A DNA stretch of 64,000 bases from Euglena gracilis (GCA_039621445.1 CP154954.1:11836716-11900715), one strand, 5' to 3'; shown: positions 1 to 64,000, counted from the stretch's first letter. Notes: generated by a model from the letters alone, not told the origin. Translations and numbers: made by a program.

Positions 1-37
1 CGTTGGCAAGCGCTGCCAAACAATCCGTTGGGCGGAC

Positions 38-2119
38 CTTCTGGATCTGCTGCAGGAAGCGGTCGGTCACCGGGTCGCTCCGCAACTCCCGGCCGTACAG
101 GTCGCTGTGGGGGTCCAGGTGGTAGCCCCGGGAGAAGCCGTCGGGGGCACGTCCTTGCACCCGAAATCAGATGGCAGGGTTGCTTCCGACTTCCTTTCAC
201 TCGCTTTTGGGCACGAGACATTTCTTTGCCAAATGGCAGGTCACGGCAACTTGGCCAAAAAAAAATGCCAGGTAGTGGCCAGCGGTGGGTGTGGAACACA
301 GGAACTCCTCACGATACGCAAAAAAATACAAAACGGTGCAAAAGCGAAAAATACAAAAACTGCCAGTGTTCCCGACAGGGATGTTCCACTGGGGTCGGGC
401 AACATCCACTGTACAGTCTGAAGTGAAAGGTCATGTTCAAACAGAGCTGGTGTGGCCCTCAAGCCCCCCCCCCCCCCCGCGGGGTGGAAGAAGAGGTGGT
501 GCAGTGGTGTGGGTGGGCGCCGGGAGGAAGGGCAGCGTGTCCATCTTGTTCTCCGCCCGCCATGCCAGCGTCCTGTGGACAACATTGGGGTGGGTTTGGG
601 GACCCCGGGGAGATCAACCCAAACACCAGCAACAGCCCGGCAGCCCAAACCCAACCAGCACATCCCGCCACTCTGGGGCTTGAAATTTCACGGAGGGATG
701 CACACAACCACAGCAACCTCCCAAAAAATGCCACGGTTGGAGCCTTGGGCTGTAACTTACAACCACCCATTCTCCCCCCCTAACTGATGAAATACCACCT
801 CAGCCTAACAAGCCAACAGACAGCATACAACAGACCACCCCTCCCTGGTGAGGGTAAAGAAAGGAGCCTTGTGACTGGTTGTTTCTCTTTCTTTTGCGAA
901 AAAAACCCCAGAAACAGACTTGTTGCAACTTTTGTGTGCGAACTCTTGCAAACTATCATCAGGATTGTCATTTTGGGGGGATTGGGGTATATTTGGGGTC
1001 AAAGAGGGTAACCCTGGGTGCATTTTGGGGTTTTTTGAGGTGTCGAATTTTGACAAACAATCCTTGACTGATAATGTGGTGGCCAAGGAGGTTGCCGAAG
1101 GAAATAACAAAAGATGAAAGCTGAATAGGAATTAGTATGGAATAAATATCCAGAATATGGAAGGAAGGAAGTGAATGGTGGACGAAAGGAAGCACTTCTA
1201 ATTCGGTTGTGCTAATATCAAACCTGTATCAACTCGGAGAATGCACATTTTGGCGCTTGGGGGGGGGTTCGTCTTTTGGGGTGTTCGTCCGGCGCTGTAT
1301 GTCTGGGCCAAGGATTAGCACACACCGGCCCAGCATGCGGCTCGCGCGGTCGATGTCCCAGGAGCGGGCGCCAAGGTAGCGCCGGAACACAGTGTGCCGG
1401 AACGTGGCGTCCTGCAGGAACTTCGGCAGGGGGTCTACCCCGACGCAGTGCCTGTGAACCATCAAAGGGGCCGCCCCACAGCACCATGGTCAAGAAAGTA
1501 TCAAAGAGGCCAGGCAGGGGAAGGGGCCGAAATGAAGTATATGTGGCACATAATTTAAAAAGACGATTGCCATGGTGGTCGCGGCACAAACTTCAAAAGT
1601 TTCCACGGCGGTCGCGGCGCACACATAAACCAGTGCCGCGGCATTCGCGGCGCACAGAAAAATTTTTGCCGCGGCGCTGCCGGTTTCAAAAAAAATTTCC
1701 GCGGTAGTTGCGGCGCACGGAAACATTTTTTCCGGTCGCACTAACTACAAGTATGCACACAGACCTGGGGGAAAAAAAACGGAACGGACGCCCACATCGA
1801 CCACCCAAGTCTATCTGGAAAGTGTGGTTGCTTGTTCACTCCAGTTGCATTGATACGGGGGGGAGCAAAAATGCAAACTGAAAATTTGTGATTTTCAGGA
1901 CTTTGGATTTTGGGTGGGGGTCAAATCCTGCAGTCAAATCCTGCTGCTAGGATTACCCCCCCCCCCGCGCGCGCTTGATGGCACAGCCATGCCGGCACAC
2001 CGGCGGTGCATCTCTTGCATCGCCGCCTGCTCCGCCGGGGCCAGCGCCAGGTCGTAGTGCGAGGGGCGCAGGTCGGGGGCCCGCTCCGCAGCCTGCCACC
2101 GGGCCCAGGTGTCCATCAT
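38..2119 (-). CDS. Sec14/CRAL-TRIO family lipid-binding protein, 5' part (spliced; continues beyond left edge)
   Basis: Exons 2119-1985, 1453-1326, 572-511, ~400-385 (tentative micro-exon), ~146-38. They join in frame to MMDTWARW...AGMARHCVGVDPLPKFLQDATFRHTVFRRYLGARSWDIDRASRMLGRTLAWRAENKMDTLPFLP...DGFSRGYHLDP, matching the CRAL-TRIO N-domain pattern (RFLRARxWD...A..ML...L.WR.E..VD). Intron 1454-1984 has paired ends (CCATCAA/TTGATGG); intron 573-1325 is GT-AG. Confidence 0.8.
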
Positions 2120-3270
2120 GGCGGGGACCGGGGGGACGGCCGGTCTGTGCGCGGCGTGGCGGGCCCTGAGGTGTGCACTCCACTACACTACTAAAAGCCT
2201 CTGCCTTTCCGGCGCAGAGGCTCGCTGGTACAGCACGATGCAGCCTTCGCCAAAGAGAAATTCCAGTCCCATCACAGGCAAAATGGCGAAAACATGGCCA
2301 TGTTTTGGTAAAAACGGGTCGAGTTTCGGGGGAGAGGGAAGGTATCTCTGGCCAATCCACCCAAAACGTCAAAAAATGAGTCTCTCAACGTTTAATTTTC
2401 GACCCCTGTTCGACCTGCCATTGGACCGCCGTTGCCAATCAAAAAAGAAAAATTAACTCCCTTTCCGTTTGAGCCTGAAAAGGCGTGCATCCTGCAATGG
2501 GCTTGTTCGATTACTTTTATGCCAGCTGAATGGAATATTTCTGGATCAAGGATGGATATTGATATTGGGTTTGGGGGGGTCCCAATAAATTTTGATAGAT
2601 TGACACCCCGATATCCTCGATATAAGACAATAAAACCTATATGATCATTTTGTGCCCCGATATGCTCATTTTGTGATTTTGGAGAATCCCAAAATGGCCC
2701 CAAAAAAACAGCAAAAAGAACACGCACCCCCCAATAAAGCCGATACTTCACGACATTTTTTGGGACCCGATAAATTCAAGATTTTCGATGATTTTTCCTG
2801 CTGTAAATGTTTTCAATGCAGGAAAAACTATAAGCAGGGTTGGTTGGCAGACTAGAAACCGCAGCAATTTTGGCCTGTACGCATGGTTCACCCCCGGAAA
2901 TGATGAAGATCCACACACAGAGTGCCGGCGGTTCAAAAACCTGGACTCAAACCACATCGAGTTCCTTTGCGCAATTGCAAAAGAACAGAGAAAAGCTTAA
3001 GTGTGAGATCGGCTGCTTAAAGCTGCTGACCAGGAGGGTCTCCAAGTAGTGGAAGCACCATGTCCGTTCAAACGTTGGAACATTGGTATCTGTCCCTGCG
3101 TCGCCACAAATACATAGCAGACGGTGTTTCTTTCTGGGAAAAAAAATACCACCAAATGCCCTTCTTTACAATGGAGGAAAATGGGAAGAAACTGGAAGGT
3201 TTCGTGCTGTAGTGACACAGCTGGCACACAAAAGGAAAGTTGCTGCAGCACCGGTGGTCACAAAAAACTC

Positions 3271-3616
3271 ATGGTGGTGGTGGTGGTGGTGGTGGTGGTG
3301 GTGGTGGTGGGTGGGTGGTGGGTGGTGGGTGGTGGGTGGGTGGGTGGTGGGTGGTGGGTGGTGGGTGGGTTGGGTGGGTGGGTGGGTGGGTGGGTGGGTG
3401 GGTGGGTGGGTTGGGTGGGGGGGTGGAGGTGGGTGGGTGTGGGTGGGTGGGTGGGTGGGTGGGTGGGTGGGTGGGTGGGTGGGTGGGTGGTGGGTGGGTG
3501 GGTGGGTGGGTGGGTGGGTGGGTGGGTGGGTGGGTGGGTGGGTGTGGGAGGGTGGGTGGGTGGGTGGGTGGGTGGGCGGGTGGGCGGGCGGGTGGGTGTG
3601 GGTGGGTGGGTGGGTT
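3271..3616. repeat. (GGT)n/(GGTG)n microsatellite
   Basis: Directly visible tandem repeat. Confidence 0.95.
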
Positions 3617-4158
3617 GCCACAGCCCTCAAATTCAAAACACCACAAGAGTGGAAAGGAAATGTGAAGAACAAGAGGTGCCAAAAGACGTGATGCGCACTG
3701 GTGGGTGGGCTGATCATCAAATGGGATCCGGTGGACGCAAGCCACACTTCCTGTGTGACAGCCCGCAGTGAGCACCGCGGAACAGGAAAGCAAGGCAACC
3801 GGATGGCGGCGTGGGGCCACGTCTGAGAAGACGGTGTGAAAGTTCCGGTTAGGAGGCGTGACCTCGCGGGAGGTTTCGTGGTAGGGGCCAGGCTGTTTTC
3901 CGTTGAGAGAAGGGGCAGGTTTGGGGGAGCAAACAATCTCACAGAGCTCCACAGGATGTGGCAAGGCGCCACACAAACATCCAGAACCATACGGAATCTT
4001 CCTGCGGTAACACGCATCAACAGCACTGCACAAAGCAGACCCACAATGGAGGGAAAAGACGGGGGGGGGGGGGTTACCGTCTGTGAGGCTTTGCGTCTTT
4101 TCTGTCCCCTCCAGGGTGTCGCGGAACGACCCGGCTCTGCGCTTTCAGCATGGTCAGC

Positions 4159-7100
4159 TCAGAGCCGGGAGAACTTGGGCTGAATGGAAAAGGCGGCTGG
4201 GTGGAAAAGGGCTGCTGGCTGGCTGGCCCCCCACCTCGGGAGGGGGGGGAGGGGGGTATGCAGCTTCAGCGACGCCCTGGACCCCTCGGCGGCCGTGGTA
4301 CACGTGGTCGGTCTGAGACTTGTTGCCGTACTTTTGGATGTCCACGTGTTTGAATAAACCTGCGCAGAGGGGGCACGGAGGGGACAGTGGTCGGCTAAGA
4401 GAAACAAAGCAAAGATAACAGAATGCAAACTTGCAACCCACTGGTTCCGTGCACTGTGAAATTGCAACGCCGGCGCTTCACCCATGATTCATGGTTGAAG
4501 CGACCATGTTCAACGACCAAAGTCGTGGGTAATGACCTTGAAAATATGAAAATTTACTGAAATTTCACCAGCAAAAGATGTGAGGGGATTGAGGCAAAAA
4601 AAAAAACGAAAAAAAAATATACCAAACCACATTCCATCAATAACCCCCTGGATTGGTTATACGACCCCCCCTACATACCGTACATGCATATATGTACATG
4701 TATATCTGTATGTGCATGTATACATGTATGCATACATGTGCATCCATGTACATACATATGCACACACACATTGTCTTCTTTGTTGAGTTTATTAGATTAT
4801 TAACTCTGGGCCTAACTTATTCATGAGTGTTAGATGTACACGTTAGCCTGAAAATTAGGCCAAACTCCTAACCCTAACCCAGTTCCATCAATAACCCAAA
4901 AAAAATTGACCCCCCTGGATTGGTTATACGACCCCCCCCCCTGGGGCGGGGGGCGTATAACCAATGGTTGCCATATGTACATGCATATTGACATAGATAA
5001 AATTGGTTGGGACAATTTGGGCAGTGGAGTAAATGCACATAGAATTAAGGTGTGGAAAGAGGATAAATTGCAGGCAAATTTTCCAAAAAAAAGTGTAGGG
5101 TTCTGTTTATAATCATGAAACCCGCAGAACAACAAAACAAAAGAAGGTTTCAATGAGGTATGCACGGTTTAGAAAAAAAAATGTCAATGATGCTGTAATA
5201 GCAATTAACGATGTTAGCTTATCAAATACTATTGGTCAACTTTAAGGAAACCACCCAGTTTTTTCTAAGCCAAAATGAGAACTTCGCCCAAACCGCTGAT
5301 TTTTGCGCGACGAGTAACCAGCCACAAAATGAAAGCATCAGGTATAAGCAAAATTCTTCTAACTGCCATTTTCAACAAAACCTCCCACGTGTGTGCGGAC
5401 CATTTCAGAAGTATTTCAATTTTCCGCCGGCAATTTTTCAGAACAAGTTTTTGCCAATGCCTATCCCCAGGAATCATTTGTAAGTGTATGCCAATTGTTC
5501 GGGGGGAAATGGAGAAGGATCAGAAGGATGACAAGGTTTCAGCACCACGTTCCCTTATTCCATTTCCGACAGCTTGGAAGGACCACAAAGTCACCTTCGG
5601 TGAAGGCGACGGTCAAATGCTTGGCCTTCCATGTCTCTGGCTTGGTATCCAGGGTGTCCTCGAAACACCTGCAGTTTGTCAGGAAACGGAACTGCACATA
5701 ATATCAAGCTCAGCAGAATGCCCTAGCCAGCCTTGCCTCTGCCTGAAAAAGCTCCAGTCTCATCAGCCTTTGCTGAAAAAGCCAATGTCATCCTCTGGCC
5801 AATCTTGTCCACAACAGTGCAGACAAATACAAATTCAGCTGAGGGAACGATGGAAAAGGATTCTTTGAAGACCCTTTGGGTGTCAATTTTGGGGTTTTGG
5901 GTACAAGCATCGCTTCGCATCGGAAAAAAAATGGCCAAAACCCCCCACCTCTGGCCGAGGACCCACAAGGCCCTTTGGGGTTCCCTTGGGGAAAGGGGGT
6001 CCGGCGGTCACCCAATAAATCCTTGACTGAAATTGTCTGCCAATAAAAAAAATACCGGTTCCAAGCAAGACACGCAGCAACACCGGCAGACCTGTTGGCC
6101 TGGGCCGGGCCACAGGTGTGCGCGATGGGGGACAAATGCTGGCGCCAGAACGCGGCTTTGAAGAGGGCGCGGCCAGTGGCCGGCGTGTGCGGAAAGAATG
6201 TGGGGTTGGTGGAAAGGAAACGATTGCACGACACAGACGGGGTCGACAATTCTGCAATCGTTAGCTTTGTCGACTTTGCAACAATTTCAAAGTTATTGGT
6301 AAATATACAGAATAGATTTTATGGCACTGGACTCTGGGGGAATTTCCGAGCCAAAATGTGGAAATCACAATAAAGTTTAAAAAAAAACTGGTTCAACTTG
6401 ATCAAAAACTACGATCACCATTCTGAGTATGATTGCGATTCCGATTACAATCACGATTCTGATTATGCTTATGATTCTGATTGTGATTATGATTATGCCT
6501 ATGATTTTGATTTAGATTGTAACCATGAAAATCATGGGCACCACACCACCTTTGGATGCCTGCAGCCCAATGAAGCATGATGAAAGATGGGAACACGTGT
6601 CTCGCCCATTTTGAGAGGCATTATCCTGGATGCACGGGAGAAACAGTGTTGGACATTTTTAAACGTTCTGTTGTGAGTTTGGACATGATCTCCTCTGTTT
6701 GATGTTTGGGACCAACCTCATCCAAGGGGTTGTCCAATCGCCACTGGGTAGGGTTGTTGGTCCAGTTGCACCGCGAAGAGTCAGGGCCAGGGATGGTCCA
6801 GGAGTGGCCCTTTACCATTCGCTGGGGGTATTTGCCAGACAATGCCAAGCACCCTGTCACCCTGAACCAGGCACATATGCGTAAACACCGAGCGGAACAA
6901 CTGGAGGAGCAATGGGAGAGACACAGCACGAACCCGGGACCCCAACCTCCACGCCCTCCCTGCCCCCTCCCAGATCTCATTCCTAACTTTACTGGCCAAC
7001 AAGATCCAAACCCTATCCCAAACATAACCCCCACCCCAACCCCTCGCCTCTAGGAAAGAATGTACCCATTCCTATCCCCCCACCCCACCCCCATTCCCCT

Positions 7101-10100
7101 CACCCAGTTCGTGCCATCTGTGCAATGGCATGAGCGCAGACCCCGAGGTTGAGGTTGAGGCCTTCCTTCAAGGCATGCGCGTACCCACGCTTTCTGCGGA
7201 TTTTCGGTGCCGCATCGCGTCCCTGATCAACGCAAATCACGGTGGAATTGGCTCCGCAAAACGAGAAGATATGGGCCCAGCCGCGGGAGCCAATAGAAGA
7301 GGAGTACTTGAAAGGAAAAGCATCAAATAAAAAAAGGAAACAGAAAACAAGAAAAAAAGAAGCAAAGTTGTGGCTAATGCGAGCACTTTCAAACACACGG
7401 CAGGTCGTTCACCCGAAGGTGAAGTTCATTTGGCACGCGGCTGGCCTGGGATACTTCTTCTGCATCTCCGCCATTGTGTACCTGCAACATGTGGCAGGGA
7501 CAGTCGGAAGGAACCTCCCCAACCTTCAAACCAATCGTGTCTAAAAAAAACATACATCTGGTTTGTTCACAAGAAGAAAGAATGTTTGAAAGAATGTTTG
7601 TTTTTCTGCAATGCAGGACAGGGCAACTGGCAACCGAGAAATGTGTTTGCTGAACAGTTGAGGCAATCATGCCATCAATTTTTGTCATGTGTTGTAAGAA
7701 CCTTGCATAAATACTTACATAAATGAAGTTGATACATTCGGACTAATATTTGAAGACATGAGTCATCTATAATCATGACTCAGGTGGCAAATGTGTATAC
7801 CACATCCCAGTGCACGGGCCACACCAGTGAAAACAGTTGCAGAAATACTGCATCATTTGAGGGTACTTCTTGGCGAAGGTTTGCTCGTTCCGCTCGCCGA
7901 TGATGGAGAACATCCACATGGGGTAACCGTACTGGTAGTGTGACCGGTAGCGGACAACGTTGACAGTGGGCGTTGGCATCACAGTTTAGACAAAATCCTG
8001 TCGACTTGAACTCCACAATTCAACCGAACAGGCAGAAAGCAGCCAAAGTTCATTGGGTTCAACAGGGTTCAATGGGGTATCGTATCAGAGGCACTTGGGG
8101 CGGGACTTGGAATTCGAAAATGTCAAAAAAAAACTGCATTAAGGTATGCAGAATAAATGAGCAGTATCTCTAAATTGCAATGGCTGAGCAAAATTGTTGA
8201 GGCAGTGGGGACCTTTGATGCAAAATCATTCACCAATTTTCACAAACATCAGGATTCCTAAACTAAACAAGAAATCCCTAATAGAAAATAAAATTTTCAA
8301 AACACAAAAAGGATAATTATAGCTTTGGGTGATGGATGATGGAGGATTCTCTTTCAAATAAAAACCATCAACCATCAACCTCGAGTTTCCTCTGGCTTCC
8401 ATTCCCAACTGCACATTTAATGAGTGGAACCCGGGCAACGTCCAGTTGGCTTTGCCTGACTGCAACAATTGGACCAACTCCAGGGCGGAAGGGACGGAGG
8501 TATGACCGTTGGCCGAACCGCCAGAATCGCATCAGCATTGTGCAGACCCCCCTCCGCTGCTTGTCCACCAAACTGGTGGAAACTAACCACATGGGGGGGA
8601 TGCTTCACCCTTGGCGAACCCTCCCAGGGGGTCCAACTCAGAGGCTGGGAAAATTGGGGCTGAAAAAGGCTCCGTGCTGCCCCCACTTCTCCCCACATGG
8701 AGGGTCCCAACTCAAGGCTAGAACTGGCCTGACAGGAGGCCGAAACAGGGGGCCAAACATCACTGAAAAAACGCCGCGAACAACTGCCAATTGTGCGAAA
8801 GTCGAGTTTTGACCCAAAATTTGACGGCATTTCTTCCCCATTTTTGCGTAATTTTTGCACCTCCGACAGAGAATCCGCTACCATCTAGCCACCCTTCAGG
8901 CGCTCGACAACAACAACAAAAAACTCGTCGATAGGCTCCCGACACTCTTATCTGGGGTTAGGGATAGGTCTGGTGCTGTGCAACGCAAATAGGAAGGGGG
9001 AGATTGGCCTGGTAAACAAGAAGAACGCATGGCACAAACATGGTCACGACCACACGTCGGCCAAGAAAACAAAACTGCGAAATGCACCAAAACTCAAAAA
9101 AGGAATCACAAAATACTTCAAAGGGGGGAAATGGGTTGAAAGGAAGAGTTGTGAAGAGTTGTGGAGAATGCTTTTGAAAAAAAGGTGCAAAATGTAAAAA
9201 CTGGGGAAATTCAAACAAAAGCACGAAAATACAAAAAAAAGTGCAGAACCTTGGGGGGGGGACATGCATGAAAACACATAAAAAGAACATCACATCCGAC
9301 CAAAAAAAACAACAGCAACGACAATTTCCACAGCCTCATGCAGAAAAATTGCTTCACACAGAGTAAACCTCCCAAAAATAATAAACCTCCCCCCCCCGGT
9401 TTATTATTTGGACACTCGAAGTCGGGGTCCAGGGGGGGTTTATTATTTGGGGGTTTATCATTTGGAGGGGGGGGGATTTTTGGAAGTCAAAAAGCGACTC
9501 AAAAAAACCCTACACAGGCTCCAGTGGTCACTTTTTGGCATTTTGGGGCTTTTTTGAAAAATGGGTGCTTTAATGGCATACTTTCTTTTATATTTTATCC
9601 ATTTTTGCAATTTTTTGCAACATTCTGTTATTTTTTGAATCTCTTTTCCTTTGCATTCACACCTGCCGGAGGGGGGGGGTTATTATTTGGGCGGCCGAAC
9701 TCAGGGGGGGTTATTACTTGGGGGGGGGGGTCATTATATGGGGCGGGGGGTTATTATTTGGGGGGGAGTTATTCCACGAACACATTTCTGCGGGTATTGA
9801 CTCGAAAATCACTTTGTAACTAAAGATACTGAAAAAACGGTTCTTGGTCTGTCCTGAGGCAGTTCAAACATCCTGCACATTGTGAAACAAAAAAAATGTG
9901 TTTTGGTGTAGAAATGTATTCATAGCGCCGAGACTTGTTGTTTGGTCTATGAATATGCAGTTTCTGTGACCAGTGGTGCCGAAAGCGCCACAGGAAAACA
10001 ACTCTCGTCACAGGAGGTGCATTTTCCATTTGGCCCTGGTTCCTGTCTGCAGCTGCTCAAAAGCCTCCAAGGCTGACTCCACCAACACCCAGTCTTTCGC

Positions 10101-13100
10101 TGGGGCGCTGTTGGTCCGTTTTTTTTTGTTCTTTTTTTTCCACCATCATGATGTTTATGTTTAATGATGCAAACATCCGATCAAATGGCAAGCTTGGCGG
10201 AGGAGAAACTGCCAAAAAAAACAATGGACAGATCTACCTTCTGCATTGTTCATGATGTGTGGAAGCATCTCGGACTCAAAAATCACAACATTTGCAGAGT
10301 AAACGTAGGGTCAATTTGTGTGGAACAGAGAAGAAAAACTAAAGCAGGACAAGAGTAAAAAAAAAAAAGATGAATGAAGGTGCAGATGAAAGAAGATGAA
10401 TGAAGATGAATACAAAAAAAATTGGAAAAGGCAAGGCCACGTTTTTTCAAGTTAAATCATCTTACAAAAGATTGCTCTGCCTTCCACAATTGTAAATCAA
10501 CTCACAGAAATATGATCTTTCGAAAACATATGATTGAACTGCTGAACTGGTCAAATACAATCCTTCGGTGCAAAAAAAAGTGATAAATTGGACGGAAAAA
10601 CAGCGCAGCCTCCAAAATGAGAATCAGCTCTGTCGTGGCGTGCTCCATGGCAGCAGCGTTCCTTTCCTTCTGAAACAGCAGGATGATTGGAGGGGAGTTC
10701 CAAACACAGTTGCTCAAGGGAGTGGTTCCATCAAGGTTGGCAGCTGGAAAAAGTGGGCAAAAAGCTTAAACGAAACTTCACAACGAACCGAGACCAAAGA
10801 TATTTTGGTGGTTTTTGAACCCGATTTCGTGCGAAACAATTTCATTTGCGCCCAAATAGAGGGTTGATTTTTGATCCCCAGCGGCTGATTGGGTTATCTT
10901 TATGCTAATACCAATTCTTAATACTATACTGCTAACGCTAATGCTAATGCTAATGCTAATGCCAATGCCAATGCCAATGCCAATGCCAATGCCAATGCCA
11001 ATGCCAATGCCAATGCCAATGCCAATGCCAATGCCAATGCTAATGCAAATGCATGCTAATGCAAATGCCGAATACTAATGCTAATGCTGATACTAAACCA
11101 GCTCTGTCCCTTGTTTTTTTGAAACGCTTGCCTTTTTCGTGCTTCATCCTCATCTGCCATTGATGCCCTAACAACGTGAAATAGTCAGAAATTAGAAATT
11201 AATTCTCCTGAATCAATATCTAGGTCTAACAATGCTGTGATGGAAAAAACTACAAGACAAGAAAAAGAGCACCAAACACTGGAACGAAATTTGCCACAAA
11301 AGATCATCTGCGATGGATCTTTATTGGGTAAACCAATTGCAGGTGCCCCTTCAAAACGACCTTTGACTCCGAGAGGGGTGGTCGAGCAGGCACCCCACAT
11401 TAAGTATTAGGAATTAGTATTAGGTATTAGGTATTAGGTGTGAGGTATGAAGTATTAGGTATTAGGTATTAGGTATCATGTATTTGGTATTAGATATCAG
11501 GTATCAGGCATTAGTTAATAAAACTTTGTCTACGGTTTTAGGTTTTAGGTTTTAGGTGTTAGGTGTTAGGAATTAGGCATTAAATGTATGAGGTATGAGG
11601 TATGAGGTATGAAGAGTTTGGTATTGTGTATTAGGCATTGTGTGTTTGGTATGAGGTATGAGGGTTTAGCATTTGAATAAGTATTTGTGTTAATGTTGTT
11701 GGCAGTAGCACTGGTATTAATATTAGTGTTAGCTTTCAGCATCAGCAGCACTGGGGTTGAGGAGAGTAATGCCAAAGACAGTGCAGAGCAGTGAAGCGGC
11801 ACCGACTGTGCAGTGCTTCGGTTTTGAGAAGAAAGAGGAATGGCACACAGGGCCTTGAGGCTTTCAGGAAGTGACTTACCTCAACGCCATAACTGTTAGA
11901 ATTAATATCAGTCAGAGAACAGAGTTTAATGTAAACAACAGATAAATTATTTTAAATGATTTACCCATGTATTTTTTTGAGACTGGTGTGATCCGTAGGA
12001 AATTGATTTTTGTGGTCACGGGTGACTTTATGCGATTTTATGTGCATGCTTTTTGTGGGGGGGGGATACCATTGGAGGATGCAGGAGGCAATTCTGCCTT
12101 AGACCGACGCCAGGAAGAATGAACCCCAGCGACAACCTGGGGGCCATCGAATTGACAACCTTGTGTAATACTTCGAGACAATGTAACGCACGCAACCCGG
12201 CAACATGGTTTGGGATAGGCAAAATTTCTTGGAAAGCTCTTTTAGAGCCAAATCCAGATCCCAGAGTGAGTTTGAAAAGGGAGGCTGCACGAGGTTTTCC
12301 ACCGCCATGGCAATGTTCACATTCGACCCGCCTGAGAGATGGATGCATGGGTTGCAGATCAGGGCCTCTTCGCTTCTCTTGTCTGAATACAGCTCCCTAA
12401 GCATTTTATTCACCGATTTAAGCAAACCACCGACACAAAAACGTCCCAAATTGCACCCCCACACAACTGGGAACAGTTTTTTGAAGGTCAGGTCCTTTTT
12501 GACAGAATTCCTTGAAAAACAGATTATCTGGGGCCATCAACAAGAATGATTTCCCTTTACTGCAAATGCATGTGACCTTTGGCTGACAGACCAGGTGCAT
12601 GCAATTCACTTCAGGGACTGTTGGGCGGTGAGGGGAAGGAGGACCAGCTCAAGAGACCAAAAATCCAAAAAAAATTTTCACAGGGTTTGAGATGATTGGA
12701 AAAACGAAAATGGGGGGGCCAGTTTTCCAGGAGGTTAGGGCACGCTCCGAGTCCGCCAGCACCATGGGGAAAAAATGTGGTCAGGAACTTCTCCTCGGCC
12801 CCTTTTTCGTATTCAATTCACATGCTTATAGTCATTTTCGGGCTGCAAAACATCGCGTCTGCCGACCGCTGAAAACGTGCCACCAGCCAGGAAGAAAAAA
12901 AGAAAAGGGGGGTTTGGGGCACCTCCCTGGGGTCACTAAAAAAACTAGCTGCCAGCCAAAAACGCAAAAACGAGGGCCAATCTCGCTTTTTGAGATGAGA
13001 AATGGAGCGGAAAAAATGTTTCTTCATTCTTTGTGCAATTGCGCAAAGAACCCTGCTGCCTAAGACTCTGGACTGAAACCCTGGGCCTCGTCTCCAGCTG

Positions 13101-15900
13101 GAGTTCAGGCTGGAGAAAGCCACACCAAAGGTCTCGAAGCCGCTCGCCCGCAGCTCAGCGTCCACGGAGGCGTTGACCCCCTGCAGCCAGAACAGCCGCT
13201 GCTGCGCCATCTGCAGCAGCCTGCGGGCAGGGCTGCACAGGCCGGTCGGGAAGTGTTGACCCCTACCCCCCCCCCCGCCAGGGGTTTTCTTAAAAACCGT
13301 TCGAGGGGGTCCCGCTGGCCGGCCGGAAAAAGGTGCTGGCTGCAGGGGGGGGGGGGGGAAATGCAACTGGGCCCTTCAAATTATGCAAGTCAAAAAAATG
13401 CAAAAAAATGCAAAAAAATGCAAAAAAATGCAAAAAAATGCAACTTGCATGAAAAACCTGAGAAAAAGCTGGAATATAACAGAGCTTTGCTGCCTAAGAT
13501 CAAAAAAAATTTCCAGGGCAAAATATTTTATGCAAAAAAATGCAAAAAAATGCAAAAAAATCCATACATATGGCAACCAACAACAAAATTTTTTTCCAGG
13601 ACAAAATATTTTATGTAGAAAATGCAAAAAAAATGCAAAAAAAATTCAAACATATGGCAACCAACTACAAAAATTTTTTCCGGGGAAAATATTTTATGCA
13701 AAAAAATACAAAAAAATGCAAAAAAATGCAAATTTCGGGAAAAGCCGATTATGCAAAAAAATGCAAATTATGCAAGTTGCATTTCCCCCCCCCCCCTGCT
13801 GGCTGGACCCCTCACCCATATGGGGTAGAGAGGGAGAGGTGACCCACCTGGTAGCTGGACCCGCTTGGCCCCGAAAACAGACAAACCGCCTGAATCCAGG
13901 TGGGTTGGAAGGAGCAGAAATTTGGGGATGAAAACCCAAACCTCCCACAAAAATGCCATTTGTGGCCATTTTTGGCCCCTGTTTTCCACATTTTTGTCGC
14001 TTTGCGCCAAAACAGTTTCGGTCCAGGCTGGCTTTGGCAGGCTGGCCTCAGCTTGGCCCCAAGGGGAGGGGCTCCGCAGCCGTGCTGGAAGTTGCGAGCG
14101 GGAAAAAAAGCGTTGGCTGGGTAAAACCCAGGGGTTGGGTCAGCTCTGGCTTGAGAAAATCTCTGCTGTTGGGGTGGGGGTTGTTGAACCCGATGTGTGC
14201 ACTGTGGCTGTTTGTTTGGTGCCTTTTATCCCTTCTTCTGGCCTGGCGCTGTTGTTCGCCTCTGGCCCTTTTTGTCTGTGTACGTGGAGGTGGGCGGAGC
14301 CTGGTTGAGCCCCCCCCCCCTGCCACCATTTCGGCCCATCGTTCCGTTCAGCCCTGGCCGTGGGAGTGCCAGCTGCGTAGGGCGTGACGGAGGGTGGGCG
14401 GCGCAGCGCCACATATTCCCTCCGGGTGGATGAAATGGGTGGGGGCAGCCCAAAAGTAATGCAGCCATTTGATTGTGAAAGGTTGGGGACAACAGAAATC
14501 GTACGGGTGGCCAAAAAAATTACAACCCTTTTGCTGATTTGAGCTGAAATCCAACAAACAGGCTAATAAACCCCCAAAAATAGATGAAGCAAGACCCCCT
14601 CGGGATTCTCGAGGGAAAATCCGAAAACATAGACCCCCAAAAATGGGAAATGTTTTTTAAAATTTCTGGGGTTTTTCGATATTTTTCATGTGTTGGCATT
14701 TTGAGAATAACTTTATTGCTTAATGTGATAATACTGTTTTTTGGAAACTTTTTCCGGATTATGCTAGCAAAGCATTTCTCGGCCAAATTGTCAGCTAAAA
14801 AAATAGGAAACAAAAAAAGAAATGGAAATTAACCCCCAAAATAACATATGATCTGTAATAAAATAAAATGAATAATGCATTATATACATATACATGGCAA
14901 GTGAGAACTTTAGTGCCCCCCAGGGGGGGTACTAAAATACACCCCACGAAGGTCACCCCATAGCCATATTGCGCAACATAGCCATGTAGCGCAACATGCA
15001 TGTGCGCACCTAACCCTACTCCTTCAAATAAGGGGGGTGGCCATCGTGGGGTGTATTTTAGTACCCCCCCCACACATATATGTGGGGGGGGGTATATATA
15101 TTGGGACTTTCAGTGGCCAACTCAAAAAAGCAGTCCCGGGATCTAATTCTGATGTTTCATGTGTGCAGGGTTGAATTTTGCAATATTCAATTTCAAATGC
15201 AATATGAAAATATTCAGTTTCCAGGACAATATTTTACAATTTCAACATGTACACATGTTTCTGTGCATAATATGTCTGCATGTATATATAATTTATTATT
15301 GCAAGAGTCACAAGCAGAAAGTATGATTTCAAAGTGAGCAATGATTCAATGCAGAAAAGGGATAAACTTGGCAACTGGAAAAACATAACAAAATGCATAA
15401 GACAATTAAGGATGCCGGAATACCACTGATTTGGCAAAGATCGGAAAAAAAAAGATGGACGCTGCTAGCTCCGATGGCATAGCAATTGCGAAAATGGCAA
15501 ACGGCAAAGTGCCGAAATGGCAGCAGACCACAGAAGGTTGTCTGTATGTACACACGGTGCACGTTGATTATTTTCAGATACCTGAGCCTCATGTTTTGAA
15601 CCCTCCAAAATCACCCCATTTGTGTTGGGTGGCGAGGTTCTGACAAAAAAATATCTGCGTTTAACTGGGGAGCAGAAAATCTGGAAATATCTCTGTCATG
15701 TTCAATTTTTGGCATTGGTATTAAAAAATTGGAGTCAAAAAATGCATATTTTCAAAATGGCTAGTTGAAAGACATTTAGAGCTAAAATACATTTGACGCA
15801 AGTGGACCATAAGAAGCGAGTGGAAAAATTCATGAAATTCACTTGGACGGATGTGCATGTGCTGATGTGCACGCACGCACATCATGCAGACACGCGCGCG

Positions 15901-15965
<65 letters not shown>

Positions 15966-16206
15966 GCACACACACACGCACACACACGCACACACACACA
16001 CACACACACGACACACTCAGCCACTGCATAACTGTATAGCTGTGGGCTGCCTGGCTCTGCAGCGACGTAGGACTGCCATGTGTCACGCGGAGCGGAGGGA
16101 CAGCGGGGGCTCGAGGAGCAGACAGCGAGGTCCCGCCTTGGCTGGCAAACAGCAGGAGAGCGAGCAGGAAGAGCCCAAGGAGGAGGACGGCGGCATGGGG
16201 GAACAT
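4159..16206 (-). CDS. Type II membrane GT-A-fold glycosyltransferase-like protein (multi-exon)
   Basis: Well-supported exons: ~12440-12291, 10648-10611, 10098-10042, 8475-8448, 7961-7825, 7481-~7447, ~6830-6739, ~6619-6550, 5668-5595, 4359-4274, 4173-4159. Tentative 5' exons: 16206-~16052 (signal anchor MFPHAAVLLLGLFLLALLLF), ~14400-14340, ~13243-13120, ~12650-12580. Joined: ...NVNIAMAVENLMEHATTELILILEKDWVLVESALEAFEQLQTGVQLLQSGKANVVRYRSHYQYGYP...FHWYTMAEMQKKYP...CNWTNNPTQW...KWARHVFP...CFEDTLD...VAFTEGLFKHVD...FSRL*. The LEKD (DxD-like) motif, N-x-x-I-A motif and C-terminal GLFKH fit GT-A enzymes; the family call is from memory. Confidence 0.7.
6410..6530. repeat. Degenerate (GATTAT/GATTCT)n hexamer repeat (intronic)
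   Basis: Directly visible. Confidence 0.85.
9361..9774. mobile_element. MITE-like element with imperfect terminal inverted repeats
   Basis: Left end GAGTAAACCTCCCAAAAATAATAAACC is roughly inverse-complementary to right end GGTTATTATTTGGGGGGGAGTTATTC; GGTTTATTATTTGG is repeated internally. Confidence 0.55.
10930..11095. repeat. (GCCAAT/GCTAAT)n microsatellite
   Basis: Directly visible. Confidence 0.95.
11400..11730. repeat. Degenerate (GGTATTA/GGTATGA)n heptamer repeat
   Basis: Directly visible. Confidence 0.85.
13343..13798. mobile_element. Non-autonomous TIR element with internal (AAAAAAATGC)n repeats
   Basis: [21 protein letters not shown] / AGTTGCATTTCCCC..CTG, flanked by duplicated CTGGCTG. 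An uninterrupted copy of the host repeat (AAAGGTGCTGGCTGGACCC) is at ~16294-16312. Confidence 0.75.
15890..16016. repeat. (CG)n-(CA)n microsatellite
   Basis: Directly visible. Confidence 0.95.
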
Positions 16207-16667
16207 GGAGGACGCATGGCTGGGGGAGGCAGAGACGTCTTGGGACAAGGGGTTGTTCTTAAAACCTCCTGGGGGTCTGGCCGGCCGGCTTGGAAAGGTG
16301 CTGGCTGGACCCTCCTCCAGGGGGGGGGGTCCGACTGGCAGCTGAACCTGGCTGGACGCCAAAACAGGTAAAAACGTCTTAAGCCAGGTGGGTTGGGATT
16401 TGTCAGCCAAAGGTTTTGAGGCGAAAAACCATAAGCCCTCGAAAAACGCCACTTTTTTTGGCCAACTCTGGGTAGTTTGGAAAGAATGCCCAGCACCAGC
16501 AGCCAGCTCACAACTCCAGCCCGGCAAATTTCAGTGGACCCCAAGGGGGGTGGGCTGCTGACTGGAAGAAGACGTTGGCTGGCTAGACCCCCGCCCCTGG
16601 TGGGGGTCCTCTCCGGCATCAGGGAACCCCTAACCAGGCAAGGACAGTCATCCCCGGTTTTTGGTCT

Positions 16668-16736
16668 CCGGTGGGGTCCGGTGGGATCCGGTGGGACCCG
16701 GTGGGATCCGGTGGGATCCGGTGGGATTCCGGTGGG
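16668..16736. repeat. (CCGGTGGGAT)n decamer repeat; second array at ~17489-17546
   Basis: Directly visible. Confidence 0.9.
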
Positions 16737-18251
16737 TTGCCTTGGGGGGGGGACCGGGGAAAAAACACATGCAACAAGGCCAGGCTCTTGGCCTCTTTTT
16801 TATTGTGAGTCACGTTTTGGCTCTGTTCAATGGGCCAGCCAGGTGCTCAGGATCATTTGCCCCGTCGCCACATGGGATCACCACATGATGTGATGTACTC
16901 ATTGCTCACCCTGGGGTCGTCGGTTTCATCCACCCCAATAGCAATCAAATATTTGTCATCGCGAATCATATCTCATTTTGGGTGTTTTTGGCCAAATCAC
17001 CTGGTTTAGCCACCAGATCATACCCAAACTGTCCCAATGGTCACCGAATCCGTGCAAGTGGCCACAAAATGGCCAAAAGTGGCCAAAAGGGGGCAAAAAG
17101 TAGATAAAAGCAGTCAGAAGTGGCCTAAAATGGACACAAATAGCCATAAGCAGCCAAAAGTTGGGGTAAATAAAGCAAAAATGCATTCAAACAGCCAAAA
17201 ATGGTCTAAATTGCCAAACGCAGCCCAAAATGGCCAAAAGTGGACTAAAAGTGGTCCAGAATGACAAAAAAAATGGCCAAAAGGGCCAAAAGCTGCTGAT
17301 TTGCAGGAAACCAGACAAAAAAAGAATGCAAATCAAATGAAGATGGGGTACTGGTGGAAATTTGTGAAAATTGCACATTCGGAAATGATTCTCCTCACGC
17401 GGGCCATGAATCTGTGAAGAAAAATCTGTGCATGGAAAAAAAATCTCCGGTGGGGTGGGAACCCACTAGTCAAATGGTCAAAAAATCCCCGGTGGGATCT
17501 GGTGGGATCCGGTGGGATCCGGTGGGATCCGGTGGGATCCGGTGGCTGTCCTTGCCTACCCCTAACCCCCCCCCAAATAATGGAATATCATTTGGGCAGC
17601 CGAAGTCCGCCTTCGGGGGGGGGGGGCAGTATTTAGCAACATTTTTCGTAGGTGTAAAATTTTGAACGCAAAATGATTGCATCTATGTTGAACACCATCA
17701 AAATTCATGGTAGGTGCAATTCTTTTGCAATTTGGTATTTTGCCATTCATATTCAACCCGATCATGGAAGAAGTCATAACAAAAAATCTTCCACAGAATA
17801 TGGTTCCCAGAAAAACCCATTTTTTTCTGTGGAGTCTGTGAGAAGCGTGGAAGGAATATTATTTGGGAGTTCCGGCTGGAAAATGGAATGGAGCTGGCTG
17901 TCCCGCTCCAGACGGTCCGGAGCAGAGCAGGAGGAGGAGAGGAGGAGGAAGAGGAGGAGGAGGAGGGGGGGTTTGGGGCCCACATACATGGATGGAAAGG
18001 ATCGAAACGCAGCATGGATGGTGTACAGAAAGCCAGGTGAGTCCGGCCCCCAACGGTCGGTCAGGTGTGAGACTCCAGGGTTCGGGGATGGGATTCGCTC
18101 AAAAGTGGCCATTTGCGGGAGACGCATTAACGCCCGCAACGTGCATCGAAGCGCGAGGCAGCACCGCGGGTGCGGATATCGTCCACGACACTGCCATTTG
18201 GGGAGGAAGGTTGGAGGACGGGAAGGACGATGGTCGCGCGCCGGAGGCTGA

Positions 18252-21200
18252 TCAGGGTTCGGGGGCGTCCGCAGCGGTTGCCCGGCCCTGTTCCTTGTGG
18301 TACCGCCGGCGCAGAGTGCGGATCAGGGGGGCGGTGCCGTTCCAGGTGCGGGACTGCTCCTCGGGGGAGTCCAGCCAGCAGACGACCGCGTAGCCCCAGA
18401 GGAAGCCGATGAAGTTGACCGGGGTCAGGGCGTCGGGGGGGGGGGGACAAAACTGAGCTCACTGAGCTCACAGTGTTGCGGATTGTAGGCCACGTCAGGA
18501 ATTTAGGGCAGGAAAGGAGGAGCGTGGAGACAGAATGGCAGACGGCAACACCCTTCCGGGATCAAAAGACAAATGTGTGACGTACCTGGAGAGAAAAGGG
18601 CATTTCTCTGTTCGAATTTGTAGCAATTGGGGCTGCGCACGTGGCGCTGCTCTCCTGGGGTCCCAAAACAATTCCTCTGCCTGAGATCTATAAAATCTAT
18701 ACTGGGGAAAAAATGTCCCAGGGGTTCCTTTTAAGGCAAGGGCGGGTGGAGCAAGAATTGCACAATTTATGAGAAATACAGTATGCTACATGAAAAGACA
18801 CGTTTAAAGCCTTCATCATAGAAGCAAATCACTCTCCTCTCCCATTGAAGCGAATGTATCTTTGAAATCACACTTTACCACAAATTACAATTTACCACAA
18901 ATCACACTTTACCACAAGAATTTTGACAGCATGTGAGCCAGAAGGAGAAACAATTTGGGTTGTATGGGCGTACCAAATAAGCTGAAGCCTTGCAAGGCAG
19001 ATGGACACCCTGAGCAGGAAATGGGACACCATAGGCACCGCGAGGTTGTCCGTCATCAGGAAGGACCCACCGAACGCCATTCCGCCCAGCGTGACCAGCA
19101 GCACGCACCTAGGGTCATCCAAAATCTCAAACTTGGTCACCCCAGTCACGCTTGGTCATTTTATAGGTGCGTGACCAGCACCGCATAGATCGGGCTGCTG
19201 GTGTAGTTGTGGACGATCCCGAACAGCAGGCTGCTGACCACAAGCGGAGGCCAGTGCATGCAATTTTTACAACCCCCCCCCCCCGGGCGGGGGGAGGGGG
19301 TCACTTTCACTCATACAAACACCCGCCAGTCAACAAGGTACTGGATGTCTATTGAATTTTCATGTTTGTGGTGAACTTTCCCTTGGATTCCAGGGTGGCC
19401 AACCCCCCTGGGGGGGGCGGTGAGTGACTCGACACCGGGTCACTTTATGGTTTTTGCCGACTACCCCCAGGGGGGAGGGGGATCCAGGCCAAAAGCCAGT
19501 CACTCTGAAAAAAAGCACCTCCCAGTATGGGAGTGCTTGTTGTGTATGGGAGAGCCACTGTCTCTGTCTCTGTCGCATTGTGCGAAAGTTTCTGGCAAAA
19601 AACGGTGGTGCGTGGCTGTGGTCCTCAGTGACCTCCTTTTGAGACGAAGCCGAATCCTGTTGCAGTTGGGACCAGACAGATAATGTTGAAAAAAATAAAT
19701 TTTATCATATTCTTTGATGTAAACATAAATAAAATACATCACGGTCTTGTCTTGTCTTGTCTTGGTTCTCTTGTCGATCACTGATAAACCTCATCAATCA
19801 CATCACTCGCATCCTGGATGGAACGTTTCAATAACAAAGAAAAAATGTCAGCTGCACAGAACGTTCGGCGGAGCATTATTTCATCTTTCACATGTTCTAG
19901 CTGCGACACTGCGTTGCAATGTCCACAATAATATGTCAACACACATGAAAAAGTTTCTCGGCCATTTTTGAAAAGAGTTCAAACCGTTATGATATTCCCG
20001 GCCATTTTAGCGATTGTGCTTGTCGCCATGTTTCTCGAAATCATTCCAGACAACCGACCACAGGGGGGCACTGGAGTGGAACAGCTCCGGTGGCGGTGGG
20101 GTTAGCGCCGAGGAACGTCAACAATTGCTGCCGGCATGCCGCCACCCACTCCTTGTCGTGGCTGGCTGCCAAAGCACACCCCAGAGGCCTCCAAGATCCC
20201 ACAATTGGGGGTTAGAACGACGTGGCGTTGAAGGAAATTTGGGGAGACATTTATTTAACCGGTCCCCAGCTCCTAACCCCCCAGTTGCTGCCTTTTTTTT
20301 TGGCGTGCCTCCACCCACAGTCGCACCCCGAGAGGTGAGGATTTGTGTCCTGGCTGGGTACAAAACAGGAAATCTTTGCTCGATAATGCCCGTTCTGCAC
20401 CATACCATTGCTTAGGGACCCCTGGGGGGGAGGGGGGTCACTTTCCACTCTGAAAAAAACCAGTCAGTCACCTTTTCCCAAAAAAAACAAGTCAGTCACT
20501 TTACCCCCCCCAGGGGGGGATCGACAACTCTTGAATGTGCTCATGTTGGCAAGGCAATATTTCCAAAAAGTCTCGAAAAATCCAAAAAAAATTCCGGCGC
20601 CAGGCCAGCCACTGTTTCGTTTTTTTTTGTTTTTGGGCCCGGGGGGGGCTCTGGCCTGAATACTAGTCGCCCACTCTGAAAAAACCAGTCAGTACCCCCC
20701 CCCGGGGGGGGGGGGGGAAAGGTGTTAAGAAATGGTATGTTCTGGACCCCGGACTGGGGTGTATAATGTCACCCATCCTTGGTGTGTAATGTTACCCATC
20801 CTTGGTGGGTAATGTTACCCATCCTTGGTGTGTAATGTTACCCATCCAAGCTGGACCAAGAGGAGGAAGGGCAGGGAGAAAATAATTCTATTGTTGGGAG
20901 GATAGGTGTCTTCAAAAAAATGAAAAACGGTTCCTCCAGCCGAAACATCAGAACAAGCAGAATGAACCACTGGTCCTCGGGGTTCGCCCCTCCACTGCCA
21001 CAGTGCCAGGGGCAAGGGCCTGCAAGGTTATTCGGGGGAGGGAGTTCATAATATGATCCACAATTTGGAGGTTCATTTGCGGTTGGCTTTGGAGGGTGAG
21101 ATTTCGAGTGCGGGATGATGCTCAAGGAGAGTCACACTCAGAAAGCGCACCGGAGAAGGAACCAGGAACCACTGGGTCGTTCTCGGGAGGCGGCATGGTC

Positions 21201-24200
21201 GCAGCCCGCCCTGGATGGCCCCACGGAACAGCAGCTCCTCCCCCACCGCCGCCATGACGGACAACACAAACGAGGCCAGCACAATCTGGGGCCAGCACCG
21301 GCCGATCCAATTTTCCCACTCCGGGTAAGTTTCTTTCTTGAATTATTTGAGAAGAATGCATCCATCCATCCATCCATCCATCCATCCACCCATTCATCCA
21401 TCCACCCATCCACCCATCCATCCATGCATTCATCCATCCATCCATTCATAAATTCTTACCTACATACACACATGCAAACGTGCACACGTACATACATGCA
21501 CACATACACACGTGAGTGTACACACATGCACAAGTGTGTGGGTTGTCTGCAAAGCAACCCAATGTGCAGATTTGGGGAAGAGAGCACTTTGTGATCACCC
21601 CAGGTATCACCCCATGTTGGTTCTATGTGTCCATCAGTATCAAGCCCGGTGCATCAGGGCTTTTTGGAATGGACCAGTGCGATAGGTGCAGGAGGCAGGG
21701 CATTCGGGTCAATTCTTTAGATTCTCATAGCTTTCCTCTTTTATTTGGCTTATCCACAGCAGAAGATGAGAACCCTTGAGATCGTCCATCGCTGTGTGGG
21801 GCAAGGTACGCAAATTCTTTTCCAGCCCCAGCAGGATCATGTTGATGAACTTGCCCACCTGATGGATCTCCTGAGTGACAGTGCACCCCAAATGATTGTG
21901 TTGCTCACCAACCACCACATTCATTCATGAATCCCCCCACCGCCTGAAGGGAAGCCCTCTCCACCCTCATTCCAAAAAAAATTGAACCACGCACTCCGTT
22001 CGTTTCACCCTTCTCCACTATTTTTCTGGCCGTGGTGAGTCAAGTAAGGATCTGCTTGATCAGATTTGTTTCAGAGCACCACCATGTCAAATGATGACGA
22101 TGCATCATCTCTTTCCACACCTGCACATTGGTGTCATTCAGGGATGTAGCAGGGCGGGTGGGTTTGCCACCCCCCCCCACCCAGGAGGTCAGGGAACCCT
22201 CCAACCACTCTGTCTGGGGAACCCCCTAACCAGGAGGGGGGTCTACTCACCACACGTCGAGGGTTGCAGGACCCCCCTCCGGCAGCCTGAAATTGAGAGT
22301 CCGTTTGGGGGGAATCCTCCAGCAAACCAGGCAGGGAGTACACCTGCAGGATTTCCAGCCCCGGGATTTTCTCCACGGGGAGAATGGAGATGGAGATCCA
22401 GGGGATCGCCCAAAACAATGCCAGCTTGGCGACCTCCCCGTCCAAATGAAACGCCACAGACAAAGGTTGGGCATGGTCTGTCACTAACCCCACCCCAAAA
22501 AGATGCCCCCCAGGGCCACTATTCGGTTATTCTGTGGAAAACCTGAGGGGGGGGGGGGGCTTCTGATTGGGCACCCTTTGTCTAAAGGAAAAATCTTCGG
22601 CCGGCGGCGATCCGGGGGATTGAACGGGGTCTAAAATTTATTTAAATTTAAAAAAATTGCAAAGACGCAACTTTTTTGAGTTTCGGGTGGACAGCCACGT
22701 TTCAAGGACGCCAGTTTTCAATTTTGTTCCCGATGTCCACCTGTTTTCGTGGAGATTTTTTTGGATTTTCTTTTGGTCAAATTTGTTGGCCCTTTTGTTT
22801 CATTCTTGGAAGCATGCACGTTTTTGGATATGCACAAAACTCCAATCTGTTCCAGAACCACCTTTACCATCAGAATTACGCAGTGCAGATCAGAACTCTC
22901 CCCTCAATTAGAAGCCCACCCCCTCGAGTTTCCTGCCAAAATCCAAACAACAGCCCCCTCCCCCCCCCCCCGACCAAGCCGGCTTCTGCAGATGAGAGGG
23001 CAAAGGTGCAATTTTTAAGTTTTAGTTGCTTTTTCATCAGCAGAGAATCCATTTCCGCTCAATTAGAGCAAATGCTGAAACCATGGCTTTGTGTCCCATC
23101 ACCAAAATGTTCAATCCAACCATCCTTCGGGTGGCTGAAAACAAAAAAAAAAAAAATAAAAATAAACGCCCAAGATAGGAAAAGCTTCAGGCAGGCTCTT
23201 CTCCCCCCACAAGGTTTCCAAAACATCCGCGAGCAAAAAAAAAAACGTTCTGTCCGACCTCTGCTTGAGCCCAGAACCGGCACATGGAAGATGAGCTGCA
23301 CAAGCATGACGTCAGGAGGCAGCCATTATAGCAAAACAGTGTCATTAAAGCCACCTTCTCAACTTTGCTCTGTAACGAAAGATTCTCAACCTCCTTTTTC
23401 TGTGGGTTCACAGAGCACTTTACAGAGCATTGCTTCGTGGCCCACAGATGTCAACAAATGTTTTATGGATGCGATGGTGACGTGGACTACACCAAAATGG
23501 ATGCAAAAAAAGCAAAATAAGACAGAAATGCACAAAAATACAGTGGAACACGGCAATTGTTTGGGTCCAGGTTATTTTAGCAATAATAATAAAAGCCAGA
23601 AGATAAAAAATAAAGAAATCTGCCTTCAAAGGTGTATATTTCTTGACCCCAACATGCTGCCCTATTACATAACTTTATAACTTTGGGGCAGAACTCTCTG
23701 CCACGTGTGCAAACATTGCACCTAACACTCACAATATTGGGACTTCCTACCAAAATTGTTGACCGCTTTTCCCATTAATTTTCGGCTCTTTCGCCAAAAC
23801 GCCTGGGAGCTTTTGCCAAAATCTTTGAGACGATTCCGTTGCAGAGACTTTCATACTTGGCCGTAAAATTTTGGGACGTTTTGCAAAACCTCTATTAATT
23901 CAAAATTCAACAAGTCACGGGATGTGAAATCTCTGAACACACCGGTACCATCCCATGGCTGATGCAAATGAGGTCATACCCGGTGGAAATGGACCGTGAA
24001 AGCACCCTCACCCCCCCACCCCAAAGTGTCACCCCCAAAGTGGACAAAAATTTGCCAACTTTTGGTTTACCAGCCAACCCCCCCCCAAAGTGTCTGTCCC
24101 CCCCCAGAGTGGCCATTTTGGCGTAAAATGCGAGAATGCATCTAGGGCGCAGTTTTTGCTACAGAAGATGTCCTCCAGTTTGTCCTCGGTCAGACAAAAA

Positions 24201-27200
24201 AAAGCGATAACACCCTCGATGGGATGCGCGTTTAGCATTCAACCTGGCGTAGCTGGCATTTTTTTGTTTTCTTTAAAAGAAATCATTTTTTTGAAAAAGG
24301 GGGACAACTTAAAAACAAAGGGAAAAAACAATGAGACCAGATTTCCCTTGATCGAAAAAAATGAAATCGAAATCCACCAGTAAATGCTTCAAAATCACAC
24401 GATTTTTGGTCAAAATCACAAAAAAAAACACACACACAACATCCCCAATTTTCATCACTTTTTGTCAAACTTCTTGTTAAAACCGTCCAAATTTTGTTCT
24501 TGGCAAGGTCCATAGATGGAAAAAAGGCTTGTATTTGAAGTGAAAAAAAAAAATTGCCCACGACTCTCAATGGCGTTTTTTTTTGTTTAAAAAGTCTTGG
24601 AAAAATATTTTTTTCAAAGAACAACGTTTTAAACGAGCTGCCTATGTCGGCGTTTGGACCGATGGGCATTCCAAAAAAGCACACTGAAGGAAAAGGGGAA
24701 TAAAAAATAACAAAAAAAGGTTAGTCCCAAAACTTGCAAAAAAAACTGCCAAACCACGGAGTCTCTGAAACCTCTGAAAAAAAAATTCAAAGCATTTTCA
24801 AAAAGGATCCAAAACTTTTGGCAAAAGTGTGCAAAATCATGACAAAAAGCACACAAAATATTTTCAAAAAGTGCAAAAAAAATTAATAGCAAAAGGTCCC
24901 GGAAACTGTAAGTTTTAGGTGTAAAATGATTTCGGTTCCACACAGCACATCAATCAATGAGGGAGGACAGAACATGTACCTTCAAAACCCTCGGGTCTGC
25001 TTGTTTCAAAAAAAGCGTATCAAGAATACGCTTCTGTAATTTTGGGAGCATGCTAATTCCAAATTGAGCAATTTGATGGTCAAAAAATGATATAAAAAAA
25101 GCAAAAAAAAAAAGCAAAAAAGTTTGGTCTGAATCCAAAAAAAATGCAAATAAAAAATGTATAAAGAAACAGGGGGAGATACAGGAAATTGTCAAAATTG
25201 AAAAGAGCAAAAAGGCACACAGAACTTTCTGTATTCCCTCCCCCCCCCCGCATCGACCCTTAAGATATTCATGACTTTACGTCAAGCGACTTCATTCGTA
25301 AAAATCAAAAAATAACCCCATATGGAAAAAAAAGACAGTTAAATACAGCTGTCTCCCGGCGGGCACAGAGACCCATAATGAACGGAGTCGCGGAGAACGA
25401 CAATATCCGAGGCCATTGGCATGAGAAGGCCGGAACTGGTAGATCCTGGGAAAAGAAAGTGCTGACGCCGTTGGCATATGGGTGGTTGGCACAGATGTGG
25501 GCCGGATCACGGGGGGGGGGGGGTAATGGGAGATGTGGAAACTGCACCTTGGGTGGCTGAATTTTTTAGGAAGTACCAAATTTATATTGCAAAAACAAAT
25601 CTCAAATAAGGAACACCGACAAATCAAAATAGGATTTTAGCACCAAATTAGGAATGCCAAAAAATTAAAACCTGAAACTTGGAAAGCAAACCTGAAATTT
25701 GGAAAGCACCGAAAAGTTCCATCGAATTAGACATCAGCAGCAAAAAAAAAATCAAAAAATATATATATAAAGGCCGAAGAAGAGCCCAAGTAAGGTTATG
25801 GGAGGGGTCTCACGACAGCGGCCATGGAGGAACACCCACGTAGAACGCAAGCAGCACAGAGCAATTTATTTTGAATTCATTCCCAATTGGCTCATTTGCA
25901 GTTTGAGTTGACCGGGAAGGAATTGATTTCTGGCATCTTTGGACCATTGGCCATCCACCCATTACACCATAAGTAACGATTTCCACACTCTTTCTTTTTG
26001 ACCCCGTTCGGTTCCCAGACCGACCTCAGCCGCCCATTGGCCGAAGTGAAACAAAGGTTCTGCGGTGCGACCAAATAATACAGTCCCTGGGCGTAAATTC
26101 CCCCCCCCCTAGGGAGGGTTTTTTGGGCTCTTGACCAGGGGGGGAAATTTTCGGCCGTTTCGGGCACTTTGTCCCGTCCCTTCTATTCTTTGAAGCCATG
26201 AAGCCGACCGGGATTCGGAATTCATTTGCCGTATGTTGTGGGGTTGTTATGGTATATTCCCGAACACCTCTGTTCAGGACGGTGGGTCTTATTGATAGAT
26301 ACATGCCGGGGATGGTTCAATGGACAAAAAAAACCCAAAAGATGCCAAGTCCTCGACCCAGGGGCCATGCAAGTGGTGTACAAAAAAAAAGTCCCAACCC
26401 ACCTGCCTTAGCTGTTCCTCTGGGGCTGAAGGGGGGGGGGAGTTTTCGCCCGTTTCGGAGCCTTTTGCAAAACCAGGAAAATTCCCAAATTTCAGGGGGG
26501 GAATTTTCGGGGGGGGGACAATTTACGGCTAGGGACTGTAGCTCGGGGGGCTTCAAATTGGGGGGGGGGGTTAAATATAACCCTCAAACATAATTCCTGT
26601 AATAATGATGATGATGATGGTGGTGGTGGTGGTGGTGGTGGTGGTGGTGGTGGTGGTGGTGGTGGTGGTGGTGGTGGTGGTGGTGGTGGTGGTGGTGGTG
26701 GTGGTGGTGGTGATGATGATGAAAAGATTGCAAATTTTCCATCCATTTTCTACCAATGTTCGGTCGAATGTGCTGGGCCGCCTTGAAGGCTGCTTCTTGA
26801 ATTATTGGTTGGAAGCTTCTGATTTGAGGGGAGGGTTGTTAATTGGGAGGGGGCTCCTGGGGACATCAACAAGCTCATCACACAACACATATGACACAAC
26901 ATCATACCCCACTTCAGCTGTGTGCCTTGAGGGTTGCAAGGTGAGTTTTCAAACTCACCTTACAGTCACAGAAAGCAATAACTGTAATACTTTGCACATT
27001 AGTTGAAAACGTGTATTAAATGTTGTGTCTTATGTTGTTGGTGGGCTGTTGTTGCGTCATGTTGACACCACGGAAGGAAACCTTTGGAAATGCAAACGAC
27101 CGTTGACCATCTTCCTCAATTTCGCCTGAGAAAGAGAAAGCAACCAAATAGAATGCATTGGAAATAGAAAACAAATTGGAATCGTTTCTGAACTCCAGGT

Positions 27201-30200
27201 TTGTTCAGCTTGAGCACACAAAAGAAATGAGGTACTTTCGCCATTTGCCCCCCATTGGCCAATTGGCCTCCGGGACAAGTCAGGCGAATTTCGGCAAGGC
27301 CGCAAAAAAGGCTCAAAAATTCCCAGAAACGTCCGAAAATCGAAAACCTTAAAATTGCTGGAAAGGAAAAGAAATGGCGAATCCAGCCATACACAAAAAA
27401 TCAACAAATTTGCACAGGAAAAAAATTAGGGGCAGGGGTCCTCAAGCCCCCCCCCCAATTGGTTAATGGGGGGGGTCTGAAGCAATGCCAAATAGGGGGG
27501 TGAGAGTAATTGCAAAATTGATTTTGGGAAAGCAGCAGCCAAAAAAAAATGTATCTCGAGGTCCTTGGTGTCATGGGGAAAACTGTCTCACAATCCAAAA
27601 TGATGTCATTCAATTTAATCTTTCTTGAACATTTCCTCTTAAGTGGCCATTTGTACTGTGTTCAAAGTTTCTTTCAGAGTCAAGCAGCAAAGGCTGATTT
27701 CAATGTGAAATTATGATAAAAGTACCAAATATCAAGTTTTTCATTGACGGATTGTTATGGTATTTCTGAGTTGCATTTTGTATCAAAAAATAAAATCGCT
27801 GGATAGATAATGAGTAAAGGCAGATTATAACTTCTGGGCGGGAAGAGTAAGCAAGCAGAACGCAGCCACCTGTGGCAGCGGCCATCATCAGCGCCTCCAT
27901 CTCCCGATGCTCTTGGGCCTCAAGGCTGGAGCGGCTGCCATACTGTTGCAATTTTGCAATGAGGCAGGTGAGGAGCACGCCCACGGCCAGCACCGCACCT
28001 GGGATCAACTGGGGAGGGGGGGAGGGGGGGGGAGGGGGTGTTGAGTGGCTTATCAATCGGACAAAGCTCTGGGCCGAAAAGTTGACTGAGTTACAGATTT
28101 TGTGCAGTTTTGAGGGAAAATTTCTTAGCAAAGAAAAGAGAAAGTAATACGCACACTGGAGGAGAATTTGAGAGGCTCCTGGCTCTCCCCTGGGCTACCC
28201 TTGGCACGTGGGGGGAGCTGGACCCCACAACCAATGGTCCAGGGTGGGGTGGGGGACCCCCCCCCCCCCAAACCTCAGTTCCTCCTGATATTGAACCCTG
28301 AGGGGCCCCAATTATGCACTTGTGTTGCTGCCCTCAGACCACCTCCTCTGTAAATGACCTGTGCGGGGGGGGGACAGTACAAATCGCCTGTTTTCTTTCG
28401 AAGTGTTGGTCCACGCGTTGGAAATTAAAATGTGAACAACATGAGTAAAACACTTCATTTTTCTGCCCTTTTTGTGATTATTTCGCAATACAATTTAAGG
28501 TGTGGAGAATGTCGGCGAGTTTTAGGCAGTAATTGTTGCAGACTTTGAAATTATCACTGTTCTTCATAAAATTCTCACTGGCAGAAAGATTTTTGATTTT
28601 TTGATTTCTTGATTTGAAAGATTTTTTGTCGGGCTTTTCAGGGAAAATGTAACGTGACCCCCCCCCTAAATGGCACCCCCCCCCGGAGCGTTTTGACCCC
28701 CCCTGGCGACTATTAGGGGGGGGGGGGGTGACAATTAGGGGGGGGGTTACTCAATTACCCCACATTTCCTTTGGGTCCATGGGTAACCCCCCCCCTAATT
28801 GTCGCCCCCCCAAGGGGGGGGCGACTATCAGGGGGGGGGGTGTCATATAGGGGGGGGGTCACGTTAAATGGAACAAAGTTTAGGGTGGGAAAAAAGGTTA
28901 ATGTAACCCATCATCACCAATGGCAAGCTGGATTTGGAGAGGGCTTAGGACAACAACGGTGGGGGGGGGGGGTTGGATACCACAAGTCATAAATGTTGTT
29001 GTTGTGTTGGAATTGATTGTCAACTGCTACCAAAAGCGTTTAAAAAACCTCCAAAAGTGTCCATTTCGAAAATTTTGAAACCGTGTCTGGGGGCTCTGGG
29101 TTCACGCCCGAACCAGCGTCTGGGATGCCAATTCGGGCGGGAAATTTCTGCGCCGAACCGGCATCCCAGATGCAGGTTCAGGCATGAAACCGGCGTCTGG
29201 ACCCAAAATAAAAAGTGCCAAAAAGTATCCAAAAGGGTTTGTAGACATGTGGCAATAACATCTGAGCAGTTTCTTTTTTGGGAGGTCTAATGCCAGAAAT
29301 TGGGGTTCTTTGCACAACAATTTTGGGGAATTTCTGAAATAGAATACCATGCAACGTGGCTGAATCTAAGGCCATCTGCCCTTGAGAAGAGCTTTCAATC
29401 GAAGGGCAACATGGCAGCTGAAATGGAATTTCGACTTTGCAAACAGGGTCAGAAAATGTGATCGCCAATTTTCAGAGCGCTGTGCATTGTAGTTGAGTTC
29501 TGTGGCTACCAAGCGAAAGGTCTTGGGGAGAGCTTTCCTTTGATGTGCAATATGCAACCTGAGATTTGGGATTTGACAAATTCAGATGTCAAATTTCGGA
29601 ACACACGATCGCTGAAAATACGAGCAATGTGCATTATGGCGAAATTCTGAGGCCATCTGCTGAAAGCCCTTGAGAAGAGCTTCGATTGTTGAGCAACATG
29701 GCCTCAGAAGTGTGGAATCTGCCAATTGCAACCGGCGGCCCATTTCGGCCAAAATCGCCCAAAACTGCCCCAAACATGGGTATTTGGGACGAAATTGGCC
29801 GTGATTCCTCAGCCACTGGTTCGGAGAAACGGTGTGTCCCATACACCGGTTCGGCCGTGAAGCCGGTGCCTGGGACGCCAGTTTGGGCTACCGCCCGAAC
29901 CGGCGTCCCAAGCACTGGCTCCTTGCCCAAACCGGCATCTGTGCAGTTCTCGATATAAATCCTTGCCCCCCCCCCCTGACCCAACAAACGTGGTCCCAGG
30001 CGAAGGGGTTGGGATGAACGAGGTTTGGGGGGGGCTCCAAAATCGGGCCTTCCGAAGGCCTTTCAAATTCACTGGCTCTTTGCACCGGAATCCGGGGCAG
30101 GCCACCCACAAAGGGGGGCTTTCTAATTAAAAAGAAGCAAGATGGATGTTGAAATAATGGCGACGTTCAGGGTGCCGGCTTTTTTCTTCACCCAAAGCAT

Positions 30201-32869
30201 CCTACCCACTTTTTGTGATAAATTTACACAAGAATGATCAGGATGTGGGCGCAAGGCGGTAGACTGGGGGGGGGGTAGTGGGTAGTCGGCCGACTAGTCG
30301 GCCGACTACCCAATTGGTCTGCCGACTAGGCCTAGTCGGTAGCTAGTCGGCGAGACAGGGGGGGGGGGGGTAGTGGGTAGTCGGCCAACTAGTCGGCCGA
30401 CTACCCACTCTAATGTACTAACGGGTCAAAACCGCCGACTTTTAAGCCCCCCCCATGAACACCAACGCAAACTAATCGGTGGCTAGTCGGCGGTCATAAA
30501 AATGGTCTGTGGTGGGCCCAAATCACCCGGAAATGGTCCGGATGGGTCCAAATAAGTGTCTTACGCCTAAATAAACATCCCCAGATGGAAATCTTTGGTC
30601 AGTGGGGGGTCGGTGGGGGGGTCCGGAGGGGTAAAAAACCAATGATGAAACAGGGATTACATTAAAATCCTTTAGAAATGCAATCTGCAGTCTGCATTCT
30701 GCATCACGAGAGGCAGAAAAACCCCCCCTCCACCCCAATCCGAGCCTCAAATAACAAAATCCCTTCTGTGTTGGCAACATACTCGGGGGCTAAGCCGTTT
30801 TTGTGGCTCACTTTGGCATAGGCGGGGGGACTCCGCCCCCCCCCCCGCACCCCCCCCTCAAATAACAAAATACCTTCTGTGTTGGCAACATACTCGGGGG
30901 CTAAGTCGTTCTTGTGGCTCACTTTGGCATTGGGGGGGGGGGGGGGGGGGCTCCGCGGCCCGCACCTCCCCCTCAAATAACAAAATCCCTTCTGTGTTGG
31001 CAACATACTCGGGGGCTAAGTCGTTCTTGTGGCTCACTTTGGCATAGGTGGGGGGGGGGGGGCCTCCGCCCCCCCCCCCGCACCCCCCCCTCAAATAACA
31101 AAATCCCTTCTATATTGGCAATAGACTTGGAGGGATAATACCTTTTTTTGTGCAAATTTTGACTTATAGTGAAAATTCAATGGGAGGTGTACTTTTGTCA
31201 AAAGTGGCCCAAAATGGACATTTTCCCCAATTTTTTTGCATATTCACCCCCGCTTGGGGGGTTCTGGAGCCATTTGGGTGGGTTTTGACTGGTGTTGAGG
31301 TGATTTAGACAAAAAAAAATTTCCCAGGGGGGGCTTAAAAGTCGGCGGTTTTGACCCGTTAGTACATTAGAGTGGGTAGTCGGCCGACCAGTCGGGGTAG
31401 TCGGCCGACTAGTCGGCCGACTACCCAATTGGTCCGCCGACTAGTCGGCCGACCAATTAGTCGGCCGAATACCCAATTGGTCGGCCGACTAGTCGGCCGA
31501 CTACCCACTACCCCCCCCAGTCTACCGTTTGGCACTCAGGATGTGGCAATACACATGGTAGACACACCATATCACCACTGAGGTGAACTTCGCTCTCCAC
31601 ATGCTCTTTCCTTTGCGAGTTCATCCCAAAAGGGTCGCCATGCAAAGCCCCCATTGTTGGAGGCGTTCGCTCGTCCCTTTGGCGCATATGGTAAAACACA
31701 AAAGCGCGTGGAGCTGCTACCATCGTGTGTGGTATTGCAGTAAATGGTTGGGGAGATGAAAATAATTTTATCGATGCAATTGGAGGAGAAAGAGTGGAAC
31801 CACGGTTGATTTCATACACCCACTGCATTCAAGCTTCTCTGAGATGGGGTTTGAGAGGGAGACCCACCTCGCACGGGACCCCCCCCACAAAATATTGGGC
31901 CACCTTTGGAGCAATTCCAAATAATTTTCCCACGCTTTCGCACCGACCCCTTCACTCATATCTGCCCTCTGCTTATAACCCCCCCCCTCGGGCCAACCAA
32001 CCATAACCCCCCCTGGGGGAAGAAAATTTTTGAAAGCCGCCAGGGACGGCTCCCGGTTCTGGCCTGGGGGGGGGGGGGTAGTGGGGGTCGACCATGGTCG
32101 CTCTCGGTCGCTATGGGTGATTCCTACCGGGATTTTTTTTCACCTTTTTTGCCATGTAGCGGTGTAGGCAACTGTTCCAGGGCCCTAAAATAACAAAATC
32201 CCTTGTGTGTGTAACGCCTTTTGCTTGTATGTTGCGGCAATTTGCCCGGTTAAACACTTTTTGACATTCACAGGCCCACGATTGAGAGCGACCGAGAGCG
32301 ACCATGGTCGCTCTCGGTCGACCCCCACTACCCCCCTCCCAGGATATAGCAACCCCCCGCCAGGGACGACTTTTTCAGCCGCAAACCACCCGAAAACTCA
32401 TTTTTGGCATTTTTTTTTTGCGGCCGACCATCACCATCATCATTTTTGGGACGCAAAAAAAAAATCTAAACTAACGGAAAATCTACTGCCGATTTCGGTG
32501 GATTTGGGGGTCATGTTGGGGGGTCAGGTTTTCACCGACAATTCCTTGACTTATTAACACCCCATTTATAAACCTTTGGCTAACCAAAACAGATCCCATA
32601 AACCCCGGGTTTACAAGTTGGGTGGGTACCAGTGTAATATGTGGCTATTTTTCGAAACTTGTCAAAAATAGATCCAGGAATTTCATTTGCTCACGGAAAA
32701 GTAACTCCAAACAAAAAAAGGGGGGGAGAGAGTCTCCTTGCATGACAGCAACAAAAGTCTGAATAAAAAATTACAAATTTTGAAATCAACCTTGTTTGAT
32801 ATAACATGTTCCAAAGAAGCAAAGAAGAAGGCTGCAAAGGATAGCCCGGTGCAGCCATCGGCCAGCCAT
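18252..32869 (-). CDS. CPBP/Abi family (type II CAAX protease-like) intramembrane metalloprotease, probably plastid-targeted (multi-exon)
   Basis: Catalytic motifs in order: [11 protein letters not shown] (~21215-21250), SSLLFGIVH (~19210-19240), [18 protein letters not shown] (exons 19096-19016 and 18420-18252, stop TGA). Upstream pieces: [16 protein letters not shown] (~21825-21875), [13 protein letters not shown] (~23265-23305), exon starting at 25445 and exon ~28000-27870 joined by a GT-AG intron (MAAAT|GSTSS). Tentative N-terminal exons at ~31795-31580 and 32869-~32813 ([19 protein letters not shown]). The 5' half of the model is approximate. Confidence 0.75.
20758..20848. repeat. 23-bp minisatellite (GTGTAATGTTACCCATCCTTGGT) x~4
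   Basis: Directly visible tandem copies without spacers. Confidence 0.9.
21357..21447. repeat. (CATC)n microsatellite
   Basis: Directly visible. Confidence 0.95.
26604..26721. repeat. (GAT)n-(GGT)n-(GAT)n microsatellite
   Basis: Directly visible. Confidence 0.95.
28650..28867. mobile_element. MITE, TA-flanked, TIR ACGTGACCCCCCCC
   Basis: TAACGTGACCCCCCCC at the left end and GGGGGGGGTCACGTTA at the right end; internal inverted symmetry. Confidence 0.7.
30249..31535. mobile_element. Non-autonomous TIR element with 11-bp target-site duplication (MULE-like)
   Basis: Direct repeat TCAGGATGTGG at 30238-30248 and 31536-31546. TIR ..CGGTAGACTGGGGGGGG(n)TAGTGGGTAGTCGGCCGAC. Internal ~115-bp tandem repeats at 30745-31110. 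A related inverted copy lies at ~39245-40050 and a terminus at ~47078-47140. Confidence 0.8.
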
Positions 32870-33449
32870 TGTTCGTGTCCACCAAAAGTCAACCACAAAG
32901 CAACGCAGACCAACCATAAGGAAGCTGTGGAGAAACCAATCAACGTTAAAAGCCCCAACTTCCGCCTGGACCGAGTTATGCAGCAGCAAGGAGTCCAACT
33001 GGGTAGGATTACCAACTGGGTAGGAAAGCGTGGTACCAGTGGGGCGACGGCAGTACAGTTGGGGGTTTTGGGGGACCCCCCCCCCTGTACTGTGTCAAGA
33101 ACTGTGTTTTGGGCCAAGGTTTTAGGGGAGCCCAGGGGCGGGGACCGCGGCGCCGAAGCTGGGCCCCCCTAAAACCTTGGCCCAAAACACTGTTCTTGTT
33201 TGAAGCCGTGTTTTGGGCAAAGATTTAAGACTTTTAAAGTCTCGAAATCGGCCCAAACACGGTTTCAGTTGGGATTTTCGCCCCCCCCCCCAGTGCCGAC
33301 CCCCCCGAGACAGATGAAATTTTGACACCAAAAATGGCCTTTTTAGACCAAAAAAAAGGCCTTTAAAAAAATTTCCGGCGCCTTCGGTGCCGGTTTTTTT
33401 GGCCGATTTTGAGGGGGGGGTTGGCAGTACAGTTGGCCCCCCCCCGGTG

Positions 33450-34277
33450 TTGAGACAGAAAGGCCACTGGCACAGTTTTTTTCTCAATCACATCCTGGGC
33501 TGTGGGTCTTCCTCTCCCCTCCTTCATTTGCTCTAACGTTGCCCCCACGGCGTACCCACTGGCATCAACCCTTAGCACAAAGAGTTTATCTGGGTCTACT
33601 CGTTGCAACATTAGGCCCGAACACAACCTTTTTTTCAGCTCCTCAAAAGCTTTTCAATCCGCCCCATCAAATTCCACAGGTTTTCGACTTCCTTTCTTTC
33701 CCAGCTCCCTGGGGACTTTCAATTTGTCTTGCAATCGGCAGCTACTTCCACATACATGTGAATGTATGCATTGTAATAATTTGTGAATCACAAAAAGGCC
33801 CTCAAAGCCGTAATTTTTTTGGAACTTCCCACTTTTCGATCGCTCGTAACTTACCCGGTGCTGGCCTCCTAGTCCCATTTCCTAAAATCTATCCACAAAT
33901 TCACCCTCCTCCACAAAAAGTTTGGCTTTGAATTCACCAGCCTCCAAATGTTCTGTTTTGAGCACTTCCAACACCCTCCTGAAATCTTTTTCATGTGTAC
34001 CAGTATGTCGTCTATGCACCCTGTGGCTATATCACTTACTGGTGTCAAACAGTCATCGATCATTTGCTGAAATTGTTTGGGGGCATTCGTCAAACCCATT
34101 ACATTTACCCTCCACTGAAAAATGCCTTTGGAGGAACAACACGTTATGGGTCGGCTTTCTGGGTGTAAGGGTTGTTGGTGAAAAGCTTGCTTCAAATCGA
34201 TAATCGAAAACATTTGGTTCGCTCCATGTTTGACCAAAATGTCTTCAATTTTTGGTAGGGGGTAGCTGCATCGCCTT
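33450..34277 (-). pseudogene. Reverse transcriptase core and RNase H of the Ty3/gypsy-like element
   Basis: YPLPKIEDIL, FSIIDLKQAFHQ, MGLTNAPKQFQQMID, IDDIL, DASGYAVGATLEQ, PVAFLS. Confidence 0.9.
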
Positions 34278-34522
34278 GAGATATTGGAGGTCCCCCCCGG
34301 ATATTTTCAGGTCATCGCTGCGGGGTTGCCATGTACAGAATATGGCGTGGCAAAAACGGTGGGAGTCAGAAATTTGGAGGGGGCAGATTGGCTGGTCAAA
34401 AAAACTTTGGAAATTGTCGAATATTTCAAACCAAAGTTGTGGTGGATTGAGAATCCCTTTCATGGGCTTTTGCGGAAAAGACCCGGTGTTCAAAATCTGA
34501 CTTTTGTCCATGTTGATTATTG
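34278..34522 (+). pseudogene. C5-cytosine DNA methyltransferase, catalytic part (motifs IV and VI)
   Basis: PPGYFQVIAAGLPCTEYGVAKTVGVRNLEGADWLVKKTLEIVEYFKPKLWWIENPFHGLL...VDY: catalytic PC at 34329-34334, ENP at 34449-34457. Confidence 0.85.
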
Positions 34523-34986
34523 GAATTTTTCAATTTTTCAGCCACCTCAGGCCACAAAGTCCAGGGGGGGTTCATCAACAACGTTTCGTCCGCCCCCCAT
34601 TCCTTTTTCATGCCATCATCATCCGCACCACAAAACTTTTCACACCTGGCATTTTGGCTGGTTGCAAAACAATCCCTTTCTGCGTAACCTGAAATTCCTT
34701 CTCAATTTCATCCATTCAAACTTGCCTAAGAGCATAACCCTCCCTACAATATCCGCTTTTTTGTTCCAACACGGTTAACAAATTATCCACCAGTTGCTTG
34801 GGCATCCTCCATTTTTTCTGGGTGCCAACTGATATTCCCTACCCTCCCAGCTTTTCTCGGTGACTCCTCCCCTCAGTAATAAAATTTGGGCAGGTCTGGA
34901 CATCGCAGAGTTTGTTCTGCAGCTTGCTCAGATTTTCACTCCCCCAGATCGGGGTTGGTTTTTGGTATCCCCAATCTGAAAATTGA
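34523..34986 (-). pseudogene. Inverted block: C5-MTase C-terminus followed by the N-terminal part of a Dam-like amino-MTase
   Basis: QFSDWGYQKPTPIWGS...KWRMPKQLVDNLL, then ERDCFATSQNARCEKFCGADDDGMKKEWGADETLLMNPPWTLWPEVAEKLKN (NPPW at 34561-34572). It continues on + at 34987 (CRAICICPDWSRR) and 35725 (WVKNLLATAVKKIYFPKG...TRWGVWALLID). Confidence 0.82.
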
Positions 34987-35027
34987 CTTGTCGGGCAATT
35001 TGTATTTGCCCAGACTGGAGTAGGAGG

Positions 35028-35724
35028 GGGCATAGTGGGCACGCCTGTTTTTTTTGACGTTGTTTTTTTTGTTTTTTTTATTTCTAACAATGTTTTTTTA
35101 AAAAAAAACAAAAAAAACGCCCACTAGGTTTTGCAAAGAAAAAAATTTGAATGCGTATTTTCGGTCATTTTTTGGCAACTTTTGGGTCAGTTTTGCCAAA
35201 AACTACCTCCCATAAAAAATGGAAAAAGTAATAAAATTGCATTTTTCTGCTTTTTTGGATGTTTTCGACCATTTTTGGCACTTTTTGAACTGAGTAGGAC
35301 TCAAAGTATGGTTTGGGTGTTTCATAACGAGTTTTCTCAATGAAATTTCCCTTTTGTTTTTTTGATGTTTTTTTTAGTGTTTTTTTTTAAAAAAACACAT
35401 TGTTTTTTTTTTAAAAAAACAAAAAAAATGCCCACTACCACCCCCCCCCCCTTTATTGTCCCACCGACCTGCCCCCGGGAGGCCCGACCGGACAATAAAG
35501 GGGGGGGGACAATAAAGGGGTACCAAAGGAATTTCATTAGCCGGGCCAAAAAAACCCCCCGTCGGCCGGGGCCCAGGGACAATAAAGGGGGGGGGACAAT
35601 AAAGGGGGGGGGGGGGTATTGTACCCCCCCCCCTGGGAGCCATTTTCTGGGGGGGGAGGTACATTATGGGGGGGGGTACAATATGGGGGGCGGCCAAGGT
35701 CATGGGCGGCCAGGGAATGGGAGG
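35028..35724. mobile_element. 697-bp composite insertion interrupting the Dam-like domain; contains a nested TA-MITE at 35438-35616
   Basis: GGAGG is duplicated (35023-35027 and 35720-35724). Removing the insertion restores PDWSRR|WVKNLL in frame. Confidence 0.75.
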
Positions 35725-35989
35725 TGGGTTAAAAATCTGTTGGCTACGGCTGTCAAAAAGATTTATTTTCCCAAGGGGAGAAAGTTGTTTGAGGATGATG
35801 GGAGTATTTTGAGGGGTACCCGTTGGGGGGTGTGGGCCTTGTTGATCGATAGAAGGCAACCCTCCCAGGGGGGGGGGGGCAGCCCCAGGGAAGAGAAAAT
35901 TGGTGTGGCTGAAAAAAAGCACGTTGAGGGGGACAAAAACTCGGGGAGGAGCGAAGAAACTTGGGGAGGACAGACAACTGCGGTTAAAA

Positions 35990-37145
35990 ACACAGATACG
36001 GTTGGCAAATGGGGAGGAGAAAACAGCCCGAATTTTGATTGACACGGGGACAAACCTCATTCGACAAGGGTTGATAGGGGACCACCTAGTGTATCCTGCT
36101 GAGGACCCGTTAAGGTTTGAAACTGCCAATGGGCAAACTTTGACGGGGGGAGCAGATGTGCTAAGGTGAAAGTGATCCTTCAACAAAGCTGGAATGAGGA
36201 AAGGGACCCTGAGTGTGTGGAATGTGAGGTTGAATTTCATGAGGCAAACATCAAAGTTGAGGCAATTCTTTCTAATCCTTGGTTGGCGGAGGCAAAACTG
36301 GGAATTTTTCCACACCACAAGGTGTTGGTGAAAGACAGCCCCGACCTGGTTTTTTTGCGGGGTGTTGAAAGATGGAGGGGTCCACAAAAATTCAGGATGA
36401 CACAAATTTTTCAGTGGACAGTGTGACTGCGGCGGAGGGGTCTTCGTGTGGGTTGCAAAAACGTGGTCTTTGTTTGCCTTTGGAAGGGTTGGACCAGGAA
36501 TTGCACTTTTTGAGTGACGAGGACTTGGGGGAGGTTGCCACAAATTTGGAGGGAAGTGACCCCCCAGTGCAAGTTATCAACCAAATGATAATTGCAAGGG
36601 AGGGGGAGGACCAAAAAGAGGATGAACGGGTAGCCAAGTTGAGGGATGAAGTATTGCAGGATTACAAGGGGACGGTATTTCGGTCATCGTCATTTCTAGA
36701 CCCCCCGAAAGAGGGCAATATGGTCATGCATACATACCACCCCCCCCCCTTTATTGTCCCCCCCCCTTTATTGTCCCTGGGCCCCGGCCGACGGGGGGTT
36801 TTTTTGGCCCGGCCAATGAAATTCCTTTGGTACCCCTTTATTGTCCCCCCCCCTTTATTGTCCGGTCGGGCCTCCCGGGGGCAGGTCGGTGGGACAATAA
36901 AGGGGGGGGGGGTGGTACCGTTGAAGGAGGGGGCAAAGCCAACCAGACCGAAGCCTTTTTTCATGCACGGTGAGAGGAAAGAGGCACTTGAAAAAATCAC
37001 ACAAGACTGGGGCGACAAAAAATACACTGAGCCAGCCACAGCCAAAAAATCTGAATGGCTGTCCCAAACTTTTCCAGTACCAAAAAAATCCAACAATTTT
37101 CCTTGGAGGGGGGTGGCGGACCTCAGGGGCACAAACAGCCAAACA
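35990..37145 (+). pseudogene. Aspartic protease and RT N-terminus of the Ty3/gypsy-like element (within the inverted block)
   Basis: ARILIDTGTNLIRQGL, EAILSNPWL, GHAY(I)PLKEGAKPTRPKPF, WRGVADLRGTN. Confidence 0.85.
36737..36915. mobile_element. TA-targeting MITE (Tc1/mariner-type), TIR CCACCCCCCCCCTTTATTGTCCC
   Basis: TA on both sides (36735-36736 and 36916-36917) and near-perfect TIRs. Removal restores GHAYIPLKEG in pol. Confidence 0.9.
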
Positions 37146-37290
37146 AAATATTCCAAAATATTTGCACAGTGGGTTGGGTTAAATCTGGGGTGTAGGTCCA
37201 CTGACACAACCTTAACCCCCTGCTCTCTCATGCAATCCGCAACCGAGCCTTTACCGCAAAAAAGTTATAAAGCTCTTTTCTTTACGGAAG
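37146..37290 (-). pseudogene. C5-cytosine DNA methyltransferase N-terminus (motif I, FxGxG)
   Basis: KRAL*LFCGKGSVADCMREQGVKVVSVDLHPRFNPTHCANILE; the stop is TAA where GAA (LELFCGKG) is expected. Confidence 0.85.
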
Positions 37291-38288
37291 GCTGTGCAAG
37301 ATCTCTTACGAGATCTTATTCTTTGATTTGCACGTCACGCACGCACGCACCCAACACATTGGGCACACCTTGCGCAGAGGTCTCCTGTGATGGCAGATTT
37401 TTCATCGTGTTTTCACTCGCCCGAGATTCTTCATGCCACCTGGGATTTGGGTTTCTCTTTGTGTGGGACTGGGTATGCAAGCCCGGGGCGGCTCCCGCCC
37501 CCAACGTTCCACCCCGGATATCCTAGCATCGGTTTCCTTTCCCCCTTCCTTTTCCATTGCCTTTTCCACCATCATGGCCCTTTCCCCTGGACCAGTCATT
37601 TCCATTGTTTATTTTCCCCCAAGAATTGTTTCCTTTGCCCTTTCCTTTGCCTTTGCCTTTGCCACCACAAGACTGTGAGTCAAAATTCTTTTGATTTGAG
37701 TGCCACTGCTAATTTCCCTGAAAATTGGCATTGGCATTGGAATTCCACCCAGAATCGTTTCTCCATCCACCCCCATTGCCAAATTGAGATTGCTGTGATC
37801 GAACCACTGGCACTGAGAGGTTCGTGTTTGCATTGGTCGCAGGAGCAGCCATCTGTGAATCTGATTTTCCAACGGACCGTTTTGTCACTGTTTCGCCCCC
37901 CTTTGCTGACCGTGCTGGGGAGGGTTTCCTGGCCCCTTTGGCCCGATCTGCCTTTGCAGACCTGTCCCTCCGGTTTCCGGACCCATTTGGCTCTCTGGAA
38001 CTGTGTAACACGTCTTGATTATAGTGTCGTCCAACCTTTCCTCGCTTTCGCCCTTTGGTGCGCAAAAGGTAAAAGTTGGAGTAACAGAAGAAAAAAATAT
38101 AATATAAAAGTTGAAAGCCCTTTTCCCCAATTAAGGGGCAGAGCACAACGCAGGGTAGAAGCCCTATGGGCTACGACAATGCAAAGTGCCAAGTGATTTT
38201 TGGCTGTCCTTTCAGGACTTCAAATGAAAAAAATCAAACTTGAAACTCAAGTAAGACAAAGTGAAAGAACAAAATAGAATATACCACC

Positions 38289-38544
38289 TGTGGAGAGGAG
38301 AACCCGAATAAGGTCAAGGTATTCCTAATTCGGGCCGTTGGCCATCTGTAGGAATACCACCTAGCATAGTACTGTGTATGGGGCTCAGAGCTATATCTGG
38401 CCGTAGGCTTATACCTACATACACAGTACCATGGCCTTACAGCTGCCTGGTACACATCCCCCTCCCAGGGCTATGCCCGATTTCCCTACTGGACCAGGCC
38501 AGTCGGAATGCCGGACACAGTGCTGGGGACGGGGACCTGTCACA
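38289..38544 (-). repeat. Candidate 5' LTR of the Ty3/gypsy-like element
   Basis: On - it starts TGTGACA and ends CCACA, followed after 2 nt by TGGTAT (PBS-like). There is no second LTR in the window to confirm it. Confidence 0.3.
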
Positions 38545-38989
38545 GAGCCGTATGTGGCTTTTGGTTCTCCTGTCAACAGGGGTGTGGGAAAGGAGGTGCG
38601 AAATAACGCAATAACGCGCAAAAGTGGTTAACCGCTTTTGTGGTGCCTACTTTTTGTGGCAAAGGGGTGGAAGTGGAAGAGCCCATTGGAAAATTGGGCT
38701 GGAAGGTTTCAATTCCAGAAAGTACCATCCACCCAGTTTGGGGTGTGTCTATGACACGCGGGGAGGTCTCACTCCATAATCGGAAAAGATTGAAGGGTAG
38801 GGTGTGGAAGGAGGGGGCACCTGGCCAGTCATATCTAACCAGGGAGAAAGACCTATTTACAAAACCAACTGCCGGCGCCAGCGATGTTTTGCCCAGGGGG
38901 TAAAGGAGAGAGGAGTGGGGGGCTGTTCAAAAGTCGTTCGTCAGAAGTTTTGCTGTCTGGCAGTCTTATGTGGCCTTATAGCCGAAAAG

Positions 38990-39212
38990 ACCGCCAACTC
39001 AGGGGCATGGCTAAATTGTCGCCTTTCTCAAGCTCTTGGAACCCATATGGAACATGTTGACCATCACCTAGCACTCCATTGGTGGCTTGGGCTCCCACTG
39101 CTCAACCCCAACGAGGTGGACAACACTTGTGCCCAATGTACAGCCTGCTTGGATGCATGGGGAGACCATGCAATTACCTGCAAGACCAATGGTCTAACTC
39201 AACGTCACACTC
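38990..39212 (+). pseudogene. CRE-clade non-LTR retrotransposon fragment (zinc knuckle)
   Basis: ALHWWLGLPL...CAQCTACLDAWGDHAITCKTNGLTQRH, homologous to the CPKC...GHHLVCC...RRH region of ORF 44224-45645. Confidence 0.75.
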
Positions 39213-39631
39213 CAAGACTGGTTACTTGCCACAACACGATCCGGCAGTCGGCCGACCAGTCGGCCGACTACCCACTCTAATGTACTAACAGGTCAAAACC
39301 GCCGACTTTTAAGCCCCCCCTGGGAATTTTTTTTTGTCTAAATCACCTCAACACCAGTCAAAACCCACCCAAATGGCTCCAGAACCCCCCAATCGGGGGT
39401 GAATATGCAAAAAAAAATTGGGGAAAATGTCCATTTTGGGCCACTTTTGACAAAAGTACACCTCTCCCCATTGAATTTTCAATATAAGTGAAAATTTGAT
39501 ATAAAAAAAAGGTCTTATCAAGCCAAGTATATTGCCAACATAGAAGGGATTTTGTTATTTGAGGGGGGGTGCGGGGGGGGCCTACCCCGCCTATGCCAAA
39601 ATGAGCCACAAAAACGACTTACCCCCGAGTA

Positions 39632-39811
39632 CCACCCGCCCCCCCCCCCCATATTGTCCCAACCACCTTCCCACTGGGACCCCAAATGGACAATATGGGG
39701 GGGGGAGACAATATGGGGGTACCAAAGGAAATTTCATCGGCCGAGCCAAAAAAGCCCCCCGTCGGCCAGGCCGAGGGACAATATGGGGGGGGGGACAATA
39801 TGGGGGGGGGG
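39632..39811. mobile_element. TA-targeting MITE related to 36737-36915
   Basis: TIR CCACCC..ATATTGTCCC / GGGACAATATGGGG. It sits in the TA of GAGTATGTTGCC, whose uninterrupted form occurs in the repeats at 30770-31015 (reverse strand). Confidence 0.85.
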
Positions 39812-42800
39812 TATGTTGCCAACACAGAAGGGATTTTGTTATTTGAGGCTTGGATGGGGGTGGAGGGGGGAGTTTTCTGCCTCTCGTGATGCAGAATGCT
39901 TGCATTCCTAAAGGATTTTCATGTAATCCCTGTTTCATCAGTGGTTTTTTCCCCCTCCGGACCCCCATCAAGGAGGGCCCACCGACCCCCCCACTGACCA
40001 AAGATTTCCATTTGGGGGTGTTTATTTAGGCGTAAGACACTTATTTGGGCTCCGTGCGGAATCCTGGCCATGCTACTTCTGGAGGTCGGGCCGACCTAGG
40101 TCGGGCCGACCATTGGCCATGGCTTATCGACCTCTGGAGGTCGGGCCGACCAGGTCAGCCCGACCTCCAATAATCCGCAATACCCCCCCCCTTTTGGAAA
40201 TTTAAGCCCCCCCCCCCAAATTTGATTCTCTTATTTCAATTCGAAATGAACGTAAACCCATCGCAATGTCCTAAAAAAACGTCCCAAATTCAAAAAAATT
40301 GTGAAAAATGGCTAAATCAGGTGAGCCAATGACAAAAATTCCTTTGGTGTGCAATGCCCAAACCCTAACCCTACCCCTACCCTGACCCTGACCCTGACCC
40401 AAACCCTGACCCTAACCCAGCTCTTTCATCCCACATTGAAAAAAAAATTGAAAAACGCGAACTTAGTTGGCCTACGGCCTCCTCTGGGGGGGGGGGCTGA
40501 CGCCCCCCGGACCCCCCGCCTAAAATAGCAAACTCCCCTTCTGTGTGCAAGGCAAGGATGGCCAAAACAAGTATCTTCTTTGAGGCCAGAAGATTTTTTG
40601 ATGTTTATAGCCGGCTGTTCAGAAACGTGATAAATTGGCCCCTACCAGCTACACCAAAGAGCCGCCCAACTAGGGTTAATACACATGGGGGGACCCTTGC
40701 TCGGCGCCTTTGGCACCTCGCTCGGGTCCCCCCATGTTTTTAACCCTAGTTGGGCGGCTCTTTGGGGGTGAGGCGGGTTGCGGGGGGGGGGGGGGGTGCG
40801 GGGGGGTTGCGGGGGGGGGGGGGGGGGTTGCGGGGGAAAAACCGATTTTTCCAGGTCAAAATTAGGAATCACCAAGTCGCAAAATTTGATGATGCCACCA
40901 AAAATTAGGCATTCCCACACATCAAATTAGGATTTCGGTTCCAAATTGGGCATCGCCAACCCAAAATTTTGACCCATTTGCCCCGATTGGAGCCAAAAAT
41001 GTGCACGACAACTATATTTTAACCAAAATTAGACATCTCCCACCCGAAAGAAATTTTCCCAGAACTGGGCATCCGGTCGGGTTGCGGGGGGGTTGCGGGG
41101 GGGGGGTTGCGGGGGGGGTTGCGGGGGGAACACCCCCTTTGGGTTCGCAGGGTACCTTGTAGAGACCAATCTAACAACGTTGAGCGGGAAATGTTCTGCT
41201 GTTTGGATAAGAATCGTAACCCTAACCCTACTCCTTCAAATACCGTCAGAAATTCTTTTTTACCACAGGTTGATGCCATCAGGAATTCTTTTTGTGCTAA
41301 AATTGCGCTATTTATGCTCCACAGGGTTTGGCCAAGGTTTTGGATGCTTTTGAAATTGGCTCAGCCTCTTCCTCAAACCAGCTGATATGCAATGTGGGCA
41401 TGTCGTTTCGTAGCCTATGGCATGCTGTACATAACCACAATAGTGGATCATTTTCCTGGAAATCCAGGACGAAATTTCCTCCAAAAATATTGGGCAAATA
41501 CCCTTGGAGATTTCGCGTTCCAAAAACGCCAAGTGTGGCTGGTGGTGAATATACCGAGTTGATCCCGGTGGAACAAGGGCTTGATCCACTTGTTCAGCCA
41601 GGGGTCACTGCTGTTACGGATCATATTGATACTAGCCTGGCGAGTTTGCAGGGGGTCTACTCTGGACAGTACGTCCTCAGTCCAAAATGGCTCGTTGGCC
41701 TCATGAGGGACATTTGATCTTATCGATCTGATTGTGGGTTTGCGCTTAGCGCCTTCAGAGGTTGCAGCCACATAGCTGGCCATTGGTATCGTGGGCCTAT
41801 GGCCTGCGCCAGAGCCATCTCCACCAGGGGGTGGTGGCTCATCATCCCGCCGCCTTTCAGCGGGCTTGCAGCCTTTGGCTGAGGGTTTAGCCTTAGGCTT
41901 TTAATTCTTTCCATATCGGCGTTCTTGCCTAGGGTCTGCTGGAGGCAGTGGTCTTTCCACCGTTGGCGGTGCCGGAGCTGCCGATTTGGCAGGAGGTGGT
42001 TTCCGCCGTTGGCGGTGCTGGTGCTCTGCACACGCAACCCGGACAGCATAAGCTTCCACCATAACGCATATGTGCGCAATTGCACAGCATTGGTTTGTGG
42101 CGATTGCCTACTGGCATGGTCCAATATGGACAATTTCCGCTGGACGGAAAATGGTTATGACAAGGACATACCTGTCCGTTGCATCAACTGCCTACAGGCA
42201 AACTTCTGGTTACCTGCCACTGGCGGTATGACTAGATTCATACCAGAAAATGAAGACCATCTGGTCAATTTCAAGCAGGATTATAAGTCCCAAATCAATT
42301 TCTACTAGTTCAAGAAATTCAAAGCTGTACACAGCTACCGCACAGGCGGAATCGCCGAAGATTTTCATCTTGACAGCGCAGTTGTCCGACTCGCAGTCGA
42401 GTCAGCAGGCAAGGCCAAAGTGCCATATATTTTTCAAGACTCCGATTGGGATAGGGTGATATACCCACTTTTTCAGGCACAAACTTTGCCAAACCGATCA
42501 GGTTATACATTTCTGTTGCCTGAATACCCCCCTGAGGCCTACAAAATGAAATTTACCGATTGGGTAAGAGAAATTTTAAGGCCATTCACAATACGAGCGC
42601 GAGTCGTAGGCTGGCGTTGCAAGGCAGATCCTGCCGTTTACCCGGGGATACCCCCACACGTTCAATGCAACCACCCCCGCCTGAATTTTTGGATCTGGCC
42701 GGCAATGTTGCCACTTTGCTTCTGGGATAACCTCCAAAATTTTCTGCATCGAGAAGCCAACAGGCTCGGAGTACGATTACCTGATGGGTACACGCAAACC

Positions 42801-43989
42801 TGGGAATCACCCGACTACGATGGATGATCCTGAAAGGCAACTTGTAAATTTCGAACCCCCGATCCTGGAGATAGTGGAAACTCCTGAAGCAGATTACGTG
42901 CGGGAGATCAGACCCCCGACTCCCAGGAAATGGCCATTTGTGCCATAGATATCCCAGGCCTACAGGCCACAGGTCCATGGTTCCTGTTCTGACCTCTCCA
43001 TCAGGCCTATAGGCCCTGTATTAGGTATCCACCCCAGGCACATCTGCCAATATGTATTTATACTTTACATATATCCCCTCTCCTTTCGGCTATTGCCCGT
43101 CCATCGAGGTATAAGCCTCTGGGGATACCCCATCGACAGGCGGTGGAAAACATTATTGCACGCTCCCTTTTTGCCAACCAAATTGGCTTGGCTCGGAATC
43201 AAATCTCCATTGGACTACCAAGAGGTAGCGAGTTATGTGCGCTATGAAACCGCGCCATTCCTTATGACAATCTGGAAATTCTGCCGCTTGACTTCAAGGT
43301 TCGCCTTGCAAGTCTCCGATACCGACTTGGGCAAGAAGTCCAACCACTGAAGGACTGGTACGAAACGCCCTCCTCCATCCAGCGAGCGAGTCTGCAAGAA
43401 ACTCGACAAAAAATTTGGCAAGACCGCATGAACGCCCAGAGACAGAGATAAAAGGAATGGAAGCAAACTGGCAGCCACCGAGATCTGTGTCGCAAAAGCT
43501 TACATGGAAAGATTCCAACTTAGGTGGGTTTGGCTTTTTCCGCCAGGTTTTGGGCGTCATTCTGACTCCAGCCCAGCAGCTGGCTGAACCCCCCCCCCCC
43601 CGAGTAACAAGTTGGGAGCTATTATTACGGTGTGCGCGCTGTACGCTGTGCGTCCTCTGTCTGGCGGCATATATGCTGAGGGAAAGCTTCACAGCACGGC
43701 GCGGACACGATGTCTCCTTGTGAAAGTGATATTTTTTTTCCGACTTGCCGGTGCCGGTGCGGAGGAGTGCTTCACGGTGGGCAGCACAGCTTCACCCAAA
43801 CCGTGCCCCGGGCCCAGGGAAACGTCTCTTTTGGCCCTCGCCACAAGAGGAACCCCCTTGTGACTCCCTGTGCCGCCACAGGTCGCGGGTAGATTATACT
43901 GTGGGTGTAATGTACAAAGGAGCTGAGTGAACCTGTTGTGGAGGTCAGTGGTTAGCGGAAGATGAGCAAAGGTCACCTTCAATATATAT

Positions 43990-45650
43990 TGGGCGGGGAG
44001 GGGGGCGTGTGTACCGGTTTTGCCACAGGATGGCGTGTTTGTGTCGGGTTTTGGGTTTTGTTGTGTTTTGCTTCTCTGCGTGTGTATGTGATATGTGACC
44101 CATGGATTTGTCTTTGGCTCGGCGTGTGGCTCTGCTCAGCTCAGGGGGTAACTACGGGTTAAAAACTTGGCAGGTGAGAGTTCAAGGTTGGTTATTTGGT
44201 TGAGAGTTTGTGCTCAAAGGCCTTCAGGCAGAATAGGGTGAGTGGGCAGAAGACAGGGTGATCTCATCTTTGGAAGAATACAAGCTCCAAACGAGCTGTC
44301 TGCTGATTTCTCTGATAAGTGTGAAGGACAGGCCTTGCCAAATGTCTGCTTCTGCGGCCCGCCGTTGCCACCCTTCCCGCTGCCCCAGAAGGGCCTTGTG
44401 GAGGGTGGCCATTAAGGAGCGCGCTTCTTGTCCCATGCCCCCATAGCAATCCATGACGAATGGCGTCAACCGCCAGCCCAGTCGTTGGCATGTTGCATCA
44501 TATTTGGCATGCTTTTCAGCCTCCTGACGTGTTTGCCATTGTGAAAGGCTCTCTGCACTTCGCAGCGGATGACTTTGCGCAAGGGTGTGGCGGATTGTCA
44601 CATCCACTGCAACGGGTCCGTCACTGTCCAAGCGAGGAATGAAGATATCCCCAGGCCGGGAACAGTCATCAGCTCGTTGTTCTTTACGGGCTGTAAATCC
44701 TGCCTTCTGTGTTGTGGTTGTCAGAAAATCTTGTACCGCCCCATGCCGCCGGGTGATGAAGTTTGATTTGCAGCAAACGAGGTGGTGTCCGAGAAAATCT
44801 GACTGTCCAAAGCATTTGGGACAGAGGTTGGGATCGGATTCCATTGGTGTGAGAGTCATTCCAAGGGACCAACGAAGTGTGCAGCGGAATTCAGCCGTGG
44901 GTAACAGGGTGCGGAGTCCTTGAGACGGTGTCAAAGCGGCCCATGCCATAGCGTGTGGTTGGCATTGGCTTGCAAAGCGTACAGCATCAGGTCCATTCAA
45001 TGTGTCCCGAAGTGTTTTCTGGCGGGCAAGCATGCTCTGCTGATTCCACCAACGTTGTGAATTGTGTGGAGACTGTGCCTGAGGGATCAAATTTTTGTCA
45101 GTGGCCCATTGTGGCAGTGGGGCTATTTGACCAAGTTCATTGAGGGCTGCCCGTAAACAATCAGCAGTGTCTTTGGGAAGGATGTCCAAGGCAGCGGGCA
45201 GGCCCAAGACAGAGGGAGCTCTTCGACAGAAGTCCACCACTTGAGACAATCTGGCTGGCACACGTTGAAATAGTGGATCCGAGATCCCCAGTCCACCGCA
45301 TCTGATGGCCAGGGAAACTTGCAACCATTCTTCTGGAGTGCAAGGGGAGCCGACCATGCCACTGAATGTTTCCCGAAAAATTCCCGACAATGTCTTGCAT
45401 GCCGCTGTTGCAGAGGTGATTTTGCAGGCGCGCAAGAGGTCATTCACTTTGCAAGCAGATAAACAAAAACGAAGCAAGGTGAATTGCACATGCGATTGAG
45501 GTAGGTGCTGAAGTACTGTGCAACAACGTCGGATGTCTGCAATGCGCTTATTCCAAACTTCGTCACAGAAGCGGTCATCTTGGGGGTGGTGGACAGGGAC
45601 CCCCAAAGTGAAAGTGATAGGAATCGCGTGATTATATAAAGGCAATGCCG
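43990..45650 (-). mobile_element. 5'-truncated CRE-clade (REL endonuclease) non-LTR retrotransposon
   Basis: ORF 44224-45645 followed by a ~230-nt 3' UTR ending at a (TA)n stretch near 43982-43990. Confidence 0.88.
44224..45645 (-). CDS. CRE-like polyprotein C-terminus: RT thumb, CCHC zinc knuckle, restriction-like endonuclease (no true start, truncated)
   Basis: LGVPV, LLRFCLSACKVNDLLR, LAIRCGGLGI, CPKC..GHHLVCC..RRH, RPGDIFI..VAVDVT, EAEKHAKY, PFVMDCYGGMG. Confidence 0.88.
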   Translation of the reverse strand: MPLYNHAIPITFTLGVPVHHPQDDRFCDEVWNKRIADIRRCCTVLQHLPQSHVQFTLLRFCLSACKVNDLLRACKITSATAACKTLSGIFRETFSGMVGSPCTPEEWLQVSLAIRCGGLGISDPLFQRVPARLSQVVDFCRRAPSVLGLPAALDILPKDTADCLRAALNELGQIAPLPQWATDKNLIPQAQSPHNSQRWWNQQSMLARQKTLRDTLNGPDAVRFASQCQPHAMAWAALTPSQGLRTLLPTAEFRCTLRWSLGMTLTPMESDPNLCPKCFGQSDFLGHHLVCCKSNFITRRHGAVQDFLTTTTQKAGFTARKEQRADDCSRPGDIFIPRLDSDGPVAVDVTIRHTLAQSHPLRSAESLSQWQTRQEAEKHAKYDATCQRLGWRLTPFVMDCYGGMGQEARSLMATLHKALLGQREGWQRRAAEADIWQGLSFTLIREISRQLVWSLYSSKDEITLSSAHSPYSA

Positions 45651-45739
45651 ATGCCTAATTTATCAGTAACAGGGGATTGTAGGCTGATAGCGGACCCAGG
45701 GTTTATTCTGGTTTTTTGGATTCAAGAGGATCCAGTGAG

Positions 45740-45818
45740 TTTGTTTTTCATTTCATTTTTCAACTCTTGCCATTCTTTTTTTCCCACAATCGTTGGAGTT
45801 TGATGGTCCCTCCGCCAG
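45740..45818 (+). promoter_or_regulatory. Polypyrimidine tract and candidate spliced-leader trans-splice acceptor (CAG 45816-45818)
   Basis: T/C-rich tract at 45740-45785 followed by CAG 55 nt upstream of the ATG at 45874; euglenids trans-splice mRNAs. Confidence 0.4.
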
Positions 45819-45873
45819 ATCCGCTAAGCCCTTCCAAATCCAACTTCTTCCTAGTGGTTTCTCCCAGAGCAGA

Positions 45874-48800
45874 ATGATGGTTCACGCTCTCCACCACCAC
45901 CACCATGCCGCCACCGGCCGTCGTGAGTACCACCCTGATGTGGTTTTGTACCTTCTCACCATCCTTCTCCTCTGTCTTGCCCTCCTCCTGGGGTTCATTT
46001 CACTGTTTGTTCCGTGGGTTCAAAAGGATATCGCTATCGGCACCCGTGTCTTTTCGTACCCATTCACGACGTGCTATATGCAAACCTTCAGCCCTGTGCA
46101 TCAGCAGACTTGCATGGACAACGACTTCATTATCGGCCCCAAGGGTGCCCCATTAACCGGAGGAAACAATACGTGCAAGGAATTCCTCCTTGTTGCGATC
46201 GGCCTTGGGTTCGTTGCCTTCCTTGTTGCATTTCTGACAAGGGTTTCGGAAGCCCCGCTCCCAGTTTCAGGTCGGCTTTGGAGGTTGTGCAGACCAGGTC
46301 GCACCCCCCACGAACAAACAAATGGTGTTTGTTTGACCTCATGAACGAATAATATCCATTAAGCTCCCCCACTTGAACTACAATTTAAACTCTTCGTTGT
46401 TTTCTTGCCTCATGGGCTTCCGAGAACAACCCCACTGATCCAAATGCCTCCCCCCCCCCCATAATTGAGAATGAAAAAGGGTACTTGTCTGTCGATCCAC
46501 GGCAAAACAGGTCAATTCACACCTGTTTTTGGCCACTTTGGGTCACTGATGGACAGGGAAAGCACAAAACAGGGTCAGAAGATGCGGCTGGTGTCGGCAC
46601 AGGGTCTGGGGAGTTTGTGGAGCATAGCACATAGCACACATAGCTACCCACAGGCATGGGTTGCAGGGGAACGCCCTATTCCGAACCCTATCCCTGACCC
46701 TAAACCTATCCCTAACCCAAATCCCTTACCGTATCCGTGACCCTAACCCTAACCCGACCTCTCCCCAACCGTATCCCTAACCCTAACCCTAATCCAATCC
46801 CAAACCCTATCCCTGACCCTAACCCTATTCCTAACCGTATCCTTAACCCTTCGGGCGGCAGCCCAAACCGGCGTTCTGAGCCACGGATTCACGCCCAAAC
46901 CAGGGGTTTTCTTAAGCCGGAGGGGACCCCACCCCGGGGGGGGGGGGCGGTCCAGCCATCCAGGAGCCCAAATTCGGGCTGAGAGCCCCCCCCCCCCCCG
47001 GGGGAGTGAAATGAAGTTGGGCCCAGCCCGGCCAGAGGCTGGGCAGCCGGCCGAAGGTTGGGTATGTGGGCCAGCCGGCGCAAGGCAGTAGACTGGGGGG
47101 GGGGGTAGTGGGTAGTCGGCCGACTACCCAATTGGTCCGACTACCGAATTCGTCGGGGGGGGGGACAATATGGGGGGGGGTGGTATTGCCCATTTTTTGA
47201 TGTGTTGGTGTTTCCCCCCCAAAAAATGTTCAAAAATTTTTTAAAAAATGCGCATTTTTGGATTGATTTTTTTTTAAAAAGCAGGGATTTTTGACCGATT
47301 TCGACCCGATTTCTGGCCCTTTGCCCATACATGAAATCGAAAAATCCCCCCCCCCAGTTTCATGGTTAGGAGGAGGGGTCCGACCCCCCTGTGTCGGGAG
47401 GGGGGGTTCGACCCCCCCCCTCAAGGCTTCCCATCCATCCCTGAGGCACTCCAAGGCACAAAAATCCGACCCCCCTGTGGGGGCCACACAGACCCGGTGC
47501 TGAAGGCGCCGGGGAGCCAAAAAATGGCCTACTTTCAAAGGAATGTGCCTGGGCACAGGGCGAAATCCGACCCCCCTGGGGGGCAGTGCCTGCCTCGGCA
47601 CTCCGGACCCCCCCCCCGGGGTTGGTAAAAAAAACGGCCCCATAACCTGCCCCTGGTCCCAGGTTGCAGGTTATGGGGGGTGTTACGACCCCCCCCCCCC
47701 CCGGTCGCAGGTTGCAGGAACCCGGTCGTACGACAAGGGGGGGGGGCAGGTAAGACACATCCGACCAGTTTTTGCCATTTTTTTGGCCCATTTTTGAACC
47801 CCCAAAAGCCAAAAACCCGTCTAACCACCCTTTGGAATGGAGTGGGGGAGGGAGGTCCGGGGCTGGAATAAGGCTCCTGGCTGAAACGGCTGCTGGCTGG
47901 CTGGACCCCCATGTCCTGGGACCTGGACCTGGGGGGATGGGTCCTTTTCGGCTTTAGCGACGCCCTGGCCTGGTCGGCCTGCCAGTCAGCCTGAGGTCAT
48001 GCCGACCTGTTGGGAGTTTGGAACAACAGGTCCAGCGGGAGCAGCCCCCCCCCCCAAATACATCAGCAGGGTGAGACCCCCAACGGATCGAGCCAGAGCG
48101 AAGGGCTGGTGGTGTGGGGGTTAATGCAGTGGACTGGGCATCTTGCTTGCTTGCTTGCTTGCTTGCTTGACCACCAGAGGTCAGCCCAGCAAAACCGTCA
48201 CGGCCAAAAATCCGCCTAAGGTGCTCTGAAACACCCCAGCCTGTCCTCCATTTCCTTGTCTTCTTGTCGGGCATTGAAATGGGGCCGAAACTCTTCCGCT
48301 GGTCTTATTTCTACTTGTGTTTGTGATCCTCAGGGTGTGGTCACGCCCTTTGATCCTGGCCATTATTTGCCAGGTCCAGGCATTTTCTGAAGTCACGATG
48401 TCCACGGATCCAAGGTTGACGTTTTTTTTTAGGGCAAAAAAAAGATATGTGTGTTTTCAAAAAAATATTTTTTTAAAAATAAACAACAAAAAAACGTCAT
48501 CAAGGGTCCCAGGAATTTTTTTTGAAAAGGACTTCTTTTGGACAATAATGCCAGATATTTCCTGTTTCTGGGTGCCGAAATCCTCTAGATCCTGGTTGCA
48601 TTTGGGAAAATGCCAACTTTAGTTCAAAATTTTTATATTATTTTTCAAAAATCTTAACTTGAGCATTTGCCCCAACAGTGCCCTCAACAGGATTTACAAA
48701 AAACCGACAGTTTCTATGTCAAGAACTGTATTTGGGCCAAGAGTTAGGGGGAGCCCAGGAGCGACTGCGGCGCCTTCCGCGCCGCGGTCGCTCCTGGGCT

Positions 48801-50453
48801 CAGTCACCTATAGCTAAAATGGCCTAAAGTGGCCTAAAATGACTTTTTGACCCCCTATAAGTGGGGGTCCCCAAAATGGCTGAAAATGGCCTAAAATAGC
48901 CTAAAATGGCCTAAAATGGCCAAAATGGGAAAATTCTGTTGCACAATAATTTTTTTGTGAACAATTGAAGCCATTCAGGCTATGACTTTCGGTGTCTTTT
49001 GTTAATGTGGACGGCGAACAGTGGATTTGGTGGAGGTACAGCCCCACAAGGCCCATGCTTTAATCCCAACTAATAATAGCATCAGTCCCCAAATAACACA
49101 GTCTCCAACCTTTTTTGGTAGCTGAATTTTGAAGGTTTGGACTGAAGTATTTTTTCTTATTCCCAAATTTTTTTTGGTGGGGAACAATGCTTATTGTCCC
49201 TGGGCCCCGGCCGACGGGGGATTTTTTGGCCTGGCCAATGAAAATTCCTTTGGTACACCCTTATTGTCCCCCCCCTTGTTGTCCGGTCGGGCCTCCCGGG
49301 GAGAGGTCGGTGGGACAATACCATGCCCCCCCCCCCATATAAGACCCCCCCTCGGGAGCCAAAATCCTAGGGGGGGGGTCTTATATGGGGGGGGTCTTAT
49401 ATGGGGGGGTCGGTCCCGGCCAAAGGGCCGGCCTTCGGCCGGCCAGGGGGGGGTCTTATATGGGGGGGGTCTTATATGGGGGGGGTATGGGGAGCCTTGC
49501 AAGCGACGAGGTTGGACATTTATCTCGCTGGTGATGGACTGCTACTGTGGCATGAGTGAAGCAGGCCAAGGATTCGTCTCCACATGCATCCGCCTCCAAA
49601 CAAGCCAACACAACGGCTGGGAGAGGCGGGGTGTGGAGGCTAGTGCATGGCAGGGGCTTGGAATGGCTTTCCTGAGCAACTGCTTGATTGCAGTAGCACT
49701 GGTACGCATTCCCCGTATTTCTGAGTGTGACTTCATCCAAATGCACCTTCCACCTCTATCACCTCCACGACCTTCGGTGGCCCACACAAAACAATGGCCG
49801 CGGGGCCATCTTTCTTACATGCCACACTCGGACGGCTCTGAAACCAAAAACACCAAGAGAAATCAGCAAACGACACAAACACGCCCAGTGGCAAGCAAAG
49901 CACACACCCCCCCGCGCCCCGCCGCCTATAGGTAGAGAGAGACAGAGAGACAGAGAGAGAGACAGATAGACGAAGAGTAGAGAGAGAGAGAGAGAGAGAG
50001 AGAATAAGAGAGAGAGAGAAAAGAGAGAGAGAGAGAGAGGAGAGAGGAGAGGAGAAAGAGAGAGACAGAGAGAGAGAGACAGAGAGAGGAGAGAGACAGA
50101 GAGACACAGATAGAGAGAGACAGAGATATAATATACAGAGAAAATAGAAAATAGAGAGAGATAGAAGAGAATAAGAGAAAGATATATAGATAAGAGATGA
50201 GAGAGAATAGTATCAGGGAGAGGGAGATAGATATAAGAAACAAGAAGAGGAAAGCGGGAGAGGGAGTAGAGGGAGAGGGAGAGGAGAGGAGACAAGAAGA
50301 AATATACAGAGAGGATAGAGAGAGGGATAGAGAACAGAGGACAGAGAGAATATATATACATAGAGATACGATATAACAGAGTAACAGGAGAGATACATAT
50401 ATATACAGATAGAGAGAGGCAGAGAATACAGCTAGAGAGATAAAGAGAGGGAT

Positions 50454-50488
<35 letters not shown>

Positions 50489-50522
50489 GAGAGAGAGAGA
50501 GATCTCTAAAGGAAGAGTCGAG

Positions 50523-50584
<62 letters not shown>

Positions 50585-53500
50585 GTCTCTCTGTCTCTCT
50601 ATATATATCTATCTCTATATATATCTCTATATATATATATATATATATATATCTTATATATATATTATCTATATATATATATATATATATATAAATAGCA
50701 AAAGGTTTTGGCTGGCCCAGTTTTATATATTAATGTATGTATGTATGTATGTATGTATATATATATATATATGTATATATATGCATATATATATGTTAAA
50801 TATATTCTTTCTCTTCTTTCTCTCTTAGTGTCCATTTTTTTTCGACATATCACAGGGCCGAGAAGTGAAAGCCCCTGGAGGGGTTCAATTTACATTGGCC
50901 CAAAGCACACAGTCCCGGAAGGATAAATACCAGAAGTGTTTGGCAAGTTGACCACCGAGGCAAGTCTGTGGAGATGCACCACGAGGCTCTGAGCGAGGAT
51001 ATCCCTGGCACAACCTTGGCTTCAACGCGCAGAACGTGTCTGTCAAGGATATTCCCCATATGGTTATGTGGCCTCGAACGCCAAGAACGATCCCGCCAAG
51101 GAAGCTGCTGACTTAACTGCCCAGGTAAGCCTCTCTTCAATGTTTTTCTGTCTGGCTTCAAAAATACTTCTGTTTTGTGCCATTATGTGGACAAAACGGC
51201 AATTTTTTTCCTTTTCACATTCACATTTCTTCAGGTCATCATTCTGAACCGTCAGATTGGCAACGGCCATGCAATTGTCCTGGCATTACCTGTTTGTTGG
51301 TCAAGGAGTTGCGGTCTGAAGTTGATTTAAACAACTCAGCGAACTGCAGTTGCTTCTCACAAGGTCTTTGTTCTGTTTTCGGTGTTCTTGGGTCAAAAAA
51401 AGTGAGTGACTGAAAGTTGCAGACCAAAGTTGCGGTTTTTGGATTTTTTTTGGATTTTTTCATCCCCAATTTTTTCCCCCTCCCACTACCAGTTGGCTGG
51501 GCGTCTGTTTCACAAGTAATGAAACAGTGCGAGTTTTGAAGCATGGGGAAAAAGACAGAAAAAAAACGTACAATTGTTGGAAGAATCTCAATTGAAATAT
51601 AAATTACAAGTATTTTAATAAATTTATAAATTTGACAATAAGTTTTCTCAGGAAATTTAATATATTTTTGTGAATGACATTTTGTCATCATAGAAATTCT
51701 ATATGTTTGCAGTAGGGAAATTAAATAGTGGGATTGTCCAGGGAAATTAAATACTGAGGCACCCCAAAAAATGCTAATCCCCTGGAGACCATCTGCGAGT
51801 TGCAAAGGCCTTTCAAATTGTTGCAATATCAGGAGGCTTCAATGTGCGGCATGTACAAGGTGTCCAGTACCATCCAACGGATGGCCTAGGGCCATGGGGG
51901 ACTGTGAGGAACGGGTGGGACCACCATGAGCGTCGAGCACAGCAGCAAGGTGGCTGGGCATCGACGCATATAAAACTCGAATTTGTTCGGGAGAAATGTC
52001 AGCAAAAGCACGCTGCAGAGCTGCTTTTGCTGACATTTTCATGTCATTGTATGACCAACGTCTGTCCCGCAGGATGCTTCGCCTGAGCGCACCTGCCCAC
52101 ATCATGGCTGGCACTTCGTTTAAGCCGGCGTTTGAGACGCCGGGCTCAGGACAGAACCGGCGTCCCCCCCCACGGGCTTCCGGACGCCGGTTCTGTCCTA
52201 AAGCCCGGCGTTAGGAACGCCGGCTTTGTCCAAAGCCCAGCGTCTGATTTTCATTCCTAAAAATGTCACCAAAAGTGCCCAAAAGTGGCCCTAAGGTGCT
52301 GGTATGAGTGTTTCAACCATCAAGGACAATGAATTTTGCCATTTGGGGACCACTAGGGTGGATATCCAAATTTGGTGAAAATTGGCCCAGATTTTGAAAT
52401 AGAGTACCGTGCAGCGTGGAAAGATCTGATGAGCACCGCTGGTCGTCTGTTGAAAAGAGCTTTCGATTGAGGGGTAACTTGGTACCCTCAACGTTGCACG
52501 CAGCCCGAGATACGCTCGCGATCGTCGGATCGGCCAGAATCTTAGTCGAAATTTGTCGCAATTTTCAGTGATTTTTGGTTTAAGATGCTTAATAAACCTT
52601 GCAGAAACGTTTTTCCTCTTCGAATCAACGACCTGAGGGCCTTGGGGGGGCACCAGAGTTGTGAAATTAGGATTCCCCACTGACAGAAAATAAGAGCTCC
52701 AGGCGACGTGGCTGAATTTGGTGGTGATCGCCAGTCGTCTGATGAAAAGAGCTTTCGATCGAGGGGTGATTTTATACTTGGACGATTGACACAGCCAGAA
52801 ATACCCTCGCGATCGCCAGAATTTGGTGAAGTGCATAGGGCTGTTTCGATTAATTGATTAACCGTTCGTCATCGCCGATTAATCGAATCGTTCGGCCCAT
52901 GGCGATTAATCGTTCATTTTGGATGTAAACCACAATAGGCACAATTTTTGTTGAAATCAACAAAAATTCGTGGGGTGGTCATTCAGATAGCACACTGCTT
53001 GCTGGTACACCATGAAAACGGTTGTTAAAAGTGGCCAACGAGTCAGCGAACGTGTCCGTGAAACATCGCGCAATTCTAATTAAGATAAAGCAGTTCCTAA
53101 TAAGCTCCGTTCTGCCATGTCGACAGAGAATGAAACAGAAATTCGTCTGGTGGGCACACAAAGAAATGATCTATGTTCGATATCAGTATTTCTCAGGAAG
53201 ATTACATTTTCAAATATCTGATGGGACCAATTAATCGTTAATCGTCCGAGACACCCCGATTAATCGCGATTAATCGTTCGCCAGCCCGAAACGATTAATT
53301 GGTACAACCCTAAAGTGCAAAGTGGTGTGACATTGCATATCAGTGGTCGGAGATTGGTACTGGGAGTGTCCTTTGGCCGAAGGTTGGGGACGCCGGTTCT
53401 GTCCTGAGCCCGGACTTCGGACGGAACCGGCGTTTGGAACGCCGGGCTTTGGACAGAACCGGCGTCCGACACCTCTTTTTTGTAGTAAAAACGAAATCAA

Positions 53501-56500
53501 AAAAACATTTTTTTTTAAAAAAACGTTATTGAGGGTCCAGGCAGGGTTTGATATAAGGAGGGCGTACATGGTTTAGGTGGGGGGTGTCCCCCCCACCCCC
53601 CCCCTCCTGGCCCGCAGGGGGGGGTCCGGACCACCCCCCCCCCGGCTCCGTGCGGATGATTGGCTACGACGATCCCGGAGGTCGTACCGACCATGGTCGG
53701 GCCGACCGTTGGCTATGGCCTATCGACCATTGGAGGTCGGGCCGACCTGGTCGGCCCGACCTCCAATCATCCGCATTACCCCCCCCCTTTTTGATTTTTA
53801 AGCCCCCCCCCCCCGGAAACTTGAAGCAGTATTCAGTAAAATTTGACTCAAAATGCATGGAAAACATTAGAATGAGCTTGAAACGCCCTTTGTGCTAACT
53901 TAGTCGGCCTACGGCCTCCTCCGGGGGGGGGGGGGGGGCTGCCGCCCCCCCCGGACCCCCCCCGCCCAAAATAACAATATCCCCTTGTGTGTGCAAGGCA
54001 AGGGTGGACAAAACGCGCATCCTAACAAACTCCTTTTGTGCTAACTTAGTCGGCCTACGGCCTCCTCCGGGGGGGGCTGCCGCCCCCCCGGACCCCCCCC
54101 CCAGAATAATAATATCCCTTTGTGTGTGCAAGGCAAGGGTGGACAAAACGCGCCCCCCAACAAACTCCCTTTGTGCTAACTTAGTCGGCCTACGGCCTCC
54201 TCCGGGGGGGGGGCTGCCGCCCCCCCCGGACCCCCCCCCGCGCCCAAAATAACAATATCCCCTTGTGTGTGCAACGCAAGGGGGGACAAAACGCGCCCCC
54301 CAACAAACTCCCTTTGTGCTAACTTAGCCGGCCTACGGCCTCCTCCAGGGGGGGGCTGCCGCCCCCCCCCGGACCCCCCCCCCGCCCAAAATAACAATGT
54401 CCCCTTGTGTGTGCAAGGCAAGGGTGGACAAAACGCGCCCCCCAACAAAACTCCCTTTGTGCTAACTTAGTCGGCCTACGGCCTCCTCCGTGGGGGGGGG
54501 GCTGCCGCCCCCCCCCGGACCCCCCCCCGCCCAAAAGAACAATATCTCCTTGTGTGTGCAAGGCAAGGGTGGACAAAACGCGCATCCTAACAAAATCCTT
54601 TTGTGTGTGCAAGGCAAGGATGGCCAAAACGCGCCCCCCAACAAACTCCCTTTGTGCTAACTTAGTCGGCCTACACCCCCCGCCCAAAATAACCTAACTG
54701 TATCCCTAACCCTAACCCTAATCCCCAGCCCTAACCGTGTCACTGAATCTAACCCTAGCCCTGACCCTGACCCTAACCGTATCCCTAACCCTAACTCTAA
54801 CCCTGACCCTAACCCTGACCGCAACCCTAATCCTAACCCTAATCCCCAGCCCTAACCGTATCCCTAACCCTAACTCTAACCCTAGCCCTAACCCTAACTC
54901 TACCCCTAACCCGAACTCTAACCCTAGCCCTGACCCTAACCCCAACCGTATCAACTCTAACCCTGACCCTAACCGTATCCCCAACCCTAACCCTAATCCC
55001 CAGCCCTAACCGTATCCCTAACCCTAACTCTAACCCGAACCCGGACCCTATCCGTATCCCTAACCCTAACCCTAACTGCAACCGTAAACCTAACCGTATC
55101 CCCAACCCAAACTCAAACCGTATCCGTGGCCCGAACTCTAACCCTAACCGTATCCCTAACCCTAACAATAACCGTAACACTGACCGTATCCCTAACCCTA
55201 ACCCTAATCCCCAGCCCTAACCGTATCCCTAACCCTAACCCCATCCCTAACCCTAACCGTATCCCTAACTCTAACCCTAACCCTAACTGAAACCCTAACT
55301 GTATCCCTAACCCTAACTCTAACCCTAGCCCTAACCCTAACCGTATCCCTAACCCTAACCCTAACCTGAACCCTATCCGTATCCCTAACCCTAATCGCAT
55401 CCCCAACCCAGACTCAAACCGTATCCCTAACCCTAACAATAACCGTAACACTGGCCGCATCCCTGACCCTAACCCTAATCCCCAGCCCTAACCGTATCCC
55501 TAACCCTAACCCTAACCCTAACCGTATCCCTAACCCTAACCCTAACTGCATCCCTAACCCTAACCGTATCCCCAACCCAAACTCAAACCGTATCCCTGGC
55601 CCGAACTCTAACCCTAACCGTATCCCTAACCCTAACAATAACCGTAACACTGACCGTATCCCTAACCCGAACCCTAATCCCCAGCCCTAACCGTATCCCT
55701 AACCCTAACTCTAACCCTATCCCTAACCCTAACCGTATCCCTAACTCTAACCCTAACCGAAACCCTAACCCTAACTCTAACCCTAACTCTAACCGTATCC
55801 CTAACCCTAACTCTAACCCTAGCCCTAACCCTAACCGTATCCCTAACCCTAACCCTTATCCCCAGCCCTAACCCTATCCGTTTCCCTAACCCTAACCCTA
55901 ATTGTATCCCTAACCCTAACCATAACTGTATCCCTAACGCTAACTCTAATCGAATTTTTCAAAAATGGGACGTTTTTTGCCGGTTTGGAGGTCATTCCAA
56001 TGTGTTTTTATGCATTTTCAGCCAAATTAAGAGAATAAAAATTTGAGGGGGGGGGGCTTAAATTTCAAAAAAGGGGGGGGGGGTAATGCGGTTGATTGGA
56101 GGTCGGGCCGACCTGGTCGGCCCGACCTCCAGTGGTCGATAACGGCCAGGTCGGGCCGACCATGGTCGGGCCGACCATAAATCGGGCCGACCATGGTCGG
56201 TACGACCTCCGGGATCGTCATAGCCAATCATCCGCCCGGCCCCCCCCCCCCCACCTGCCAGGGGGGGTCCAGACCGACCCTCGTTCCCGGGACCCCCCCA
56301 AAAAGGGTCAATTTTTTCCTCCGGCGCTTTGCGCCGAAAATTTTTTTGCATTTTTGGCACATTTTTGCCCAAAAAGTGCCCAAAATGGCACTTTTGGTCG
56401 TTTTGGGGGGTCAAAAATTTTCGGCCACCCTGACCGCGCACCTGTTTAGGTGGGGGGTGTCCCCCCCCCCCACCCCCCCCCTCCTGGTCCCGCAGGGGGG

Positions 56501-59500
56501 GGGGGGTCCGGACCCCCCCCCCGCAGGGGGGGGGTCCGGACCACCCCCCCCACCTGTCCTTATATCGAACCCTGGGTCCAGGGCAAAAAAAATTTTGCTT
56601 TTAATTTTAGCTTTTTTTGCCCGTCCTCGGTCAGAGAAAGGCACCAAAAAGCATAGTTAAATTTTGCCTTTTGTTCCCGCGCTCTGTCAAAAAAGGACCT
56701 AGTTTGGAATGGTTTCAAGCCAAAATGGCAGAAAAATGCCCTATTTTGACCATTCTTGTTGAAGACAACCAAAAGTATTGGTTCTTTGCATGGACCAGGA
56801 CCAGGACCCGGGGTGACAAAAGATTTTACCATGCCCCCATATAAGACCCCCCCTCGGGAGCCAAAATCCCAGGGGGTCTTATCCCAGGGGGGGGGGTCCC
56901 TGGGATTTTGGCTCCCGAGGGGGGGGGCCTTACATGGGGGGGTCGGTTCCGGCCAAAGGGCCGGCCTTCGGCCGGCCAGGGGGGGGGGTCTTTTATGGGG
57001 GGCATGAAACCCCCAAAACAGGCCGAAACCCCCCCTTTTGGGGTCCACCGTCAAAAAATTTGACTAAATATCTTTGACTAATCAGAAGGAAGCCAGAGGG
57101 GCGGCACGGGTGCAGAGGGGGGTGACAAAAACTTTTTGAAACCTGGTCAAACACCCCACCGTCAAAAAATTTTACTGATTGAAAAATTTTTGACTTCAAG
57201 TCTGGGCACGGGTGCGCGGGGTGACAAAAAAAAACCTGGCCAAAGCCCCACCGTCAAAAAAATTTGACTGACTGAAAAAAAAATTGGATCCAAGTGGAAG
57301 AAATAAAAAGTGGGAAGGAAGCTGGTACTCTATTTTGAAAACAGAGGCAATTTTCACCAAAATTGGATATCCACCCCAGTTGTCCCCAAATGGCGAATTT
57401 CATTGTCTGACATGGTTAGAACAGTCATCTCGGGACCTTAGGGCCCATTTTTGGGCACTTTTGATGACATTTTTAGGAATGACAAAACCGGCGTCAAGGG
57501 GGTCACGGGGGGAACACCCTCGTACAACCTGTGGTCCAAGTAGCCATCACATCTCACCCAAAGCTGGCCACCACCTGTGGCCTGAAACTGGCCAGCGCAT
57601 CTGGCCCAAAACTGGCAAGCACATCTGGCCCAAAACTGGCCAGCATATCTGGCCCAAAACTGGCCAACACCTGTGCCCATGCACATCCAAGCACATCCAG
57701 CGATTATTGTGGGTTTTTTTTTGTTTTAAAAATGAACAAAAAACGTTTTTTTTAAAAAAAACCAAAAAACTAAATCTCTTTGCATCAGACGACTGATGAT
57801 GACCAAATTCAACCACGCCGCCTGGTGCTCTTATTATTAGTGCTGCCCTGGCGGCGCGAATGTCAGTAGGATTTGGGGAGGGCCCCCGAATCCACAGACG
57901 AGCAGTTAACGCTACAGGGAAAACTTTGGAAGAATTTTTTGAGGTATCTCAAATCGTTCAGTTTCCGGACGGGAATGCCCCCCAGCTTCGTGGAGGCTCA
58001 AATCTGCTCCGTACTTTTTTTGCCTTTTTTTTGGGAAAAAAAGCAGGTTTTTTGTTTTCTTTTTCAAAAAAACAACAGCAAAAACGTCAACCCTGTCATG
58101 GTCAGTTGGTGGGGGGAGGGGGGAGAGGCAGGGCAGAACGGGAATCGGCCGAACAGCCAGGGTGGGTGGGGGAGGCACCCCCTGCATGGTGGGTGGGGGG
58201 GGTCGACCCCCCCCCCCACCACCTCTTCCCGTATTTCCGGGAGCACCAATTTTTGGACCCGAGAAAATTTTCCGGCGCCTTCGGCGCCAGGTGTTTTTTT
58301 AACCCAACTTGGATCCCATATGGGAGGTCCCCCCAAAAAACTCCTCGAACCCCCATTTTTTCGCAATTCCAAAAATTGAACATTTTCTCAAAATTTTGAT
58401 TTTGAGAGGTTTTTGAAGCAAAAAAAGCTATTGAAAGTCCCAAAAAAATCAAAGAGAAAAATGTCAGTAAAAATTGATTGTGCCAAAATTTGGTTCACTT
58501 TTTTTGTCATTCGTTTTTTTTCACCCACCTCCTAAAAATTACCAATTTTTAACCCTGAAATTTTTGGTTTTTTTTGTGAAAAAATGTGGTTTTTTTATCA
58601 ATAATTCATGTGTTTTGGTTTTATTTTTTAAAAAATTTTCAAAAAATTTCCGGCCATTTTCTCTGTTTTCCCCAAATCGGTGAAAATGCTGTGGTGGGTG
58701 GGGTGGCCGACCCCACACCTCCCGGGTTGGGGGGTCGACCCCCCCCCCCACCAGGCCTTCCCGTAATGCCCTGGGGAGGCGAGAAAAGTGCCTTAATCCC
58801 CATCCCCTGGCCTTCAAAAAAAGCCTTTTGGGGAGGTCAGTTTGGGGGTTCAGAAATTTTGTGCGCAAGGGCTTATGGGGATAGCGATACAGGTCAGGAT
58901 TTCAGGCCTCTTGTCACACAGTTTGTGAAATTACCCGCCCCCCTTGTCGTACGACCACCCTTCATTTACGACCACCCCCCCCCCGTCACAGGATGCAGGT
59001 CATGGGGGTGTTATGACCACCCCCCCTGGTCGCAGGTTGCAGGTTGCGAAATTTTTAACACCACCTTACCTACGACCGCCCCCTCATTTACGACCACCCC
59101 CTGGCCGCAGGTTGCAGGTTCAGGTTGGTCAAATTCAGCCTGTTCTGTGTCCCAATGGTCAAGGGGTTGTTGCTCAGAAAGGGCCTGGCCAGGTGTTCAT
59201 CATTATCGTCCCTGCCTCCTCCATCACCTCTTATTCTGTCTTCATTGCGTATGCCGAAATGACATGCCTTGCCAGGAGTATTTTCCCAGTGAAGGGCTAC
59301 TCTTATGGGTTCATCCTGCTTGTGTTCTCCTCTGCCCTTTCGCTTGGAGCCACTGTGACCGGCTTTTTGGGCATCAGGGATCAGGGATTTGGACAGCGTT
59401 AAGGTGCTGCATGGCCTTTTTTTGTGTTGTTGTGTTTTTTTTAAAATTCAAAACTCAAAAATTCAACAATTTGCATTTCCATTTTTTCAAAAGGCAGCTG

Positions 59501-60141
59501 AAATAAGTTTTTAGTTTTAAAAATCGAGCTCACTACCCCCCCCCCTAGTCGTACGACCACCCCTCATTTATGACCACCCCCCCGTCACAGGTTGCAGGTC
59601 ATGGGGGTGTTATGACCACCCCCCCCGGTCACAGGTTGCAGGTTGCGAAAAATTTAACCCCCCAAAATAATTCCCCCCCCTGGCCGGTCCGAGCAAAAAT
59701 CCATGAAATGGACCCCCCCAAAATAAGGTCCCCCCTGCCGGCGCGAAGCGCCGGATTTTTGAAAAATGGGACATTTTGGGGGGGTAAATCTGCCATTTTG
59801 GGACAGTTTTCACACACTTCTACGACCGCCCCCTCATTTATGACCACCCCCCGGTCACAGGTTGCAGGTCATGGGGGTGTTATGACCACCCCCCCCCCCC
59901 GGTCACAGGTTGCAGGAACCCGGTCATACGACTAGGGGGGGGGTAATTACCAGTTGTCCAGCACCCTGTTGCCAAGCTGAAGAATTACCAGGTGCTTGAT
60001 CTCGATGCGAAGGAGGAGGAGTTCTACGTGCCTTCTCAAATGGAGGTCCCAATTGACGGGGTGTATGCGGGGTACGAGTACAACCCATATGCTGCCCCGA
60101 CCCCCATTCCGACCACCAACTCTCCGCTGTTTCTCTATTGA
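45874..60141 (+). CDS. Amastin/claudin-like four-TM membrane protein, 262 aa, 4 exons
   Basis: Exons 45874-46235, 48301-48373, 59193-59378 and 59974-60141 total 789 nt in frame: [11 protein letters not shown]...[11 protein letters not shown]...C...C...[70 protein letters not shown]...[34 protein letters not shown]...PLFLY*. All three introns have complementary ends. Confidence 0.88.
46675..46850 (+). repeat. Degenerate telomere-like (CCCTAA)n tract (intronic)
   Basis: Directly visible. Confidence 0.85.
49497..49930 (+). mobile_element. 3' fragment of a second CRE-like family copy
   Basis: [19 protein letters not shown]...[15 protein letters not shown] matches the end of ORF 44224-45645; the 3' UTR shares CGACACAAACACGCC..GTGGCAA. 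Confidence 0.8.
49931..50800. repeat. Compound (GA)n/(TC)n/(TA)n microsatellite
   Basis: Directly visible. Confidence 0.95.
51905..52122 (-). pseudogene. Tc1/mariner transposase C-terminal fragment
   Basis: [15 protein letters not shown]...[36 protein letters not shown] fits the Tc1 C-terminal pattern (L..SMP.RL.AV+.A.GG.T). Confidence 0.7.
52836..53312. mobile_element. Non-autonomous TIR element (TAGGG...CCCTA) with subterminal TTAATCG repeats
   Basis: TAGGGCTGTTTCGATTAAT / ATTAATTGGTACAACCCTA; AAGTGCA is present on both flanks. Confidence 0.6.
53886..54692. repeat. ~120-bp tandem satellite, ~6-7 units
   Basis: Repeated TTTGTGCTAACTTAGTCGGCCTACGGCCTCCTCC...GTGTGCAAGGCAAGGGTGGACAAAACGCG. 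Confidence 0.9.
54693..55950 (+). repeat. Interstitial degenerate telomere-like array (CCCTAA with CCGTAT variants)
   Basis: Directly visible; higher-order duplications occur within the array. Confidence 0.93.
57558..57680. repeat. 24-bp minisatellite (ATCTGGCCCAAAACTGGCCAGCAC) x~5
   Basis: Directly visible. Confidence 0.9.
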
Positions 60142-61994
60142 GCAAGCTCTCCAGCCTGCTGCTCTACCGCGTGCCTGACCAAGTCGCAGTGATGTATCCT
60201 GTGACGGAGGAGTTTCTCATGTTTTATGCTCACGCAACACAAAGGTTTCCTTCATGCCAAATTGCCGATGGTGGGTGGGTCCCCCCCCCCGGATGCAGGT
60301 CCCCGGATGGTTTGAAGGTTGGAACCGTATCATGGGAGGTTGGTTTGCGGGAGGTTGGTGCTGCGGCCAGCTGACACCCAACCAAAACAGGGATTTGGTT
60401 GGGCCGCAGCCGGCCGCGGGTGCCAGCAAATGTGGAATCCTAAGTTTTGGTTACCTCAGCCTCCGCAGCCCGGCCCCGTTCCCGGATTTTTTTTTTCAGT
60501 CGCGAGCGACTGTTCTAATTTCCGAGTCACCTGGGTTTGACCCCCAACTCCCCACCAGGCTTAAGTTATTCACGCGCGAAGGGGTCCAAACTGGGTAGGG
60601 TATACCTGCCCCCTGGATGAACCCCCCCCCTTTTGGACTCTGCCATTTCGGGCCCAAAAATCGATATTTTGAAAATATCTCGAAAATGATGCAAAATCAG
60701 AGGAAATGTCCGGAGACCTACATTGAAGCCCTTGGAACGCCCCATCTAATGGTATTTTGATTCCCCCGCAACTCCCCGCCTAGCCCAAGGTACGGCCGTT
60801 GTTCGGCTTTTTTTGGACATTTTGTACACTTTTTCCACTGTCAGTCTCGGCCGTTTTCGGACAAAAAGAGTCGAAAAATCCCAAAAAAAAATCGAAAAAC
60901 AATATTGGCCCAAAATTGGCCCAAAATCATGTTTTTTTGGCCTCCCGGACCCGGAAAAAGTGTTTTCCCGCCGAAAAAGAGCGTTTTTCCACCCCCCCCC
61001 GGCTCCCCGTTTCGGGTCCGAAACCAATGGACTTTGGGTCATTTTCGGGTCAAAACAGTCGAAAAAAATCATTTTTTTTGCCCAAAACCATTTTTTTTGG
61101 CTTCCCAGACCCGGAAAAAGTGTTTTCGAGCCAAAAAGGAGCGTTTTTCGACCCCCTTTCACCCAGCTTTGGTCCTGAATCCCTTACATTTTAATCGAAA
61201 AACGTCTATTCAAGGAGCCGGTTTATGTAGGGCATCAACGATGGGGGTTGGCAAATTACGAGCTCAGCACTATTCAAAACCTGGTCCCCCACCCTCTGGG
61301 GGGGGTAAGGTGGTGGGGGGGGTGGCCCCCACCCCCACCCCCCTTGTTTCGGAAGGGGGTCCCCCCCCCCCATCCTCTGCGGGAGCAAAACAAAATTCTT
61401 CTGGCGCTTCGTGCCGGGTGTGCCTTTTAGGACCCTCTTGAGGCTCAATATGAAATTTTGGCCAAATGGCAGAATTGGCCGAAAAATGACCATAACTCGA
61501 GCCAGGCGGGGAGTTGCGGGGGAATCAAAATACTGTTAGATAGGGCATATTAAGGGCTTCAATTTTGGGATCTGGACATTTCTTTTGATTCCCCACCATT
61601 TTGAGAAATTTCAGAAAAATTGATTTTCTGCCCCCCAAAAAAATGGCCGAAATTTTCAGCGACCGAAAACTGGAGGAACCCCTCCCTTTGTCCAACGACC
61701 ACCCCTTTACAATGACCTCCAAAAATGCCCGTTTTTGGCCATTTTTGGAATTTTTGGAACAAAATCAGCCAAAAACCTGTTAAAAACCTCATTTTTCCCG
61801 TCTGGGGGACCTCCGGACCCCCCCCCCCCCCCGGGGGGAGGGGGTCTTGCTAGTCCACTTTTTCTAGTGTCCAGCCGATTGGCTAGCCAGTACCCCCCCC
61901 CCCCCGGGGTCCTTAAGCAAATGCCTGCCCCCTCCCCGAGTCCTGAGTGAAGGGGTGTCCCATTTGGTTGGTGGGTGGTGGGGCTGGTTTTCCC

Positions 61995-62455
61995 CAGGGG
62001 ATTTCTTAAGCTGGAGGGCACCTTCCCTGGGGGGTCCAGCCAGCCAGCAGCTCAAATCCAGCCAGCAGCCTAAATCGGGGCTGGGAGCCCCCCTCCCCCC
62101 CCCCGGGTCAAGTTGGGTACAGGCCGGCCGGAGGCCAGCCAACTGGGCTGCCGAGCTCACCTATGACCTATGGACCAGGCATGAGTCAGCAAGTAGGCTG
62201 TTCCTCGTCCCGATCCAGCCTTGATCCAGCTCCATAGGTTGATCTAGCTCCATCCATCAAGATGTCGAGAAGGCAAAAAATGTTTCAAAAAAATTTGTTT
62301 TTCATCGACCTGGCCCAGCCCCCCCCCCCAGCCCCGGACCCCCATTCCCTCCCCCCCCCCCGTGGGGGGGGTCCAGGCAGCAGCTCATTTCCAGCCATCA
62401 GCCTTTTTTCCAGCCAGAGGCTGGACCCCCCGGGGGGTCCTTAAGAAATCCCTTG
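61995..62455. mobile_element. hAT-like MITE (TIR CAGGGGATTTCTTAAG); relatives begin near 13279, 16247 and 46901
   Basis: CAGGGGATTTCTTAAG / CTTAAGAAATCCCTTG; the flanks GTTTTCCC and GTCCTCCC match at 6 of 8 positions. Confidence 0.55.
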
Positions 62456-64000
62456 GTCCTCCCACCAGGCTTTCCCGCGGACCCCCTGAGTAAGGATATT
62501 GAGAAGCTCTTCACCAGAGGCTGATGGTTGCCCCAGCATAGCTTCAAGACATCATCATCTCACAAATGCCAAAGCAGACGCGAAATGCTCTTTGCCCTGT
62601 TTTTTTTCAATGACTTTTTTCCCGCCTGTGAACATAGATGGGATGTTCAGGAAAGGCAAAGAGGCCGTCATGTTGGGTATGAGACGCTTGTGACCCTGAA
62701 GAAGCCCATTGTTTGCCCATCTTTCAGACCCAAAATCCTCCCCCCCCCCCGAAACTCAAAAATGGGGGTGCATTATTCAGACATCAGACCCATTTTTTGA
62801 CATTTGGGTATTTTTTTTGGCCAAAAAGTGCATATCTCAAACATTTTGCACATTTCAGGATTTCATGATTTTCATTTTATTTGCCCGTTGCCACATGTTT
62901 TGACTGCAAATTTGTTGAATTTTTGGGGCAGTTTGGGCTTGGTCCCAAAATGGCCCGAAATGGTCAAAGATACCTGAAAATGGCGGATCGGTGGCCTGAA
63001 ATGCCTTGCCAGGTGGGCCACCTGAACAGGACCAAAAATGCACATTTTCCGCATCTTTTTGACACATTTTTTCACACATTTTATTTTCAGTTTTAGCGCA
63101 CATTTTGCGATCCGGCCCACCAAATTTGTCTCCAAATTTGATTTTTTTCTTTGTGTATTTATTTCCAAGGGATTTATCAGGCGAGGTGGCCACACAGTTT
63201 TCTTGTCCAAAAGTAATCTGTTTGGCTGCAGTTGTTCAGTTGGTCAATTTCCTCTGTTCCACAAGAGCATTTCTTCATGCGTATAAAGTCAAACCAGCCC
63301 ATTTGTATTTTGGTGACCCATGTTGTCTGTAAATCAGACCCATCGATAGGATACAATTACGGAAGGAAAGGATAGGATTACACTTAGGATGACGGAACCG
63401 GAATGCAATCTTTTCTGTCCCTTGGCTCTCATTTTGCACGCGGCAAAAGTGGGAGTTCAGGGAACCCCCAGGAAGACTGGATCTCTCCTGGTATGCCTTC
63501 CTGTCTTCCTTCTCTTCTGACCCTCATTTGAAGTCCCAGAGCACCCATCCAGATACTTTCAAAATTTGCTAGTTTTATGATATCCGCATGTTTTTCACAC
63601 CCGATGTTTGTGTTTAAACAATGTGGTTTTCAACATGCAATTTGAAGAATTTAAACAAACTGCTCATTCAGCTCCCAGTCGCCCTGCTTCATCTTGTATG
63701 CTGTGTATTTATCCAGACAGCGACCTGGGCATAAGTGGGATCTTATCCAATGCTCAGCAGGAAATGAAGTCTGGACACAGGTGTTGTGCATCCACTCCAG
63801 GTGATTGCACTGGATCCAGGGGGGGGGGACGCAGATGCGTTTTTTTTGTGTTTTTTTTGTGTTTTTCAGTTTTCCGAAAAATTTGCGTTTTTTTTGCGAT
63901 TTTTTAACTTTTTTTGCATTCTTTGGCACTTTTTTGTGTGTTTTTTTTTCATTTTGCACCTCCAAGTGTGGTGTTCATTGCCCTGCTTACATTTCATTTG

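Follow-up and report, generated by a model that had tools for sequence, protein, structure and literature searches.

The analysed window is a 64,000-nt stretch of Euglena gracilis DNA. Positions 33450-37426 hold a single decayed pol gene, which two insertions and two nested inversions have broken up into blocks. Based on tblastn with the intact 1911-aa relative P0023, residues 114 > 206 > 291 > 392 > 449 > 681 > 878 > 1167 are colinear with the window blocks. The original prediction, made from the sequence alone, had read the blocks as C5-cytosine DNA methyltransferase (C5-DNMT) > Dam-like methyltransferase > DTG protease > reverse transcriptase (RT) > RNase H. This order and orientation match the intact relatives, and all the motifs it quoted were found where it had placed them and on the same strands.

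The outer inverted segment (34277-37145, 2869 nt) can be read as nucleotide-precise, with no bases lost or gained at its joins. Its left breakpoint had been predicted one base off, and moving it by that base makes both outer joins read in frame. At the DNMT join, the block beginning at 34277 is in frame with the block beginning at 37146. At the RT join, where 37145 continues into the reverse complement from 34276, the window reads ADLRGTNSQTRRCSYPLPKI against VDLRGPNSQTRRCNYPLPKI in the closest protein, P0010. Contigs of the DNA runs X1 and X3 contain this RT join in its un-inverted form (34270 to 37148, opposite strands). The inner inverted segment (34523-34986, 464 nt) passes in frame from 34522 into the reverse complement from 34986, giving VHVDY followed by CQFSDWGYQKPT, and its other join shows a small indel relative to NSN-CRAICICPDW of P0010.

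It is rather unlikely that both inversions are assembly or consensus artefacts and that the real copy is colinear, still decayed and truncated; this is nevertheless the alternative that survives best. The outer inversion is base-precise and its breakpoints lack repeats, a combination that would be unusual if the rearrangement were natural; among the matches listed (few of about 54,000), no contig spans the outer junctions in the window arrangement, and the very high copy number of the family invites misjoins. However, a 128-nt contig of run X3, whose sample and study code differ from those of the run that best matches the window, agrees with the window at all but one position of 34421-34548, a span that includes the inner junction, although it extends just 26 nt past that junction, short of the 31-nt rule applied. 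The small indel at the inner junction is also what a real repaired break might leave.

Insertion 1 (35028-35724, 697 nt) is composite, has GGAGG at its flanks and breaks the Dam alignment between P0010 residue 79 and the match to residues 77-309. It holds one copy of a 184-nt MITE-like repeat at 35436-35619. Insertion 2 is MITE-like with a terminal inverted repeat; its existence had been predicted correctly, and its extent is here corrected to 36737-36915, with a TA duplication at the flanks (36735-36736 and 36916-36917). Its repeat is 184 nt long and 99% complementary to 35436-35619, and the empty-site joint 36735 > 36917, from which insertion 2 is absent, was seen in DNA run X1. Further MITE-like copies were found by blastn at 39636-39811 and 49191-49320.

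Two Methyltransferase Domains

The minus strand of 37146-37426 encodes the last part of the N-terminal region, then motifs I-II of the DNMT (LFCGKG, VVSVD; tblastn, P0023 residues 114-206; HMM). LFCGKG to VVSVD spans 37148-37264, and an in-frame stop lies immediately upstream of motif I. Motifs IV-VI (PCTEY, WWIENP) are at 34277-34522 on the plus strand (P0023 residues 210-291), in the first block of the outer segment, with PCTEY and IENP within 34278-34522. The C-terminal part (34692-34986, minus strand; P0023 residues 289-392, HMM and alignment with P0005) includes, in order, QFSDWGYQKPT, a Cys/His cluster, REKLGG, an in-frame stop and a degenerate motif-X-like stretch.

Family HMMs for DNMT and Dam were built here from the relatives. 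The DNMT model matched three window pieces at its positions 26-64, 68-152 and 146-197 (E = 3.5e-8, 7.8e-41 and 1.4e-15). With Pfam DNA_methylase (PF00145), the window pieces scored 11.8 bits against a cut-off of 22, and the C5-DNMT assignment therefore rests on the relatives, which pass PF00145 (P0001, 34.8 bits; P0008, 43.2; P0014, 26.7; P0023, 28.2). A profile of the relatives also matched DNMT1 structures (E = 8.4e-4). Together, the family HMM and the relatives bear out the predicted C5-DNMT.

The catalytic motifs are conserved in the relatives. Twelve of them (36-58% identity to the first sequence) share 32 invariant DNMT columns, which include the motif I glycine, PC, ENP and KPTR-W, and the window motifs LFCGKG (I), LPCTEY (IV) and WWIENP (VI) fall in columns invariant in these 12. 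The window retains 28 of the 32 invariant residues and has lost three (S256G, D311H, R327P). No database protein more than 59% identical to this copy includes the DNMT, P0010 being 5′-truncated.

The N-terminal half of the Dam-like methyltransferase lies at 34523-34691 on the minus strand, frameshifted relative to the DNMT, and its motif span from DCFATSQNARCEKF to NPPW, which is kept in the window, covers 34523-34683. The next segment, CRAICICPDWSRR, is at 34989-35027 on the plus strand (P0010 residues 67-79, 92% identity) and contains ICPDW. The C-terminal part (WVKNLL to WGVWALLIDRRQ) was located at 35725-35860 on the plus strand by the Dam HMM and translation. The Dam family HMM matched these three pieces colinearly at positions 34-89, 88-101 and 101-170 (E = 3.6e-23, 2.6e-5 and 6.6e-20). 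Pfam Dam (PF05869), which covers the N-terminal half, passed its cut-off (29.6 bits against 28.1, E = 6.6e-7), so the Dam-like identity held as well. Based on the colinear tblastn and HMM mapping, the C5-DNMT and the Dam-like domain stand in tandem, N-terminal to protease, RT and RNase H, as had been proposed.

Protease, Polymerase and the Ends of the Copy

The aspartic protease was mapped to 35966-36330 on the plus strand by tblastn (P0005 residues 610-733), with DTG at 36041-36049. It is followed by a protease-RT linker at 36375-36736 on the plus strand (P0023 residues 679-878, P0010 residues 270-495) and by the N-terminal part of the RT (PLKEGAKP to FPWRGVADLRGTNSQT; tblastn) at 36918-37145 on the plus strand, the last block of the outer inverted segment. 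The RT core (YPLPKIEDIL to CIDDILVH) lies at 33710-34276 on the minus strand and matches RVT_1 (E = 7.9e-12) and, by tblastn, P0010. The N-terminal part of RNase H (33450-33709, minus strand) matches Pfam RT_RNaseH_2 (E = 1.9e-11). Of the Pfam models proposed earlier as a check, Dam, RVT_1 and RNase H were thus matched, while DNA_methylase stayed below its cut-off and the protease piece had no Pfam match; the aspartic protease matches in the relatives are also weak and under the Pfam cut-offs.

Homology ends at 33450, beside a G/C-rich short repeat, where tblastn stops at residue 784 of the 1540 of P0010. Since the copy terminates here, inside RNase H, it has no integrase or chromodomain, and neither gave a tblastn match anywhere in the 64-kb window. 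No LTR-like direct repeat flanking the element was found in 30000-43000, and no primer-binding site was found in the window. The stretch 37427-38550, predicted to be gag-like, did not hold up: it showed no homology to the relatives by tblastn, and the part tested (37709-38170) had no Pfam match. Eight relative pol ORFs were checked; they contain no CCHC knuckle and open with 1-190 low-complexity residues immediately before the DNMT. No gag domain was matched in Pfam (E <= 0.01) in the four relatives scanned. The window is without LTR, primer-binding site, gag, integrase and chromodomain, and the status of an LTR element is for this reason established through the relatives only.

The copy is dead, as predicted. 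It carries in-frame stops, frameshifts, two inversions and two insertions, and it lacks the RNase H terminus as well as integrase, chromodomain and a recognisable LTR; it is non-functional and itself does nothing. RNA reads were near-absent on this copy: about 5% of one run gave 26, of which 23 matched only in part.

Intact Relatives and Domain Order of the Family

The closest protein, P0010, is EukProt EP00667_Euglena_gracilis_P000113, a transcript product, with 91% identity in the RT and 88% in the Dam pieces, in agreement with the predicted euglenid host. It carries Dam, protease, RT, RNase H, integrase and chromodomain (Chromo, E = 4.8e-13). Among solved structures, P0023 matched the Ty3 Gag-Pol polyprotein best (7q5b, E = 5.3e-64) and the Ty3 RT with E = 8.5e-47; the Ty3/gypsy type of the element was thereby upheld.

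The RT piece of the window recovered 81 proteins, which were classed by our DNMT and Dam HMMs. DNMT followed by Dam was found in seven of the 81 (P0014, P0021, P0023, P0024, P0026, P0055 and P0065), four begin inside Dam (P0010, P0012, P0027 and P0072), and 13 have DNMT without Dam. The other 57 have neither and are nearly all shorter than a full pol, so that the N-terminus may be missing. The seven dual-methyltransferase relatives come from other assemblies, are uninterrupted and carry DNMT > Dam > protease > RT in one frame; where complete, they extend through RNase H, integrase and chromodomain. In Pfam terms, P0014 and P0023 read DNMT > Dam > RVT_1 > RNase H > rve > Chromo, and Integrase_H2C2 and rve lie downstream of RNase H in P0010, P0014 and P0023. 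Other arrangements were DNMT > Dam > protease in P0005 and DNMT > protease > RT, with no Dam, in L003, P0030, P0045 and P0064.

The intact relatives have a single pol ORF composed of a short low-complexity N-terminus, a C5-DNMT of about 200 aa, a DIRS-type Dam, aspartic protease, RT, RNase H, integrase and chromodomain. Identity among four intact polyproteins was 60-76% in the DNMT, 51-74% in Dam and 53-70% in the protease region; in the N-terminus it was 11-29% where at least 64 positions align. At the sequence level, this pattern is consistent with constraint on both methyltransferases. In three DNA runs that share one organism label, the family is present as a high-copy repeat (13134 to 20365 contigs per run, with 30 of 30 bins covered).

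These relatives also bear on a chimeric origin, by which a DIRS Dam, a host or viral DNMT and gypsy pieces would adjoin through nested insertion or misassembly and would never have formed one polyprotein. The locus is strongly rearranged, with two inversions and two insertions, and a bioRxiv preprint (10.64898/2026.05.21.726589) cautions that in E. gracilis insertions may be nested and assemblies may contain artefacts. However, the seven uninterrupted relatives rule out chance juxtaposition, against which the prediction had asked whether other copies of this RT family carry the methyltransferase domains; P0005 has DNMT > Dam > protease, the block joins of the window restore conserved motifs in frame, and the same lineages come together in the DNMT tree as in the RT tree. 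We consider a chimera very improbable. A variant of the DIRS-like (tyrosine-recombinase) retroelements instead of an LTR/integrase element is more improbable still: Dam belongs to PF05869, the type reported in DIRS, and the Dam clades of Euglena mix DIRS and LTR elements (10.64898/2026.05.21.726589), but the RT is of Ty3 type, a DTG protease is present, Dam stands before the protease rather than after RNase H, relatives including P0010 have Integrase_H2C2, rve and Chromo, and no recombinase-like Pfam match was found in the ten other long window ORFs scanned.

Based on the above results, the locus is very probably a dead, 3′-truncated and internally rearranged copy of a high-copy E. gracilis chromovirus-like Ty3/gypsy LTR retrotransposon of the EpiLTR kind.

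Known Elements and Lineage History

Fernandez-Moreno et al. (bioRxiv 10.64898/2026.05.21.726589, 22 May 2026) use the name "EpiLTRs" for LTR elements of E. gracilis that combine a chromodomain with DAM and DNMT. The dual-methyltransferase LTR architecture is therefore already known, and the novelty claimed in the original prediction is superseded under the prediction's own rule, which counted an RT grouping with already described dual-methyltransferase elements against it. The host species is the same, judging by the closest protein, and the Ty3/gypsy-like LTR type, DAM, DNMT, chromodomain (in the relatives) and eukaryotic TE/DIRS-type Dam are common to both. No difference between the E. gracilis EpiLTRs and the window element could be demonstrated; the domain order is presumably the same, although the accessible part of the preprint gives none for the Euglena form, while the relatives here give DNMT > Dam > protease > RT > RNase H > integrase > chromodomain. 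The window copy is a truncated, inverted relic of this kind and, the point having already been made for the same species in the preprint, adds one decayed example and no discovery.

Since both methyltransferases lie upstream of the protease, they would be made with every pol molecule, and protease cleavage probably releases them or keeps them with the particle. The putative methyltransferases could methylate the element's own cDNA or a fresh insertion (5mC and 6mA), and the chromodomain may steer integration. This self-marking idea resembles the DAM model proposed in the preprint, which reports more 6mA-methylated copies among DAM-LTRs and negative heterologous DAM assays in E. coli. In a mobile element that brings together 5mC and 6mA writers and a chromatin reader, nature offers a compact experiment on how parasites deal with the epigenomes of their hosts.

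In a thinned sample composed solely of retroelement, virus-like and phage sequences, all 31 retroelement DNMTs grouped into a single clade in both of two quick trees (SH-aLRT 99 and 98); this clade sits among compact DNMTs of virus-like contigs. In the preprint, the EpiLTR DNMT is sister to DNMT4. The 13 DNMT-only relatives fall in the same RT clade as the window's family. In the quick RT tree, the Dam-bearing sequences are split between two starred clades, of which one is surrounded by DNMT-only sequences, and a single Dam-bearing RT clade was disfavoured in a post hoc test (p-AU 0.033). The lineages grouped by both trees are, for example, P0030/P0036/P0045, and P0055/P0065 with P0064/P0043. 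Tentatively, and with slightly less than even confidence, we suggest that the Euglena dual-methyltransferase elements are Dam-bearing tips of a broader chromovirus-like LTR lineage whose pol begins with a compact C5-DNMT of DNA-virus type. The DNMT would have been captured once and inherited with the RT, and the DIRS-type Dam would either have been inserted between DNMT and protease on two or more occasions or have undergone repeated loss.

As far as our searches show, the literature consulted contains no description of such a DNMT-first chromovirus-like lineage. The DNMT-only relatives, the single retroelement DNMT clade and the non-monophyletic Dam lineages in the RT tree may go beyond the accessible preprint text. 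These tree results could refine the published view of how the toolkit was assembled, and they predict that the full E. gracilis genome will show DNMT-only relatives in the RT clade, one retroelement DNMT clade among the virus-like compact DNMTs, patchy Dam on the RT tree and both domain orders.

The compact viral C5-methyltransferases (IMG/VR contigs, including giant-virus MAG names, and the Bacillus phage "C-5 cytosine-specific DNA methylase I") match the whole family domain at 28-50% identity and share its C-terminal (Y/F)xK(P/D)T-W motif and Cys cluster. Unlike the family DNMT, they are standalone genes with no pol fusion, on dense, mostly low-GC contigs beside D5-like or AEP primase-helicases. 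Retrotransposons with a captured C5-DNMT whose catalytic residues are under purifying selection were described by de Mendoza et al. (2018, PMC5890265), whose accessible text does not mention "Euglena". Those elements (KnitGypsy-Dnmt3, SymbioDIRS-Dnmt3 and SymbioLINE-Dnmt) carry DNMT3-type or dinoflagellate-specific DNMTs and, as described there, no Dam, whereas the DNMT of the window's family is compact (about 200 aa), with full-length relatives in virus-like contigs and Bacillus phages. DIRS1-type retrotransposons carry a Dam-like domain of the kind seen in the window's family (PF05869), and its NPP[WF] pocket is conserved. According to the original prediction and the preprint (10.64898/2026.05.21.726589), DIRS elements have a tyrosine recombinase, no protease and Dam after RNase H, whereas the window's family has a protease with Dam upstream of it, and its relatives have a DDE integrase and a chromodomain.

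The EpiLTR of Cymbomonas tetramitiformis (10.64898/2026.05.21.726589) is likewise chromovirus-like with DAM and DNMT, and its DNMT is reported as monophyletic with the Euglena DNMT. It has the DNMT at the 3′ end of pol, whereas in the window's family both methyltransferases precede the protease at the 5′ end. The order Dam > DNMT was observed here in three fragments (P0119, P0136 and P0156), which may represent the Cymbomonas-type order.

Domain order of the relic and its intact relatives

A decayed Ty3/gypsy pol copy (the relic, 33450-37426) had been read in the original prediction as encoding a C5 cytosine methyltransferase (DNMT) and a Dam-like methyltransferase (Dam) upstream of protease, RT and RNase H. 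This dual-methyltransferase pol reading is real, and the prediction is essentially correct. All the quoted motifs were present on the expected strands in stop-to-stop ORFs and by direct reading, and the seven proposed blocks, re-joined after undoing two inversions and two insertions, gave long readable polyprotein stretches. On raw pieces of the window, the Pfam cut-off was passed by Dam (PF05869, 29.6 bits vs. 28.1, E 6.6e-7, 34426-34701, minus strand), RVT_1 (E 7.9e-12) and RT_RNaseH_2 (E 1.9e-11). The C5 methyltransferase model scored below the cut-off (11.8 bits vs. 22), and the protease piece gave no Pfam score.

The block path coincides exactly with the order given by a tblastn search of the window with the homologous polyprotein P0023: residues 114-206 matched 37148-37426 (minus), 210-291 matched 34287-34532 (plus), 289-392 matched 34692-34985 (minus), 396-449 matched 34522-34683 (minus), 464-878 matched 35725-37148 (plus) and 872-1167 matched 33450-34294 (minus). 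HMMs built from relatives also matched the window pieces colinearly, with the best E values of 7.8e-41 for DNMT and 3.6e-23 for Dam. Because the tblastn and HMM positions of the relatives are colinear with the blocks, the observation is far beyond chance.

In homologue searches, the 81-aa DNMT block of the window was found in 9 proteins among 42 candidates, and the 135-aa RT block in 81 among 113. The best RT match was P0010 (91% identity, EukProt EP00667_Euglena_gracilis_P000113), which contains Dam, protease, RT, RNase H, integrase and a chromodomain. P0005, one of the nine DNMT matches, is an unbroken ORF of 757 aa in which DNMT is followed by Dam and a DTGA protease. The order DNA_methylase, Dam, RVT_1, RNase H, Integrase_H2C2, rve and Chromo occurs in a single ORF in P0014 (1763 aa) and P0023 (1911 aa), and among solved structures the latter is closest to the Ty3 Gag-Pol polyprotein (E 5.3e-64). 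Chromoviruses are defined by a chromodomain that follows the integrase, and since this arrangement occurs here, the family is, judging by domain order, chromovirus-like.

In the relatives, both methyltransferases are located upstream of the protease in the same ORF. The DNMT motif I glycine, PC and ENP, as well as NPPW or NPPF of Dam, are invariant or conserved. Among four intact polyproteins, identity was 60–76% for DNMT, 51–74% for Dam, 53–70% for the protease region and 11–29% for the N-terminus (counting only pairs aligned over 64 or more positions), which argues that DNMT and Dam are both under constraint. The Dam region of P0010, used as a query, matched only P0010 and P0024, and the Dam profile had no matches among PDB sequences at E ≤ 1. 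Such an architecture suggests that both methyltransferases would be made with every pol molecule. After cleavage by the protease, they may be released or kept in the particle, where they could mark the cDNA of the element or its new insertion.

Inversions and insertions

Read against P0010, the outer inverted segment was placed to the base at 34277-37145 (2869 nt). In the original prediction the left breakpoint was off by one base; with 34277, both joins are in frame. On the RT side, continuing from 37145 into the opposite strand at 34276 reads ADLRGTNSQTRRCSYPLPKI, compared with VDLRGPNSQTRRCNYPLPKI in P0010; the other join, the reverse complement to 37146 and then 34277 onward, gives ...HCANILEYFEILEVPPGYFQVIAAGLPCTEY in a single frame. 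Microhomologies of 3-4 nt at the junctions were considered and dropped for the outer inversion, as the base-precise reading fits. On one side of the inner inversion (34523-34986), VHVDY|CQFSDWGYQKPT is restored, and on the other there is a small indel relative to P0010.

The outer breakpoints (34276|34277 and 37145|37146) show no inverted repeats and no duplication; for an inversion precise to the base, this is unusual in a natural rearrangement and a reason to check the assembly. Contigs of three DNA sequencing runs with the same organism label were aligned to the stretch. The element family is present in very many copies, with 13134 to 20365 matching contigs per run spread over all 30 bins. 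One contig each of runs X1 and X3 has the RT join in its un-inverted form (34270 to 37148, opposite strands), and the outer junctions were bridged by no contig among the matches listed. One X3 contig tracks the window across the inner junction, by 26 nt only, which is under the 31-nt rule. It is possible, though less likely than not, that the two inversions are assembly errors and not genomic.

Insertion 2 (36737-36915, 179 nt) resembles a MITE, as it has terminal inverted repeats and a duplicated TA. Insertion 1 contains a copy that is 99% complementary to it, and run X1 shows the empty-site form of insertion 2. Copies of this element of about 180 nt are situated at 36737-36915, 35436-35619, 39636-39811 and 49191-49320, with a partial one at 47156-47186; the terminal inverted repeats consist of a C-run and TTTATTGTCC, and the TA target duplication belongs to the 36.7-kb copy. 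The two copies within the relic are 1.1 kb apart, in opposite orientation and 99% alike. Insertion 1 (697 nt) lies between direct repeats GGAGG (35023-35027 and 35720-35724), possibly a 5-bp target-site duplication, and its ends are unlike LTR ends.

Known elements, patchy Dam and the relatives of DNMT

In the prediction, the architecture was not recognised as a known one. However, DAM-LTR retrotransposons, including E. gracilis elements with chromodomain, DAM and DNMT named "EpiLTRs", are described in the available part of a preprint of 22 May 2026 (bioRxiv 10.64898/2026.05.21.726589), and an earlier description of dual-methyltransferase elements was just what the prediction had named as counting against it. 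The relic is thus a dead, truncated and scrambled copy of an element type that had been described before, and in this very host. According to the same part of the preprint, the DNMT is sister to DNMT4, CG methylation in E. gracilis is near-default, 6mA occurs at a subset of promoters, 6mA-methylated copies make up a higher share among DAM-LTRs, and DAMs expressed in E. coli yielded no 6mA. The term "EpiLTR" was found in no other paper in a full-text literature search. Other papers combining Euglena, retrotransposon and DNMT, including Sarre et al. 2025, were unrelated to this architecture by title and abstract. DNMT capture in Symbiodinium and Klebsormidium is the subject of a 2018 paper (PMC5890265), and Euglena is never mentioned in the part of it available. 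Relative to the preprint text available, the DNMT-only lineage, the DNMT trees, the patchiness of Dam and the two domain orders may go further. What remains of value is the putative DNMT-first lineage with its virus-like DNMT, pending a full genome and a proper phylogeny.

Family HMMs applied to the 81 RT relatives revealed 7 with DNMT and Dam, 4 starting inside Dam and 13 with DNMT without Dam. The order DNMT, protease and RT without Dam was confirmed in the intact ORF L003:3-3593 (plus strand) of a metagenome locus and in the proteins P0030, P0045 and P0064. In these DNMT-only relatives, which belong to the same RT clade, an N-terminal DNMT is directly followed by protease, RT and RNase H (with integrase and chromodomain in some).

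In a quick RT-RNase H tree of 40 rows (limited to proteins in which 330 or more residues aligned, with the distant P0090 as root), Dam-bearing rows fell into two starred clades and DNMT-only rows were basal. The first clade comprised 11 rows including P0010 (SH-aLRT 100), and the second contained P0055 and P0065 (97), nested among DNMT-only rows (98). Forcing 10 Dam rows together against 10 DNMT-only rows cost 43 log-likelihood units (p-AU 0.033), in a post hoc test where the group was named after the tree had been seen and one long branch was involved. A search of a representative library with the 91-aa Dam piece gave 67 matches, mostly short fragments; three of them were repeat proteins (PKD, TPR) with no Pfam Dam domain and were taken as false positives. 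DNMT was also carried by 6/67, three in the order DNMT-Dam and three in the order Dam-DNMT. The reverse-order fragments (P0119, P0136 and P0156) may be of the Cymbomonas type of the preprint.

The DNMT has many standalone full-length relatives in metagenome, IMG/VR and phage searches. It was found in 261 metagenome stretches (among the 80 matches listed, only L002-L004 had further retroelement parts), in 162 IMG/VR contigs (among the 80 listed, seven had giant-virus MAG names: L092, L120, L142, L143, L147, L158 and L160) and in 31 phage records, mostly of Bacillus phages and annotated as C-5 cytosine methylase. In three long contigs of low GC content, the adjacent genes encode D5-like or AEP_C962R primase-helicases. 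The standalone compact DNMTs are 28–50% identical to the retroelement DNMT and are situated in dense, mostly low-GC contigs (metagenome L008, L023 and L066; IMG/VR; L005); the neighbour in L008 is an N6 DNA methylase.

A Bacillus phage sequence served as the root of two quick DNMT trees. For the first, 162 full-length domains were reduced to 81 rows (all retroelement rows, every third metagenome and IMG/VR row, and the full-length giant-virus MAG rows), and the second had 75, leaving out L149, L152, L112, L081, L103 and L029. All 31 retroelement DNMTs formed one clade in both (support 99 and 98), in trees that included no eukaryotic DNMT family and in which L001 and the seven short proteins P0001-P0007 were counted as retroelement-derived on similarity only. 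L005 (support 82), a contig encoding a KilA-N protein, was sister to this clade, with the backbone unresolved.

Decay of the copy and surrounding sequence

The predicted death of this copy was confirmed by stops and frameshifts in the re-joined reading. One in-frame stop immediately precedes DNMT motif I and another follows REKLGG, while the reading frame shifts around the N-terminal half of Dam and before the protease; tblastn of the re-joined path reads through frames and is unsuited to counting frameshifts. Of 32 DNMT columns invariant in 12 relatives, 28 are retained, three are altered (S256G, D311H and R327P) and one falls at a junction. RNase H of the relic is cut short, and neither integrase nor chromodomain follows it: past residue 784/1540, P0010 had no tblastn match anywhere in the 64-kb window. 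No LTR-like direct repeat flanking the relic was found.

A gag-like region had also been proposed, which found no support, as 37709-38170 gave no Pfam score and tblastn detected no homology in the window upstream of P0023 residue 114. Before DNMT, the pol ORFs of eight checked relatives have only 1-190 low-complexity residues. A CCHC knuckle was absent from 8/8, and none of the four relatives scanned with Pfam (E ≤ 0.01) had a gag domain.

RNA run X21 provided 26 reads on the stretch, 23 of them matching only partly, and thus nothing firm on expression. Rfam gave no families in the window, and Pfam nothing relevant on ten other long ORFs. The CpG observed/expected ratio was 0.58 for the whole 64 kb, which agrees with reports of heavy CG methylation in E. 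gracilis and is not element-specific. CpG depletion was considered as a mark of self-methylation, but the ratio in the element coding blocks (0.50) differs too little from that elsewhere in the window (0.59) to be interpreted.

The relic is bracketed by two inverted copies of a repeat of about 850 nt (30548-31395 and 39252-40048), 87–89% identical and separated by about 7.9 kb. Tandem 115-nt units occur in the left copy and a MITE insertion in the right one, and nothing was found to link the repeat to the retroelement. The GC skew is strongly negative (−0.52) at 54001-56000, and 53894-54579 consists of tandem units of about 115-140 nt related to 40457-40568.
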